Source of the DNA: Chlorokybus atmophyticus
Taxonomy: Eukaryota; Plantae; Mesostigma and Chlorokybus algae
Assembly: GCA_009103225.1 (NCBI GenBank)
Contig: RHPI01000008.1
Coordinates: 573,412 to 637,411 of the forward strand
Reading direction: 5' to 3'
Length of the DNA stretch: 64,000 nt
Position numbers and translations under genes: made by a program
In this document: piece by piece, positions 1-64,000 of the stretch
Position numbering within the stretch: the first letter of the stretch is position 1
Layout of the letters: the number at the start of each line of letters is the position of its first letter
Notes under the pieces: model-generated
The model's input: the letters and a program-made list of their open reading frames with translations, nothing else
Databases searched by the model: none
What the model was told of the DNA's origin: nothing

Positions 1-329
1 AGTAGTAACACCACACTTATTGCAACCATCACACAGTTGCTCTGCGCACCATATATTGTTACCCACACGTGCAATGGTCAGTCACATGCAGCATTGCATA
101 TATACTACACATGCAGACCGTCCACTCCACGTTGTTGTCCACTGCCACGTCCTTAGTGCGTCACAGCGGCGGTGCTGACACGACGGCTGCCACACAGGCA
201 GTGCTCCAGCGCCATCACTGGCGTGTCCTGATGTCACCGCTGTATCGTTGCCGTCATTGTCAGCATCACCCTGCTGCCGCTGCTTGCACTTAGCTACGAA
301 GCCCCTAGCTAGCCTCCTGGTGTATACAG

Positions 330-1000
330 AAAATTCAAGTGATCATGATACATGCAACATGCATAACACGTGCATTGATCACAAAGCTCACCATCATGCA
401 ATGATTATCTACCACCGGGGTCTACCTGTACTAGCCACGTAGCTATTGCAACTACTGCCTTCAACCCCCATCAGACATACATGCGTGTGCTCATTACCTG
501 CACGCGTGTGCAGTCAGTTGGTCTTGCAGTTCTTCGCAGCAGCAGCCAGGAGCATGCGCAGCAGACGAACTCCCACTCCCCCTCTCTCTCCCGTTCTCCT
601 TCATTCACAGCCTCACTCCCGCCATTCCCACGCCCCTCAGCCCCGCCCCTCCGCCCCGCTCTTGCGCCCTGCCCTGTCGGCAGTGGTGCTGTCGTACTTG
701 CAGCTGCTGTATGTGCCGGTTAGGCGCTGCCAGTGGGGTTAGGTGGTGGGGTTGGCCTATCGTCGCCGTAGCATGGGCAAGCTGCACTACCAACAGCCTG
801 CTCCCCATGCATGTGTGACGTCCTTCAGTCCTTGTGCAGTATGCATCTGTCGCCGCAGCTTCTTCACCACTGTCATGTACAGTAGCTTTGGTGGTGTACA
901 GTACACATACGCATCACTTCGTCCCAGCCTTTGCCGCAACTACGCCAGCAGCTTCTTTATCGGGTAGCCATCGCTTTGCATGGCCGCCAGCAGTTCCGCC
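330..1000 (+). repeat. Dispersed degenerate repeat family, copy A (CACCACCGGG core, pyrimidine tract, TACCAACAGCCTGCTCCCCATGC block)
   Basis: Shares the core ctaccaccgggg...accccatcagacatacatgc and the block ggttaggtggtggggttgg...taccaacagcctgctccccatgc with 1590-2430; boundaries approximate. Confidence 0.6.
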
Positions 1001-1589
1001 ATAGCCGCCACGAAGTGGGCCTTGTACGTACACACGCGGACAAAGCGTGCGTACTGCGAGACGATGACGCCTTAATTTTGTGGTGGACGGCGTGTTTGAG
1101 GTCGGCAGCGGTGCTCTGTGGCGTGGTATGGCGTGCTAGGCTGGCGACTGCTGATTGCTGTACATATCGCATCAGCAATTAACGTGGTGATGATGCATCA
1201 ACAATACGTTCATGCATCAACATATTGCACCAACAATCTGCTGCCCAGCTGCTCGCTTGTTTTGTGCAGCGATCAACAACTGTGGCAGTGGCTTCGGCTG
1301 TAGTGGTTGAGTCGGCCGTGCACGCAACCAGGGCTGCAAGTAAGCGATTCAGTACAGTGCACGCCCCCCTGACCCCGCTCCCCCACCAAACGGGGGGTAT
1401 ATTATACATGTGACGTACGAAGTATGTCCACTATACGTTATGCACGTTTGCATGGATGCACTGTGGATGTAGCACGTTGGTGCTGTTTATAGCAACTGAC
1501 TTGTTTGTTCTGCTTCAACATCCGTCATCAAGTAAGGCCGGCTGCACACGCCATGTACATGTGTACGGGGTGCTGTATCATACATGTTC

Positions 1590-2430
1590 AAGGCGTATAA
1601 TATAGTATGCAAGGATTGTGGCATGCATGAGAATGTAGCAAACATGCATGCAGTCCGCACACTACACCATCGCACTCTTATATTCACCACCGGGATGTCC
1701 AAGTTCACTACTTATCTACCTTGACTACTGCCCATACCCCGTGCAACACACATGCATGCACGTGTATTTACCTGTACAACACGACCAGGGCAGCGTTAAC
1801 AACGGTAGTCAGCAGATGTAGCGGTGCAGCAGTGGCAATGCAGTCAGCAGGCAGCCCATGAGTTCCCTTCCCCTCCCTCTCCCTTCCTCCTTCCCCTATG
1901 TCTCCCTCTCTCTCTTCCTCCCCCTCCTGCTCCTCTCCCTCCTCCGCCTCTATCTCCCTCCGCTCCTCCTTCTCTTCTCTTCGGCCGCAGTCGCTGCGAC
2001 TCGCAATCCTCGGCGCTGCTGATGTGGCAGGGCCCCTCTCCCCGCCCCTCTGCCCTGTCTCCCTCTGGCACACGCATGCAGGGCGACTGCTAGCACTGTC
2101 AGCCCTGCGTTGCGCAGTGTCGCTGTTGACGGTTAGGTGTCGGTGGTGGGGTTGGGTGGTGGGGTTGGTGTCCTCCTTCGTTCGCACGGGCACGCTGTGT
2201 TACCAACAGCCTGCTCCCCATGCAGTGCATCTGTCGCTCATCACCGGTAGTGCTGCTGCAAGTACTTGACCACCATCATGTAGAGCAGCATTGGTGCTGT
2301 GCAGTAGACGTATGCATCTGTCTTTGACATTCTTTGTCGCAGCGTCGCGTTTGCATGCGCACTCAGTTGGTACACATGCACATTCACATGCACAGCAGCC
2401 GCTCACCACAGCCATCATCACATTCAAGTT
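1590..2430 (+). repeat. Dispersed degenerate repeat family, copy B
   Basis: ttcaccaccggg core at ~1683, CT-rich tract 1865-1985, taccaacagcctgctccccatgc at ~2201; 1750-2120 is the approximate reverse complement of 6250-6590. Confidence 0.65.
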
Positions 2431-3054
2431 ACCACCGCCAGGCTATATGCTCTGTCAACTCAACCTATCTACCCCGCATGCCCCTCAACAGCAAGAACTC
2501 ACTGTAATACCTGCACAGCGGCTGTGGTCCGGCCAGCCCTTGTAGCGGCAACAAAAACAGTGGTGCACTCGACGGACTCCTCCACCCCCGCTCCCACCCC
2601 CACCGTCACCAATTCGACGGCACGCCTGTGTACATTTATTAGTGGATATGCGTATTGAGTAAGGCAACGGCAAGGCTCCAAACCAGCATGACAACATCTG
2701 CTCAAAGACGCTCAATGTAGTTGCCACAGTCCTGCGGGTGTGATGTACAGTTGCAATGAGGAGTGCCTTGCGCACAATTAACTCACGGACATCAGTAATG
2801 TTAGCCAACAGTCTACATGACATTGAAACAAGGAAGACAAGCATGCAACTGCGGGTTGTTGTGCCTACCAAGCCACATCAGACGATTAACATGATATAAC
2901 TACCACAACATTACATACACTGGAAGCTGACACACAGTGAATAGAATGTGTTCACCCATGAGTGCAATGCATGTCGCTTGTATGTCTCGGCACACGATGC
3001 ATGCCGCCATAGTAGCACACCCCTTTAGTACACAATCAGCTATCTGAGGTGTTA

Positions 3055-3300
3055 CTACTTTAGCCCTGTGAGATACATCAGGCTCACGTCAACCGTTTCA
3101 AACGGTTTGGCAAAGTACACCATGGCTTCTCGGAAGGCCTTTGAGGTGTCCGTCAAGGCCTTGCGCTGACTCATAAGAGTCTCTTGAAGGCCATGGCGGC
3201 TGTCATTGAGACCAGAGCGCTTCCCAATTAGGTCATCCACTTGTTCTTTGAGCGCAACGATCTTAGATCGTTGGGCAGTGCCCATCGACCTTGGGCACCC
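3055..3300 (-). CDS. Unassigned helical/coiled-coil ORF segment, possibly a terminal exon or TE remnant
   Basis: ORF track 3055..3534; KEQVDDLIGKRSGLNDSRHGLQETLMSQRKALTDTSKAFREAM looks coiled-coil-like; no family recognised. Confidence 0.25.
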   Translation of the reverse strand, partial: GCPRSMGTAQRSKIVALKEQVDDLIGKRSGLNDSRHGLQETLMSQRKALTDTSKAFREAMVYFAKPFETVDVSLMYLTGLK

Positions 3301-3891
3301 GATAACGGTTTCGTCGCAAATCTTACTCGATGACTGACTAAGGACTGAAGGCCTGACGGGTGCCTGAGCCTGCCTGAGCCTGCCTGAAATGTTACTTTTG
3401 GACGGTTGGGTTTGCCGTTGGCTTGAGTGGACTGACGCAGACGGCCGCGGGCCGAAAGTGGTTGTCAGTGGCACTGACCGGCCGAGAGCTGTCAACCAGT
3501 TACCCTTTGGCCGATGTGCACAAATGGCCGTCACGGTCCATAACTATCGGCTAACGGTTAGCCGGTAGTTACGGACAGCTGACAGCAATAGCCGGCAGTT
3601 TCTTTGCCGTTACACTGCTGTTAATATGTGACCCTTACCGTTTGACAAAAGTTGGCAATTCTTGCCGTAAGCCAACAGCAACATGCCATGCAGCTTGCAC
3701 AAACCTTGGACTGATTGTTTGGTGTTGCAACTATAAGCCCACAATATATACAATGTACCGGCAGTGGTGAAAGTATGTCCACTTGCAACTGAGCAGCCGA
3801 CTTGCGCATGAAACTACCCTATAACATTGAGTCTAGCTGTCGCACTCATGCGCAGTTTGTCAACCCGTGGTGCCTGCCTCAGAACTTCTCC

Positions 3892-4337
3892 TCAAACCCC
3901 CTCCTCCTGTTCCTCTTCCGACAAGTCTTCTGCTTCAACATCGGAGTCATCTTCATCTGCTGCCTCGCTCGCTAACAGTACAGCGGCTATTTCGTCCTTC
4001 AGCTTGAATGTCAGCGCCTCGCCGTGCACGCGCATGCACTTGATGGTCGCTTTAAGAGTGACCACCTGCATTTGGTAATGCTGTAAGAGTGGCGTGCTGC
4101 CAGAGGACTAGCCCATCAGCATACACATGCTTACCTCGTCTTCCGCTTTGTTGCACTCCGCCAGGCAAACAGTCAGCCTGCCGCGCTGCTCTCGGTTTAC
4201 TCTGACCAACATGGCAATCTGCAAGCATACTGCTTAATTGCCGCTGGAAACATTAAACTAGGTCATGGATGACCCGTTCGTGGTACTCCGCAGCTTCTCT
4301 TTTGCGGCTTGTGAGCTCCCGCAAGTAGAAATAGGCT
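3892..4337 (-). CDS. Small spliced coiled-coil protein with acidic tail, 5' end not found
   Basis: Phase-0 exons ~4337-4259, 4218-4135 and 4065-3892 joined by GT..AG introns of 40 and 69 nt give YFYLRELTSRKREAAEYHERVIHDL-IAMLVRVNREQRGRLTVCLAECNKAEDE-VVTLKATIK...EDDSDVEAEDLSEEEQEEGV*. Confidence 0.5.
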
Positions 4338-4509
4338 GTGCATTTGCGAGACTGGCCATGCTGTTCATGTGCATGACACTAGAGGCTGTGCATGAGGGTG
4401 TGCATGTGGTATTGACAGTGTATGTCATGTGCAAGATACTTGAGGCTGTGCATGTGCAAGATAAAAGAACCCTAGCATGTGGCATTGTCAGTGCATCGTA
4501 ACCCACCTT

Positions 4510-4838
4510 GGTTATGCCAGTCTGTTTGGTCCCTTAAATCATGTCGCCGTGGTCGCAGCTGCTGGTGGGTCGGATGTTCTTAGAGGCAGTATCGTGGTGT
4601 GCCTTTGCCCACTCGAAGGGGGAGCCCCGTAAGATATCGCCCGAGTCACTGTTGTCATGGGCTGTGCCCTTGGTAGGCATGGTGGGGGTTTAACACCAAG
4701 GACACCCCTCCGGCACCCTGCCCGCCCTGTGCGAACATGAAATTCATCCCGGACCTCGACCACAATGCCCACTACGCCCCTGGCAGTGCCGCCAACGATC
4801 CACCAAACGCCACATACCCTCGGCATCACGCCCCTGTA
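4510..4838. mobile_element. MITE-like fragment with CGCCCCTG ends and a 47-bp core shared with 11963-12007
   Basis: ccctgcccgccctgtgcgaacatgaaattcatcccggacctcgacca is identical at ~4717-4762 and ~11963-12007; ctacgcccctg (~4773) and tcacgcccctg (~4828) resemble DNA-transposon TIR ends. Confidence 0.45.
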
Positions 4839-5199
4839 AGGGCATAGCTTGGCGGAGCTATCAATGGTGTTTTCATGCGCAGGGACTGGCATTGCCAGCA
4901 CTTGTCAATGGTACGAACTGCCATTGCCACTGTACAAAGGTACCATTTGTATGGTACCTTTTGGCAAAGGCATTCTCGTACTATTGAAATGGCTCAATCA
5001 GGATATGTATGCAAAGACTTACTTGGGACGTGCAATGGCTCGATCGTACCATAATAATGGTACGACGGAGCCAGTGAATGGCGGCCAAGTTTTCCGCCTC
5101 TGGCATGCAAGGGTAGCGGTGGCGGTGGCGGTGGCGGCGGGTGTGCGTGTTGCTGGATATGATGCAGCTTACATTGGCGACACATGTGTCGACGTCAGT

Positions 5200-6250
5200 A
5201 GTGAGATATGGGGGTCCTTTGTCCGTGTTGCCACATGCGCTTCGCCACAAGCAGCTCGGTCCACATGCACATTGTTAGCAGCAGGGTGTGCAAGCAAATC
5301 AAGCTGTATGTCGGCCAGCGTTCATTACAGTACGATGCGGGTCATGTTGAACCGGGGTGTTCGATCCAAGATGCGCACATGCTTGATGCTGAAGGATTCC
5401 TCCAAGAGACACACGCACAGCAGCAATAGGAGGAGGAGGAAGTGAACGAGGGCTTTCGATGTGTGCGTGTGCCTAAGAAACCTGTAGCACGCCAACACGG
5501 AAGTGGAGGCATCTTTTTGCACGCGTCGGAATTCAGGTGGTATGGCTCGGAGCATGCTCTTGCAGTGGCATTCGTGCATTGCAACAACGGCCAAGGCCTG
5601 TCGGCCTCCGACATGGGGCGGATCATTAAGTACATCCGAAATGCACACTTGCTGACGGAAGAGCTCCAGTGGGAGAACGGTGTGCATGTGGCCAGCTACC
5701 TCCGGACCACGATTGCTTTCTCTGAGTCTGAGATGTGTTCACAGTGTGCGGTGCATATACTTCAACTATCAGAGCCATGTCACATATGCACATGCGAGTG
5801 TGCTGCCATATCAGAACTACGTGACGGCTGACCTGCGCAAGCCTGGAGACCTTGAGGATCAGGACATCAGCGTCACATATATGCCGGCCAAGGTCTGTGA
5901 AATGCAGTACCTGATGCAGTATCGATGCAGTATCTATTGTGAGGCCAGCATGCCTGTTAATGCTCTTGGTTGGAGCAGGTATGGCTCGCGCGGTTGTATG
6001 GCAATCCACATGCCGCTAATGGCTTCAATCTCCAGTACGGTGGTGACGAGCACAGCTTTGGCCATCCTTCCACGGGCGATTGGTGGAAGGATGTGGAGGT
6101 GGACTTGATGAGGGAGGTGGGGGAAGCGTCCTACTTGGCGCCTGCCATTCTGTACAGTGACAAGACCACACTGGACAGCGCGGGCAAGCGCTCTGGCTAC
6201 CCTCTGATGGCATCGCTTGCCAATTACAGTTGGGACATGTATGCTAGCAA
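5200..6250 (+). pseudogene. Truncated Plavaka-family transposase with N-terminal C2HC zinc finger
   Basis: CPCCHMRFATSSSVHMHIVSSRVC finger, then HPSTGDWWKDVEVDL...LAPAILYSDKTTLDSAGKRSGYPLMASLAN matching the Plavaka pattern TGDWW...PIILxSDKTxL...xPVYxTIGN; in-frame stop at ~5427; cut at ~6250 by an inverted repeat copy. Confidence 0.75.
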
Positions 6251-6740
6251 CATGTCCCAAGCGACATTGCACAATGCAGTGCTGCCGGTCGCACTGCATG
6301 CGTGTAGCAGAGAGGGGCGGGGCAGAGGGGCCCTGCCACATTAGCAGCTGCAAGGGTTGCAGTCAAGGCGACGGCAACCGAAGAGAAGGAGGAGGAGAGG
6401 GAGACGGAGGAGGGAGAGAGAGAGGGGAGGAGGGACGGAGGGAGAGGGCGGGGGAGGGGGACACGTGGGCATGCTGCATGCTGCGTTAAAACTGCTGCAC
6501 CGCTACAGCGAGTGACAACCGTTATTGACGCTGCTGTCGTCGTGTTGTACAGGTAACTATGGATTGTGTGCGTTGGTTGCATGGCATGCATGACTGACGG
6601 GGTGGTAGCGGTAGTGGTGATAGGTGTAGAGATAGGATAGTGTGACGGGTGATAAAATAGCCCAGTGGTGTTCTATTGACTGAGTGATGTTGTGTGCGAT
6701 GCGTGTGTTGTGCATGTGGTGCATGTCGTGCATGTGGTAC
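6250..6740 (-). repeat. Dispersed repeat family, copy C (inverted), interrupting the Plavaka ORF
   Basis: Reverse complement of ~1680-2125 (gagaggggcggggcagaggggccctgccacattagcagc versus gctgctgatgtggcagggcccctctccccgcccctc). Confidence 0.65.
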
Positions 6741-7000
6741 AATATATATAGGATGCAGAGATTGTGGCATGTATCACAATGTGAGGCATGCATTGCACAC
6801 CACACACAACAGCACACAACACTTACATTCACCACCGGGTGCTCTTCCTACTTACTACCTACCTAACTTCACTACTAGCTCAAACCCCGTTAGACAAGCA
6901 TGCATGCACGCGCATCACCTGCACCACGGCCGTTGGTGTGCATGTGTGTGGGCATGCGTTGCACGCAGTCAATCCCCTCCCTGGGGTCCATGCAGTGACT
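6735..7000 (+). repeat. Dispersed repeat family, copy D (partial)
   Basis: gattgtggcatg...cattcaccaccggg...accccgttagacaagcatgcatgc parallels 1615-1760. Confidence 0.55.
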
Positions 7001-8950
7001 GACATCGTCATCCAAATCAACTTCAAGAACGCCATTTGCAGTCCCTGCCTCCATCAGCCGTGCAACTTCTCCCACAACTGCTGTGCAGCTCATTAGGAGC
7101 ATGATGAGATGCAATCAGACCAGCCACTCGTTTGCCGTGCAAAAGCTAATTTATTCACTAAATTGAGAGACGCTGCCACATATGGACCTGTGGTCAGCTG
7201 TGTCCAAACGCTAGCCAAGCCCGCAACCACCTTATTGACTAACGCACTCACACCTTCTCTGCCATGTACTTGACGCAAAGTTATTTACAGCGCATCAAGC
7301 ATGACAACACTAACATTCCCAGCACAGTGCACTCATCTCTGTACATAGTTGACACCGCCTACCACCGAAGTACACAAGCCGCAGCACTGCCAGGTTTGTT
7401 CAACTTGACTTGGCATGCTCGCCCGCAGACGACTCCGCCACGGTGCCTCCACCTTGCTCACCACCCGCAACCGTTTTCTCGAGCTTCCCGCGTATGGTGT
7501 GGTCATGGATTGTCGCCAAGATCACAGCTGCAAATTAGGGTTAGTGTGCAGGTGCAGAGATCGAGGTTAACAATGGCATGTGCTGCATGGAAAGCAGCTA
7601 AACTCAACAGCTGATCAACAGAGACATGTGAGCATGCATTAGTGACATGCATCGCTTCAGTGTGGTATCAGCTATACCCAAACGGAAAAAGAAGGTTGCT
7701 TGCACAAGCGCAGCACTTGAATGCTAACTTGACCCGAGACAGTTCGTGATAAGATGGCAATTTGCTTGCAAAGCTCTCATGCAAGATTTCGCCAAGCCAG
7801 ACATGCTGCGCAAGTGCTGCGAGCCATCAACCCACAACACATACCTGAGACTGCGAATATCGCGGCGATGGCGATGATAGCGACAATGGTGACAAGCGAG
7901 GTGAAGATGACAAATCTGATGCGGAAGAGCGCCAGGGACGCCACGACTGCAATCGCAATTGTCGAAAAGATTGTCGCCGCCGTGATCTTCCCGGTGATGC
8001 CATGCCCTACGGGCAGCGGAGGTACAGGTGATGACTGTTGTGGAGGAGCCATTCTCTTGCAGCGTTGAGGCTTGCAAAATCTGCACACAGAACCTTCTCA
8101 GCATGCAAGCCCAACGGAACCAGTGCATTGATGTGGTGGACAGGTAAACTGCAAAATCCCCGTCATGACAACCACAAAGCAGGGCAAAACAACGCACAGC
8201 CGAAGCAAGGCAGCAGAGATGGAAGGTTGTCATGCACGACAAGTGATCATGCTGGAGAAGGAAAGCAAACCTCAGCCATAGGGTATAGGCCAACAAGAGC
8301 GTTGCATGCAGCAAGCTGCATGGTTTGAACGATTTGCTGGAAGAAGTCTGTCATCTGCCTTTTTACTTAGCACCATGCAGCTTCCCGCAAGAAGTCAACA
8401 TGCACACCTAGCCGTCTAACCTTTAAGCAATGTGTAAGAGACGCCTGCACAGCCCATCAAACCCTGAACGAAAGCGCAAGCCACTGCCAAACTCGGACGG
8501 ACCAAGCCAGGGTCGCATGGCCCTAACTACCTTTTTCGGGCAAGGCATAGATTCAGCAGTCAAGCTGTCACTACAGAAAGCTCGACTAAGTTCCTCACAT
8601 GCACACAGGCAGCTGTTGCCATGGCAGGCACACCACGCCCACTGCGAGCAGCTTGCAACAACTTTCCCCGCTAGCCAACAGTACACGTACCTTGCGTGAC
8701 ACGACAGGCGCAAGCACGCCCGAAGGTACAAACCTCCCTCCTCCGCCTCCTCCTCCGCCGCCGCCGCCCGCTTCACGCAACTACGCCTCACCCACAGCCT
8801 GTGACTGACAGGTCTAGAGAATAAGCTTTCGTTAGGCTTGCGGTTTCCCGCGCTTTGCTTGCGGAGCTAGCTTCTTGCTGCACCCGTGGCAGGCGGCGGC
8901 GAGGCGCACGAAGCAGGAGGGTCGGAGAGTGTCTCTCTGCCGTTTGCAAC

Positions 8951-11775
8951 ATGGACGACGCCGCTGACATGGCTGAGCCCATGGACCAGGAGGGTCCTGA
9001 GGCCACGACAAGGTAAAGGGCAATGGGCAGTTAGCTTTGGTTGAGAAGCGCCAGCGCGAGCCTAAGCGGTGAAGAGTTTGACAAACACAGTGTTGCTCTC
9101 AGTGAATCGCCGTATGACGAGCTGTTGGCGGCGCCTGTGTCCCAAGCGCAGGCGAATGGTCGTCGAGCTCGACGCACCGCCGAGTACATTGCCCATGTGA
9201 GAAATGCTTGCAAGAATGCTTTTGTTCTAGTTACTTACAACAACAGCAACATTGCAAGTACTCAAAAGTTTGGTTTTCTTTCTTGTGCGCATTATGGGAC
9301 CCCGCCAGTTGATTTGTTGCATGCAAGCACTGCATGCACCGTGATCGCATTGCTCTGCTCTCAGCTTTGAGCGCAGCTCTGCAAGCTGGGAGAGGCGCAA
9401 TGCGCACGTCCGGTCACAGCGTCTCTTCACGTCGTGGACAATTTCGTGTTGCATGTTATCACGAGGTCATGCATTTGGGGTCTGTTTCGTTCGAGGGCAG
9501 CAAGTGGTCAACCCCTTGTCTTGCGCAGGATGAACGCTTTGTATTGTCAGAGAAGAAGTACACGCAGCAGTATGCACAGATATACTTTCAGCGCTTGATG
9601 CTGTTGCGCCGACTCATGGAGCAGCGAGTGTCCAAACAATGGCCCAATTTGCCAGGTGAACACCGCACAGCGCAGTTTCTTGTCTCACTGTGTCCACTTG
9701 TGTTTTACTTATCGTTGTTGCGTTGGCAGTTAGGAAAATCCTATCATTGGAAGAAGAGGTGGATTGCTGTGTGATTGGCACCTTGTATAAGGAGATGGCA
9801 TTGAAGCCGTGCATACTAGACGATTACCTGAAAGATGTGAGTTGCAGTCTCGTGCTTTCCTGAGTCATACAGCCTCCATGCAGGTGCTATTACTGAAGGT
9901 TGGGTATCTGTTAGAGGTCAATTGCACCCCTGGTGAAAGGTACCAAATTTGTCAAGCCAGATGATGCGTTGCACTTGGAGGACGAGAGCGGACGCATGCG
10001 GTTAATTGGTGCTGCCATTGACACGCAGACGCTTGTCTCAGGTAAACTGCAAGCCTGTCACTATCTGTTGCAAGTAACTGCAAGTGTTCATCTAAAATAT
10101 CCTGCAGGCATTGTAATAGCTGTGCGCGGGCGAGAGAAGAAGGGTGGAGATTTTGAGGTGTCGGAAGTACTCCTGCCAGAGCTGCCACCGCAGCCACCTC
10201 TGCCATCACCTGGTAAAGTCCTTGTCAGGTGGCTTACAAACTGAACCACATCACGTGTAACTTTGACTTCCGAGCAGGCAAGGATGCGTATGTGGCGATT
10301 GTGTCGGGACTTGGGTTGGGTGGTGCCACTGCGTCACCTTTGCATGCGCAGTTGCTTGTGGACTACCTCACCGGCCACCTTGGGAGTCCACAGGTATAAC
10401 ACAGACGGATGATTGTGGTCGGGCATGTGTTTCTTACAGCATGCATCGCAGGAACAAGCAATGAGTGCACGCATTGTCCGAGTGATTGTGGCCGGCGACT
10501 CTCTTGGCACATCCGTGAGCTCTGTTGCAGATCCGGTAAGCTGTCGGATGGCACAATGTCATGTCACATAGCCTCTGATGTGGTGTTGATGCAACTGCCA
10601 GGTGATTGGGCCAAAGGTACAATCGCAAGTTGCGGCGCAGCTGCAAGAAGCAGACCTGACCATCACACAAGTAAGTGGCATGTGGGTGCAACTTTGCTAT
10701 CTGATGGACTCACAACCTGTCCGCCTACAGCTAGCAGCTGCGATGCCTATTGATGTACTACCTGGCAGCAATGACCCTGCCAACTATTCGCTGCCTCAGC
10801 AGGTGAAGTGACTTCCGTCAGCTGAACTAGTACTGAACTAGTACTTAAGTACTCCCAAGGTTCCATCATTACTGTCTGAGTCTCTCATCATATATTGAAA
10901 TTGTTTACGACTGCCATCTGCAGCCTTTGCATCCTTGCTTGTTTCAAGCAGCCTCTCATTACTCGAGCTACCTTGCTGTAACAAATCCTCACGAGTGCGA
11001 CATTGGTGGAGTCAGGTATATATATACCGTTGAATTGGCCAACAGTCATTTGGAAACGGTTTGTAAGAGGTGATCCAATGCAGGTTTCTTGGCACCTCAG
11101 GACAAAATGTCGATGATATCTGGAAGTACAGCGCTCAGGAAGATCGGTTGGCACTAATGGAGCTGACATTGCAAGCCCGCCACCTGGCACCAACTGCTCC
11201 AGATACGCTTGGTATGGGTCTGTTGCATCAATATTGTTTTCAGTCCGAAGCAGGATGCCTTACCATCGTTATGCTCTCCAGCCTGCTATCCTTTCGCCGA
11301 TAGAGAGCCGTTCATCATTGAGACATGTCCGCATGTGTACTACACTGGCAATCAGCCATCTTTTGCAACAAAGAAGCTCATGGGTACCAACTCAGTTCTA
11401 TACTTTCCTGTCAAATGTCGTGCGTTCTTGCCTTGTCAATATTGCCAACCCGGTCTTGGGGTCAAATTACAGGACTGGATGGGCAAGAAACGCGGATAGT
11501 GCTTATTCCTCGCTTTGACCAGTCGGGCACTGTTGTGTTGGTAAGTACAGGTTTGTGTTGCCAGATGCTTTGCTCACACTGTAGACACAACTCTAGCAGT
11601 AAATGCATGAGCTGCTTGTTTGCCTGTACAATTTCAAAGTAGCAATTTCACCAGCTTGCGGGTGTGCGGTTGATGTGTTCACACGATGGGGTGAAGCTAA
11701 CTTATGGTTGTGCAGGTCAATCTGGCAACATTGAAGTGTCATCCAGTCACATTCTCGACTGCACTTGCAGCGTAA
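8951..11775 (+). CDS. POLD2: DNA polymerase delta small subunit (multi-exon)
   Basis: Exon peptides [137 protein letters not shown]; stop TAA 11773-11775; first exons tentative. Confidence 0.95.
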
Positions 11776-11929
11776 TGTCAAGACACGCTTCCTGCCACTT
11801 TCACGGCAGCAGATCTTGCAACATTGGCGTTCATTGGGACAACTGTAAGCTGTGCCAAGAGATGATATGGCCTGACTACCGATGCTTGTCATCAATTGTA
11901 TCATTCTTGTCTGCGCTTCATGTCGCACG

Positions 11930-12065
11930 GGGTGCTTGCGGTCCCCCTAGCCCCCCCCCCCCCTGCCCGCCCTGTGCGAACATGAAATTCATCCCGGACC
12001 TCGACCANNNNNNNNNNNNNNNNNNNNNNNNNNNNNNNCCACCACCACCACACACCCGCCCCTTC
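11930..12065. mobile_element. Second MITE-like copy between the convergent POLD2 and MSL 3' ends; spans an assembly gap (N 12008-12038)
   Basis: 47-bp core identical to ~4717-4762; cgcccct near 12057. Confidence 0.4.
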
Positions 12066-12474
12066 ACCCCCTCTCTCATGATGACATCTCAAGCATTGTC
12101 TGTTTGTGGTTTGCACCAACATTACAGTGAGCGTATAAGCTTCATGCAGGTGGGCTGTACAGTTGTTCCTGGGCTGGATGGGTACAAATCAGGTCACTTC
12201 GGCTCAATCCAGCACCAATTGGTGTTGGCCTTGCACTGCCAGCGGTTTGACACCAGTAGCAATTCAAAAGTGCATGGCTGAAGTGTGCACCACACACCAG
12301 TATGCGCATGACACGGACTTGCCATGACTTCCACCAGTGAAAACAGTAGCCTGTAGTGGTGAACTGTGTTCTCTACATGCAACTTGGCTGTGGTTGGCAC
12401 CATGCTCAATTACCACATCTAACCCTAACTGCCCCTTCGTCCCTCACCAACAATGAACAGCGCAATCAGCCAGG

Positions 12475-15400
12475 CTAGAAGTTGCTGCCGGCAGTAGTAG
12501 TGGTGGACACCAGCAGAGGCTCTGAAGTGCGCAGAGTCATTTGCTGCACCTGCTGGTATATGTCGATGCCCACTCGGTCCATCTCCTTCTTCGCAAGGAT
12601 AATCAACTGCGTGCGTCTGCTCCACCTATCCCCCATATTCTGTGCACACAGCGGGACATTGATGAAGCGATCGGTCCAGATTTCAGTCAATGCATTGTGG
12701 GAATGCTGCAACTCACCTGAAAATTGATCTTGTGCTGCCAGTTGATGGCAATAATCATCCGCTGGTTGTCACCAATATCTCTGATGTTCAACCTGGAGAC
12801 AAAGTGGTGAGAACGGCATGAACACAAACGCTAACTTGATGTGCTTTGCAGCCATTCGGTCACTACTCACTTGGCTGTGGGGTAGAACCAGACAGGGTTG
12901 GCTGCCAGGTACTCCGCGACCTTGGCGTGGAGGGCCTCGAGGGCTTCGGGCCGCGTGTGCGCATCAATCGTGAAGGTCGCCTCGTCCCACTGGTGCGCCG
13001 ACCGGTTGAGGTTGGATATCGGCTTCAGCAGAAGCGCCGCGTTGGGGTAGTACACCCTGATCACAATGTCAACGTATCAGTCAAATGACACAGATACCAG
13101 CAGAAGCGGTGCTTTTCAGCAGCTTTGCATCCCAACATGTTAGTGATGTCGTACTTCTCGCCGTCAGACTTGAGGAAGACGGTGCTTTGAAGGCGTATCT
13201 CGTCCACAAACATGTGAATGTTGTCTATGATGCAGCGGTCCCCAACATCAAAGGGGTGGACAGAGAAAAGGAAGACGAGGCACTCATACGTGGCCTGTTG
13301 ATGCCAAAAGCCACATGCATGCGTATGAGTTGGTCAACAGCTCTGAAGATCAACACACGCATAATCAGCACACCCATTGTAGTGTTGATGTACCTTTGCT
13401 GAGTTGCCGAAAATGAACACAAACAAAAGAACCCAGGAAGACAGCGCCACGAGCAGGGCGCTGACGGCCACACCCATGATGAAGGGACAAACAATGAGCA
13501 GTACCAAGAACACCGCGAAGTTCAACACATTGTGCAGCTGCGCCACCACACTCTTTGTGTCGCGCAGCGAGAGCGCCAGAGACTTCCTGGCCTGGTACAC
13601 CTGATCATGCGCAGCATGGTTGCAACCTAGAACTACATTGACAATGGTCGGTAAATGATTGGCCGAGCACCAAGCAAAATGGAACCATTGCATATCAGCT
13701 TGTAGCATCACATTACGTAATGCTATGCTGCGTGCCCCATACACTACGTACTGTAGTATGTATCACATACCCATCACTATGATAATCAATGTCAAGTCAA
13801 CTGCACCAGACTAGCGTGGACCGATCCAGTATGCAGTATGGCACTTTCATCCCGCATGCAAGCTTCTCAAGCAATATGTAACACATGATGCTGTTGTAAC
13901 TCATACCTTGAGGACCCACAATTTGAGGGCCTCTTTGGTGACAGTCCCTTCGCTGCCAAGTTCGAAGAGTGAGAACGCCTTCTCGCCTCGCTTCTGTCCG
14001 AGGAGTCGCACGACGTCCTCGCGCTTGATGCCGCTCTCGCCGGGGCGGATCATGTTGGAGAAGATCTTCTTTGCGACGACCTTCGCGTCCCGCGAGTTGG
14101 AAATCTCCGCGGCCTGCGCGTCGGCGCCCTCCTCGCTGCGAAGCACCGAGCAGTACGTCTTGATCTTGTGGTTGCGAACGAACTTGATCATCTTCTTCAT
14201 CTTGAATATCGACACCGTCTCTGTGTGTGTTGTGTAGCAACATGCGTGAGCAACTTGCATAAGAGCGACACGCATTGCAGCACCCGACATGCCACTTACC
14301 TGACGTGTATGTGTCGAGCTTGTCTATAGACATCGGCATGTCTGCGTTATGCAATGGCGTGATAGCGGGAGACCCGTTGCTGCTGGCGTCGTCGAGGTTC
14401 AATGAAGCTGACAAACAAGAAACAGATAAACGCATGGGTATGGTAACGTGGTATGCGTGTATGCGCGCACAATTGCGTGCATGCGCGCGCGCCTGTGCGT
14501 GCCTATGTGTGTGTGCATGCGTGGCCGGTAAGTGATAACAAGTGCGGTATATACTTGAGCTGTTGTGCTTGGAGTGGTGCGATGTTGTGCGCAATCGCGC
14601 GGGTTTGGGCCTCCTAGCGGCGGACAAGCTCTCAAGCACGTACTGATGGAACAATGACTCCTGTATGCGCTCGAAGTAGTTCTTGACGTGGAACTTGCTC
14701 GCGAGGGATTTTACCGCAAGCACCTTGAGGGTAAAGAGCCCTTGCGCCACCACCAGGCATATGAGCACGCGCTTGATGAAACCCAACTTGGAGTTCACCT
14801 GCATGGGGATGAGTTTAGGGTGGATTGTACAAGATGTTGTCTTGCATGCATGCGCACATGCACACCTGTGTGTCGAAGAGTATGAGCCATACGGTAAGCA
14901 CGAACACGGCCCACAGCAGCATTCGTACGGGAGCCCTCAGCGCGTACGCATAGTAAACTGCTTGCTTGTGCAGCATGAACTGCGTCTCCACTATCCTCAC
15001 AGATAACTGCGTACCCACGTGTGATGAATACCACAAGACCTCATGACCCAACAACATGTCATGGTGATCACAGGTCACACCACCCAACCTGGACGGTCCA
15101 TGATGATAGCACGCGGCCGCTTGCGACAGAGAGGAGGAGGGCGGCCCAGTGCGGGAGCGGGGTGTCGAGGAAACGGCGGCGCCGAAATTTATTCACTGTG
15201 CAGGCTACCACAACCAGCGCCACCAGTGCAATCAGGATGCCCACCTCCGCCCATTGCAAGAAAGCTCGCAGCCGCGTCACGTCCTTCGACGCCTGCACAG
15301 AGATGCAGTTGCGTATGTGAGGTGCACATGTACACGCACGTGCACGCAGGTACACAGATACACACGCGCACACGCACAAGCGCAAACCTGAAAGCGTGCA

Positions 15401-16456
15401 GAACTACGCACGTGCATGCGCGCACAGCAATACACACACATGCGCGTGCACACACGCATGCGCATTACCACATTTGCGACATGCATGCACAAAAACGCCT
15501 ACGGCACTCGGGGTACGGACCTTGACGCTGTCTGCATCATCGTCGTCATCTTCATCGGCCTTCTTGCTGCCTTTCATGCTCTGATCTGCAGTGCCTTGCT
15601 GCTGAGCCACGGTGGGCGCAGACACCTTGTCGGGCAGCGATGCCGCGGGGGTCTTGCCTCTCGGGTCATTGTCCTTGTCATCCGCTTGCAACAGAGGGTC
15701 CTCATCTTTGTCTTTACGATCCTTGACCAGCGTGGCCTCGCTGCGCAGACGTGGTAGCGAAGGGGTCTGCGCGCCTGTTGCATTTGTCGTTGTTGCACTG
15801 TCCGCATCTGTGGTCCCCGTTGTTGATGTTGTTTCCGATGCGGTTGAGGCCTCTTGTGCGTCTTGGCGCGCGCGTGCGTCCAGCAGCACGAAGCCTTGCT
15901 GGCGCAGCACCACATGCAGCTGTGGAGGGGATACACATCAGATTACGAAAAGAGTAACGGTTTCCGTAGATGTATGGCCTTCTTCCATTCATGATCATGA
16001 CTGCCGCTTTACTGGCATGCACATGCTTGTTAGTATGCAATTCGGACGTGGTTTGCCGTATTGCAAGGTTGAAAAGGCTGTAGTGGCAACGACCAGCATT
16101 CCTGAACTGTCTCAGCAGTGGACTAGAATCGCATGTAATCCATGGCATCACAATCAAGGGGAGTGACACAAGTGACACGAGTTCCTTTACAAGCGGTAAA
16201 CTTATTGTTTGCTTTAACATAGCGGCTTCCAAACGCAATGTCCCGCGTTTCTCGATTGGAGCACGGTGCTCGTATCGGTTGCTAACACGCCTGAATGGTG
16301 TTGAAGTGCACCCTAATGCAATGCCTTTACAAGACCTACCCAACGCCTTTTGGTCACCAAAAGACTCTGTTTCACTATTACCTCTGGGTTGTCGTCGTCA
16401 TCGTCTTCTGTTCCGCCCAGGCTGCCACTCCTGGAGTGCGCCGAGGGCGTTTCCAT
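12475..16456 (-). CDS. MSL: MscS-like mechanosensitive channel, eukaryotic group II (MSL4-10 type) with EF-hand-like segment
   Basis: First exon 16456-16382 (METPSAHS...DDNPE); peptides LAVKSLASKFHVKNYFERIQESLFHQYVLESLS, DAKVVAKKIFSNM, TKSVVAQLHNVLNF, SSWVLLFVFIFGNSAK, FLFLFSVHPFDVGD, VYYPNAALLLKPISNLNRS, QNMGDRWSRRTQL; stop TAG 12477-12475. Confidence 0.93.
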
Positions 16457-16709
16457 GCGGCTGCTCCACACGCGTCCCCCCCCCCTAACGCTATCGATGA
16501 CGTGGAGTCAGCACTACTTGTTGAGTCATATCTGCATCAATGCGACAAACACAATGACTGGCTCCACAGATGACGAGATAGATCTCGCCGCCACCGCCGC
16601 CGCCGCTGCCACCACCGGGGTCGCCGCTTCATGGTTGTCCGTTGGCATGTCACGTGACGGTGCACTTGCAGACAATATAGACCTGCAAATTAAACGTGAT
16701 TCCACAACT

Positions 16710-16782
16710 GGGGATGTAGCTCAGATGGTAGAGCGCTCGCTTAGCATGCGAGAGGTACGGGGATCGATACCCCGCATCTCCA
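16710..16782 (+). tRNA. trnA-AGC: tRNA-Ala (anticodon AGC), intronless, 73 nt
   Basis: GGGGATG TAGCTCAGATGGTAGAGC GCTCGC TT AGC AT GCGAGAGGTAC GGGGATCGATACCCC GCATCTCCA folds as a cloverleaf; T4 at ~16802. Confidence 0.98.
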
Positions 16783-16849
16783 CTAGCCAATCACCTTTGC
16801 TATTTTCATCTGCAGTAATGATGTTGTCCCCATTCCATTGATGAGTGTC

Positions 16850-19500
16850 ATCAGCAGATTACCATGCCATCATCAATGGTGGTGTAGCAGTGCTACACCA
16901 ATTTCGCTTCTTGTGTGTTTCGACAACGTTCCCGATCTCATTTTTAATTGCCATCGGCTGGTTATTCAAGGCAGCCTCGACATGTGAGCTGGTACGTTTG
17001 TAGCATACATCTATTTGAAGTCCTCAACCATCAGCGCCTTCCGCTGATGTGACCTAGTGGAAACCCCTCATTTCCTAACTAAGATTACAATATATAGCAT
17101 TAACAATGGTGATATAGTATTCAATGGTAGACCACATTGAATGCTTTGTCAATGGCATTTTTTGAAGGCATATTATTAGAGTTCGATAATCTGCGTCGCT
17201 GGTTTCGCTGCGCAGCTTATGTTTTCTTTTTACACATGATGCTCCGGGTGGTCAGTAGCAATGTAATAAACTAGTGAGGACAGTTGCCGCAATTAAATGC
17301 ATATAATAAATAATAAATTAAAAAAAAATGTAATACCACATATGTTTTGCCATTGAAGCATGGTTCAAAGTGCAACTAGCATTTACAACTTTTGAGTGAG
17401 CAACTCGCAATATACAACACGTGCGGTTGTCTTCATAGCTCTGCTCCGGTTGTTCATTATTGTTGCTAGTGACAAACCGGTTTGGCCATTGCACTCCTCG
17501 TCACACAACATATGTACATGCTTTATGAAGCATGCTTTGAGTAACACATTGATAAGCATTAAACAATTGTACTATGTTTTGAACGTATACTTATTTCTTG
17601 CATATTGTCAGCGGTAGCGACATCATGTGCTACGACAGCACATGTAGGTTGTTACAATAAAATGACGTCTCAAGCATTGGGCTATGGCAGCAACACACGC
17701 TGCTATAGAATGAACCACATGCCGTTTATTGATCCCATAATCACATACATAACACAAGCACATTGTAAAGGCAGCCCTTAACTTTAAACACATACAACGA
17801 TAGTTTCAGTTCGTTTGTTTCAATGTATTTGAATAAGTCAAATAATTTACACTATACGTTATTATTGCTTATTAATACCACCGTTTTCATTATAAGAATG
17901 CTCATAATTTATGCGGGCACACTACCTTACATTGTTGTTAGCTATAGTATGCCCCGTTGTTTCACATAACGTGCTATAAGGACTCAATATAAATGCCTTA
18001 ATGGTATTAGAATCACATTGCGTAAAGCATTGCACTTAAAAAAGATATCAACATGAACGAATTACATCAGAAGCATATAACATACTCCTACTTATATGAT
18101 TCAGGCAAGCATACTTATGTCTGTATGCCCTTTTCATAGTTGAATGCTTGCTTTTATAAATCCGACCGTTGTGATTGCCAGAACGTTAAAAAGGGCATTG
18201 TGCTTAACATGGGGCTATGTGGAGTCTACATTGTAGACGGATTAGCTATGTCAAAAAGTCCCCGTAGCACAAAGCGACGACGGTAGCATTAAAAGTTAAT
18301 AAATATGCACATATCTCATATCACACCATGTCATTAACGATTGATTTAGCGGTGCAACATGAGTAAATAATAACATTGCAAACCATATATGCATTTGATT
18401 GAGTAGTATTCATATGAGAATTATTCAAGTCAAATAAACTTATTAAACATACACCAGCGAGTATATAAACACAGACACTCCATCATAGCTGAAAATATGC
18501 ATCACATGCATGATGTCATAATCAATGATTATGATCCTTTAATGAGGATTATGCACGTGAATAAACTTGTATAATGCTCAGCTATGGATAACAAGGAGCA
18601 AGTTGATTATATGCTTAAAGGCGCCGCCTTAGGCTAAGCAGTTTGCGACATCTCCAATATTAATTTATTGGTTGCATGTGCATGAAAGTCACTTTTATTG
18701 CTGATCATCATGCTGAGTCAATCACAATCATAATTATATTACAACGTGACAAGTGTAAGTTGGTTAAACTGCAAAGTTGCATGATAATCAACCAAATGCT
18801 ATTGTGCTATTGTGCTATTGTGCAATTTGTTGTTACATTATCACATAAAAGTGGTACTTTAGACAATGTTAAGCATGTTTATATATACAACAGCGCAATC
18901 TTGCAAATATTATGCATAGAAAGACTGTTATCTATAATGAAAGCATCGCGCTTTACTCTAGCTAAAGATGCACCACATGCATATATACATGTATATACTT
19001 AGACTTATTTTGTACATAGTGTTGTTGTTATATACTACATGATATATAAGCTTGCAATTGATCAACTTGAGTTTTATTTGTGATTCTACTCTATCACTAA
19101 TGTGAGTGATAACGAGTATTGCTACTGAATGCAAGATAACCGTGGTGACTGTGGAAATGCTTTTTAATGAACATCGATTCCTTGATGTACAAAAGTTACT
19201 CATTTTGCAATTGCAATTACTCGCTTATATCTAACCGAGTGGTTTTCATTCTTTGGTATGTCGGTTGATCTGTGACGCAGTGGTTGTTTTTAAGGTAAAG
19301 GATGCCACCCAGTGTGCAAACCACAATTGTAATAGTACTTTTGTATATAGTTGTAATAAACGTCAGCATTACACATATTGCTCTTGGACAACCTAATTGT
19401 GCCAAAAGTTTAATTACACATATTGCTCTTTACAACCTAATTGTGCAAAGAGTTTAATGAAGCTCATAGCGGTCATATATTGCATTAAGGGTCCACTAGC
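16850..19500. other. AT-rich non-coding island (roughly 35-38% GC by eye, against ~53% in the flanks)
   Basis: Abrupt composition shift; no credible ORF; 45-bp tandem duplication at 19368-19457. Confidence 0.7.
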
Positions 19501-20366
19501 TGATATAGCAGGCGTGCCACACATGAAGTCGCAATCTCAATTTCTGGTTTGTGGTTGCAATTGGTTGCGTGGTTTTGGTTTAATTGGTTTACACAACGTG
19601 TGGCGCTGTCATTGCAGGTGGGCTACTATGCAAGCTGTGGTACCAACGTTGCTGCCAATGCCCGCCTCACATGCCTGCCTGCATTGTGTTTCTCTACTTG
19701 CTGGTGTTGGTGTAGGCAGTTGTGTTTCAACTTGCAATTGTCAGGGGCCCGGGCCCTTTGCTTGTTGTCTTTGCTTGTTTGCTGGTTCTTGCCATTGTAC
19801 AGGATATGCACGAAGCAGCTTTGTGCTAACTATTACTTTGGCCTATCTGTGTGATTTGTGGGTTTGCATACAAACCCCTTAACCTTTTGAAGTCACTCAC
19901 TTGGTCACGCCGTGTAACACATAGTGTGGTAGTGGCCAATCAATGCATCATTTACAAAACTGTTATCATTGACATTGACGTGTCAATGGCTCAAAACCCT
20001 TGATTGGTAAGTAGGTGCGACTGGGTTAACCCATTGCTATTGGCAATCAACTTTCCCCGAACCCCTTCACAATCTCCGTACTCTGTACTCCGTACTCCCT
20101 CGCATGTCAGGTGATTGACTTCAATACAGTAGTAGGCTTAGACTGGGTTGCATTCCTGGGAAGGTGCCCAAGCTACAAGCACTGCAGCAGCTACTACTCC
20201 ATGCAACTTGATGCCACAACAGGCCCATGCACGCCGGATGTTGCAACTATCCGTAAGGGGACCAATTGTGCTGCAAGTGCAAGGCAACCTGATTGCAGGG
20301 TGCTCTGCAGATAGCTGTCCATTTGCACCTAGTCGTGCATACCAAAGCTAGCAGCAAGCGATTGAC

Positions 20367-22791
20367 TCAAACCACCCCTTGTGCAACTGCTGACTTCTCA
20401 TACTCAAGGGCCTGAGCGATAAACGATGGGACTTGCACAGCAACTCCAGCACCCATCTGCCAAGCAGCAACCTGGTCAACTCTGAAGCAAGCAATGCGCT
20501 TCACATGCAAGTGCATGCAATCACGGCCATACCGTTGAGGACAATGCAATCGAGCTGAAGAATCCCGCAACAGCTGTACAGCAATACACAGTAGTGCACA
20601 CGCAGTAAGTAGCAATCCTTGCTGAATGCAACTTGCAGCACCACACAAGATGAGAGTACATTTGTCAAGATGATACCATCCAGCACAAGAACACCATGCC
20701 ACGTCCATGAACCAACCAGTTGTCATACCAGCACGGCCCTTCAACGCCGCAGCGCCGCTACCTTTAGCACCCTTGCTGCGCGCCGCCAACAGCGCACTGG
20801 CAAGCGCTGCAAGGTTTCTTTCGAGCTTCTCCGGCTCAAAACTTACCTGCAATAAGTGCGTGTCCGAAATTGATGCGTGTTGCAAAGCCAAACCCCTCCT
20901 ATTGCTTCCCGTATAAACTCTAGAATGACTGCAGACACTTAGCTACCTTGCCAATTCCAGCGTGCACAATGCCACCTTTGTCAGTGCGGAACTCGATCGT
21001 TCCTCGCTTGGCATTGGCAACTGCGTCCGTAACATTGTTGGTGACTGTCCCCACCTGCATGGTATGCTATGGTCAGCTTCAGCACTTCAAACATTTCAAT
21101 GCGGTACAGCGACGCGCATTGACACAAACCACTTGATGCTAGAATGCCAGCGCACTTGCCTTTGGGTTGGGCATCAGTCCTCGTGGACCCAATATGCGCG
21201 CAACCTGCATGCCACCACCACCAGGCACAACTTAGCGTACACGCTTGCAGACAGCGACATGGACAACCCTGCCTGGCATAAACAACACTGTTGGCACACC
21301 TGCCCAACGAGCGGCATCATATCTGGTGTTGCAATACACCGATCCACATCGAGCTTTTTGTCTGTTAAGCTACTGATCAGTGCTGTTGATGTTAACCTGA
21401 GCATGCATGCATGGCAAGCTCACGCACTAGTCTTTATTGTTGTGATCAAGTCTTCAGCGCCAACCACCTCAGCGCCCGCAGCCAAGGCGGCCTCTGCTGC
21501 ATCGCCGCGTGCAAACACAGCTACACGGGTCGTCTGCATGGACAGTCATTAGTACTTGGCTGTGGCTTGAAGAGCATAGGTCGTGCGTGACGCATCCAAG
21601 CAATCAACAGCCACACCTACAAATGTTCAGTAGCAAGTTGGTACCTTTCCGGTGCCATATGGAACGGTTGTGGCGCCGCGAACCATCTGAGGTCACACAG
21701 GCTAAAGTTACACAACTGTGAGAGTCTTTCTGCGCAAGTGCTCATCCCGCACTGCATTGTTTGCACTAGCAAACACAGGTGCCAAACCTGATCTGTGCGA
21801 GCAGGATTGATTCCGAGCTTAATAGCAACTTCAACGGTTTCATCAAATTTTCGGCGCTTCAACCTCGACGCAGCCTGAAAACATTGATTTGTAAGGCATG
21901 AAGCAACAGCTGTTACTGTTCCTGGCTTCAAGCTGAACAAAACGAACACTTGGCTGTGATACAGCATATTGCTCCCGCGCAAGTCCTTGCCAACCAAACA
22001 CAGCTATTGCCTATCACAAACGCGTACATGGAGGACTATGTAACGCTGACGTCAAGTGCACTGCAGCAGGCAAGCTGAACTGAACATCCGCGTGCAAAGT
22101 CTGGTGAAGTGAGGAACACATCATCAAAGTCAACAGGCCAAGTTGACTACCGCTGCATGCGCTATGGGTACAGGATTACCGCTGCAACGAGGTGCAGGTT
22201 TCTCACCGCTTCTGTCTAGGAGGACAGTGAGGCATGCACATTCAAACTGGTGCGGAACTGAGTGCGCCGTCACATGTTGCTGCAATGTAGGCGCACAAAC
22301 CAGCTCAACATAATGAAAGTTAAGAAACATTTGGACTAACATCGCGATGGCTCGTCCGTGTGCAAGATCAAGACATTGAATGCAAATCAACATGCATGCA
22401 GCGACCAAAAGTACAGGCTAGGATGGAACAACAAGGGCAGCACCATTGCAAGCGGCGCACAGCTGCGCAGGAAACCAGCATTGCGGGCACATTGCTATGC
22501 TTGTAACGGCACGCTCATGCTTACTTGAACCTGCCGTAATGCCTCTATGAGAGGCAACGGCGACTTGGCTCGTGCTCGCCGCCTGGGCGCGTCAACGAAG
22601 GTAGGCAGCGATGTCTCGGCAGCAGCAGCTGCCGCCGCCGGCAAAGCGGAGGCAGCAGAGCAGAAGCCACGCAGCCCATGACTTGCGGCAACACCGGCAG
22701 CAGCCCAGCTACTGCTACTACTGCTGCAACAGGCTGCAGCACTGCGCTGCACCAAGCTCGCCACCGCCCTTAGCCTCACCGCCGCCGCCAT
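20367..22791 (-). CDS. MRPL1: Organellar (probably mitochondrial) ribosomal protein uL1 with N-terminal transit peptide
   Basis: ATG 22791 [17 protein letters not shown]... (Ala/Ser/Arg-rich presequence); [95 protein letters not shown]. Confidence 0.92.
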
Positions 22792-22859
22792 GCGCAAGCC
22801 CTGAACGTGCTACTTGTGTGCAACTTGCACGCTGATTGCTTGATGGCAGCGGCTTGCGC

Positions 22860-25800
22860 ATGGCGGACATAGAGGCGGCGGCGGCGGCGGTGGCCGCGTC
22901 TGTAGCCTCGGCTTCCAACCCTGCAGCGACATCTGAGCGACGCAAAGCTGCGCTTGAGCTGTGCGACCAGGTTGGTGGGATGGGGGGCTTGATCGATTGG
23001 TTTCGGGCCAGACTTGCTCCTTTGCAGCTGAAATTGTTGCCAACATGCCGACTCAACGCCTGCTTTATCTACACATTTCTCAGTCGAGTCGAGGTGGCCA
23101 GTGCCTATGCCACGTGTATGTGCATTGTTGTTTGCAGCATTCGTGGACAGCAGTTGCTGAGTGTCATGGCAAGTGCAGGCTCTGCCATACTGAGTGACTC
23201 GACTCGAAGTAAGTCATACCAACGTTTGATGCCCAGGTCATATCTAGAGGAAACAATTGCAGCGGACTAGTAATTGATGCTGCTATGCAGCTGCTAGCTA
23301 TCAGGTCTAACTGCATGCAATGCCTCAAAGGCTGCTCACTTGTGCATGTAGGTTGCTGTGCGATTGCGCTGCATGCTTGCTAGGCACACAAAACTGGTAC
23401 CCGCTTGCTGGGTGATCAACTGCGAGTGCTGTTTGTCATGTGCTGCAATCAGCCTTTGGTAATTCGACCTTGCCTTGTCCCGTAGTTCAAAAATGGTGAT
23501 CCAAGAACTGTAGCCACCGTTGCTGTTGTCCTCGCCAAGCGTGGACAGCCTCCGGAAATTCAGCATTTTGCGTACGGCGTGCTGCAGGTAAATTGCTTGG
23601 AATTCTCAGGAGTGGCATGTTGCTTTGGCCAACTCTTCGCATTGTGGACCCAGTTTAGCGCTCATTATGATTTGTCTGCCCTTGCTTAAAGAACTTGAGA
23701 ATGTCCCTCCCTTAGTACAAAAATGTTAATCACAACATCTGCTTCGTCTATCGCATGGCTGTAACGCGATGCTGTTCGGACAGCACGTGCTGCGGACTCA
23801 TGGAACTGAGCTTACTCCTGAAGAAAAGCGTGGCTTTCTCGTCACAGCTTTGCAGCTTTTCAAGGAATGCATGGATGATAGTGTCCCAGCAGGCTGGGCA
23901 ATCAAAGCCAAGGTGGCGTCCTTACTTGCAGAGGTTAGTGGTGCTAGACGATACGCTGGTTTCGCGATCCCGGCCGGCATTGTTGTATGGGTGCACATGT
24001 GATGCCAGGTGCATGTTCGGCAGGTTTGACACTGTGTTACTTGATATGTAGGTTGCTAGAGCGGAGGGTCCAGCGGTGTGGCATGAGCTATTGCCAACAC
24101 TATTCCAAGCTGCCACACAAGGGCCATCACAGGTATTTCTTACGTACTTGTTGTTGCTGTGTGTCCTGTTCATGTCATGATGGCAGCTGGTTGTGCTGAT
24201 TGTTGATTGGTTTGTCCTAGGCAGAGCTGGTTGCATTAGCGTTGCGGTGGCTGCCTGAAGATGTGACAGTCCACAATGAGGATTTGCAAGGTGAAAGGTG
24301 GCAGTTGTTGTGCATGTCTTGCCTTGACCTATTGTCCCCTGTTCTTTGTTTCATTGACTCAATCCTGGGAAGTCTTGTGTTGATGGCCGTCAATTGTCAG
24401 GCGATCGTAGGCGTGGACTGCTGTTTGCACTTACAAAAGCTTTACCACAGATTTTACCATTCCTCTACAAGGTATACTGCGTGTTTTCATTCTGCTCGGA
24501 TAATTGCTTGCATATTGGTGGTCTCTCTCTTCACAATCTTGTTTACCTGAAGCATGGCTCGCATGCCTACAGTTGTTAGAACAACACTTTGCCGAAGCCA
24601 TGGCCGCCTTGCAGCAGAGTAGTACAGCACTAGCAAGAAGGCACGCAGCAGTTATAGAAGCCACACTTGCGGCTATGGGGGCATATGCGGAGTGGGCACC
24701 CGTTTCTGCACTCACCAATGCTGGCTCTAGCTGCGTTGATGCGTGTGGGCACTTCCTGCGGTATGCCGAGTTCCAGAATCATGCATGCGACTTCTTCAAG
24801 AACTTCTGTGCCAGGTACCACCCTTGTTCCAGGCAGCTGGTGTCGCTGAGTGTTATCATGGGCGCTTGCAGGCTGTGGCTTCGTAGCTCCATGCAGTGAC
24901 TCCATGACTGCTGACCTGAAGAGTTGCAAATGGCAGGCGGCGTGGTAAAGGTGAGGAGGCAGAAGTGTTTGACTCAGCTATGGTACGAGCTGGCGAGGCA
25001 CTCTGTTCATCAGCACCAGCTGTGCTTGGGAGAGCCCCAGGAAGCAATGTGCCAGGATCTGCGGAGGATGTTTATGATGAGGACTTTGCGCAGCGGTTGT
25101 CTGAGGCTCTAGTGTCGCTGGGTAACAACCACCTTCACGCATTGTCAACACGACCAGACATACAGGATGTGTATCTGAAACAGGTAATGACGCGTTTGCT
25201 TGCTGGGCTTGACACTGGCATTGTTCTGCCGCTAAGTTGAGCGTGTCGCCATGAACAGATGCTTGACTTCGCTCGCCACAAGAACCAAGCGCTGTCATCC
25301 ATATCGCTACAGTTCTGGCTGGTAAGTCACTGGTAATTGACATGCCAGCTCGCATTGGTCCTGATTTACACAGGTACGACTCTCTTGTTCAGCCATTACT
25401 GCGAGAAAGTGGTCAGCCAGACCCAGCAGCACGCTCGAAAGCTACCAAAGTTGACAGCGAAACTGCTGCTGCATTGCTTGAGACAGCTAGTGACCGCTTG
25501 CACAGAGCGTGGGCTTCCATCAGCATCACCGGTCAAACCCCCAAGGATGTCGTACCAGAGGACTTCCTGAGCGATGCTGAGTACGTCAAGTATCGCCTAC
25601 AGGTAAGCACTGGTTGCCAATGCCGTGCAGAAAATCAACTGAGCAGAGTAGCCAATTGACTCTGATTGTCATCACTGGCCAGCTGGTGGACTTGGTGCGC
25701 CTGGTGTCTGCACAGCACCCAGCACTTGCTGTGCAAGCAACTGTGGGGAGGACAGGGTTGGCAATTGCTAACTTGGACGGGGGCATCGCAACTCATGACG

Positions 25801-28162
25801 CACTGGATAGCGCTGTCATGGTTCTGGAGAACGCAACGTCAGCAATGCCAACAGATGCATTTGCAAGCGACCCTGGTGTGGTAGCCAGTATCGAGCAGTT
25901 TCTGCAGCAAGTCCTGAGCATCCAGTACTCCAGCCCAATAGTAGCCGAGCAGCTGTGCCGCATACTAGACAGCTTTGGCAAGTACTACAAGCCAGGGCCG
26001 GCAATCCTGCCCCAGGTGATTAGCAAGCTATTTGACGTTTTTAGCACCATTCCAACTCCAACAGCACCACCTGCATCTACCAGCAAAGCGCGGCGTAGGG
26101 CACGCCAGCAGGCAGGCGCCTCTGTGCTGAAGATTTCTCTTGCCGCGGCAACTGTGCTCGCACCACATCTGGTCGCTTTCGCGGATGGCATCAGTACATT
26201 GCAACAGCAGGGCATACTTCAGGACGGTGATCACATAATGCTGCAAGAAGCCTTGCTGGTGATAGCATCAAAAGCTGGCGATACTGCGCAAAGCCAAGTC
26301 TTCAATCAGATTCTTGAACCGCTGCGACTGAGATGGACAGATCCTCATTGGCAGAGTTCATTGACAAGTGCACAAAGCTTTGTGGCTTTCTTAGCCCCTG
26401 CCCAGCTCAACTGTGAACAGCGTGCGTGGTTGTTTTCTGCTATGGCCATGTTGGAAAAGCTTCTAAAGAGGGCTGAGCCTGCAGCAGCCAAGCAGAGCGC
26501 TTCTCACCCCTTGTCACAGCACTTGCAGTGGATCCTGCCGCCACTCCTACAGCTGATAAAATGCCTTCATGAACTGTGGTCTCCACCGGTGCAACAACAG
26601 GTATGGCATTCCCGCACCTGACTCTGTGCCCTTGCAGTGTGTCATACAAGCAGTACCAATGCCAGCAGGACAACCAAAACAGCCTGCATTGCGTTGCCAT
26701 TGACTGTGCAGGTGCTACCAGCTGGGTATCAGGAAGCTCTAGACATAGGCCCCTTCGAAAAGTCTATGCTTGCTGGAAACACCCCAGCACAGGCCGTTGC
26801 TTCTGTCCCCGGCGGCGATCGCGAGGATACCGATAGTGGTGCAGTAGATGGTGAAGGTCCAGCTTCTCTGCGTAATTTTTTGAAGGGCATCCGGGAGTCG
26901 GCCTATCAAGTTGTTGGATTGTGCGCCACAAAGTTGCCGGCTTTTTATGAGCAGTCGAACATTGCCAACCTGTTGCCGACATGTTTATTCCACTGCTTTG
27001 AAGCAGTGGAAGCTCGGCATGTCAAGTCCTTTCTCAGGAACATAGTGGTTCCTTTCACAAAGCATTGCCCACCTCAGCTGCGCTCAACGTGGCTCACCCC
27101 TGTGTTGCACCCGACACTTGTCCACATGCACTCCAGGCTTACAGCAGCTTGGCAGCAACACACCGTTCCAGATGCTACAACAAAGGAACGCGGCACCCAG
27201 GAGTTGACTGCCGAAGTTGTCACTGACAAGTTGCTGCGTGACATGACCCGAGAGCACTGCGCACTTCTTGTGCTACTAACACAACCGCTACAAGCTTCCC
27301 AGAATGGTTGCAGCTCTCCAAGAGACACAGCGCCAGAAGTTTCAATGGGCGGTGCAGCAGACCAGTCGAGTCTTCTGTTTTATTTGCTTCAGCACGAAGC
27401 CATGGCAAGCGCCGCTATTCATACGGCAATCTCAGCGTTGAGCTGGCCAGACAGCGAGTCGGCACACAAAGCTGTGGCATTCTGCTCAGCTCTAACTACC
27501 GTTGCCGTAGGAGACGCTCGATTGCATGCAGTTGTTGGGGCAGAGGTGCTGCATGCTGCAATCAGTGCCCTTACGTTCGTCTCCAATCAGACCAACCAAA
27601 GCGATCTCATTGCACTGATCAGAGAGATATATGTCAAGCTTTCGCCCTGCACCTCAGCTCCAAGCCAGGTGAGTGTTGCCTTGTGAATGCAAGCAACCTG
27701 TTCACTTCAGCAGCCCGTACGTCATCACAGCACCTTTGCAGGTGCTACTGAGCTTGCCAACGGTCAACTCTGCTTCTTTGCAAAAGTTGCAGCAAGCGGT
27801 CAGCAGCACCGGCAGCGAAAAGGAGCAGCGGCAGCTGTTGAAACAACTCCTGCTAGCTGCCGGCGGGGACGACCTCAAGGCGCTTAGCTCTCCTGTGAAG
27901 TCCAGCACAATAAGCAATCTACCAGGTATGCCTATCCTCACATGTGTTTGCATGCAGACTGCACATTTGCGGCGATTGCTGCAAGCTTCAAACGTACAAT
28001 TGCATTGACTCTTTGATTTATCAGAGTAAGGCCTCATGATCCTGACTAGGAGTGTAACGGTTACATGCTGTCGTGCTTGCAGGTAGGACCATGGCACCAA
28101 AGCGCATCAATGCACCCAAAGACGATGACACTGGCATGTCACTGTCCAGCATTGGTCTATAG
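22860..28162 (+). CDS. HST: Exportin-5 / HASTY (multi-exon)
   Basis: LRWLPEDVTVHNEDLQGDRRRGLLFALTKALPQILPFLY...LEQHFAEAM...AYAEWAPV...FQNHACDFFK matches the HASTY Xpo1 domain as I recall it; later SLRNFLKGIRESAYQVVGL and EVVTDKLLRDMTRE; stop TAG 28160-28162. Confidence 0.95.
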
Positions 28163-29039
28163 GACTCGCAACGGCGCATCACATGATGTGTACAGTCACC
28201 ACGCGCAATGTGGTAATCGCACAGCGGGAAGTCCAGCACTGTACAGCTACAAGTTCGCTGACGTTCTCAGCTCTGCAACTATTGTGTCTGTGCATAAATG
28301 CACGGGTCATGTGCTAGAACACAGGAAGTCCCTGATATAGAGGTCATATTTGCATGGCTGTCGCCACTGCAAGTGTGACACACGTGTATCAGTTTGTCAG
28401 TCTATGAGCTGCTGTTGCAGGGAGCATGTTTGTGTATAGTCCATCTGTGACAAGTGCAAAGCTCAGAAGTGCTTGTGGGACCTTGAAGGTCCTAGGCCGC
28501 CCCCTCGCGCGGCCAGCCCTTAGGTCCAGGGTTGCGCAGCACATAACATTTGAGCGTGGGTTTTATACAATGTACATAAGTCTCAAGAGCGTGCAGCATG
28601 CACTGAACTGTCGGTATGCATGTGTGATGCAATGCTGTGAGCGCTCAATGTCAGTTACATGGGTGTTGTGTGATGTGCTTTATGATATCTGATGTTGCGA
28701 GCACACCGGTGCCTGCCGCAAGGGCACTTATCAACACACGCCAGATTGTGTGGCAAGGTTTGTCCCACATTTCTCACAACCCTCTATTACATTGACATGC
28801 AAGCGTTGAGCTGTCAGCGCTGCTACCATGCCTACCACACGCATGTGTCCTCCACATGGACTGTGCACGCCGCCACTGCACTACATGCATCATTCTTAGT
28901 GGGCTCATGAAAAAGCGGCACTCCAAAGTTCCTTGATATGTGGCCTGTAAGAGAGCATCACAATGCTGCTTGTGTCACGTTGGATGCATGTGTTGCTGGC
29001 ATAACGGTAAGAACACCGCTGTAAACCCAATCAACACAT

Positions 29040-29160
29040 TGTGTGTCTAACGGGGAAGGCGAGTAGTGTAGTTGTGGATAGTATAGCCCGGTGGTGAATG
29101 ATATGACATGCTGTTTGCTATGTGTGGTGGGTGAATGTCACTGTGTGTGTGGTGATGCAA
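29040..29160 (-). repeat. Isolated inverted core of the CACCACCGGG repeat family
   Basis: Reverse complement reads cattcaccaccgggctatactatccacaactacactactcgccttccccgttagacac, the same layout as 6826-6898. Confidence 0.5.
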
Positions 29161-29330
29161 TAAACACCCTTGCATGCAGCATATGAGGCATAATCTTTTG
29201 TACATATGTGGCATACGATCTTTGTACACTTATCTTCACAAAAAGCAATCATTACAATATAAGCCATCAACCGGAATCGTTGATATACTTGTTCTAGCGT
29301 TGTGAACCAAAACAATTCGATACAACTTTC

Positions 29331-32300
29331 TCATCTAGGCTCTCGATCCAAACAAGCTGCATGCGAGTTGAACACCGAAGTCGCGTGTCGCAAAACCTTC
29401 AGACTGTCACTGACAACAGTTTCTGATTTTTCATCAAGCGGGTCGTGTGGGGTGGGTGTTGGAGGGACTGCACACTGAGAGCGCTGTTCTTTATGTTTGT
29501 ACGCAAGCTGAATCGCCTTCTTGAGCGTAGCGAGCGCATGTATGAGTCCGTCCTCAGCAGCATAATCTGCATCAGGCAACTCTGATTCCGCATTCCCGTT
29601 GGCTTTATGTGGCGTCGCCGGCTGATCAACACGCCCGTGTTGCGCAAACGGGGCTATGGTGCTTCGAACCGTGCGCGGGGTGACTTGCGGGTCAGCCCCT
29701 TCCTGACCCGACGTGCTCGGCGTCGGCGGGTACTCCACAAGCTCCAAGCGCGTGCCCGCTTGCTCCACGACAGTGTGGGAAGCGCGCCCTTGCTGAGGTG
29801 AAAGACTGTGCGCGCTGCCATTGGCACTGCGTCTGAACCGCCAACTCCAACTCGGTGTGCCCGCCGAACGAGTTGATGCTGCGGCCACAGGAGTACCTGC
29901 CGACGCAGGAGTACTCGGTGCTGATGGTCCCACCTGCACTTCCAATGTCGCAGGTCTGCCTGATGACGTAGGTGGGGAAGATGTGTGCGCGTGTTCCGCC
30001 CAATGCATCTGCATACTGGGTTGCTTATTTGATGGCTGAGCGCGAGGTTGTGCAGCTGGCTGTAAACTCGCTGTCTGCAGAGTCTTGACAGTCTTGACTG
30101 CTGGCAAGGGACTGTTGACAATGGCCGCAGGGGAAGGTCTATTTGGTTGCCCGTAAAGCAGCTCTTTGATGCGCAAGTAGAGCTGCTCCTTGCTGAGCAG
30201 CTCATGGTAGGGTCCCTTGTCGGTGTGCCTTAGGCTCTTCACCTGCTTGTCAAACAGCTTGTGCCCAGGGGGAGCCAGCTGGCGCGATATGAAGTTAAGG
30301 ATGGCCGGAGGCACGTGGTCCAGCTTCATGTCCAGGTGCGTGATCGTGCGGTACGCGCACAGCGTGTCCGAGATGTGGTGCAGCAGCACACCACCGCTCA
30401 GCTCCATCCGCACGATCCCCTTCTCTGGGGGGGCCACGTCAGCCTTTGTGAAGATCTCCGTATCCCAATCCAGAAGAGAAAGGTCATGGGGCACCTGCAG
30501 CAGTTACATGACAACACGTTTTATATAGACATTCTGGTCTCTCAACTCCACCAACGCAAATCCACAACTATCCATGGTTTGATTATGCCTTACGTTCTAT
30601 CAATGCACAATTGAGGAGTTTATCAAGCAGGTTAGCGCATGTATGCCATACCCCGCATGGTGTAGGACAGTTGAGTACAGCTACCAACTAGACTACTGTG
30701 TGACATGTTGTAAGTAACTGGTGCACTGTGTTGCTTTTGGCAATGGTTGACAGCGTCAAGATCTGAAAGACGATTCACCGAGAGCCTTGTGGCACTTACC
30801 GAACGCAGAACGAACAGCACTTGCTTCGCGTCCGGGATGGGCACTATGTACGTGAACACACACAGGTCTCGGGGTGCAAGGGGATACTGCACGGTGATGC
30901 TGTGACACAGGTGAAAGCAGCAGCTCAGTGCACTGGCCCAGCATGCGGCATCTAAGCCATGACAACTAGACATGTGTCAAACATTATCTTTGCAAGGGAG
31001 CGCATGCGCACAAGAACAGTTCAACATTGAATGAGCGGCTTACTTCTCCAGCCACAGCGCCTGCCCCGGGAAGAACTGGCGAATCCACTTTGCGCTGGTT
31101 ACTGCAAACTTGGGGAATGTGGAGGAAGGCTGCCTGTGGGTGGGTAAGTGTAATTGATTACTACACTAGGCTGGCTGCACAACTATCTATCACATCCAGA
31201 GGAGACATACCACAATGGAAAGTATGGAGCTTCATATCCAACACACAGAGCTGCAACATGAGAGCAGTTGTCAGGACACTTACTCCAGACAGTATTTGAT
31301 ATGTCAAAATTATTTGTGCCTTGTGAGCAAAGCGATTGACTATACCATGAAGCAGCGGTCCTTCAAGCAACCCCTCCACGCAAAGCGTTTGCAATGGACT
31401 TCCTTCCGTACTGGACCGTTGCAGCACCCGACAACCTTCTGAGTCGAATGCGACCTGCAGTGCACATACTAAGCAACCCAGTGCTGAGCCACTTATATTT
31501 CACACTGAGTGCTGTATTGCACACCTTCCAAGGCGGACGTTGTGGGGAGCTGCCGCGCGGCCATGACTGCGCATGAGGCTTGTCAACATCCGACACGGAT
31601 CGCAAAACCTCGTACAAGGCGCCGATCTCTTTGACTTGCCGCGCGAGTGCGCCAGGCTTTTTCCGAAGTGCTTCGAGCATTTCATCGCCTTGTGCCTGCA
31701 TGCGAATGTGCACAACAGTTGGAGACTGCAAGACAAGAAAACTGTGGACCTATAACTTGGCTACTGCAACGCTGCATTTTGGAAGCTGGGTCTAAAACAA
31801 TGAACGTAATGGTATACAATCACACATTATTTGCGACTGCTGTCCGTGACCAATGAACCTATTTGCAAGTACACTAACTTGCCTGATGTTGACTATGCCA
31901 GAACCTACTCTATACTAGATGTTTCAGTGTAAACATCTGCTGAGCAGCTGCCAAGCATGCCTGTCAGAGAGCCAAAGCGCTATGCTGAGCAGCAACAGTA
32001 AAAGCTAAGTAGAAGCAGAAGAGGCTCAGTGCACACCAACTGTGCTTGCCAAAGCAATTTTGCTCTGGTCAACACTGCCGATGGTTGGGTTCACACGGTG
32101 AGCGTCTTGACTACCAGCGCAGACGCAACTATCATCACCTGCAGAAGCTTCTCGACCCGCACTGGGTCGTCGAGGCGGGCGTTGCCCAACGCCTCATTTA
32201 AGTTCACGCGGTAGGCCGGGAGCTTCGTCATCCCGCCTGACGGCCTGTACTTCTCACCGCCTGCTTGAGGAAGCACCCGGGCAAGCAGCAGAACTAACCA

Positions 32301-32350
32301 CGCCGACAACTTTACCGCCGCCGCCCACGACGACGCCACCACCAACGACG
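29331..32350 (-). CDS. START/SRPBCC-like lipid-binding domain protein (plant-type), low-complexity C-terminus; 5' end uncertain
   Basis: Exon peptides CRVLQRSSTEGSPLQTLCVEGLLEGPL, WQPSSTFPKFAV, ITVQYPLAPRDLCV, GIVRMELSGG...HLDMKLDHVPPAILNFISRQLAPPGHKLF. Confidence 0.75.
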
Positions 32351-32877
32351 TCGCCGTCGATCAGGCCAGGCCAGGCCGGACCTGCTGGCCTGCAGTGACA
32401 ATGCTCGTTTAGATCTGACCAGACTACGTCAGTCAACTGGGTGCAGGCTCCTGCTAGTTGTTACCACACTCCTCAATCTGCCTTCGCAACAGTCAAACTG
32501 TTGCCAAAAGCACGGCTAACTGTAACTGTCTTGGTTACATTATTCGCAAGCTTAGGTGCTTGAACGGAGTCTACAATCGGACTTTTTAGACTCGCGTCGT
32601 TCGGGCTCATAAACTTCAGTGAGCGTAGATGAGCCCAACAAACGTTCAGTGAACTTGCCAAGCCCTACACGTCGCTAACCAGTCGTCAATCAAATTGCCT
32701 GTGCTCGTGGGCGGGAAGGTTGCTGGCGATGGCGGTGTGGGTGGCGGCGGCGTTGTCGAAGGAGCTTCTGCAACTGTCGCTGCTGGGATTTTATGTGGAT
32801 TGAAATGTCCGAGATGACAACTCTATACTGCAGGAAGGGCTGGTGAGGTCAAACGTTGGGGAGGACTGGGTAGCAGC

Positions 32878-35800
32878 ATGCGTGCTAGCGGTCTGCAGCC
32901 AGCGTCAGCTGACGCTGGCTCCAACCAGCTGCATGTTGCCTCTTTGAAGCGATCTAGACGCCAAAGCGCAAAACTCGCTGACTTTTTAAAGAGCATTGCT
33001 GGTAGAAAACGGCCCAAGCCCACAGCAGGCATCGTTGAGGTGGGTACTCCTTCCTCCTTGCCTTCCTTGTTTGTTTTCAAGCGGCAGGTTGTTTAACGTT
33101 GGGGTTCTAAGATTGAACGCTGTTGCAAGTTGTCAAGTAGGTAGTGCAAGGTAGTCAGAGCTTGTCGCATGCTGCAACAAGCTCTGACTGTTGCAATCAA
33201 GACAACGGAACTAGATTACCAATGCACTGAAGCTATGCATTCGTACTTGTAACACACAGGCCAGACTGGCTGATGGCAATGCAGTCGACCAGATGCATGA
33301 CGCGCCTGCGCTGAGTCTACCATCTGGAACGAGGAAACGCAATGGCAAGGCCAAGAGTCTTCCGGCCGCTGTGAAAGGTGCGAACTATGGCTTGTTGGTT
33401 TCAAGGATGAATACACGTCCTGGATTTTGCGCCATACGTGCAGCTTGGTCGGTTCAGACTCCCCAGCCTGTTGACGTTAGAACATTTGATCCATAACATG
33501 CATTGGATTTGCTGTTTCATTCGGTCACTGGTGTACTATAAATTGTAGCAATCCAAAGTATATCCCCACCCCCCTACCCGCGTTTGCAACCTGTAGCATG
33601 CACAATGGAATGTCTATGCACTGCCACGATTTGGTAGTGGGCTTAGCGGAAGAGAGGGCAGAGGGAGTTTGTGTTTTGGTTCCAGCATCCTTTTCCTTGT
33701 GCTTACTTTCAGTGGCTGCCAGAGTCAAGTGCAGCGTTGCTGGCAGCATCGGCATCAACTGCACGAGCAATGTCGCCCCTCGTTGAACCGGCAGATACGC
33801 TGGTAATGCTAATGCGCAACGCATCGCCTGGCCCTGCTTCACCGCCTGCCCAGCCTGCCGTTCCTGCACTGGCTGCCGCACCCACGCAATCCAGCTTGCC
33901 TACCGCGCCCAATGCAGCGAGTCCGCCTTTGCCAAAGTCACCACTGCAACTCCCGAAAGCATGGTCAAGCACGCAAGCTGCTGCACTGGCGTCCGAAGCT
34001 GCTTCTATGTCAACCAAAGCCGCTGAGTTCATACTTGCACTTGCTGAATGGATGGAGAGGCAAGCTTCTTGCAAGCAGTTCCAGGTGGTGGCTCTGGCTG
34101 GCGTGCATCCATCTGCTATCATTGGCAGGGAATGCAAAATCTGGTGGCCCTTGGATGGGATATGGTATGACGGTCATATAGACCACTATGACATGCAGAA
34201 AAGGCGGCACAAGGTGAATAACCTCAAGCTTGTTGTGCCTGTGCCCAAGCTAGGTAGAAGTTGCCCTTATGGCTGGTGGCTTGGTTGCAGGTGAGGTACG
34301 AGGATGGCGAGTTTGAATGGGTGGATTTAGGCATGGAACGAGTACAGCTGTTGCTCGCGCCTGGAGAGCAGTTGGCTGTGTGCGAGCGACAAGAACCGTC
34401 TGCAGCACCTTTGCAAGGAAGGTGGCCAGGTGGCCGCGTGGAGGCCATTGATAGTCATCTGGTGGCGGGCATTCGGACGATGCATGGTGGTGGTCAATCA
34501 AGCATTCAAAGAGCTCAACCCATGCCTCAACCAGGGGAAGCTGTTTGGGGCCACGTGAAAGGCTTCCCATGGTGGCCTGCGTTGGTTGTAGATGAAGATG
34601 AAGCTGAGCAAGCTGGTATACCTGCTGGTCAATTGACGGGCACCGTTCCAATGCAATTCTTTGGCACACATGACCACAGCAGGTGAAACAATGAAGCCCA
34701 CTACTGGCAAAAGAATCTACCACCTGTTGGCATCGCATAGCACGTGCAGCAGACAGATTGAGCAACTCACCATTCTCGTTGCTCAGGCTTCGTGCTTCTA
34801 GCGTGTGCTTATTCAACCAAGGCATCCGTAAGCGTTACCACCAGCTTTGTAGAACGGTGCAGTTCACGAAATCTGTAAACGAGGTCTTGAGGTATGGCTT
34901 ACATCATGCACCAGGCAGGCATGTGCTTCTTGCACATGCCTGTCAGTTGTTGTAGGCACGCAAGATCCACAAGGTGGCGAAATACAACATGCGTTAACGT
35001 GTACAGGTACCTTAAAGAAGGTGATCTGCCCGGCCCCATGCAGAGTGTGATTGAGGATGAGCTGCCACAGGACACGGATGCTAATCAGCCCACTCCAAGC
35101 GCTGCAGATACCTCTGCAGCCACCATGGATATCACTGTGATGACACCCCTGTTGCTGCCTTATGAGGTCGACGGGCTAACGGTTTTGCGGTTTGGTAAGT
35201 TACATCCAGAGTAGTCGTGCGTGTAAGGCAATGGTTGTGCCAAACGGCAATACTAACACCAAACAACGCAGGTGCTGTGGTCCCCAACAATGCCTCCTTT
35301 CACAGTGACAGGCATATATTTCCTTTGGGCTATGAAGCCGTGCGGATGTTGCCTTCCTCGGCAGGTGACTCTGTGACTACTGAGCCTTTGGGCAGTAGTG
35401 TGAACATGTCTTATTTGGCACATGTGTTGCAGACGCAAAAGCCCTTCATCGCCATCAGTTCTTCATCTCTACTGCTGTCAATTCACGGGCGGTTACGGAT
35501 TTGGATTTACTGACCGTAGTGTCCATCAGTGGTGACCAGAAGCCCTTGTTCTGCATCTGTGCTGAAGGCTTTCCGCGGGTGAGCCCTCATGCTGAGCTCT
35601 GTAATCTCACTATATGGTTACATTGAATCCTAGCATTCGTCAGTTGGCACTTGACCAGCTAGAGCTTTAGTAACCAGTACTGTGCGTGAAGATTTCAGGG
35701 ACAACACCGGCAGTTGCCTTGCAAGTCCTGAATGGCAAACGACGTAAACAGCCAGGTGCCCGCAAACAATGCGATATTCGGATGGGTGCTGCTGAGCTTT

Positions 35801-38765
35801 TTGGATTTGGAGTCAATGAAGTTGCCATGCACATCAAGGTGAGGGCATCTTTGACATGCCAGGCAGTTTTCTAGAGTCCCCGTAGTGCATCCTGTCTAAC
35901 CAGCTTCAGTGCAGGCTTTGCCTGGGGCACCATGCCTGGCGCAAGCGGTCAGCCCTTCTCAACCATGCGCGGATGGAGTGTCAACAGCAGGTGGACAAGT
36001 GATGCAGCCCAGTAGTGTCATAAACAAGGACACAGCCGTGCTGCAGCATCAAGGGCGCTGCAATGTTTGTTTCGTTGCAGAGGTGATTGCCATATAGCAT
36101 CATGAGCCAGCCATTGGTTGGGATGGGTTTACTCACAGTGCTGCATGTACTTGCTGTGAAGACTTGACACTTGTTTTCCGCATCTTGGAGACTTTGCAAA
36201 AGATGCATGCTCACACTGTTTATGTGCACGAACAGGAGTACGCTGATAACTTGTTGATGCAATGCGACCGCTGCCGAGTCATGGTATGGTTACTGCTGGC
36301 TTGCTTCTGCAACTGTGCAAAGCATGCTTGCTGAAGCTGCACCTGTTGTGCAGGTGCATAGCAGTTGCTATGGACCTTCTGTGGCTGAGTGCAGCGCCTG
36401 GCTGTGCTCTGCCTGCGATCACATCGTGAACCAACACAATGATGCTCTCCCAGAGAGCTTGCATCCCCGCTGCTGCCTTTGCCCTATTGCAGGTACGCTG
36501 TTCATGTAGCTTTCATGTAACGCAAATTGGTTAATCGCCATGCGTTAAGAACCCAAAGTTCTGCTTTAATTGACAGGTGGAGCAATGAAGCCTACCACAG
36601 ATAGCAGATGGGCTCATGTGGCCTGCGCTATGTGGATTCCTGGTATGGCTGGATGTTGCAACTGCATGCGTATGACCCGTAGATGGGTTGCCTTACTGCT
36701 TGTGGAACGCCTTCCAGAAACTGCTTTTGAGGATGTGGACAAATTGGAGCCCATTACTCTTGTGAGCACAATCCCCAAGGTATGCATGTGATACCATGGC
36801 TAGCAGCTACTGCAACCACCGTGGTGTAGCTGTGCATTGTTGATATGATGTTATGGCAGTCACGATGGAAACTGCGCTGCTCAATATGCAGCATCGCGTG
36901 TGGCGCATGCATTCAGGTACAGCAACGTGTGCTTGGCCTTTCAAGTACCGATGTAATGTGTGTGCAAGTGTGGGTGTTGGGGCATTGATTATGTGCGCGT
37001 CTGCAGTGCGAAGTGCGAACCTGCTATGCTGCTTATCACCCTCTTTGTGCACGGGGAGCGGGGTACTGCATGGAGGTAATGTTGCAGCAAAAGGCTGGTT
37101 GTTCTCGCCTGCACCTTGCATACAATTGGTTATCAACTGTTTTGTGCAAGCAGTACGTGGAGGAAGCTAGCAATGCCAAGACGACTGCGCTGGTCTCTCC
37201 CAGCAGAGCGGGTGAGTGGTTGTTTCAAGCGGCCTGATGGACATCTATTAACGTTTGCTTTGCCTCTTCTGCCATTTACTCTTGTTTGCCATGGTTGACT
37301 TTGAGACAGCACACAGGCACAGAAAGCAGCGCAGACCGCCTAGCATTACGATCCTACTGTCCTTCACATGCACCTATGATGCGAGCGGAGGCTCGTAAAA
37401 TGCAAAGTGCGATACCTGCTGTGTCTGCTAAAGACTACCAGCCACCACAGTTGCAAGCAGGCTGTGCTCGAGCAGGTACTTGCTGCAGTGGTCATTCTGT
37501 GTGTGTCTCTTTTTGGGCTTACGTTATGCCAAGGACACTAGCCTGAGTGTTGAATTGCAAATGCACAGAACCTTACAACCCGGCAGCACGGCGAGGACGT
37601 CGTGAGCCAGATGCTGTGGCTGCTGCCATGGCCAAAAGGCTGTTTGTGGAGACTGTCCCTTATGAAGTGCGCGGCATGTCTCGCCACCGAATGCCATTGC
37701 AGCCGGAGTTGTGCGAGCGGATGATGACAGGAAGTTCAAACCCCACAACCAATGCCTTCCTCAGTATGGGTGACAGATTCCGGAGGATGCGGCACTCCCT
37801 ATACGAGCGCCTGGCCTTTGGTATGGATGCACGCTGACAGTTTTGTTCACTGGCTCACAAGCTGGCTTCATGGAAGTGATAATCAGTTGCGCATGCCTGT
37901 TGACAAGACTATTTGTATAATTTTCTTATTGCTTCAGGCAAATCCGCAATACATGGCTGGGGTGCGTTTGCAAAGCAGCGGTTCCGGGCTGGTGATATGG
38001 TAAGTGACATCATGTATGCTGTGCTGAAGCAGCCCTCCTGCGTGTCAAGTGGGTGCTTGTGTGCTGCAAAGGTTACTTGCACTGCATGACGGTTGCTTGA
38101 CCTGTTGGGGTTATGACTGTAGGTTGTGGAGTACATTGGAGAAAGTGTTCGTCCGTCCGTGGCTGATTTGCGAGAAAGACGCTGCTACGACGCCATTGTG
38201 GTAAGCGGAGCATACACATGCCAGCATTTAGGCCTGGTGGGAGGCATGTATTGCCAAGGCATCCTTCATGTCTGCTGAAATAACTTGGCTTCGGCAGGGT
38301 GCTGGAACTTATATGTTTCGTGTGGACGACAACAAGGTCGTTGATGCGACCCGAACTGGAAGCTTAGCTCACCTGATTAACCATGCCTGTGAGGTGAGTC
38401 CTTGCTGCCAAGATGCCCAAAAGCTTCGCGTTGTTGCGCACTGATGAACCCATCTTGCCTGGCAGCCAAACTGTTTTAGCAAAGTTGTCAAGTATGATGG
38501 TGATGACCGCATTGTCATCTTTGCGATGCAAAACGTTGAAGTCGGTGAGGAGCTTACCTATGACTACAGGTAATCATAGGTGCATGCTAATGTTGCACCC
38601 ATTGCATGCTAGAGGCTGAAGGCTGACAGCAGCATGTGCAGGTTCAACTCCAATGATGAAAGGCTACCATGCAATTGTGGCAGTGCAAAGTGTCGAGGAA
38701 CTGTAAACTTGTATGAGGCCGAGGGCTTTGTCATTCCTCTGAGTCAGCTTCAGCTAGACAAGTAG
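32878..38765 (+). CDS. ATX1: ATX1/ATX2-type trithorax H3K4 methyltransferase (Tudor-PWWP-FYRN/FYRC-PHD-ePHD-SET-postSET)
   Basis: IIGRECKIWWPLDGIWYDGHI (Tudor), GEAVWGHVKGFPWWPA (PWWP), FHSDRHIFPLGYEAVR (FYRN), CRVCTSEQEYADNLLMQCD and [29 protein letters not shown] (PHD/ePHD), GKSAIHGWG, YMFR, INHAC, GEELTYDY, CNCGSAKCRG; stop 38763-38765; true start may be slightly upstream. Confidence 0.93.
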
Positions 38766-39261
38766 CATTATCTGTGTCGTATTTGATGTGCTGCTATCAG
38801 AGCACATGTTACGTATCACGACCTCAGGTCACCATGTGAGAGCCGATGCAAGTGCAGATGTGGAAAATACCAGCAGTCGTGTCAGATACGTCGGATGCAA
38901 TCACAGTTGTGTAGTATATACCATGTCAGATTGTGGAGGTGCAATCGAAATTGAGATTTTGCCATATAGTAGGCTAGTCCTTCCATGTTTTAGCCAATGT
39001 TACCGGTGGAACAACTACAGCAATAATGTGTAATGGGTAGGCATCTACGTGTAGATTGGCATTTTATGGGTGTATACCATTATATGTGCCTCATATTCAT
39101 TGATGTTTCATGATATTGCGGATTGTTGATACTGCAATGTGGTTGGGTCTTGAACGTTTGTTACAGATTGGTGTCGATAGTTTGGCATGGATCACAAACG
39201 TTAAAACTTAACATATTGTAACACTGTTGAACAACTAGTACTTTCATGTCAAACCGTTGCG

Positions 39262-39332
39262 TATATATACATATTTATACATATATATATACATATATAC
39301 ATACATTTATACATATATATATGTATATATAT
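39262..39332. repeat. Imperfect (TA)n microsatellite in an AT-rich spacer
   Basis: tatatatacatatttatacatatatatatacatatatac... Confidence 0.9.
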
Positions 39333-39779
39333 AATGTCAATCGTACGAAAACCAGAATATTCGTCAATTGCAACAGGTGCGTAGTGTACACCAAATATAT
39401 GATACATTGAATCCAATTTGAGTTTAGCATATTTGACAATGTTTCCTGTTTATAACGTGAATTAAGCAAAAACTGGGTGCATAGGCTTTTTAGTCATAGC
39501 AAGCACATGCACGAGGTACCTGTACCGGTACAGGCAAGTGCAGCACGTGATTTGTACAAGTCATATACAAGTCACACACGGGAGGCGCTTCGTATAGTAT
39601 AGCAGGGCAAGGGGCCATGCATAGTACACAACAGACACGAGCTCGGCCCTCCAGCCGCTGCGCCACAGTTAGCTACGATATTCGATGTAGCAACACTGCG
39701 CTTAGGACGCGCCACCTTTAACAAAAGAGCAGTCACGGCCGCTAGGTTGGACAGTGAAGAAAGCGAATGAGAAGCTGTA

Positions 39780-41745
39780 CGACGGTATGCCGATATCCGA
39801 AGCCTGCTTCTTGGCTACAGCCTCTTAAACCACGCCATCTTCTCGCAAGCTGAACATCTGGCTAGATGCCCCCTGCCTCTTTGCAAACCACAGCCTTACC
39901 TCCAAGCCTCGGCGCACGAGAGAGGGACCGCGTCAACTAGCGCTGCAAGCATTATCGCTGGGCGGACGGCCTTCTTCATCACCGCAACCAGGGAGAGGAT
40001 AAAGAGGTACCCGCACTTCACTAATGCGAAGGCATCATCTCCACACTGCACACAGAGCTGAATCACTTTGGCGTGAGGCGCACCGTGAGCCTCGTTCGTG
40101 CAATACTGGTGGCACACTGGTTGTATACATAGGTTCGCATCTTTGTGGGCAACTGCTCGCAGTGTGACCTTGTCCGCGCTTGCCTTAACACTAGGAGTGT
40201 CACCCTGCAACCATTACCCATCGCTGGTATATTCTATCGTTGGAGCCTGAACATCCTCGGCAATCTGTCACCATCAACTAGAGGTAAAAAGTACATTCTA
40301 GTGATGATTGAGCACTTCTCGAAGTGGGTGGAGCTGGTACCCCTACCTGACAAAGGCAATAGGGGGGTAGCTCAAGCTTTCCTCAATTGCGTCATCAGCC
40401 ATTTCGGCTCATGCGCCGAGGTACTCACTAATCTAGGCTCAGAATTCAAAGGCAAGTTTGATATTTTGCTGGATCACGCCTACACCATCGGCGCACTTTT
40501 CGTGATCACGCTCAAGCCAACGGCCTCGCAGAGCGCGCTGTTGAAACCATTAAGAAAGCACTCCGCAAGTACATCGTCGAGCACAAAAACGCAGTTGGGA
40601 CATTTACCTGCTGTGGGCTGCCCTCGGCTATCGCCTCTCTAAGCAGGCAGCACTACGACAATATAGCCCCTACCAGCTGCTCTTCGGACGTAAGCCTCTT
40701 CTTGCGCTCCGCGCACACACCGAGGTGAAGCGTGCGCTGGACAACCTTGACAATCCTGACCGGATGCGTCAAAATTTATGTTGAGATGGACGCTAATAGC
40801 ATACACATGCACAAGTGCACACCACAACACTAGCGTCAGAAGACCATACAAGACCACCTATTGCCATCATGTCCACGGGTTTTATACCCGCCAGCTACAC
40901 ATGCTTCTACTCCAGAAGCTATTGCATCTAGCACACTCAACCATAACTTGCGCTCTAAATTGCTCCACGTAGCTAGATAAAAAAAATTGCCAACAAGCTA
41001 TAGCACACGCCAATAGTCAACTAACCACCGAGATACAATCATTCTACTACAGCGCCTGCAAGCCTCCAAACTCCTTACTCGCCGATGCGCCTGGAACCTT
41101 GTTGCGCCTGGACCTCTCGACTTGAGTTGCCTTTGACCTTCTGGCCGCTATTCCTATGCAGAGAGCAAGCTGATCGGCTGACCTAGATGTACGAATATCC
41201 TCAACAATCTAGTGGCCTGCGCTAAACTGTTTAAACATCTCATCCCCATGGCGTTGGGCAACTTGCGCACAGCCCAGCACCGCGACACGCACCGCTATGA
41301 GCGGGTGCGTAGCGGCTTCTACGAGCAGCATAGCCGCAGGTTTGAGATCGGTGACTTTGTCTACCGCATGATAAAGACTCAAGACACGCTGGACATCAGT
41401 GTTTGTCGAACCGTCTTCAAGGTCGTGAAGATGCTACCTTCAAGGGTAATGGATTTGCTGAGATAGGATAGCGTCCGTATGAAGGACAACATGAAGAATT
41501 GCGCACCTTGCCATATGCCACAGGTGATTGGGTTTGACGTCATCTAGCATCCTCGTTTTTCTCGCAACCTACGCTGTGAAGAAGGTGGCAGCGCCGATGA
41601 TGACGCAAAGATAATGCTCTGCGACGGGTGCAACAAGGGGATGCACTGCTACTGCTTGGACCCACCAAGAGCAAGGTGTCCGTGGAAGCCTATTGGTGTG
41701 ACGACTGCCGCGTCAACGGTCGTTTGCACTCCCCGCTAAGCTGAC
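39780..41745 (+). mobile_element. Degenerate Ty3/gypsy pol 3' part: integrase (H2C2 + rve) with C-terminal PHD finger
   Basis: LHTELNHFGVRRT...CSQCD, RWSLNILG...KYILVMIEHFSKWVELVPLPDK...EVLTNLGSEFKG, YSPYQLLFGR, then C..CEEGGSADDDAKIMLCDGCNKGMHCYCLDPP; stops and frameshifts; PPT-like agggggggа at ~41769. Confidence 0.85.
40779..41206 (-). mobile_element. Copia-family solo LTR (428 bp) inserted in the integrase
   Basis: TGTTGAG...CTCAACA ends; flanks ATTTA/ATCTA (4/5 TSD); removing it restores the frame RQNL-VACAKLF; reverse strand shares gcttgttgg and ctggcgggtataaaaccc with the other Copia LTRs. Confidence 0.85.
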
Positions 41746-41782
41746 CACTACTGCAGGCACTGCCTCCATGCTCAGGGGGGGA

Positions 41783-42025
41783 TGGCTTGTTGACTTACAC
41801 CTAAAAGCATGTACACTAGCTCCAGGCACATGGTGACATCTTGCTACCATGCGTAGTAGGCCATAGTGCTCCAACATTCGATTTCACGACAGGGGGGTCA
41901 TACTTTCGTCCGCATCTTGCAGGAGCTGCCAACCTCAAGTACAATGGGCATCACGCCAACCTTACAACTCACACTCTGAGCAATATGCTTGTTCCACCTT
42001 ACCTTCGGGGACACCCGGCATAACA
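41783..42025 (+). mobile_element. Penelope-like element fragment, duplicate of 42555-42790
   Basis: tggcttgttgacttacacc...ttcggggacacccggc is closely similar to 42555-42790. Confidence 0.7.
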
Positions 42026-42121
42026 GCTGTCATGCCGCTCCGCCATAACTGCCCCACTTCATCATTTGACTACAGCCGACGCGCCGCCCGGGCTGTTGGC
42101 ATTTGCACCCTAGCTATAATT

Positions 42122-42495
42122 TGTAGGTGCCTAACAGTAGCACTGCTCCATAGTACGCTACTCGTAGGTACTTTATAGTCATTGACCAGTTAGGAATCTA
42201 TTCGGCTATATCGAAACTTGACGCACTGCTTTGTCCATGTCATGTTAGTAGCCGTTATCCTTGTTCGAACTAGTGCTGAACAGTTGTGCCTTGACTAGAC
42301 AGCTTGGTATAAGTAGCAATTTACATTTCTGTATGACTTGGTGAAACTGTGAGTGAAAACATTAAAAATAGACTGAGACTGTGAGACGACTGAGCTGTGG
42401 ACTCGCCGCCCCGGTTGCTAAAAATCTCTTATTGTGTGAGAAAGTGTGCATGTTCGTGTGCGCATTGCTTTGCATTGCCTGTGAGATCCTTAACA
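42122..42495 (+). mobile_element. Putative orphan LTR (TGT...ACA) followed by TGG
   Basis: tgtagg...ccttaaca, TATA-like ggtataag, and ctcgtaggtacttta resembling the chromovirus LTR; no TSD. Confidence 0.35.
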
Positions 42496-42554
42496 GTTGG
42501 AACATCCATCCGCTCATGCAAATGTCTATGTGATATAGCACTACCTCTAGTAGT

Positions 42555-45069
42555 GGCTTATTGACTTACACCGAAGAGCATGTACACTGGCTCCAGGCAC
42601 ACAGTGACATCCTGCTACCATGCGTAGGCCATGGTGCTCCGACATTCTATTTCACGACAAGGGGGGCATACTTTCGTCCTCATCTTGCAGATGCTGCCAA
42701 CCTCAAGTACTATGGGCATCACGCCAACCTTACAGCTTACACTCTCAGCAGTCTGTTCGAGTTTGCCTTACATTCGGGGACACCCGGCCCGACAGGGCCA
42801 CTATCCACAAACATTGCAGCGAACTTGGAAAGACCTGCAGGTGGAAGTTTGATGCCACTCGGGAAGGTCCCTATGCAACCGTTCGTCACTGGCAACGACA
42901 ACAACAAGACCAAACCAACAGCAAGAAGAGTTCAAGTGTGCTTGCAGTACACATCCATACGCTGAGCTGGTGCACCCGACATTGCAGCATGTCATGTTGT
43001 GTGATTGTAGCATTGCTAGTTTGCACATCTTGCAGACATTGCATATTTCTAGTACTAAGTTTCGCATGCCAATGAAAGCAGATGTTTGCGGTTGTATGCC
43101 ATCAGTACGTAAAGGCATATAGGAATTCGCAGAAGCTCAGGAAATTAAACAACGACAATTAAGACTACTGCAGCCTTGCGTGCAAGCTGTAATGGCAGCA
43201 GTGTTGTCCAGAGCCACTGCTTGCATGCACTGGTTGCCTACCACCAATTTACAGGCTTACAAGATGGATACTGTAGCTCAAGCTGCAGTGAAAGAGCTAC
43301 AACGCCTTCTCATTATCACGGAAGTAGATAAGTGTGCAAGCACTTTTGTTGTTGTGTGCAAGACTTTCCATTTGCATCTCATGCGTGCAGAATTGCAAAC
43401 TAATACTGATCAGCTCCAAAGTGACAGCTGGCAGAACACTGTACTACGCCACACACAATACAACTCTTAGCATGACTTCGTGACTTCATAACCTGGGTTG
43501 GTGTGTCTACCTCACTTGTACCTAACCATCAGGTTACACAAGACGCCACCAGCACCTCGCTTCATTGTAGCAGCCTACCAAACCACTTTAACGGATGCTA
43601 ATGACTGGATGGCGAGGGTTTACAATGCTATGGCTTACGTGGTTAATGTTTTATGGCAAGATGCTGTAGGCCTACCAGCAGCCAGTTTGATTATCAACGT
43701 TTCAATGGCGGTCAAAAGGCTGCAGCATCACATCACATCAACACTACGAGGTCACGCACCGACAAGAAACAACCTCTCACCCTACACACTTGCGACTTCA
43801 CCACACTCTACACCAAGCTGCAGCAGCAAAACCTCACCGACCGTATGCGCGGCTTGTTGGACAAGTGTCTACCAAGGTGCACTCTCTCCACGTTAACGTT
43901 TACAAGGGAGAAGTCAACCTTGAGTGGGCTTGTGGCAGTACTGTTAATTACACGGAAGGCACAACACGCACTTTCACTGCCGTGCAATTACATGACTTGC
44001 TCAAGTTTTCGTTGGCTAACTTGTTCGTGCAAAAAAGTGCAAACAGCGTATACAACGATTGGAATTCCTATGGGGAATTCAGCAGGGGTTTACTTAGCTA
44101 ATAATACGCTCTTTCCTTAAAAGCTGAACTTCATCGAAAGATTGGGGCGTACGGTGATCCTGTGCTGTTGCAACGCTTTTCTCCGTGCATTTTGCGCTAT
44201 GTGGATGATCCATCTGTGGTTGAGGTGCCTGAGTTCCAGCAGGCATTGTACTTGTCACCCACAACATCAGCAGGGGGCAATACTCACAGGCAATGCTCAC
44301 TGTCGTTCAGTCTGCCACTGCTGTGCCTTTCTTGGATTTATGCGTCCTACAGATGAAGGACATAGGCCTTTGCACAAAGGTGTACATCACGAGACGTGAC
44401 CCGGCCTATGTGAACATCTCCGTGCGTAGGGCACCTCACCCTTATTCCAACATTGCACGAATAGCCAAACATAAATAGAGAGTAGTTGTATCGCAGTGCA
44501 TTTGCTTTTAACGCATTTGTACATGTCGCTCCCATTGTATCAGAGATGGTGCTATTGTTGGGGGACATCAGTCGAGGTGGCCATACTAAGGAGCAATTGT
44601 TGCGAAGGTTGCGTGGGAAGCTGTGGAGCATGCAAGGCATGGCATACGACACGAATTATAAGTAGTTGTACAATGGTGGTGTATAGGTTAGAGAAGGCAG
44701 CAATCCTGGCCAGCACAGGGTGACGGACGTGAGCCGATATTCCAACAAGCAGCACACGACATCGACAATAGATAAGTACGGGTAAGTGATGGATAAGTGA
44801 TTATGGGGAGCAAATTGCCCGCATACATGTTGAGTTGATGCACAGCTCACAGCAATTCCATAAACACTCCCTCGCGGTAGTCTGCAGGTGCTTCCTTTGC
44901 TGCTTGCTGCTGCCCCTTCCCCCTTCCCTCTGCCCACACTCTTCCCCCAGTCTATAGCTAGTGCACTTAGCTATAGCTTAGTGGGGCCCCCCACCCCGTT
45001 GTTTTTGCCTTGCTTGTGCTGTATTATCATGCTTTGCTGTGTCGTGCTTGCTTGCTTGACTGATTGGCC
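42555..45069 (+). mobile_element. Degenerate Penelope-like element (Naiad/Chlamys type): CxC linker, RT and 3' UTR
   Basis: KCACSTHPY...HVMLCD...STKFR (CAC at 42937-42945), ITEVDKCASTFVVVCK, LPHLYLTIRLHKTPPAPRFIV, TCDFTTLYTKL, GIPMG, LRYVDD, PFLDL; several stops and frameshifts. Confidence 0.85.
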
Positions 45070-47310
45070 CATGTCATTGGAGTCCTTTCCCAAATGCATG
45101 ACAGTGGCAGGAGGAGCAGAAGTTGGATGCTGACTCCTCCATGAGTCCTGCTATAACAAGTGCTTGGCAGCGCTGGTCCACCAAGTCTTCATCCAGCTTG
45201 GAGAGTTTGTACTGACGCCGGAACACGGGCTCGTCATCGACTAGCTCAATGTGCCTCTGGTACGCTAAGCACTTGCCCAGTTCTTGAACATTGAAACTGA
45301 GATGTTGTCTTTACTTGTTCAGCAGAGTTCTTATCTTCTCCTTATCCTCCAGTGGCTAGCGGTCCCATGGCGTGGTCCCAAGAGCATGCCATAGCTATGA
45401 CCGAAATGTCTTCCACTGTAACCGCCGCCTGTTCTTCCATGACAGCTGTCTTCATGGCAGTCTAGGCTTTAAGGGTGTCTTGTGGGCGATCAGTATATCC
45501 CTCAAACATGTTTTCAAGATCCTCGAAGGTCACATGTTGATCTTAAATTGCGAAACACATCTCCAAGAGCCACACAATGCTATTTTGGTTAATGGCTCTG
45601 CCCAGCAAGACGCGTTGTAAGCGATCTGTGAGGGCGCAGCCGGTAATGCTGCCTGCGTGGAAGCCCATGGCACGCTTGCTTCTCGAGTGTTTTCTTCCTC
45701 CAGCTGGCCAGTGGCGGCATTGAACACCATGGTAAGCAGGGTAAGAAACCAAGGTAGGCAATGCGCGATAAGGTGCGCCAGGTTGAATGCAGGCGTAGAA
45801 GTGCTTGTGGTTAGGCATGGTGACAGGTTGATATGTGCGGCCGGGGTCGAGTATGTCATCGACTAACAAATTCTTCGGGCGCGTGGCCGAACAGTGCGCT
45901 GTTAGGCTGAGTTCTTCCATGGTGGCCAGGTTAGTCCACTTGGCTTAAACACGATGGGCGCGGGAGCCATGGCGTGCAGCGTTGACCTTTGTTGGGTGGC
46001 TCAAGATGGAACAGACCATGTGAAAGTCCTGTTCGACGTTGCCGCGTCTATCGTCGCCGCAGTGCACATTCTCCACAATAAAGGCCAGAGGTCTACGGAT
46101 CTGGTGGTGTTGCAGCAGGTGTATGACCCGCATGAGTTCCCTGAACAAGTTGAAACGGGGATCTTGCAAGCTGCGTCCTGTTCCAGTGCGCAAGTGGCCT
46201 TGACACTCCCAGCCTGCTATGAGGAGGTTCACATTACCCAGGGCCAGCAGGTGGTCTTCTGGATCAACCGAATGTTCTGCGGCAGAGCCCTCCGAATGCC
46301 GTGCAGAGCTGAGAGAGGAAGCTGATGTGGGTAGCGCTGATGCAGCTATCGCAGGTGATGACGCACAGCTTTTGTGCGACATTGTCAGGGTCACAGTAGT
46401 AATAATGGTTGACCTTGACACCGGTGTTTAGCACATCTGCTAAGCCGCTGCCAACTCCTCCGAATAGCTCTACGAGTGTGATACCTTGCAGCCGGCGAAC
46501 GGTGTAAAACTCGATCATGCCGGTGGCCACAGTAAACTGTGCAGGAATGGTGTCGAGTGTTACGATGGCTGATGCGCGTATGGGCGCGTAGTGTAGCTGG
46601 AGCAGCTGGTATGCTGTGACAAAGGTGTCGTCATGGCGCTGTGCAGAGTTCCATAAGGCCACTTCCAAGGTAACTTCTGTTGCAACTTCGGCGTAGAGCA
46701 TACAATCGGTGCCTGTAAGAACCACTGCAGCCATACATCGCTGCAGGCGTGAGGTGAGCACGAAGTCAACTGACAGGTAGCCCTTGACGTGCCACTGCGC
46801 TAATAAACCAAGCTTCTTCGGTCCAGCTGTCAGTGTCAATGCCGACAGCAAAGCTGAAGTCCTGCCCAAAGATGAGGTCGTAGTCACGGGAGTGCGTGAC
46901 CACCACGCGCTGTGCGTACTCCATGGTGTGAGCGCGATCAATGCCAAGCAGCGCGATGGGGAACGCCGTCTTAGTGACACTCAGTGCGCCGTGCTCGTTG
47001 TTGAGGATAGTGCTGAGAATGGTCGAGGGTTCAGGTTGGTGAGGTCGATGCCCAAGCTGCGAGCAAGGTATCAGCCCACGAACACTAGCTGTGCTCCGCC
47101 ACCCAGCAGGACAAGCTTGGGCGCGCGTTCGTCGATCAGCACGTGCTTTTCGAGGTTGTCCATCATAGTGGCATTGGCATTGACCTGGGTATGGTCGTTA
47201 TGCCAGGACGCAGTGCTATTGTCAGGGGTTGGAGAATGCGGAAGCACTCTCAGTGCGACGACGCCTCCTCTGCGTTGAAAAGCCCCGCGCGTAGAGGAGG
47301 ACGGAGCAGG
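45070..47310 (-). mobile_element. Ty3/gypsy-Dnmt element, pol part: aspartic protease, C5-cytosine methyltransferase, start of RT (pseudogenised)
   Basis: VLLGGGAQL...YDLIFGQDF (protease); ELFGGVGSG (motif I, ~46450-46470), GWECQG (motif IV, 46197-46214), ENV (motif VI, 46065-46073), RAHRV*AKWTNL (motif VIII), ERAMGF...VLLGRA (IX/X); then DDEPVFRRQYKLSKLDEDLVDQRCQAL (RT start). Confidence 0.88.
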
Positions 47311-48709
47311 TGTAACGGGAGCAACAATAATAGGGGTGTTACTGCTACCTAAATAACACATTCTGTATGAATAAGTATCTAAATATGCTTATTTATACCT
47401 CTTTTCTACGGTTCCTTCTTATTGAAGGCTATAATGCTTTATCATAGCTTAAATAAGTCCTAATGGGTGTAGAACCGCTTATTCAAGCCTATTTGGTGTC
47501 ACATTTGATAAAATGTGATTACTATCTCGTTAGGTACCTTATGATAGGTATCTTTCGATAGGTACCTTATCGGAGCTGTGATTGGCTCACGCTAGATTTC
47601 CTAACTACCCTATCTGTAGGGTTGATGTCTAGTTGTGAGTTAATTATCGAGAGGTATATAGTTGATATACTCTTGATATAAAAGGTCACATCAAATTGAT
47701 GTGGGGACTTTCAGTTTTCTGCTCAGTGGCGGCCACGCCGTTGAAAGGCTTGTCATAGGCGGTGTGGGTGTTGGGGTAGAGGATTGAAGGGGCATCACCG
47801 GCGACGGTGGTGCTGTTACATTGGTATCCAGGATCTGGGGGGGTGACGTGGGTACTTATAGGGGGCGGCGACCTGCTTTCGGCCAATCAGAAGGCGGCGG
47901 CGGCGGCCTCCTATTCGTCCACGCAGCCCAAGCTTGAAGCTAGCTTCCCTGCGCTATCTCCACGTTGAAGCCACCCATCAAAGAGGCGGCCTCTCCATGT
48001 GTGAGGTACCATCACATACGTCGGTGACTTGCCTGCTTGCCAGGTGCTTGTCAGATGCACGTGTGTACTTTCATGCACATCATCATCAGTGACTTATCAG
48101 TGCATGAGTGCGGACTGCTGGTGCCATCACTGCTTGTCACACTTAGTGCACTATCATTGCTTGCAATGATTGCCTGTCGTTGCATGCGGTGAGTGCTTGT
48201 CATTATGCTTGCCAATGCATGTCACAGTTGGTCACTGTACGGCTTGCCTGTTGCATGCCTGTGGCTTGCCTGTTGCATGCCTGTGACGTACCTGTGACCA
48301 GCTGCCAGCTGCTTTTTCGGGTCGCTTGACTCCGGTCCGTAAGTTCCAAACCAAGCTGTTCCCAAACCCTCCCCCTCTGGCTTCGGCCTGAAGATTGGGA
48401 CTTGGTTAGATTAGCTTTGGGGAGATAGTAAGACATTCTGTTCCCAAACACTGTTAGTCTGAAAACCTCCCCCTCTGGCTTCGGCCTGGAGATTGGGACT
48501 TGGTTGAGGACAACACAGGGTTAGGACATTCTGGTCCCATTCACACTTGTTCTGTTTGGTAACACTCCAGATCCAACCTTTTCTGTTTTGGGACTGGTTT
48601 GGACTATGTTTAAGACTTTTACAACTTGGGGTCATTTTGATCCTCTCGTTAAACCTGGTCCATTGGTGAGTTTCTCACCGTTCCATTTTGCCTGTTTTGC
48701 AGACAAATG

Positions 48710-51700
48710 GAAGAGAACTCGGTGCCCACCTCAAAGGGGGAAAGCTCGCAAAAAGCAATTATCCCGTGAGGAGGAGTTTCCATCTATGGAGGATATTCCA
48801 ACCCGGATGATGCACCTGATGAGTCTCATGCTGCTAAGGATGGCTTGGTGGAACCAGACGGGCCACCACCACCACCATCATTCGTGCAGTCTGAAATCTC
48901 AATTCGCTTGACAAAACAGGATTTGATGGGCCACTTTCTTGGCACCTATGATGAGGAGCCTCGTGAGGCGATTGTCTCGCTCGTCAACTTCCTCTTTAAT
49001 GTGGCGGAAAAGCTCTCAAAGCTCACCACTTTTATGGGGCGAGATTGGGAGGGATCGATGGGTGAAAGCAAACGTGTTTTGAACATAACCGAGCGCCTTC
49101 AACGCTCTGACAGTGGTCCACCTGTTCAGGCGCTTGCTCGACCTGCCGAGTTTGTTCCCAACAAACAAGCGGCAATTTTCGACTGGCTCGTGAAGCTGAA
49201 ACACTATGTCAACTCCCTTCACATTTCTGAGGAGGGCAAGTTGCGTGTAGCTAAGTTGCTGATCCCAAACGATGCCTTGGCAGAGTGGTACCGCCGTAAG
49301 CAACGGGATACGAACCTCGGGCGGGAAGTGAATCAGTTGTGCTCTTGTATGGAGCAGCGCTATGGTGGCGCAGATCCTGCTCAGATTGCTCGCAACCAGC
49401 TGCACAATCTGCGTCAGAACGGGCGTCCGGTTCAGCAGTATATCCAGGATTTTCAATTGTTTGTCAGCAGGATCATTGCAGGCAAACTACCCATTAGTGA
49501 TGCCGATCAGCTGGATATGTTCATGCGGGGCTTGGACATAGATCTCGTGCAGCATGTGGCCGTCAACCCCGCGAGTTTGCAAGAGTGGGCCTCGACGAAT
49601 TTACCAATGCTGATGCACATGGTTGCTGCTGTGGACTGTGTGAAGCGCTCTCACGCAAACATGCAAACCACAGCAAAAGAGGCAGTCCCGGTTTCAGCTG
49701 CAAAGCGCCCGGCCACTGACAACAAACCTTATGTGAAAAAGGCGAAAACATCTTAGTGTTGAAGGTATTACATGGGTGATGCTTGTGTCCGGTCAGCTTG
49801 CCCTTCAAACAGGAGTCGAGGGTCGAAGGTACCAGGAAGAAGCGCGTGGACTCCAGACTTAGCAAGACGGTCGAGTCATGACGGACTCCGGACCAGGCTG
49901 CTTGGTAGAGCCTTGGGAGAAATCGCGTAGCTTTGTGAATACGTAAGTTTAGCAGGCGTGGCTTAGCTTGTTGGAAAGCTCTGGTTGTGAGCTAGACAGC
50001 GTAGCTTATAGAATAGCAATCGGCTGAGTATAGCGCACGCGGTGCTTGCCAATGTAGACGTGTGTAGAGACTGGCGGGGTATAAAGCCCAGACTTGTTGC
50101 AATGAAAAAAAAGAGGTCACGATGTAGCATGTGTGCGGATGCTATGGCGGCAGTAGCAGTCATGCTCTTGTGTTGATGTTGTTGGCGTGTCACTTGCACG
50201 TGTGTATGTCAACAGGTTATGGGCCCACACATGCTTGTGTAGGTTGATGGAGTGTGTTACAATTGTATGTGTAGCTGTAGTTGCTTTGTGGTAGTGTGGG
50301 GTTGTGAGGTCTGTGAGCAGAGAGGGCAACCAACCAAGGCCACCAGCATGGACAGCTTGAAGATTGCGATTGGACTACTGGACGTTGACGACTACAACAC
50401 TTGGAGTGTGAAGATGGAGCTACTACTGGCCCACAAGGAGATCTTTTGGTGACTGAAGAAGAGTACGTGAAGTACTTGGAAGAGGAGGCGTCCTTGATAC
50501 GTGGGAGCTGAAGATGTCAGCTCGTGTTGCTGAGTGCGAGGAATACTTGGTGGAGCGTGGTGAAGCGCTTTAAGGAATGCGAGAGGCAACCCGTGGTAAG
50601 CACGTTGATGTGCTTGGTGGAAGGAAGGGGAGCAGATGGCAACCCTTGAGGTCGAGCACGGTGGAGTGTTTGATGGACCTTCCGAGAAGGGGAGCGAGGG
50701 CAGTCCTTGGTGAAGCACGGTAAAGTGCTTGGTACTTTGGTTGAAGCATGTGGAGTGCTTGGCTGAAGGTGCATGCGAGGAAGCGTGATGAGCATCCTGG
50801 AAGCATGATCACTTGGAAGCTGAACATGGAGCATCCTGGAGGTGTGAAGCTTGGAGGCTATACGCAGAAGCGTGTGGACGTGGACATGAAGATGGCCATG
50901 GTGTGCGCAAGGTTGCTACATTGACAAGGGTGGTTGAGGATGGAGTTGCAAGATACCACAAGGTCATGAGTAACAAGGAGGCACAAGTAGGTTGCGATTG
51001 CGAAGCCCGTGGGAGCTGCAAGTGGTGGAAAGCAAGTTGACTAGAGGAGTCATGGGCTGATACCAGAGACAGAGGCACTGTCAACGAGGACAGATGCAGC
51101 GGGTGCATGAAGGCAACATGTATGTACAGCAAGGAGCAAGGTTGGTGGTCAACCATGACGCTCGAGTTGCTGTGGAAGTGAATGACTTCAAGATCGTCCA
51201 TGAGAAGCATGGAGGCATGAGAAAAACAGGTGAAGGCTTGCGTGAGAAGCGGTGTGCGTGTGTATTGGAGGAGCTGATGTTGAAGGACAAGCTGCCCGCG
51301 TGGGAGTGTTGAAGGTATTACATGGGTGATGCTTGTGTCCGGTCAGCTTGCCCTTCAAACAGGAGTCGAGGGTCGAAGGTACCAGGAAGAAGCGCGTGGA
51401 CTCCAGACTTAGCAAGACGGTCGAGTCATGACGGACTCCGGACCAGGCTGCTTGGTAGAGCCTTGGGAGAAATCGCGTAGCTTTGTGAATACGTAAGCTT
51501 AGCAGGCGTGGCTTAGCTTGTTGAAAAGCTCTGGTTGTGAGCTAGACAGCGTAGCTTATAGAATAGCAATCGGCTGAGTATAGCGCACGCGGTGCTTGCC
51601 AATGTAGACGTGTGTAGAGACTGGCGGGGTATAAAGCCCAGACTTGTTGCAATGAAAAAAAAGAGGTCACGATGTAGCATGTGTGCGGACGCTATGGCGG

Positions 51701-51901
51701 AAGTAGCAGTCATGCTCTTGTGTTGATGTTGTTGGCGTGTCACTTGCACGTGCGTATGTCAACACTCAGCCTGCTGGCCCCGACAACGCGGCCAAATCCA
51801 CTATCACTTGCAACTTCTGCAAGAAGACAGGTCATGGGGAGGCCAAATGCTATGCAAAGCAGAATGCACAAAAGGCCAAGCAGAAGAAGGACAAGAAATA
51901 G
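48710..51901 (+). pseudogene. Chromovirus gag, interrupted by the Copia insertion at 49757-51764
   Basis: ORF 48845..49756 (QIARNQLHNLRQNGRPVQQYIQDF) continues after the insertion as SQPAGPDN...CNFCKKTGHGEAKC (zinc knuckle); stop TAG 51899-51901. Confidence 0.9.
49757..51764 (+). mobile_element. Non-autonomous Copia derivative (2008 bp): 458-bp LTRs, half-tRNA-iMet PBS, vestigial gag start
   Basis: LTRs 49757-50214 and 51307-51764 (TGTTGA...TCAACA, 5 differences by eye); PBS GGTTATGGGCCCAC at 50215; MDSLKIAIGLLDVDDYNTWSVKMELLL; flanks CTTAG/CTCAG. Confidence 0.93.
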
Positions 51902-51950
51902 GAATTGTCCGTGGTTGGTAACTTAGTCGAGCAGAACGACTTTTTAAACT

Positions 51951-54900
51951 TTGTATTTCTTGATAAAGTTTTCTCTCTTTGTGATGTATCAGATGTATGG
52001 ACTGCTAATGAGCACACCACCTGTGTTGACAAATGCAAACGGTTGTGTTTTAATTAATATTCCATTCTCTGAATTGGTAACTGCTGTTAAGCCCTTACAC
52101 GAGTTGCAATTACAACATGCTGTCACTGCATGTGTAGTTATCCCTCAATATCATGGCTCGTGGTCGCGATTGTTGAAAGGGGGAGAAGTAATTATGCAAC
52201 TCTCACGCAAAGATACAGGAACTTCACCGTTACAAGTGATTTTTATCAAGTCTGCTACCAATCACGGCACTTCGACATTAGCTACATTTGATGGTCACTC
52301 AGTGCCTCTCAAATGGAGATTTGAGAGTCAACTTATGGGTACACCATGTACAGCATGGATCGATACTGGTGCAAACCATAACTTTGTTGAACATGCTTGG
52401 GTGAAACGTAATAACATACCTTTCACACCAACCACGTCGTATATACGTGCTGCTGGTTCCACCCTTAATGCAATTGGGGAGGTAAAGGGGCGTTTTTTTA
52501 TTAACAGCCACAAAACTCGACCAACTTTTATCGTGGTGGATATAGGTATCCCCGGGGTGGATGTTGTTTTGGGTGAACAGTGGCACACCGAAGCAGGTTT
52601 GCAATTGGACTCTCGAGCAAATACGTGCACCCTTCGTAAGGGTAAACGTAAGGTAACGTTAATCGCACCTGTACTCGCACGTGTTGCTCGCGACAATGTT
52701 CCGCTCCTCTCTGCTATGCAACTGAAACGTTGCATGCGCAAACGTGAGGAAGTATATTTGATGCACTTACGACAGGTAGAGACACCTATTGAACAGGCCG
52801 ACTCTGACCCTGTGGTGTAATCACTTACAGAACAATACGCAGATGTATTTCAGGATGAACTCCCGGAGTTGCCTCCTGATAGAAACATACCATTATACCA
52901 TTCCGTTGGAAGAGGGGGCAAAGCCACCTTGGCGGCCTATTTATAGACTAAGTCCCTTAGAACACGCGAAAATGGAAAATCAGCTTAAAAAGTTATTGGA
53001 CAAAGGTTTAATAACAAAGAGCATATCTCCTTTTGGTGCACCGATTTTGTTTGTGCCCAAAAAGAATGGCAAGCTACGCATGTGTATTGATTGATTACCG
53101 TGCGTTGAACAAGGTAACTGTGAAAAACAGATACCCTTTGCCTCGGATTGATAATTTGTTTGATAAGCTGTCAGGTGCAACAGTGTTCAGCACACTGAAT
53201 TGATCGGTGGTTATCATCAAATCAAAATCCACCCGTCGGATATACAAAATACTGCATTTTGCACCCCACTAGGACACTTTGAGTATAAAGTGTTACCATC
53301 TGAGTTAATAAATGCACTAGCTACATTTCAGACAGCAATGAACACGGTATTTGCTGATAAATTGTACAAGTTTGTACTGGTATATCTAGACGATATTATT
53401 GTGTTCAGCAAAACCCGGGAGGACCACCACAGGCATGTGGAATTGGGTCTAGCTAAGTTACACAAAAACAAATTCTATGCCACCCTATCCAAATGCAACT
53501 TTGCAAAGGATGAACTGCTCTTTTTAGGGCATGTGATTGGCAAAGAAGGATTGAAACCAGATCCTCAAAAGGTGTGTGCGGTGAAGGATTGGCCACCACC
53601 CAAGGATGTACATCAGTTACGTGCTTTCTTAGGGCTAGCCAATTATTTCCGCAAGTTCATGCGAGCATACTCTAGCATGGCAAATCCTTTAACATCTTTA
53701 CTAAGAAAGGATGTTACATTTGTATGAACGGAGGCACACGAGGTTGCTTTGACACGCATTAAAGATGCATTAACACAAGCCCCTGTGTTAGCCTTCCCCG
53801 ACCACACCAAGCCTTTTGTGGTGATCAGTGATGCTTCCACCATTGGGTGTGGGGCAGTCCTTCTACAGGATGACAGATCATGTGCATATGAAAGCAAAAA
53901 GTTCATTCCTGCTGAACGTAATTACACAACCACTGAGCAGGAATTGCTCAGGGTGGTGCACGCGCTGCGCACATGGCGTTGCTACGTGGAAGGTGTGGAG
54001 TTTTCAGTTATTACTGATCACAACCCGCTCACATTCTTTCATACGCAACAAAATTTGTCGAGGCGGCAAGCTAGGTGGAATGAATTCATTTCTCGTTTCA
54101 CTTTCACTTGGCAATACTGTCCGGGTCGCACCAATGTGGCGGATCCACTAAGTCGTAGCCCTGCTCTTTTGGCACTTACGCGCTCTCGTAGTACGCGTAA
54201 TGTACAACAGCCTGAAGATCCTTTCCTGAAGGAGGTGTCCACAGGTTATAACTTAGATGATTGGTTTAGCAGTCAAACCAACTTGCAACAGCTTACTGCT
54301 GTTAGCAATCTGTGGTATAAAGGGGAGCAGTTGGCAATTCCCAACTCGGGCGACTTGCGTAAGCAATGCTTACATTTAGTACATGACCCGCCATATGCTG
54401 GGCATTTGGGGAAACACAAAACACTCAAAGCCGCGCAACAGTTATACTGGTGGCCGTCAATGTCAGCTGATGTGGATTAATATGTTCGCACATGTGACGT
54501 GTGTCAACGTAATAGGCCACTACGACAAAAACAAGCGGGATTGCTTAAACCATTGGCAATTTCAGAACAAAAGTGGGATAGTGTCAGTATGGATCTGATT
54601 ACTGACCTACCTGAAACAGCAGCCAAACACACTGCTATTGTGGTTTTTGCCCCGTGTTGCACAACTGTGAGTGCACGGGACTTGGCACATTTATTTGTGT
54701 CCACGGTCTTTCGAGTTCACGGTGTACCGCATGAACTTATCACAGATCACAGATCGTGATCCTCGGTTTGTCTCCAAGTTTTGGAGAGAAGTTTGTGAAT
54801 TGTTGGGGGTAAAACAAAACATGATGACTGCGCTCCATTCGCAAACGGACAGACAAACTGAGCGAGCAAATCAAATACTGGAAGAAATGCTTCGCCACTA

Positions 54901-55582
54901 TGTGGCTCCTAACCATGCTGCTTGGGAGGTACTTGCCTATGGCAGAGTTCGCTATAAACAACGCGTGGCAGGAAAGTGTAAAGGAAACCCCATTTTTCTT
55001 GAATTATGGGATTCGCTTGAACACACCAGCGTCATTGCATGTACCTCGCAATGCCCTGACTGTACCAGCGGCAAAGGAATTTGCCACTGATATGCAAGAA
55101 ATTTGGCTCGAGCCAAGCTGTGTCTGTCAAAAGCACAGGACAGGCAAAAAGCTTATGCTGATACATATCGAAGAATGGCCACTTTCGATGTCGGCGATAA
55201 AGTTTTGCTTAACGCAAAGAACTTAACCATCAAAGGTACGGGTGCTCGCAAGTTGCTGCCCCGATGGTTGGGTCCTTTCTCTATCACTGATAGAGTTGGT
55301 ACCCACGCTTATAGACTGCAATTGCCCCCAAGTGTGCGTATACACAACGTGTTCCATGTGAACTTGCTGAAACCTTACCGCTCAGACGGTAGAACTCAGC
55401 CTCCACCACCACCAGTAGAGGTGGACAGCGAGCTCGAATACGAGGTGGAAGCTATATTGAACCATAAGCTAAATAGTCGAGGACGCGCAACTCGCTATTT
55501 GGTGAAATGGAAAGGGTATGGCCCAGAACATAACAGTTGGGAGCCCGATAGGCATCTTACGCACTGCCGCGAGTTGCTTTGA
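51951..55582 (+). pseudogene. Chromovirus pol: Dam-like segment, protease, RT, RNase H, integrase, chromodomain (frameshifted)
   Basis: AWIDTGANHNF, KPPWRPIYRLS, LRMCIDYRALN, VYLDDIIVFS, VISDASTIGCGAVL, HDPPYAGHLG, SMDLITDLP, LLPRWLGPF, EYEVEAILNHK...YLVKWKGYGPEHNSWEP. Confidence 0.95.
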
Positions 55583-56246
55583 GCTTATTGGGATTCACGT
55601 CCTGTCCAATAACCTGTGGGCTTGGTTTTATGACAGACTGGCAGTGCAGTTTCATTACCACCCTGTTATTTCCTGCTATGTCACTGGTTACAAGTACTCG
55701 AAATCAAGCATGATCAACTTGAGTGCAACGAGGACGTGGAAAACCTAAGTGGAGGGGAATGTAACGGGAGCAATAATAATAGGGGTATTATTGCTACCTA
55801 AATAACACATTCTGCATGAATAAGTACCTAAATATGCTTATTTATACGGTTCCTTGCTTATTAAAGACTATGATGCTTTATCATAGCTTAAATAAGTCCC
55901 AATGGGTGTAGAACCGCTTATTCAAGCCTATTTAGTGTCGCATTTGATAAAATGTGATCACTATCTCGTTAGGTACCTTATCGATAGGTACCTTATTTGA
56001 GCTGTGATTGGCTCACGCTAGATTTCCTAACTACCCTATCTGTAGGGTCAATGTCTAGTTGTGAAATAATTATCGAGAGGCATATAGTTGATATACTCTT
56101 GATATAAATGGTCACATCAAACTGATGTGGGGACTTTCAGTTCTTTGCTCAGTGGCGGCCACGCCGTTGAAAGGCTTGTCATAGGCGGTGTGGGTGTTGG
56201 GGTAGAGGATTCAAGGGGCATCACCGGCGACGGTGGTGCTGTTACA

Positions 56247-58700
56247 GCAGGTGTCGATGATGTTGAGGTTGGGCCCGGGACGTACGGAGCATTCATGCCT
56301 GGTGCGGGAGGAGGAGGAGGCGTTTCATTCTGAGCCTGGTTACCCTGAAGTGACATGCGCACGGCGTGCGCTGCCTTTCGAACTAGCATGCCTTCCTACG
56401 TGGCAGTTAATTTATAGTGGTGATTCTCTACAGCTCTATGTGTGGCATGGGCAGCATATAGACGGCTCTTACCCACATCAAGCGGGTGTCGTCTGTGATG
56501 ACGGTTGCGCCCAGCACATTGCGGATGAATGCGTCCAACCAACCGGTGGTGAGGCCCATGTCAAGGATGGCCATTGCTCTGACCCGTAGCGTGCCTGCGT
56601 GTCGCGGTGAGACCACCAGGTGTTGTGGGCGGCGTTGATGCGGTCAATGTGCCGTGCGTACTCCGGTCCAGGCAGGTGAGCGATGGCCTCGGCCACCCCG
56701 TTAGATGTTGAAGATATTCTTGTATCTAGTCAGCTTGCCCTGTGGATAAGATAGCCGCGAGAAGGGTCTAGTCGCGGAGTTCAGTCGAGAAGGGTCCAGG
56801 CGTGGACATGAACCTTTAGTCTGGAAGGTTTTTAGGCGTGGCGGTAGAATTCTTGTAGCTTGATGGTTACATTACTATATGGCGCGTGGTATAGCTTGTT
56901 GGAAAGTTCTTAAAGGTAGTTACGTGGCGCAAGCTAAAGCGCAATTAGTTGAGTGTGGAATGGCTTTTGGAGTAAACAGGTGCAGAACTGGCGGGTGTAA
57001 AATCCCGCGTGATGACTTGGTTTTAATTCTTTTGGATCAGCCTTATGTGCATGCCGCAGGAGCTGGCAGGGTGGTGCCTGCCCCTGATGCCGGTGTGGTT
57101 GCAACAGTGGGCTGACCTATTGACGACGGGCCGGCGCCGGATGCTGCGGGGGCATTTTGAGTGGTGGCAGCAGCTGCTGCTGCCGCAGCGAGAGCGTCGA
57201 TCTTCTTGCGCCTTGTCCTCGCATTCTTCGAGTTTAGAGCTGCGGCGTTGTTGACCAGACGATGCCCAGCGAGCATAGTGGCAGGTCTGAAAATCGTTTT
57301 CCTGGGCCTTGAGCTGTGTTTTCAGCTCCTAGGTGCGTGCTGCCATAGCAACTGCAGCTTTTAAAGCCGCGACTGCTGCCAATTGTCGTGCTGCAGCAGC
57401 GGCGCGGGGACGAGCGTTGTCGGCCTGGCGATGTGGAGGCTGGTTCTTACCCCGATAACCATTGCCTTCGTTGCGGGCTCCAGCGATGGTGTGGTTGGCG
57501 CTGTTGTTGTTGTTGTTATTGAACCCGGTGATTGGCCTCAACTTTGAGAACTTGGTATAGCACACTGTCTCAAAATGTCCTATCTTGTTGCAGTGATCAC
57601 ATACTAGAGCGGCATATTCCTCAGTGCATTCCTTCTGATAGTGACCGTGCCGTCCACAGCCATGACATAGAACCGGAGCAGTCAGAGCGGCATGAGCTGC
57701 ACGAGGTGGTCCCTTGGGTGCCGACCTCGTAGGCGGCTGATCTTGTGCACGCTCTCTGCGGCTTGGCTCAAGTGCTAGTGGGGCTGAGAGACATGAGACG
57801 GTGTGGGTGCCATCCAACACCGCCTTCTACCAGTTTTGTCGGTTGTAGATGGACAGTACAGCTGGTGACGCTTGCTGCAGTGTATACCCACGTGGATGAG
57901 TACCACTCAGCGTCATGCAAACACTGTTGCGGAGCATTGGCTCGAGCTCGGACACATAAACCACTGCTGCTTGCTCTTCTATCAGCACGCGAAAGTCTGC
58001 ATCTGACAGCAGGCCTTCCATGCGAGCATACATCTGGAAGGGGTCGTTGTCGAATTTGCGTTTGAAGTGACGCAGCTCATCGATGTTGTAGATGGTTGAA
58101 GGAGGAAAAGTATGCCATAAGGCTGCGTACAGGTCTGTAAGTGGGGATGCGGTGCGAACCACATCGATGGCAAGAGTGATTGGACGCAGGGTAACATATG
58201 ATGCGGACATCGTGCTACCTAATGTTGCAATCAGGCCAGGGGTTAGCGGCAGGCTCGCAGCTGTATCTTCCGCTGTGCATCAATGTGTCTGCAGCAGGAT
58301 GGCCATGCGCTTAGCCACACGGTCTTGCCGAGATGAGGTCAGAGCGACAATCCCTTCAGCTATTTTATCTGTGGTGCTCACTGCTGGTTCCAGTGTCTCA
58401 GCTTGCCGACTGATGGTGCGTATCATTGCAATAGACGGAGGACCGGGAACGGTAACACGAGCAGGCATTACCGGTGCGGTAGGGGTGGTGACCGCAGTTT
58501 TTGTGCGTGGACCAATGGCGACAGTCTGATGTAGAGCAACCAACCTCCATACTGAACGGGCCTTCAGATTTAGTGTCTGCGCGGACATCTGGAATGATTG
58601 ATCCTTGTCCAGGCTTGCTGCTGTTGTGGGTGAGAAAAGCCATCTTGGTCTCAAACTTGATGATGAACGCATTGAGTGCCAGAGTGCTAGGGCGATAAGA
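56247..58700 (-). mobile_element. Ty3/gypsy-Dnmt element, gag part (continuation of 45070-47310)
   Basis: Two zinc knuckles CHGCGRHGHYQKEC and CDHCNKIGHFETVC; gag-like ELRHFKRKFDNDPFQMYARMEGLL; removing the chromovirus rejoins VPGPTSTSSTPA-PSSSTRGAFQ in frame. Confidence 0.82.
56706..57040 (+). mobile_element. 3'-truncated Copia-family LTR inside the gypsy-Dnmt gag
   Basis: TGTTGAAG start; shares gcttgttggaaagt and ctggcgggtgtaaaatcc with the family; no TCAACA end. Confidence 0.7.
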
Positions 58701-58789
58701 GAAGCGCGAGGATCAAGAAGACCTAGAGGACTTCATCTCGTCGTTGTCCAGATCGTTGTTCTTGTTAGGGATGACTGAGGTGTACTGCC

Positions 58790-59206
58790 TGTTGAAGGTA
58801 TTCCATTAGTGATGCTTGTATCCGGTCAGGTCGCCCTCCACAGGAGTCGAGAGTCGAAGGTATGTTGGGCTGAGCACATGGACTCCGGACTTATCAAGGC
58901 GGTCGACCTAGGACGGACTCTGGACCAGATGCTGAGTAGTAGAGCGTTGGGAGAAACCGCGTAGCTTTGTGAATTTGTAAGCTTAGCAGTCGTGGCTTAG
59001 CTTGTTGCAAAGCTCTAATTGTGAGTTAGACAGTAATTTAGAGAGCGTCCAAAGGCTGAATATAGCGCACGCGATGCTCGCGAATGCAGACGTGTGTAAA
59101 AACTGGCGGGGTATAAAACCCATGGAGTTGTGGCATCAATGGCAGTAGTAGTCATGCTCTTGTATTGATGTTGTTGGTGAGTCACTTGCACGTGTGTATG
59201 TCAACA
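58790..59206 (+). mobile_element. Copia-family solo LTR (417 bp) without TSD
   Basis: TGTTGAAGG...GTCAACA, clearly similar to 49757-50214; flanks CTGCC/CGTCG do not match. Confidence 0.88.
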
Positions 59207-59863
59207 CGTCGTGCACCCTTCTCTCTTGATTAAAGCCCAGAGGTGAATGTGTTTGCAGTATTTGTATCCAGTGGCGCTCAATGTGACGAGCCACCTTGTA
59301 CCACTCGTTTGCTGTCATTTGGCGCATAGGAATATGTTCAATCGGTAAAATACCCCAGCTGTGTTCATCTCTGTGCCCCATATCCTTCTCCAGCGAGGTA
59401 GCCCTTGCTGCATCTGCCATCGATGCATGCTGTTTGACCCGCTCACAAGCGTTATTGAAGGTGAGGCCAATCCAATATTTTGTGGTGCCATCCACGGGAT
59501 ATACCACATAGATGATATAAGTGTTATCACCTAGATTTAACGCAAAACGCAAAAACAACTTTTCAAGACGATTCTCATGGATTTTGCGGCGAATTGGCAA
59601 GTTGGCACCATAGTAGGTTTGCTTGATTGTTGAAAGGATGCTCCGCCAGTATGCTGCGCTTTCCTCTCGTTCAGAAGCAAAGGAAGAGGCTTATGACTGT
59701 TTCGACCCTAATACTTGAGCATCCTTGGCGCGATCCACCCCCTCCAACCCGCACCCTAGCGCTCAGTAAGTGCGATAATGCTGGCCCCCGCCCTTGCAAT
59801 GTAGCAAACATAAGCCCAACCGACGATCTTGCCACCGTAAACTCACGCACACAAAAGCCCCAT

Positions 59864-60175
59864 TGTAGGGCTTGTAGAACCCGCATATGATGTGTGGTGC
59901 GAAGGGCTGCAAGCAACTGTTAAAATAGCCGCCTGTTTTAAAATTCTGGCATTTAATGGTGCCGTTAAATGCCAATATCCACATCCCATGCTCTGTAGGG
60001 CTTGTAAGACCCTCGTAGGGTTGTGTGGTGCGAAGGGCTGCAGGCAATTTGTAACTATCCGGCTATTTTGAGATACCGGCATTTAACGGCGCCGTTCAAT
60101 GCCAGTATCCACATCCCATTCTGTAGGGCTTGTAAGACCCTCGTAGGTTGTGTGGTGCGAAGGGCTATTGGCAAT
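59864..60175. repeat. ~2.4 tandem units of ~129 bp, each with a 26-bp near-palindrome
   Basis: Units start at 59864, 59994 and 60122 (tgtagggcttgt); palindromes GGCATTTAAY-GGYGCC-GTTMAATGCC at 59948-59973 and 60078-60103. Confidence 0.9.
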
Positions 60176-61078
60176 TTTTTGAAGCCAGTGTCATGTATGA
60201 GTTGTTTGTGACATGGCTACGCATAGTGGCGGCATGCGCGGCGATGGCGATAATAGCCGTTGAATGCCAGCATCCATGTCTCACATAATACTTAGTAGTT
60301 ACAAGCACATCAATTAGAAGTTGGTCACGTCACTAGGCAGAAGCTAACAAAGAGCGCAAATCCACATAAATAACAACTTGCACGACAAGTTTGCCATACG
60401 TAAACCACCGCAGAAGAGATTGGTGGGTGGTGAGCTCATGGAGTAGGAGGCAAAGCTATGCTAGGTGAATACCACCTTCAGACCGCAAAGGTCACAGAGT
60501 GCATAGCAGCCAGTCAATGCATGCATGCATGCGTGGTGGGTTACCACTCGTTGTACCACATATAGCGCAGATTGCACGCATTGATTGGGAGGATGCGTGA
60601 GTGATCACCACTGATCGGACCACAAAGGTCCAAGATCGCATTCAGCGCAATGCACCTCATATCAAGGCTTTCCCACCAGTGCCAGCATCCACGTCACATG
60701 CAGTAGGTAGCAGTGCGCAAGCACATCTTCTGCCAAGGCAAATCAAGCCAGCACAGCATTTAGCAATTGCGTACGGCTCGCGGGTATCATCTTCAAGCTG
60801 ACACCATGCAGAATAGTTCTGCATGGTGTCAGCTTGTAGATGATACCGCATGCATGCATTCTCGCGAATTTACGGAGATTTGAAGAATTGGCACTATAGT
60901 GAGTTCGCTTGAGTGTCGCAAGGATGCTTTGTCCGCTGAGAAGCGGAAACAAAGGTTTGTGATTGCTGCGACCCCAGCACCTGGTCGTCCTGGTCATTGT
61001 CTACCCTATCCATCCCGCGCACTAGTGCTTACCAAGTGCGCTAATGCTGGGCCCCCGCCCTTACCAATGAATACCAAC

Positions 61079-61167
61079 TGTCACGAATTGGGATAAATTG
61101 TGACAGACCTCACTCATGATAGTGTCTTTTACTACCATAGCCTAGTGGTCGGGCCCCAATTGTTACA
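61079..61167 (+). mobile_element. 89-bp solo LTR of the TRIM, perfect 5-bp TSD CCAAC
   Basis: TGTCAC...GTTACA; CCAAC at 61074-61078 and 61168-61172; reverse complement of 63700-63788 with one substitution. Confidence 0.96.
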
Positions 61168-61558
61168 CCAACCAAGCAGACAACTTAGGCACAGCAAGAT
61201 AGCGCAAGCAAGCAGATATCCCCACGCAAAAGCGTGAGCTCGAGGTTGCCCTTGAGGCTTGCCCCAAGAGCTGCCAGGGGCGATGGGAGCGGACCACCAC
61301 CCAAAGGTACGGGCTAGGCGTCAACTAGAACTCCGGGCCGAAAGCATAGTACACAACAGATGGATTAAGGCCAATCAGTCAAGCAAGCAAGCACGACACA
61401 GCAAAGCTGGATAATACAGCACAAGCAACGGGGTCGGGGGCCCCACCTAAGCTCTAGCTAAGTGCACTAGCTATAGACCGGGGGAGGAGTGTGGGCAGAG
61501 GGAAGGGGGAAGGAGCAGCAGCAAGCAGCAAAGACAGCACCTGCAGAGCACCGCGGGG

Positions 61559-62100
61559 TGTTGAGAGTATTCCTACATACGATCAGCATCGACCCTCCAC
61601 ACAGGAGTAGAAGGTCGTAAGGACGAGCACTAGGTCCGGACTTAGCAAGATGGCATCGTCGGACCAGACTCCGGACTCCAGACTGGAGCCTTACTAACTG
61701 CTTCGTATCTCCGCGTATACTTACTCATATTAGGCGTGTAAGAGCTTGTTGGAAAGCTCTGGTTGTAAGAAAGACAACACAACTTAGAGCGCGTCAAAGG
61801 GCTGAGTATAGCTTAGTATAGCTTACGCAGTGCTTGCAAATGTAGACGTGTGTGTAACTGGCTGGTATAAGAACCAGCGGACAACTTGTAATAGATGAAT
61901 GTGATGTGACTTGTGTATGCTCTGGTGGCGGTAGCTCTGTCCGTGTGTATCCATGCTTGCCTCAGCTACATGTGCATGCTAGTCCTTCAACAGGTTATGG
62001 GCCCACACTACGCTTGAGGAGTGTGAGACTAGCTTGTGTGCATAGTAGTTCTACACTACGGTAGCTTGTTGGTAGCAGAGCCTTGGGTGTCAACTGCAAG
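61559..62100 (+). mobile_element. Copia-family 5' LTR (61559-61992) with half-tRNA PBS; runs into an assembly gap (N 62101-62216)
   Basis: TGTTGAG...TTCAACA followed by GGTTATGGGCCCAC at 61993. Confidence 0.9.
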
Positions 62101-62216
62101 NNNNNNNNNNNNNNNNNNNNNNNNNNNNNNNNNNNNNNNNNNNNNNNNNNNNNNNNNNNNNNNNNNNNNNNNNNNNNNNNNNNNNNNNNNNNNNNNNNNN
62201 NNNNNNNNNNNNNNNN

Positions 62217-63278
62217 TTGTACTGAACCAAAACACAGGTGCCATGTGAAGAACTGCAACGAAGCAGCTTTTCAAGTCTGCGCGACGTGTCCAAACAGCCT
62301 CTGTCGACGGCACGCTGTGGGTAGCATGGTTGAGGTTACGTGCTCGCGATGCGCTGCATACGAAGAAGGTGGTGCTCCAGCGCAGCTCCCAAGGGAGAGC
62401 CTTGCTCGTCGTTCTCTGCCGGGCAGTTGCGGTAGGGTTTCACAACCTGTGCAGAGTGGGCTTCAACACGTTGAAGAGAGTGGGGATGAGGCTAACAATG
62501 GTAAGCTGCTGTGTGCTTGAGCTTGTTGATTTGCGTTGTGGTTCTTGCCCAATTGAACCATTTATGGCTGCAGAGGCAGTCATGATGGAAGTTGACGATG
62601 AAGACGAAGAGGGCTGTAATCAGCAACCCACGACGGCTGCGGCAGTTGTAGACCTCGTGGGCAGCGATGATGATATCATGGTGCTGGACGATCCAGTCAG
62701 CAACCCGCAGCCGTCAACACCGCAGCCACTGTTCATTTACCCTAGTGCAAGTGCACGTGATGCGGTGCCAGTGCTTGAAACGGACACGAGGTTGCTGGAT
62801 GGCAGACAAGAGCTCAATGACACCATCCTCCACTTCTTTTGCAGGTATGTGATTTGTTGCGTCTGTGTTATTCGTGTATCTCATATGTACGTGGGATGCA
62901 CATGCAGATACAAGGAAGAGGAAATCTTAGACAGAGCAGATGGCATTCAGGTGAAGCTGTTCCACCCGCATTTCTACACCAAGATCGTGCGCTGCCATAG
63001 ACAAAATGACTGGCACACGAGCAATCACAGGTTAGACAGCTGGGAGAGTGATCCGTTTGCCAAGAGGTTGCTGGGAGTGATTGTCAACCCAGACACGCGG
63101 TGAGAATAAGCGCCAAGAATATCTTGATGAATTGCTGCTGTATTTGCAAACTGGAATTATTTTGATTGTCCACAGGACTCACTGGAGTCTGCTGCTTGTG
63201 TGCAATCCTGGAGGCCAACTTGGAAGTGACACGCCGCCTTTACTCGTCCATCTCGACTCCCTTGGCCTGCATCGCGAC
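62217..63278 (+). CDS. Ulp1/C48 SUMO-protease-like gene with N-terminal Cys/His zinc finger, interrupted by the TRIM array
   Basis: CHVKNC...CATCPNSLCRRH...CSRC; VVDLVGSDDDIMVLDD (SIM-like); LFIYP...LDGRQELNDTILHFF, VKLFHPHFYTKI, HWSLLLVCNPG...LVHLDSL; GT-AG introns. Confidence 0.8.
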
Positions 63279-63315
63279 TGTAACAATTGGGGCCCGACCA
63301 CTAGGCTAAGGTAGT

Positions 63316-63319
63316 AAAA
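63316..63319 (-). terminator. Candidate Pol III T4 terminator in the TRIM LTR (second copy at 63740-63737)
   Basis: The only run of 4 or more T on the - strand of the 421-bp unit. Confidence 0.55.
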
Positions 63320-63664
63320 GACACTACCATGAGTGAGGTCTGTCACAATTTATCCCAATTCGTGACATTCCTCCCCAATTTAACCCATGAGTTCCTCATA
63401 ATCCAATGAGGCACTAGCCCACGTCGCCGTTTTCGCGGCCGCACCACAATCGGTCGGTGCCCGCGGCCTGTTGGATCCGGCCAACGAACGGTCATGACCG
63501 ACCGAACGGCCATCCTCACCGCGCGACCTGCCATCGCAGCGCGACCGCTCACGCGGCCTTAGGTTGAACTGGCTCGGCGCGCAGGTCGTGATCCCGCGCC
63601 CAGCCTAGGGCAAGCCGCCCCAAATGTTTTTGTTGTTGCCTTGGATCTGCCTCAGTCCCCTACG

Positions 63665-63729
63665 GGAATTGAACCTGAGACGTCAAGCTCCGAAACCATT
63701 GTAACAATTGGGGCCCGACCACTAGGCTA
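63665..63729 (-). promoter_or_regulatory. Type-2 Pol III promoter: A box TAGCCTAGTGG (63729-63719) and B box GGTTCAATTCC (63675-63665)
   Basis: Both match the consensus (TRGCNNARYGG; GGTTCRANNCC); starts are 54 nt apart. Confidence 0.75.
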
Positions 63730-64000
63730 TGGTAGTAAAAGACACTACCATGAGTGAGGTCTGTCACAATTTATCCCAATTCGTGACATTCCTCCCCAAT
63801 TTAACCCATGAGTTCCTCATAATCCAATGAGGCACTAGCCCACGTCGCCGTTTTCGCGGCCGCACCACAATCGGTCGGTGCCCGCGGCCTGTTGGATCCG
63901 GCCAACGAACGGTCATGACCGACCGAACGGCCATCCTCACCGCGCGACCTGCCATCGCAGCGCGACCGCTCACGCGGCCTTAGGTTGAACTGGCTCGGCG

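Follow-up and report, generated by a model that had tools for sequence, protein, structure and literature searches.

The 421-base repeat at the end of the window, by which we mean the whole 64,000-nucleotide stretch of Chlorokybus atmophyticus DNA analysed here, is a non-autonomous, gene-less miniature LTR retrotransposon (TRIM) in tandem form. The best explanation overall, and one that we consider on balance probably correct, is that it is a pol III-type TRIM with a split tRNA-type promoter, which would produce an RNA of about 421 nt with paired ends and would rely on proteins supplied by a helper. Our confidence in the identity of the element taken together with the pol III reading is moderate. 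What can be read directly from the DNA, namely how the LTRs are built, the target duplication, and the motifs with their geometry, is set out first.

The direct repeat with the 421-nt period lies on the minus strand from 64000 to 63279, and its overlapping parts differ at one base only. Each period comprises an 89-bp LTR (TGTCAC...TGTTACA) and a 332-nt internal region, giving a full element of 89 + 332 + 89 = 510 bp. Since the visible order is ...internal-LTR-internal-LTR, the element is present in a multi-LTR tandem form, and the array continues past the window end. At its other extremity the array terminates precisely at an LTR boundary (63279), and three 89-bp copies with identical boundaries are found: the two of the array and a solo LTR located about 2 kb from it, which is flanked by a 5-bp target duplication, CCAAC (Table 1). 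A sensitive blastn comparison of the unit with the 64-kb window matched only these three LTR copies and two internal copies. Thus, what is said below of differences between copies has as its base three LTR copies and 1.6 internal copies, all nearly identical. The two ends of the LTR form an imperfect inverted repeat of 14 nt, TGTCACGAATTGGG / CCCCAATTGTTACA.

Short TG...CA direct repeats surround a short non-coding internal region, as in TRIMs; a primer-binding site (PBS), aTGGTTTCGGAGC, follows the LTR, with its TGG positioned one base past the LTR, a polypurine tract (PPT), GGGGAGGAA, precedes the LTR, and the solo LTR supplies a target duplication within the 4-5 bp of TRIMs. LTR boundaries, PBS, PPT, 5-bp duplication and solo LTR together make up the grammar of an LTR retrotransposon, and they bear out the earlier note, made from the letters alone, in its description of an LTR element in tandem. 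The size of 510 bp and the lack of any ORF with relatives identify this retrotransposon as a TRIM: the only ORF of the element encodes 69 aa, for which neither an exact look-up nor a homology search returned relatives. Exact look-ups of nine further ORFs of the window found none on record. A search with an exportin-5 ORF returned no relative at E<=1e-10. The tRNA-Ala and the iMet-type primer sites point to a eukaryote and no further, and they resemble plant sequences.

Table 1. Features of the miniature element and of the window to which it is compared (positions in the window; LTR numbering runs in the sense direction of the element)
Feature	Position	Strand	Remarks
LTR copy A, 89 bp, TGTCACGAATT...CCAATTGTTACA	63700..63788	-	sole copy with the perfect hairpin; boundaries as in the solo LTR and at the array end
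LTR copy B, final LTR of the array	63279..63367	-	A59>T, one hairpin pair lost; array stops at ...TGTTACA, followed by GTCGC
Complete internal region, 332 nt	63368..63699	-	G+C-rich, highly structured
Second, upstream internal region, 3' 212 nt up to the window end	63789..64000	-	0/212 mismatches to the complete copy
Solo LTR, 89 bp	61079..61167	+	G41>A; CCAAC direct repeats at 61074-61078 and 61168-61172
Primer-binding-site candidate, TGGTTTCGGAGC	63687..63698	-	one base past the LTR; spacer begins A-TGGTTTCGGAGC
Polypurine tract, GGGGAGGAA	63368..63376	-	adjoins the 5' end of LTR B; second copy at 63789-63797 adjoins LTR A
A box, TAGCCTAGTGG, LTR 60-70	63719..63729	-	11/11 to TRGCNNAGTGG; also in LTR B (63298-63308) and the solo LTR
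B box, GGTTCAATTCC, internal region nt 25-35	63665..63675	-	downstream of the primer site; fits GGTTCRANNCC; +62 in tRNA-like numbering
TATA-like GATAAAT, LTR 14-20	63769..63775	-	-39..-33 relative to LTR position 53
Hairpin, ATGGTAGT / GTCTTTT / ACTACCAT	63729..63751	-	one-mismatch counterpart at 63308-63330
T4, candidate pol III terminator	63737..63740	-	lone T run of at least 4 on the sense strand of the unit; next copy 63316-63319
tRNA-Ala gene of the window	16710-16782		AATATAG at -36..-30; first downstream T run is T4, 21 nt away
Ty3/gypsy element	47311..56246	+	gag, protease, RT, RNase H and integrase fragments

[quoted passage not shown] Its primer site, TGGTATCCAGGA, differs from the PBS of the miniature element, and sensitive blastn detected no internal similarity between the two. 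The resemblance being limited to the termini, PPT and target-site duplication, the gypsy element represents a candidate helper family, and it is possible that such an element is the source of the replication proteins. Searches beyond the window returned no further copies of the miniature element: a 27-mer of the LTR had no match among viral contigs and two scans of prokaryotic genome contigs found none, while the one match of a 20-mer among metagenome contigs, in L001, was rejected as a chance 20-mer in unrelated AT-rich DNA. When TGGTTTCGGAGC was compared to tRNAs that can be named, none matched. Self-priming by the 5' end of the RNA was rejected as too weak, since it would involve only 5 bp (ACCAU/AUGGU).

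A sense-oriented internal promoter of the tRNA type had been claimed for the element, and the claim holds, with an A box that matches at every position, a B box, and the only such pair at tRNA-like spacing in the 64 kb; the strict A-box pattern alone has 4 additional matches in the window. Both boxes point in the sense direction of the element. The A box starts at T60 (63729), 7 nt past A53 (63736), from the start of the A box to that of the B box it is 54 nt, within the 30-60 nt of type 2 pol III genes, and the first T4 in sense lies 421 nt after the putative start, so that at the level of the sequence the layout is that of a type 2 pol III gene. The promoter straddles the border between LTR and internal region, contrary to Helenus elements, in which both boxes are expected inside the LTR. 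Since the LTR supplies the A box and the internal region the B box, a complete promoter exists only at 5' or internal LTRs; a solo LTR, or the LTR that closes an array, has just the A box. With the B box lying beyond the PBS, the LTR/PBS border falls where the tRNA-like module would have its anticodon region. The possibility that the B box arose by read-through into a tRNA primer was rejected, because the box is in sense rather than antisense orientation. The distance of the TATA-like element from the putative start resembles that of AATATAG in the tRNA-Ala gene of the window, which is one case only.

Rfam models, run at gathering threshold and also with E<=10 over 63200-64000, identified no tRNA, 5S, Y, vault or 7SL RNA and no ribozyme, weak matches to Ref68, mir-936 and GlsR24 being rejected as far below threshold, and ARAGORN called no tRNA on the natural sequence. 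As proposed earlier, a T4 directly precedes the tRNA-like +1: 63736 is the base after the T4 and lies 7 nt before the A box. The position had also been taken as the start of the RNA; here the coordinate is right, but the tRNA +1 is the mature 5' end and not necessarily the start of pol III. Genuine tRNA genes usually start a few nucleotides upstream of the mature +1 and have 5' leaders.

The T4 forms part of a hairpin, the 8 bp and position of which (63751..63729, minus strand) are as the earlier note gave them. In LTR numbering the 5' arm is A38-T45, the loop G46-T52 and the 3' arm A53-T60, T49-52 corresponding to 63740..63737 and A53 to 63736. The next T4 is at 63319..63316, hence the stretch from 63736 to 63316 measures 421 nt. 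The count of a single T4 in the unit was likewise correct (the opposite strand has one T4 and one T5), but this uniqueness is unremarkable, as 87% of shuffles contain at most one T4. A perfect 8-bp hairpin with a 3-10-nt loop, on the other hand, arises in 0.5% of LTR shuffles and 3.5% of unit shuffles. The hairpin is perfect in one of the three LTR copies of the window; A59>T in copy B and G41>A in the solo LTR each break one pair, and neither is compensated. Both of the substitutions among the three LTRs thus fall within the 16 arm positions, although little about selection can be learned from them, as the copies are inert. At the joint between T4 and A53 all three copies (3/3) have exactly four T.

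A candidate terminator stands here immediately before a putative start, between complementary arms. The hairpin arms look like the two halves of a tRNA acceptor stem when compared to the tRNA plan. ACUACCA would occupy tRNA positions 1-7 and UGGUAGU is what positions 66-72 then require; a G follows at the place of the discriminator, then UC as trailer and UUUU as terminator. The LTR thus reads as if it held the 3' end of a tRNA-like gene and, directly after it, the 5' end of the same gene. Only when the 5' arm was moved behind the T arm did ARAGORN, at default settings, call a cloverleaf; its acceptor had 7 bp and its D stem 4 bp, while the anticodon and T stems were imperfect. Among the controls, none of 200 was called when the arms were kept and the middle shuffled, and none of 200 when the 3' strand was shuffled; keeping the arms and both boxes and shuffling the rest gave a call in 20 of 200. 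With 10% of such shuffles called, the tRNA-likeness apart from the boxes and arms is weak. If the element has no R, the joint between T4 and A53 would be exactly the point at which the 3' end of the RNA joins the 5' end. An R-less history predicts this joint and the complementary arms, which are coincidences under the other models.

The sense RNA from 63736 to 63316 has a predicted energy of -194.4 kcal/mol (z = -6.07), compared to -154.8 kcal/mol (z = -3.6) for the antisense RNA. In the unit RNA the first 8 nt pair with AUGGUAGU near the 3' end, leaving a GUCUUUU tail; the pairing of the termini of a 421-nt RNA, as had been suggested, therefore stands as a prediction, with pair probabilities of 0.85-1.0. 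In a transcript that continues through the LTR the local hairpin is predicted to form instead (probability ~1.0), and in one that begins at LTR 38 the local 5' hairpin competes with the terminal stem at predicted probabilities of 0.73 vs 0.27. The terminal stem follows directly from the hairpin and is thus not independent evidence. A unit-length RNA with paired ends would fit well with the anatomy of the element.

From these features we infer a polymerase, a pair of RNA ends and a route of strand transfer. Pol III would start at or within a few nucleotides of 63736, a purine after a pyrimidine (T52/A53), and most polymerases would stop at the next T4, although T4 is a weak terminator in some eukaryotes. 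The product would be a La-type RNA of about 421 nt with paired ends, its 5' end formed by the acceptor-5'-like strand from 63736 and its 3' end by the acceptor-3'-like strand, G, UC and UUUU. If the start is 63736 and the stop the next T4, U3 would be LTR 1-52, U5 would be LTR 53-89, and R would be nil. An autonomous LTR element would provide the replication proteins, and the gypsy family of the window, with its matching termini, could be such an element. [quoted passage not shown] Polymerases that read through the T4 would yield an RNA with two copies of LTR 53-89 (37 nt), which could serve as R; in arrays, read-through would supply one whole unit of redundancy, and a dimer-length RNA, when worked through the standard scheme, could even give LTR-internal-LTR without the first jump. 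Alternatively, an end-to-end jump, or one by micro-homology of the U-tract, would dispense with R, or else a start a few nucleotides upstream would create a very short R. We rank these routes in the order in which they are given: read-through, strict replication without R, short upstream R.

The earlier note had listed end-to-end clamping, read-through in arrays and initiation upstream as the options for transfer; it missed the ordinary one, in which the polymerase runs past the T4 of the 3' LTR and LTR 53-89 acts as R. It also held every option to be unusual among LTR elements, a view weakened by the existence of pol III TRIMs, by the 18-nt terminal duplication with which Cassandra RNA has been summarised, and by known multi-LTR arrays. 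Such arrays have been explained by LTR-LTR recombination or template switching, so that arrays alone are no argument for a mechanism without R. Precedents exist for a short R, for tandem arrays and for pol III-driven LTR elements alike.

The nearest of these precedents are the Helenus elements, TRIMs with a tRNA-like sequence in the LTR that have been grouped with Cassandra (5S) and Ajax as TRIMp3 (Kojima 2024, PMC10886601). Like Helenus, the Chlorokybus element is a tiny gene-less LTR element with PBS, PPT, a duplication of 5 bp, the length known from Helenus of fungi and plants, and A and B boxes in sense; solo LTRs and tandem forms occur in both, a working tRNA is unlikely in both, and the PBS is identical in 11 of 12 positions to TGGTATCGGAGC of Selaginella Helenus-1_SMo. 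Pol III transcription of Helenus is likewise unproven, according to the same author (PMC10886601). However, the LTR of 89 bp is shorter than the listed minimum of 104, published Helenus LTRs ranging from 104-323 bp (PMC10886601), its B box is outside the LTR and beyond the PBS, and its T4 is immediately 5' of the tRNA-like +1 rather than after the tRNA-like part. We scored 17 consensus LTRs from the data file of this study (PMC10886601): 13 of the 17 have both boxes in the LTR and their first T run (of at least 4) 15-19 nt past the B box and 6-38 nt before the LTR end. With a T run after the B box, those 13 Helenus LTRs would have a tRNA-sized R and must read through the T run of the 5' LTR. 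LTR-11_DR has no T4 at all. In the paddlefish Helenus LTR a T4 precedes the B box; this LTR was considered as a precedent and rejected, as that T4 is inside the tRNA-like part and thus provides no clear precedent. The published Helenus sequence set (PMC10886601) contains no sequence match to the element.

As predicted for the element, Cassandra has a pol III promoter and terminator in an LTR element, a very short terminal duplication of its RNA and a highly structured RNA, and multi-LTR arrays are frequent in it. Of the intact Cassandra copies in pear, multi-LTR tandem forms account for about 20%; cereals and ferns have long arrays, and arrays are also noted for LTR-11_DR. In contrast to the element, Cassandra has a 5S-type (type 1) promoter wholly in the LTR, LTRs of about 270 bp or more and a distribution restricted to vascular plants, and the Rfam scan at E<=10 found no 5S rRNA-derived domain here. 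TRNA-derived SINEs (SINE2) resemble the element in having an internal A/B promoter within the transcript, termination at a T run and a length of a few hundred nucleotides, but SINEs lack LTRs, PBS and PPT and use the target-primed reverse transcription of LINEs, with variable duplications. Retrozymes are likewise non-autonomous, occur in tandem forms and have an LTR that holds the start and end of a unit-length RNA without terminal redundancy; in retrozymes, however, a hammerhead makes a unit-length circular RNA, whereas here the start and stop of pol III would set the ends, and the Rfam scan at E<=10 detected neither a hammerhead nor any other self-cleaving ribozyme. With its predicted terminal stem and the GUCUUUU tail at its 3' end, the RNA recalls Y RNA, vault RNA and pre-tRNA, although these have no similarity to it in sequence or model, and the RNA of the element would have 421 nt and belongs to a mobile element. 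On its sequence features, the element would belong functionally with the pol III TRIMs (Helenus/Cassandra, TRIMp3), as a different structural variant.

A stricter version of the pol III reading holds that the 421-nt RNA is itself the template, that reverse transcriptase, having reached the 5' end, makes an end-to-end jump to the U-tract at the 3' end with the help of the terminal stem, and that the LTR is composed of U3 (1-52) and U5 (53-89) only. We regard this as unlikely, although it is the strongest of the alternatives and, of the models considered, the one that most directly predicts both a terminator abutting the start and 8-mers that pair. The acceptor-like reading of the arms agrees with it, and reverse transcriptases can bridge ends via 2-nt overlaps and after untemplated addition. 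Several points stand against it. The 3' end of the cDNA, ATGGTAGT, has the same sense as AUGGUAGU of the RNA, so that the stem could provide proximity but not annealing, and transfer would need an end-to-end or micro-homology jump. The reported clamp activity of reverse transcriptases depends on a G or C being among the 2 nt of the overlap, and the overlap here, being A:U only, would be poor for such a clamp. A slippery joint should also vary in length, yet exactly T4 is present in all three LTRs, a tiny sample. We know of no LTR element without R. Were the strict version correct, which we doubt, this would be the first: a tRNA-like pol III RNA, its two ends kept together by an acceptor-like stem and its oligo-U 3' end joined directly to its 5' end to make the LTR, in a system in which only 5' LTRs fire.

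Somewhat less likely still is that transcription, by pol III or by pol II from GATAAAT, starts 5-15 nt upstream of 63736 in the 5' arm, passes the proximal T4 and ends at the one in the next LTR, producing an R of 5-15 nt that includes the U-tract. The 5' leaders that tRNA genes normally have are in its favour, as is the TATA-like element at LTR 14-20, which would set a start near LTR 41-47. The local 5' hairpin predicted with a probability of 0.73 for an RNA from LTR 38 is compatible with it, and the terminal duplication of Cassandra RNA, summarised as 18 nt only, offers a parallel. However, with a start upstream of 63736 the T4 would come no more than about twelve bases from the 5' end, and a T4 at +4 to +12 should abort many transcripts. 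Furthermore, it would leave the coincidence of the arm after the T4 with tRNA positions 1-8 unexplained.

We give about the same low weight to the view that the boxes are relics or chance, in a TRIM of the ordinary kind whose transcripts come from pol II or from read-through out of neighbouring genes, with the hairpin and T4 having no role in the RNA ends. There is no match to a tRNA model, strict A-box matches arise elsewhere by chance, the T4 count is unremarkable, and the array lies inside a possible gene on the opposite strand, all of which speaks for this view. What this view must leave to chance, however, is an A and a B box that occur jointly, at the right spacing, in sense orientation and nowhere else in the window, together with a hairpin that is rare among shuffles. 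An LTR of 89 bp also has little space for a pol II promoter, start and poly(A) signal, and pol III TRIMs are an established class. That the element is no retroelement at all but a set of tandem pol III genes or a satellite, its 89-bp piece being a MITE-like DNA transposon as the 14-nt imperfect inverted ends, the 5-bp duplication and the single array seen in the 64-kb window might suggest, is very improbable, given that the spacer opens with TGG one base past the repeat and closes with a purine run, that the array stops exactly at a repeat boundary, and that termini and PPT resemble those of the gypsy element of the window.

Pol III TRIMs as a class have been named only recently (2024), and their RNA ends and route of replication have hardly been studied. 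For genome annotation, the tRNA-like boxes of this element denote neither tRNA genes nor SINEs. For the replication of LTR elements, it puts in its sharpest form the question of whether such elements can do without R, make use of a few U residues or need read-through of the terminator, as the candidate terminator lies directly before the putative start and a complete promoter arises anew only at 5' LTRs, and it represents an unusually clean and testable version of this puzzle.

The three 89-bp LTR copies of the TRIM, the 421-nt-period miniature LTR element, differ by just two substitutions, A59>T at the hairpin site 63308-63330 and G41>A at the one at 61116-61138. Both fall within the 16 hairpin-arm positions, that is, the two 8-nt stem strands around the T4 loop, and each disrupts one pair; the probability that both would fall in the arms in this way by chance is about 3%.

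The surrounding DNA holds several other retroelements. The Ty3/gypsy element carries LTRs of ~490-510 bp (94-95% identity over aligned blocks), a flanking 5-bp duplication (GCAGG), the PBS tTGGTATCCAGGA and the PPT GGAGGGGAA. Its reading frame is broken, since pieces of gag, protease, RT, RNase H and integrase are spread over several separate ORFs. A non-autonomous element is inserted within it, with gag on one side and protease on the other, and is bounded by 458-bp LTRs (TGTTGAAGG...GTCAACA) that are ~99% identical. The PBS of this nested element, GGTTATGGGCCC, is of the copia type, to which initiator tRNA-Met pairs through its anticodon arm, and most fungal members of Helenus, the published TRIMs with a tRNA-like LTR sequence (Kojima, 2024), have the same type of PBS. 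The integrase-core fragment and the ~200-bp direct repeats are leftovers of additional retroelements. The two mutually reverse-complementary stretches, one of which contains a chance A-box match, probably represent a further dispersed repeat family, adjoining the solo LTR. Units of the 130-bp tandem repeat contain the palindrome GGCATTTAACGGCGCCGTTAAATGCC.

The Exportin-5 gene occupies two long ORFs with a few bases between them, and a search of a large protein collection for its relatives returned none at E<=1e-10. The ORF with a weak Ulp1-type match (Peptidase_C48, E 0.007, under the Pfam cut-off; motif HWSLL...LDSLG) continues directly into the edge of the TRIM array at 63279, and the possible gene includes an intron-like gap of 62 nt (GTATGT...CAG). 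This possible Ulp1-type gene appears to be the insertion site of the TRIM array.

Features of the window, in order of position
Feature	Position	Strand	Details
A+T-rich island	16000-20000		G+C 0.38-0.44 vs ~0.51 average elsewhere in window
tRNA-Ala(AGC) gene	16710-16782	+	
Exportin-5 gene	25614-27686	+	Pfam E 1e-53 and 1e-61
Integrase-core fragment	40145-40642	+	Pfam rve, E 1.5e-6, under cut-off
Direct-repeat pair	41783-42755		~200 bp each, 770 bp apart, 89-91% identity
Reverse-complementary stretches	44934-45000; 61420-61480	+; +	~85% alike by eye
Ty3/gypsy LTR retrotransposon	47311-56246	+	LTRs, TSD, PBS, PPT, protein-domain pieces
Non-autonomous LTR element	49757-51764	+	~2 kb, nested in gypsy element
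LTR piece related to nested-element LTR	58931-59218		
130-bp tandem repeat	59864-60177		2.4 copies, 84% matches
Near-perfect palindrome	60783-60847		31-nt arms, 3-nt loop; 600 bp beyond tandem repeat
Hairpin sites with substitutions	61116-61138; 63308-63330	+; -	
LTR piece related to nested-element LTR	61675-62010		Identical PBS at 61993; adjoins assembly gap
ORF with weak Ulp1-type match	62330-63278	+	Pfam Peptidase_C48

Follow-up and report, generated by a model that had tools for sequence, protein, structure and literature searches.

Among TRIMs, Helenus elements harbor tRNA-derived sequence in their LTRs and the Ajax and Cassandra elements 5S-derived sequence in theirs, the three being jointly designated TRIMp3 (Kojima 2024, PMC10886601), with sizes ranging from 311 to 1263 bp (PMC10886601). 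In Helenus, the conserved motifs are TRGCY and YGG for box A and GGTTC for box B (Kojima 2024, PMC10886601). Cassandra occurs as LTR-internal-LTR tandem arrays (Kalendar 2020, PMC7215508), and its R region measures 18 bp according to the summary given in Kojima 2024 (PMC10886601). Both Cassandra and Ajax are thought to use an internal Pol III promoter, which is 5S-derived (A box, IE and C box) and located wholly within the LTR. For Helenus, the consensus sequences compared here were those of Helenus-1_SMo, -2_PGr, -4_PGr, -4_PSt, -5_PSt and -2B/2C_ToGe, and in every one of them the LTR contained both boxes, A and B, with a T4-T6 run after them. The whole tRNA-like unit (acceptor, A and B) is thereby present with its T-run in every LTR, and each of the LTRs compared looks like a self-contained small-RNA gene. 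Because the T-run is located within the LTR, a full-length RNA would need terminator read-through, and R would be the tRNA-like sequence itself. An earlier note on the DNA studied here had stated that known Pol III TRIMs carry their whole promoter in the LTR, which is in line with the definition of Kojima 2024 (PMC10886601) and with the Helenus consensus sequences compared.

Here, we analyzed a TRIM of the streptophyte alga Chlorokybus atmophyticus, whose genome is about 85 Mb (PMC7027972), in a window of 64,000 nucleotides, i.e., the whole stretch of DNA under study. In this element, a tRNA-type A box and a tRNA-type B box are located on either side of the boundary between the LTR and the internal region.

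Anatomy of the TRIM and of its insertion site

The array, the related solo LTR and the neighboring features were delimited as follows (window positions).

63789..64000, minus strand: internal region of the upstream array unit, 3' part, truncated by the window end; same sequence as the complete internal region over its final 212 nt
63700..63788, minus strand: middle LTR of the array, 89 bp, TGTCAC...TGTTACA; serves the complete unit as 5' LTR, with the polypurine tract (PPT) before it and the PBS after it
63700..63706, minus strand: LTR 3' terminus TGTTACA; the LTR ends in ...CAATTGTTACA at 63700
63687..63698, minus strand: PBS TGGTTTCGGAGC, 12 nt, beginning 1 nt past the LTR 3' CA; unique in the window
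63368..63699, minus strand: complete internal region, 332 bp, 61% GC, non-coding
63368..63379, minus strand: PPT ATTGGGGAGGAA adjoining the 3' LTR, read from the sequence
63279..63367, minus strand: terminal 3' LTR, with an A box at 63308-63298 and a T4 at 63319-63316; no B box downstream
61079..61167, plus strand: solo LTR of the same TRIM family, matching the middle LTR at 88/89 positions; it retains an intact A box, and no B box follows
63174..63278, plus strand: last exon segment in one copy of a Ulp1-like peptidase gene, disrupted by the TRIM array (tblastn of Chlorokybus paralogues)
47311-56270, plus strand: gypsy element with LTRs TGTAAC...TGTTACA, PPT GGAGGGGAA and the 5-bp target-site duplication (TSD) GCAGG

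Read on the minus strand, the array consists of a partial internal region, an LTR, a complete internal region and a second LTR, followed by flanking DNA. It forms a 421-bp direct repeat in which 63279-63578 corresponds to 63700-63999, the unit length being 421 nt. This 421-bp periodicity suggests a repeat of about 300 bp; the true LTR is only 89 bp long and has TG..CA ends, since the solo copy, which has the 89 nt TGTCACGAATTGGG...CCAATTGTTACA in common with the array LTRs, bears a 5-bp TSD (CCAAC, at 61074-61078 and 61168-61172). The 5' flank of the array itself falls outside the window, and the TSD evidence comes from the solo LTR. The LTR/internal junction was thus fixed in three independent ways, namely by the solo LTR and its TSD, by the purine tract GGGGAGGAA that directly adjoins the LTR 5' TG, and by the position of the PBS. 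In the earlier note, every array unit was inferred to be active. The window shows one complete LTR-to-internal junction, the upstream unit being truncated at 64000, and hence contains a single copy of the B box of this element.

The LTR-internal-LTR element is 510 bp long, under 1 kb, and is a genuine TRIM in all its structural features (89-bp LTRs, PBS, PPT, a non-coding internal region and a solo LTR with TSD), as the earlier note had proposed. The longest ORF that the internal region contains is 69 aa, for which a search of 5.8 billion protein clusters gave no homologue. No family, including tRNA, 5S or hammerhead, was found in an Rfam scan of 60900-64000 at E <=10, and the sub-threshold matches to Ref68, Plastid-ycf2 and DAOA-AS1_2 were attributed to chance. 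Older or diverged copies of the TRIM were absent from the window (blastn of the unit, word size 7). Scans of viral contigs with two patterns returned no match, and a metagenome scan with the box-free junction 20-mer TGTTACAATGGTTTCGGAGC returned one (L001), considered as fortuitous, inside a bacterial gene beside a bacterial tRNA.

The terminal and the middle LTRs are identical at 88/89 positions, the single difference being located at LTR position 59 (A>T), just 5' of the A box. Over the three LTR copies, pairwise comparisons gave 1-2 differences for 89 positions, i.e., at least 98% identity. Because these copies are nearly identical and the window holds one copy of the B box, they give no statistical power on a preferential conservation of the boxes; both LTR substitutions sit in the stem of the T4 hairpin described below, outside the boxes. 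One base distinguishes the two array LTRs and one further base the solo LTR, which indicates that the family is young. Indeed, an LTR identity of 98-99%, a solo LTR with its TSD and an array within an exon indicate a young, mobile and recently active TRIM.

The gypsy element at 47311-56270 was considered as a candidate helper. It shares with the TRIM the terminal heptamer TGTTACA, the 5-bp length of the TSD and a similar PPT. However, its PBS (TTGGTATCCAGGATC) differs from that of the TRIM and there is no internal similarity, so that a helper role is unproven.

Beside the array, the ORF at 62330-63103 (plus strand) encodes a Ulp1-type peptidase (PF02902); apart from three paralogues in the JGI genome of Chlorokybus atmophyticus (jgi/Chlat1), the protein collection contains no relative of it. 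In tblastn alignments, the paralogues were gap-free and near-identical to the locus (146/151 residues in the first segment and 33/35 in the second), the sole interruption being an intron-like insertion of 21 residues. The Ulp1 homology ends exactly at 63278, which is the TRIM edge, and the paralogues extend about 57-85 residues further. According to these alignments, the Ulp1-like gene is multi-copy, and one of its copies carries the TRIM array antisense within a coding exon.

tRNA-type boxes on both sides of the PBS

The two boxes, and the elements of the junction region needed for their interpretation, are the following.

63729-63719, minus strand: A box TAGCCTAGTGG, LTR positions 60-70; exact fit to the strict pattern TRGCNNAGTGG
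63675-63665, minus strand: B box GGTTCAATTCC, internal positions 25-35; exact fit to the strict pattern GGTTCRANNCC, preceded by a variable-loop-like GACGTC
63769..63775, minus strand: TATA-like GATAAAT, LTR positions 14-20, about 25-32 nt upstream of the predicted start zone; read from the sequence
63729..63751, minus strand: predicted 9-bp hairpin, partly CAUGGUAGU / ACUACCAUA, with the T4 at 63740-63737 in its loop
63602..63621, minus strand: leader side of a predicted 19-bp U5:leader duplex; its partner is 63728-63708, comprising the A box and the rest of U5

The arrangement described in the earlier note, with an A box in U5, a B box in the internal region and the LTR end and PBS between them, was read directly on the minus strand. 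The boxes are 54 nt apart start to start, leaving a 43-nt gap that contains the LTR terminus TGTTACA and the 12-nt PBS. Seen as tRNA halves, the D-arm/A-box half is formed by the last 30 nt of the LTR, and the variable-loop/T-arm/B-box half begins 23 nt inside the internal region. The strict A box pattern has 7 matches in the window, 3 of which are the copies of this LTR, for 1.7 expected, and the strict B box pattern has 2 for 0.5 expected. Whether strict or relaxed patterns were used, this A and B pair was the only ordered one within 30-100 nt in the window; the native tRNA-Ala of the window has variant boxes, which these patterns miss. No B box was found within 100 nt of the terminal 3' LTR or of the solo LTR, which supports the earlier claim that both boxes come together only at an LTR-internal junction.

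The resemblance to a tRNA extends beyond the two consensus sequences. The GGGC directly after the A box pairs with GCCT to give a complete 4-bp D-stem with a 7-nt loop, AGTGGTC, and in a three-way alignment the A-box region aligned with the D-arm of Helenus-1_SMo and with that of the tRNA-Ala of the window. GACGTC, before the B box, aligns with the position at which tRNAs carry the variable loop GAGGTC, and 3/5 pairs of the T-stem are present. The 9-mer GCCTAGTGG and the 11-mer of the B box each occur 14 times in Kojima's Helenus consensus file. A 13-mer (ATAGCCTAGTGGT) and a 16-mer (GGTTCAATTCCCGTAG) are identical in the LTR passages compared of Helenus-4_PGr/PSt and Helenus-5_PSt, the 16-mer, which lies around the B box, matching the T-arm of the Helenus-5_PSt LTR. 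As compared with a class-I tRNA, the TRIM has 11 inserted nt, AATTGTTACAA, corresponding to the LTR end, and in the alignment the position of the anticodon arm is taken by the PBS. No cloverleaf is formed, since the D-arm is intact while both the acceptor stem and the anticodon stem are lacking. ARAGORN with default settings detected no tRNA at the A/B region and, at the 80% threshold (-ps80), gave only a weak and implausible call with a 7-nt "intron"; Rfam on the 141 nt alone found no tRNA at E <=10. Considering the intact D-arm and the box flanks equal to tRNA-derived segments of Helenus, a tRNA-derived module is likely. We read the locus as two tRNA-derived half-modules flanking the LTR end and the PBS, and not as a tRNA gene. 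Two other origins were rejected. Read-through of a primer tRNA would have left an antisense tRNA right after the PBS, while the B box is in sense orientation and offset by 23 nt instead of 16; self-priming is at odds with an LTR devoid of any complement of the PBS.

Folding of the 201-nt U5-PBS-leader RNA gave a predicted energy of -79.1 kcal/mol (z = -3.64), and none of 200 shuffled sequences folded as well. In the predicted fold, the A-box segment AGCCUAG.GG pairs with CCCUAGGCU at 63610-63602, with pair probabilities of 0.85-0.94 for the nine A-box pairs checked. The remainder of U5 is predicted to pair with 63621-63611, so that the resulting 19-bp duplex encloses the PBS, and the B box is placed in a separate hairpin spanning 63681-63649. 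Retroelements typically have a structured PBS domain that is closed by a U5:leader stem.

Compared with the described TRIMp3, the Chlorokybus element falls within the size range of the group (421 nt for the unit and 510 bp for the element), and the tandem-array form is common to it and Cassandra. It shares with Helenus a short non-coding structure, TG..CA LTRs, a PBS, a PPT and 5-bp TSDs, as well as sense-orientation tRNA-type boxes (TRGCY..YGG and GGTTC in Helenus, TAGCC..TGG and GGTTC here). Its PBS is identical at 11/12 positions to that of Helenus-1_SMo from Selaginella (TGGTATCGGAGC), its box flanks are identical to those of some of the fungal Helenus LTRs compared, and its A-to-B distance is within the range of the Helenus sequences compared, Helenus-4_PGr having 59 nt. 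In neither element is the tRNA-like part likely to function as a tRNA. By eye, and with a three-way alignment covering the tRNA-like region only, there was no likeness to Helenus-1_SMo beyond the PBS and the box flanks, and the LTR of the latter measures 120 bp against 89 bp here. Unlike Helenus, the Chlorokybus TRIM has LTRs that end between the boxes and one B box per internal region; it is devoid of an acceptor stem, its T4 lies upstream of the A box, and there is no T-run between the predicted start and the next LTR. The defining feature of Helenus is therefore absent, as the LTR holds only the A-box half. In sequence organization, this split arrangement differs from every TRIMp3 described in Kojima 2024 (PMC10886601). 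In the literature surveyed, which was represented in part by titles and abstract openings, no promoter split across an LTR/PBS boundary was found.

Other classes of short elements share part of these traits. No 5S-like sequence was detected by Rfam in the Chlorokybus TRIM, in contrast with the 5S-derived promoters of Cassandra and Ajax. Ordinary Pol II TRIMs/SMARTs are of similar size and structure, are likewise non-coding and also occur as solo LTRs and tandem three-LTR forms, but are without paired A and B boxes, and the Chlorokybus element would be an ordinary TRIM if its boxes were non-functional. tRNA-derived SINEs likewise have a 5' internal A/B promoter and a short (<500 nt) non-coding RNA ending at a T-run; however, they lack LTRs, PBS and PPT and rely on LINE target-primed reverse transcription, whereas the Chlorokybus TRIM has LTR-type hallmarks and 5-bp TSDs. 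As for retrozymes, the hammerhead taken as their criterion was not found in the LTRs by Rfam.

Proposed Pol III transcription and alternative readings

From this organization, we propose that the boxes form a functional type-2 Pol III promoter that is split and complete only at the junction, with an R of about 10 nt, which would represent the first algal TRIMp3 and a new architecture; we give this reading a probability of about 40%. The broader proposition, that the tRNA-derived U5-PBS-leader module is a type-2 internal Pol III promoter, working or recently working, and a plausible TRIMp3 variant, comes somewhat closer to an even chance without reaching it. TFIIIC would bind only where an LTR precedes an internal region, and therefore the 5' and internal LTRs of an array would be competent, while solo and terminal 3' LTRs would not. 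In type-2 promoters, about 10-20 nt separate the start of transcription from the A box downstream of it. The start would accordingly be expected at LTR positions 40-46 (63749-63743), and the transcript would run for about 430 nt through a stretch without T4, ending at the T4 of the next LTR (positions 49-52, 63319-63316). The resulting RNA would carry a terminal repeat of about 7-13 nt (...GUAGUGUCUUUU), a PBS and a PPT, and an autonomous LTR element would reverse-transcribe and integrate it in trans. In this scheme, the LTR terminus and the iMet-type PBS would stand where the anticodon arm would be. Speculatively, the element may have originated from a Helenus-like ancestor in which priming moved to a PBS-like stretch within the tRNA-like module, shortening the LTR; such a shift would put the U5 boundary between the A and B boxes. 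In the Helenus-1_SMo sequence compared, the anticodon-arm region TGGCACCGGTG resembles the PBS of the same element at 8/11 positions.

A T-run scan showed one run of at least four T per LTR, at LTR positions 49-52 (unit positions 49 and 470), and after the junction start no T4 occurs for about 420 nt. This T4-free body is uninformative, as only 0.75 T4 would be expected by chance. In the tRNA-Ala gene of the window, a T4 follows the 3' end within about 25 nt and, judging from this one gene, T4 may be sufficient as a Pol III terminator in Chlorokybus. In the 5' LTR, the T4 is located 0-12 nt downstream of any plausible predicted start, which implies that Pol III would read through it just after initiation, or else that R would be absent. 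The R needed for the first strand transfer would be short, about 7-13 nt, for which the 18-bp R of Cassandra, as summarised by Kojima, offers a precedent. Besides, GATAAAT is compatible equally with a Pol II TATA box and with a plant-type Pol III upstream element.

In another reading, the boxes are a tRNA-derived relic, or part of a structured PBS domain, without any role in Pol III transcription. The A-box sequence would then be kept as the strand of a U5:leader stem presenting the PBS, with the B box in a leader hairpin, and transcription would be driven by Pol II from GATAAAT or result from read-through of the host gene, which is possible because the array lies antisense inside a gene. The predicted fold is in line with this reading, as its stable 19-bp duplex encloses the PBS and involves the A box with high pair probability, while the B box belongs to a stable hairpin and not to a T-arm. 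It is also consistent with the lack of a cloverleaf for ARAGORN (default) and Rfam, with the suitable distance between the TATA-like motif and the hairpin, and with the tRNA-like fragments found internally in other TRIMs, such as ...AAGGTCACGGGTTCAATTCCCAC... in the Helenus-2_PGr-I sequence available. Nevertheless, the boxes remain exact in consensus and correct in order, orientation and spacing, which would be unexpected in a decaying relic. Moreover, the 89-bp LTR has no evident poly(A) signal as read from the sequence, and a Pol II model shares the problem of a short R. On balance, this reading is a serious alternative to the split Pol III promoter, although we consider it rather doubtful.

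tRNA-like elements near retroviral PBSs have been proposed to act by tRNA mimicry, and the D-arm-like and T-arm-like pieces could similarly serve to attract or place the primer tRNA, or the proteins that bind it, and not TFIIIC. The symmetrical position of the two halves around the PBS (<=45 nt on each side) and the highly structured character predicted for the whole region would suit such a function. However, the halves adopt conformations that are not tRNA-like in the predicted fold, and any specific complementarity to, or mimicry of, an identified primer tRNA is hypothetical; we consider a mimicry function very unlikely. Least probable is a chance co-occurrence of two 11-mers, noticed after the fact, in a GC-balanced genome. 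An 85-Mb genome should contain about 0.8 strict ordered pairs and many types of motif could have been looked for, which would leave room for coincidence; yet the analytic estimate gives only 6e-4 such pairs in 64 kb when both strands are counted, and about 2e-6 in the sense strand of a single 510-bp element. With expectations this low, chance is a poor explanation of the box pair even when the after-the-fact choice of motif is allowed for, and the tRNA-like features beyond the consensus (the D-stem, GACGTC and the 13- and 16-nt Helenus identities) further argue against it. The split arrangement of the A and B boxes is hence a real sequence pattern and not a product of chance.

Significance for TRIMp3 biology

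Should the boxes be inert, the locus would serve as a warning that tRNA-derived fragments around PBSs can imitate promoters. If instead the split promoter reading is true, transcription would be confined to complete 5' junctions, with solo LTRs remaining silent, and the path from the start to the next LTR would be free of terminators. It would also mean that LTR boundaries can move through a promoter module. Screens designed for whole tRNA-like sequences within LTRs (Kojima 2024, PMC10886601) would miss this split class, and the range of TRIMp3 would reach an early-diverging streptophyte alga, Chlorokybus.

Pol III signals of a local tRNA gene and tRNA-like sequences in Helenus

The sole local example of Pol III signals available for comparison was provided by a normal tRNA gene:

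16710-16783, + strand: tRNA-Ala(AGC) gene

AATATAG and CAA motifs are located upstream of this gene, and its first run of four T (T4, the candidate Pol III terminator), in the context ATTTTC, lies about 20 nt downstream. Among published elements, the Data S1 entry for the fungal Helenus-2_PGr gives a 3'-half-tRNA-like stretch, AAGGTCACGGGTTCAATTCCCAC, in the internal region, together with a complete tRNA-like unit in the LTR (Kojima 2024, PMC10886601). Because the internal region of Helenus-2_PGr carries AAGGTCACGGGTTCAATTCCCAC, known families of TRIMp3 (TRIMs with a Pol III promoter) do, according to this entry, have B-box-like sequences outside their LTRs.

LTR elements and other repeats in the window

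Two LTR elements, one nested in the gag-pol region of the other, and two further LTR copies were recorded:

47311-56270, + strand: Ty3/gypsy LTR retrotransposon
49757-51764, + strand: nested non-autonomous LTR element, ~2 kb
58790-59207, + strand: LTR copy of the nested element's family (TGTTGA...CAACA)
61560-61993, + strand: LTR copy of the same family

The Ty3/gypsy element encodes gag, protease, RT, RNase H, integrase and a chromodomain-like ORF, its reading frames being broken into several pieces; its LTRs (~510 bp) are ~95% identical, its PBS is TTGGTATCCAGGATC and its TSD is GCAGG. The nested element has 458-bp LTRs (TGTTGAAGG...GTCAACA, 99% identity) and is flanked by a near-perfect 5-bp TSD (CTTAG/CTCAG), with GGTTATGGGCCC following the LTR in place of a TGG-type PBS. 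The copy at 61560-61993 is likewise followed by the same GGTTATGGGCCCACAC, after which comes the assembly gap (62101-62216). LTR-element fragments are nested throughout the 58-64-kb region. Other repeats recorded in the window are:

59864-60177: tandem repeat, period 130 bp, 2.4 copies, 84% match, containing the palindrome GGCATTTAACGGCGCCGTTAAATGCC
60783-60847: near-perfect inverted repeat, 31 bp (97% complementary), 3-nt spacer, ~230 bp upstream of the solo TRIM LTR
44900-45130 (+) and 61390-61480 (+), as listed: shared repeat (…CTATAGCTAGTGCACTTAGCT…GGGGCCCCC…), two copies in opposite orientations

The family of this shared repeat adjoins the solo TRIM LTR. In one copy, TAGCTTAGTGG at 44974 fits the strict A-box pattern, but no B box accompanies it.

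The gene hosting the TRIM array

The TRIM array breaks the following gene copy within an exon:

62585-63278, + strand: Ulp1-type peptidase gene copy (PF02902)

Directly upstream, the assembly is interrupted by a gap (62101-62216). Compared with its Chlorokybus paralogues, this copy is nearly identical to three (jgi/Chlat1), which sit on different scaffolds, one intron-like insertion excepted. The multi-copy Ulp1 family may itself be carried by a transposon.
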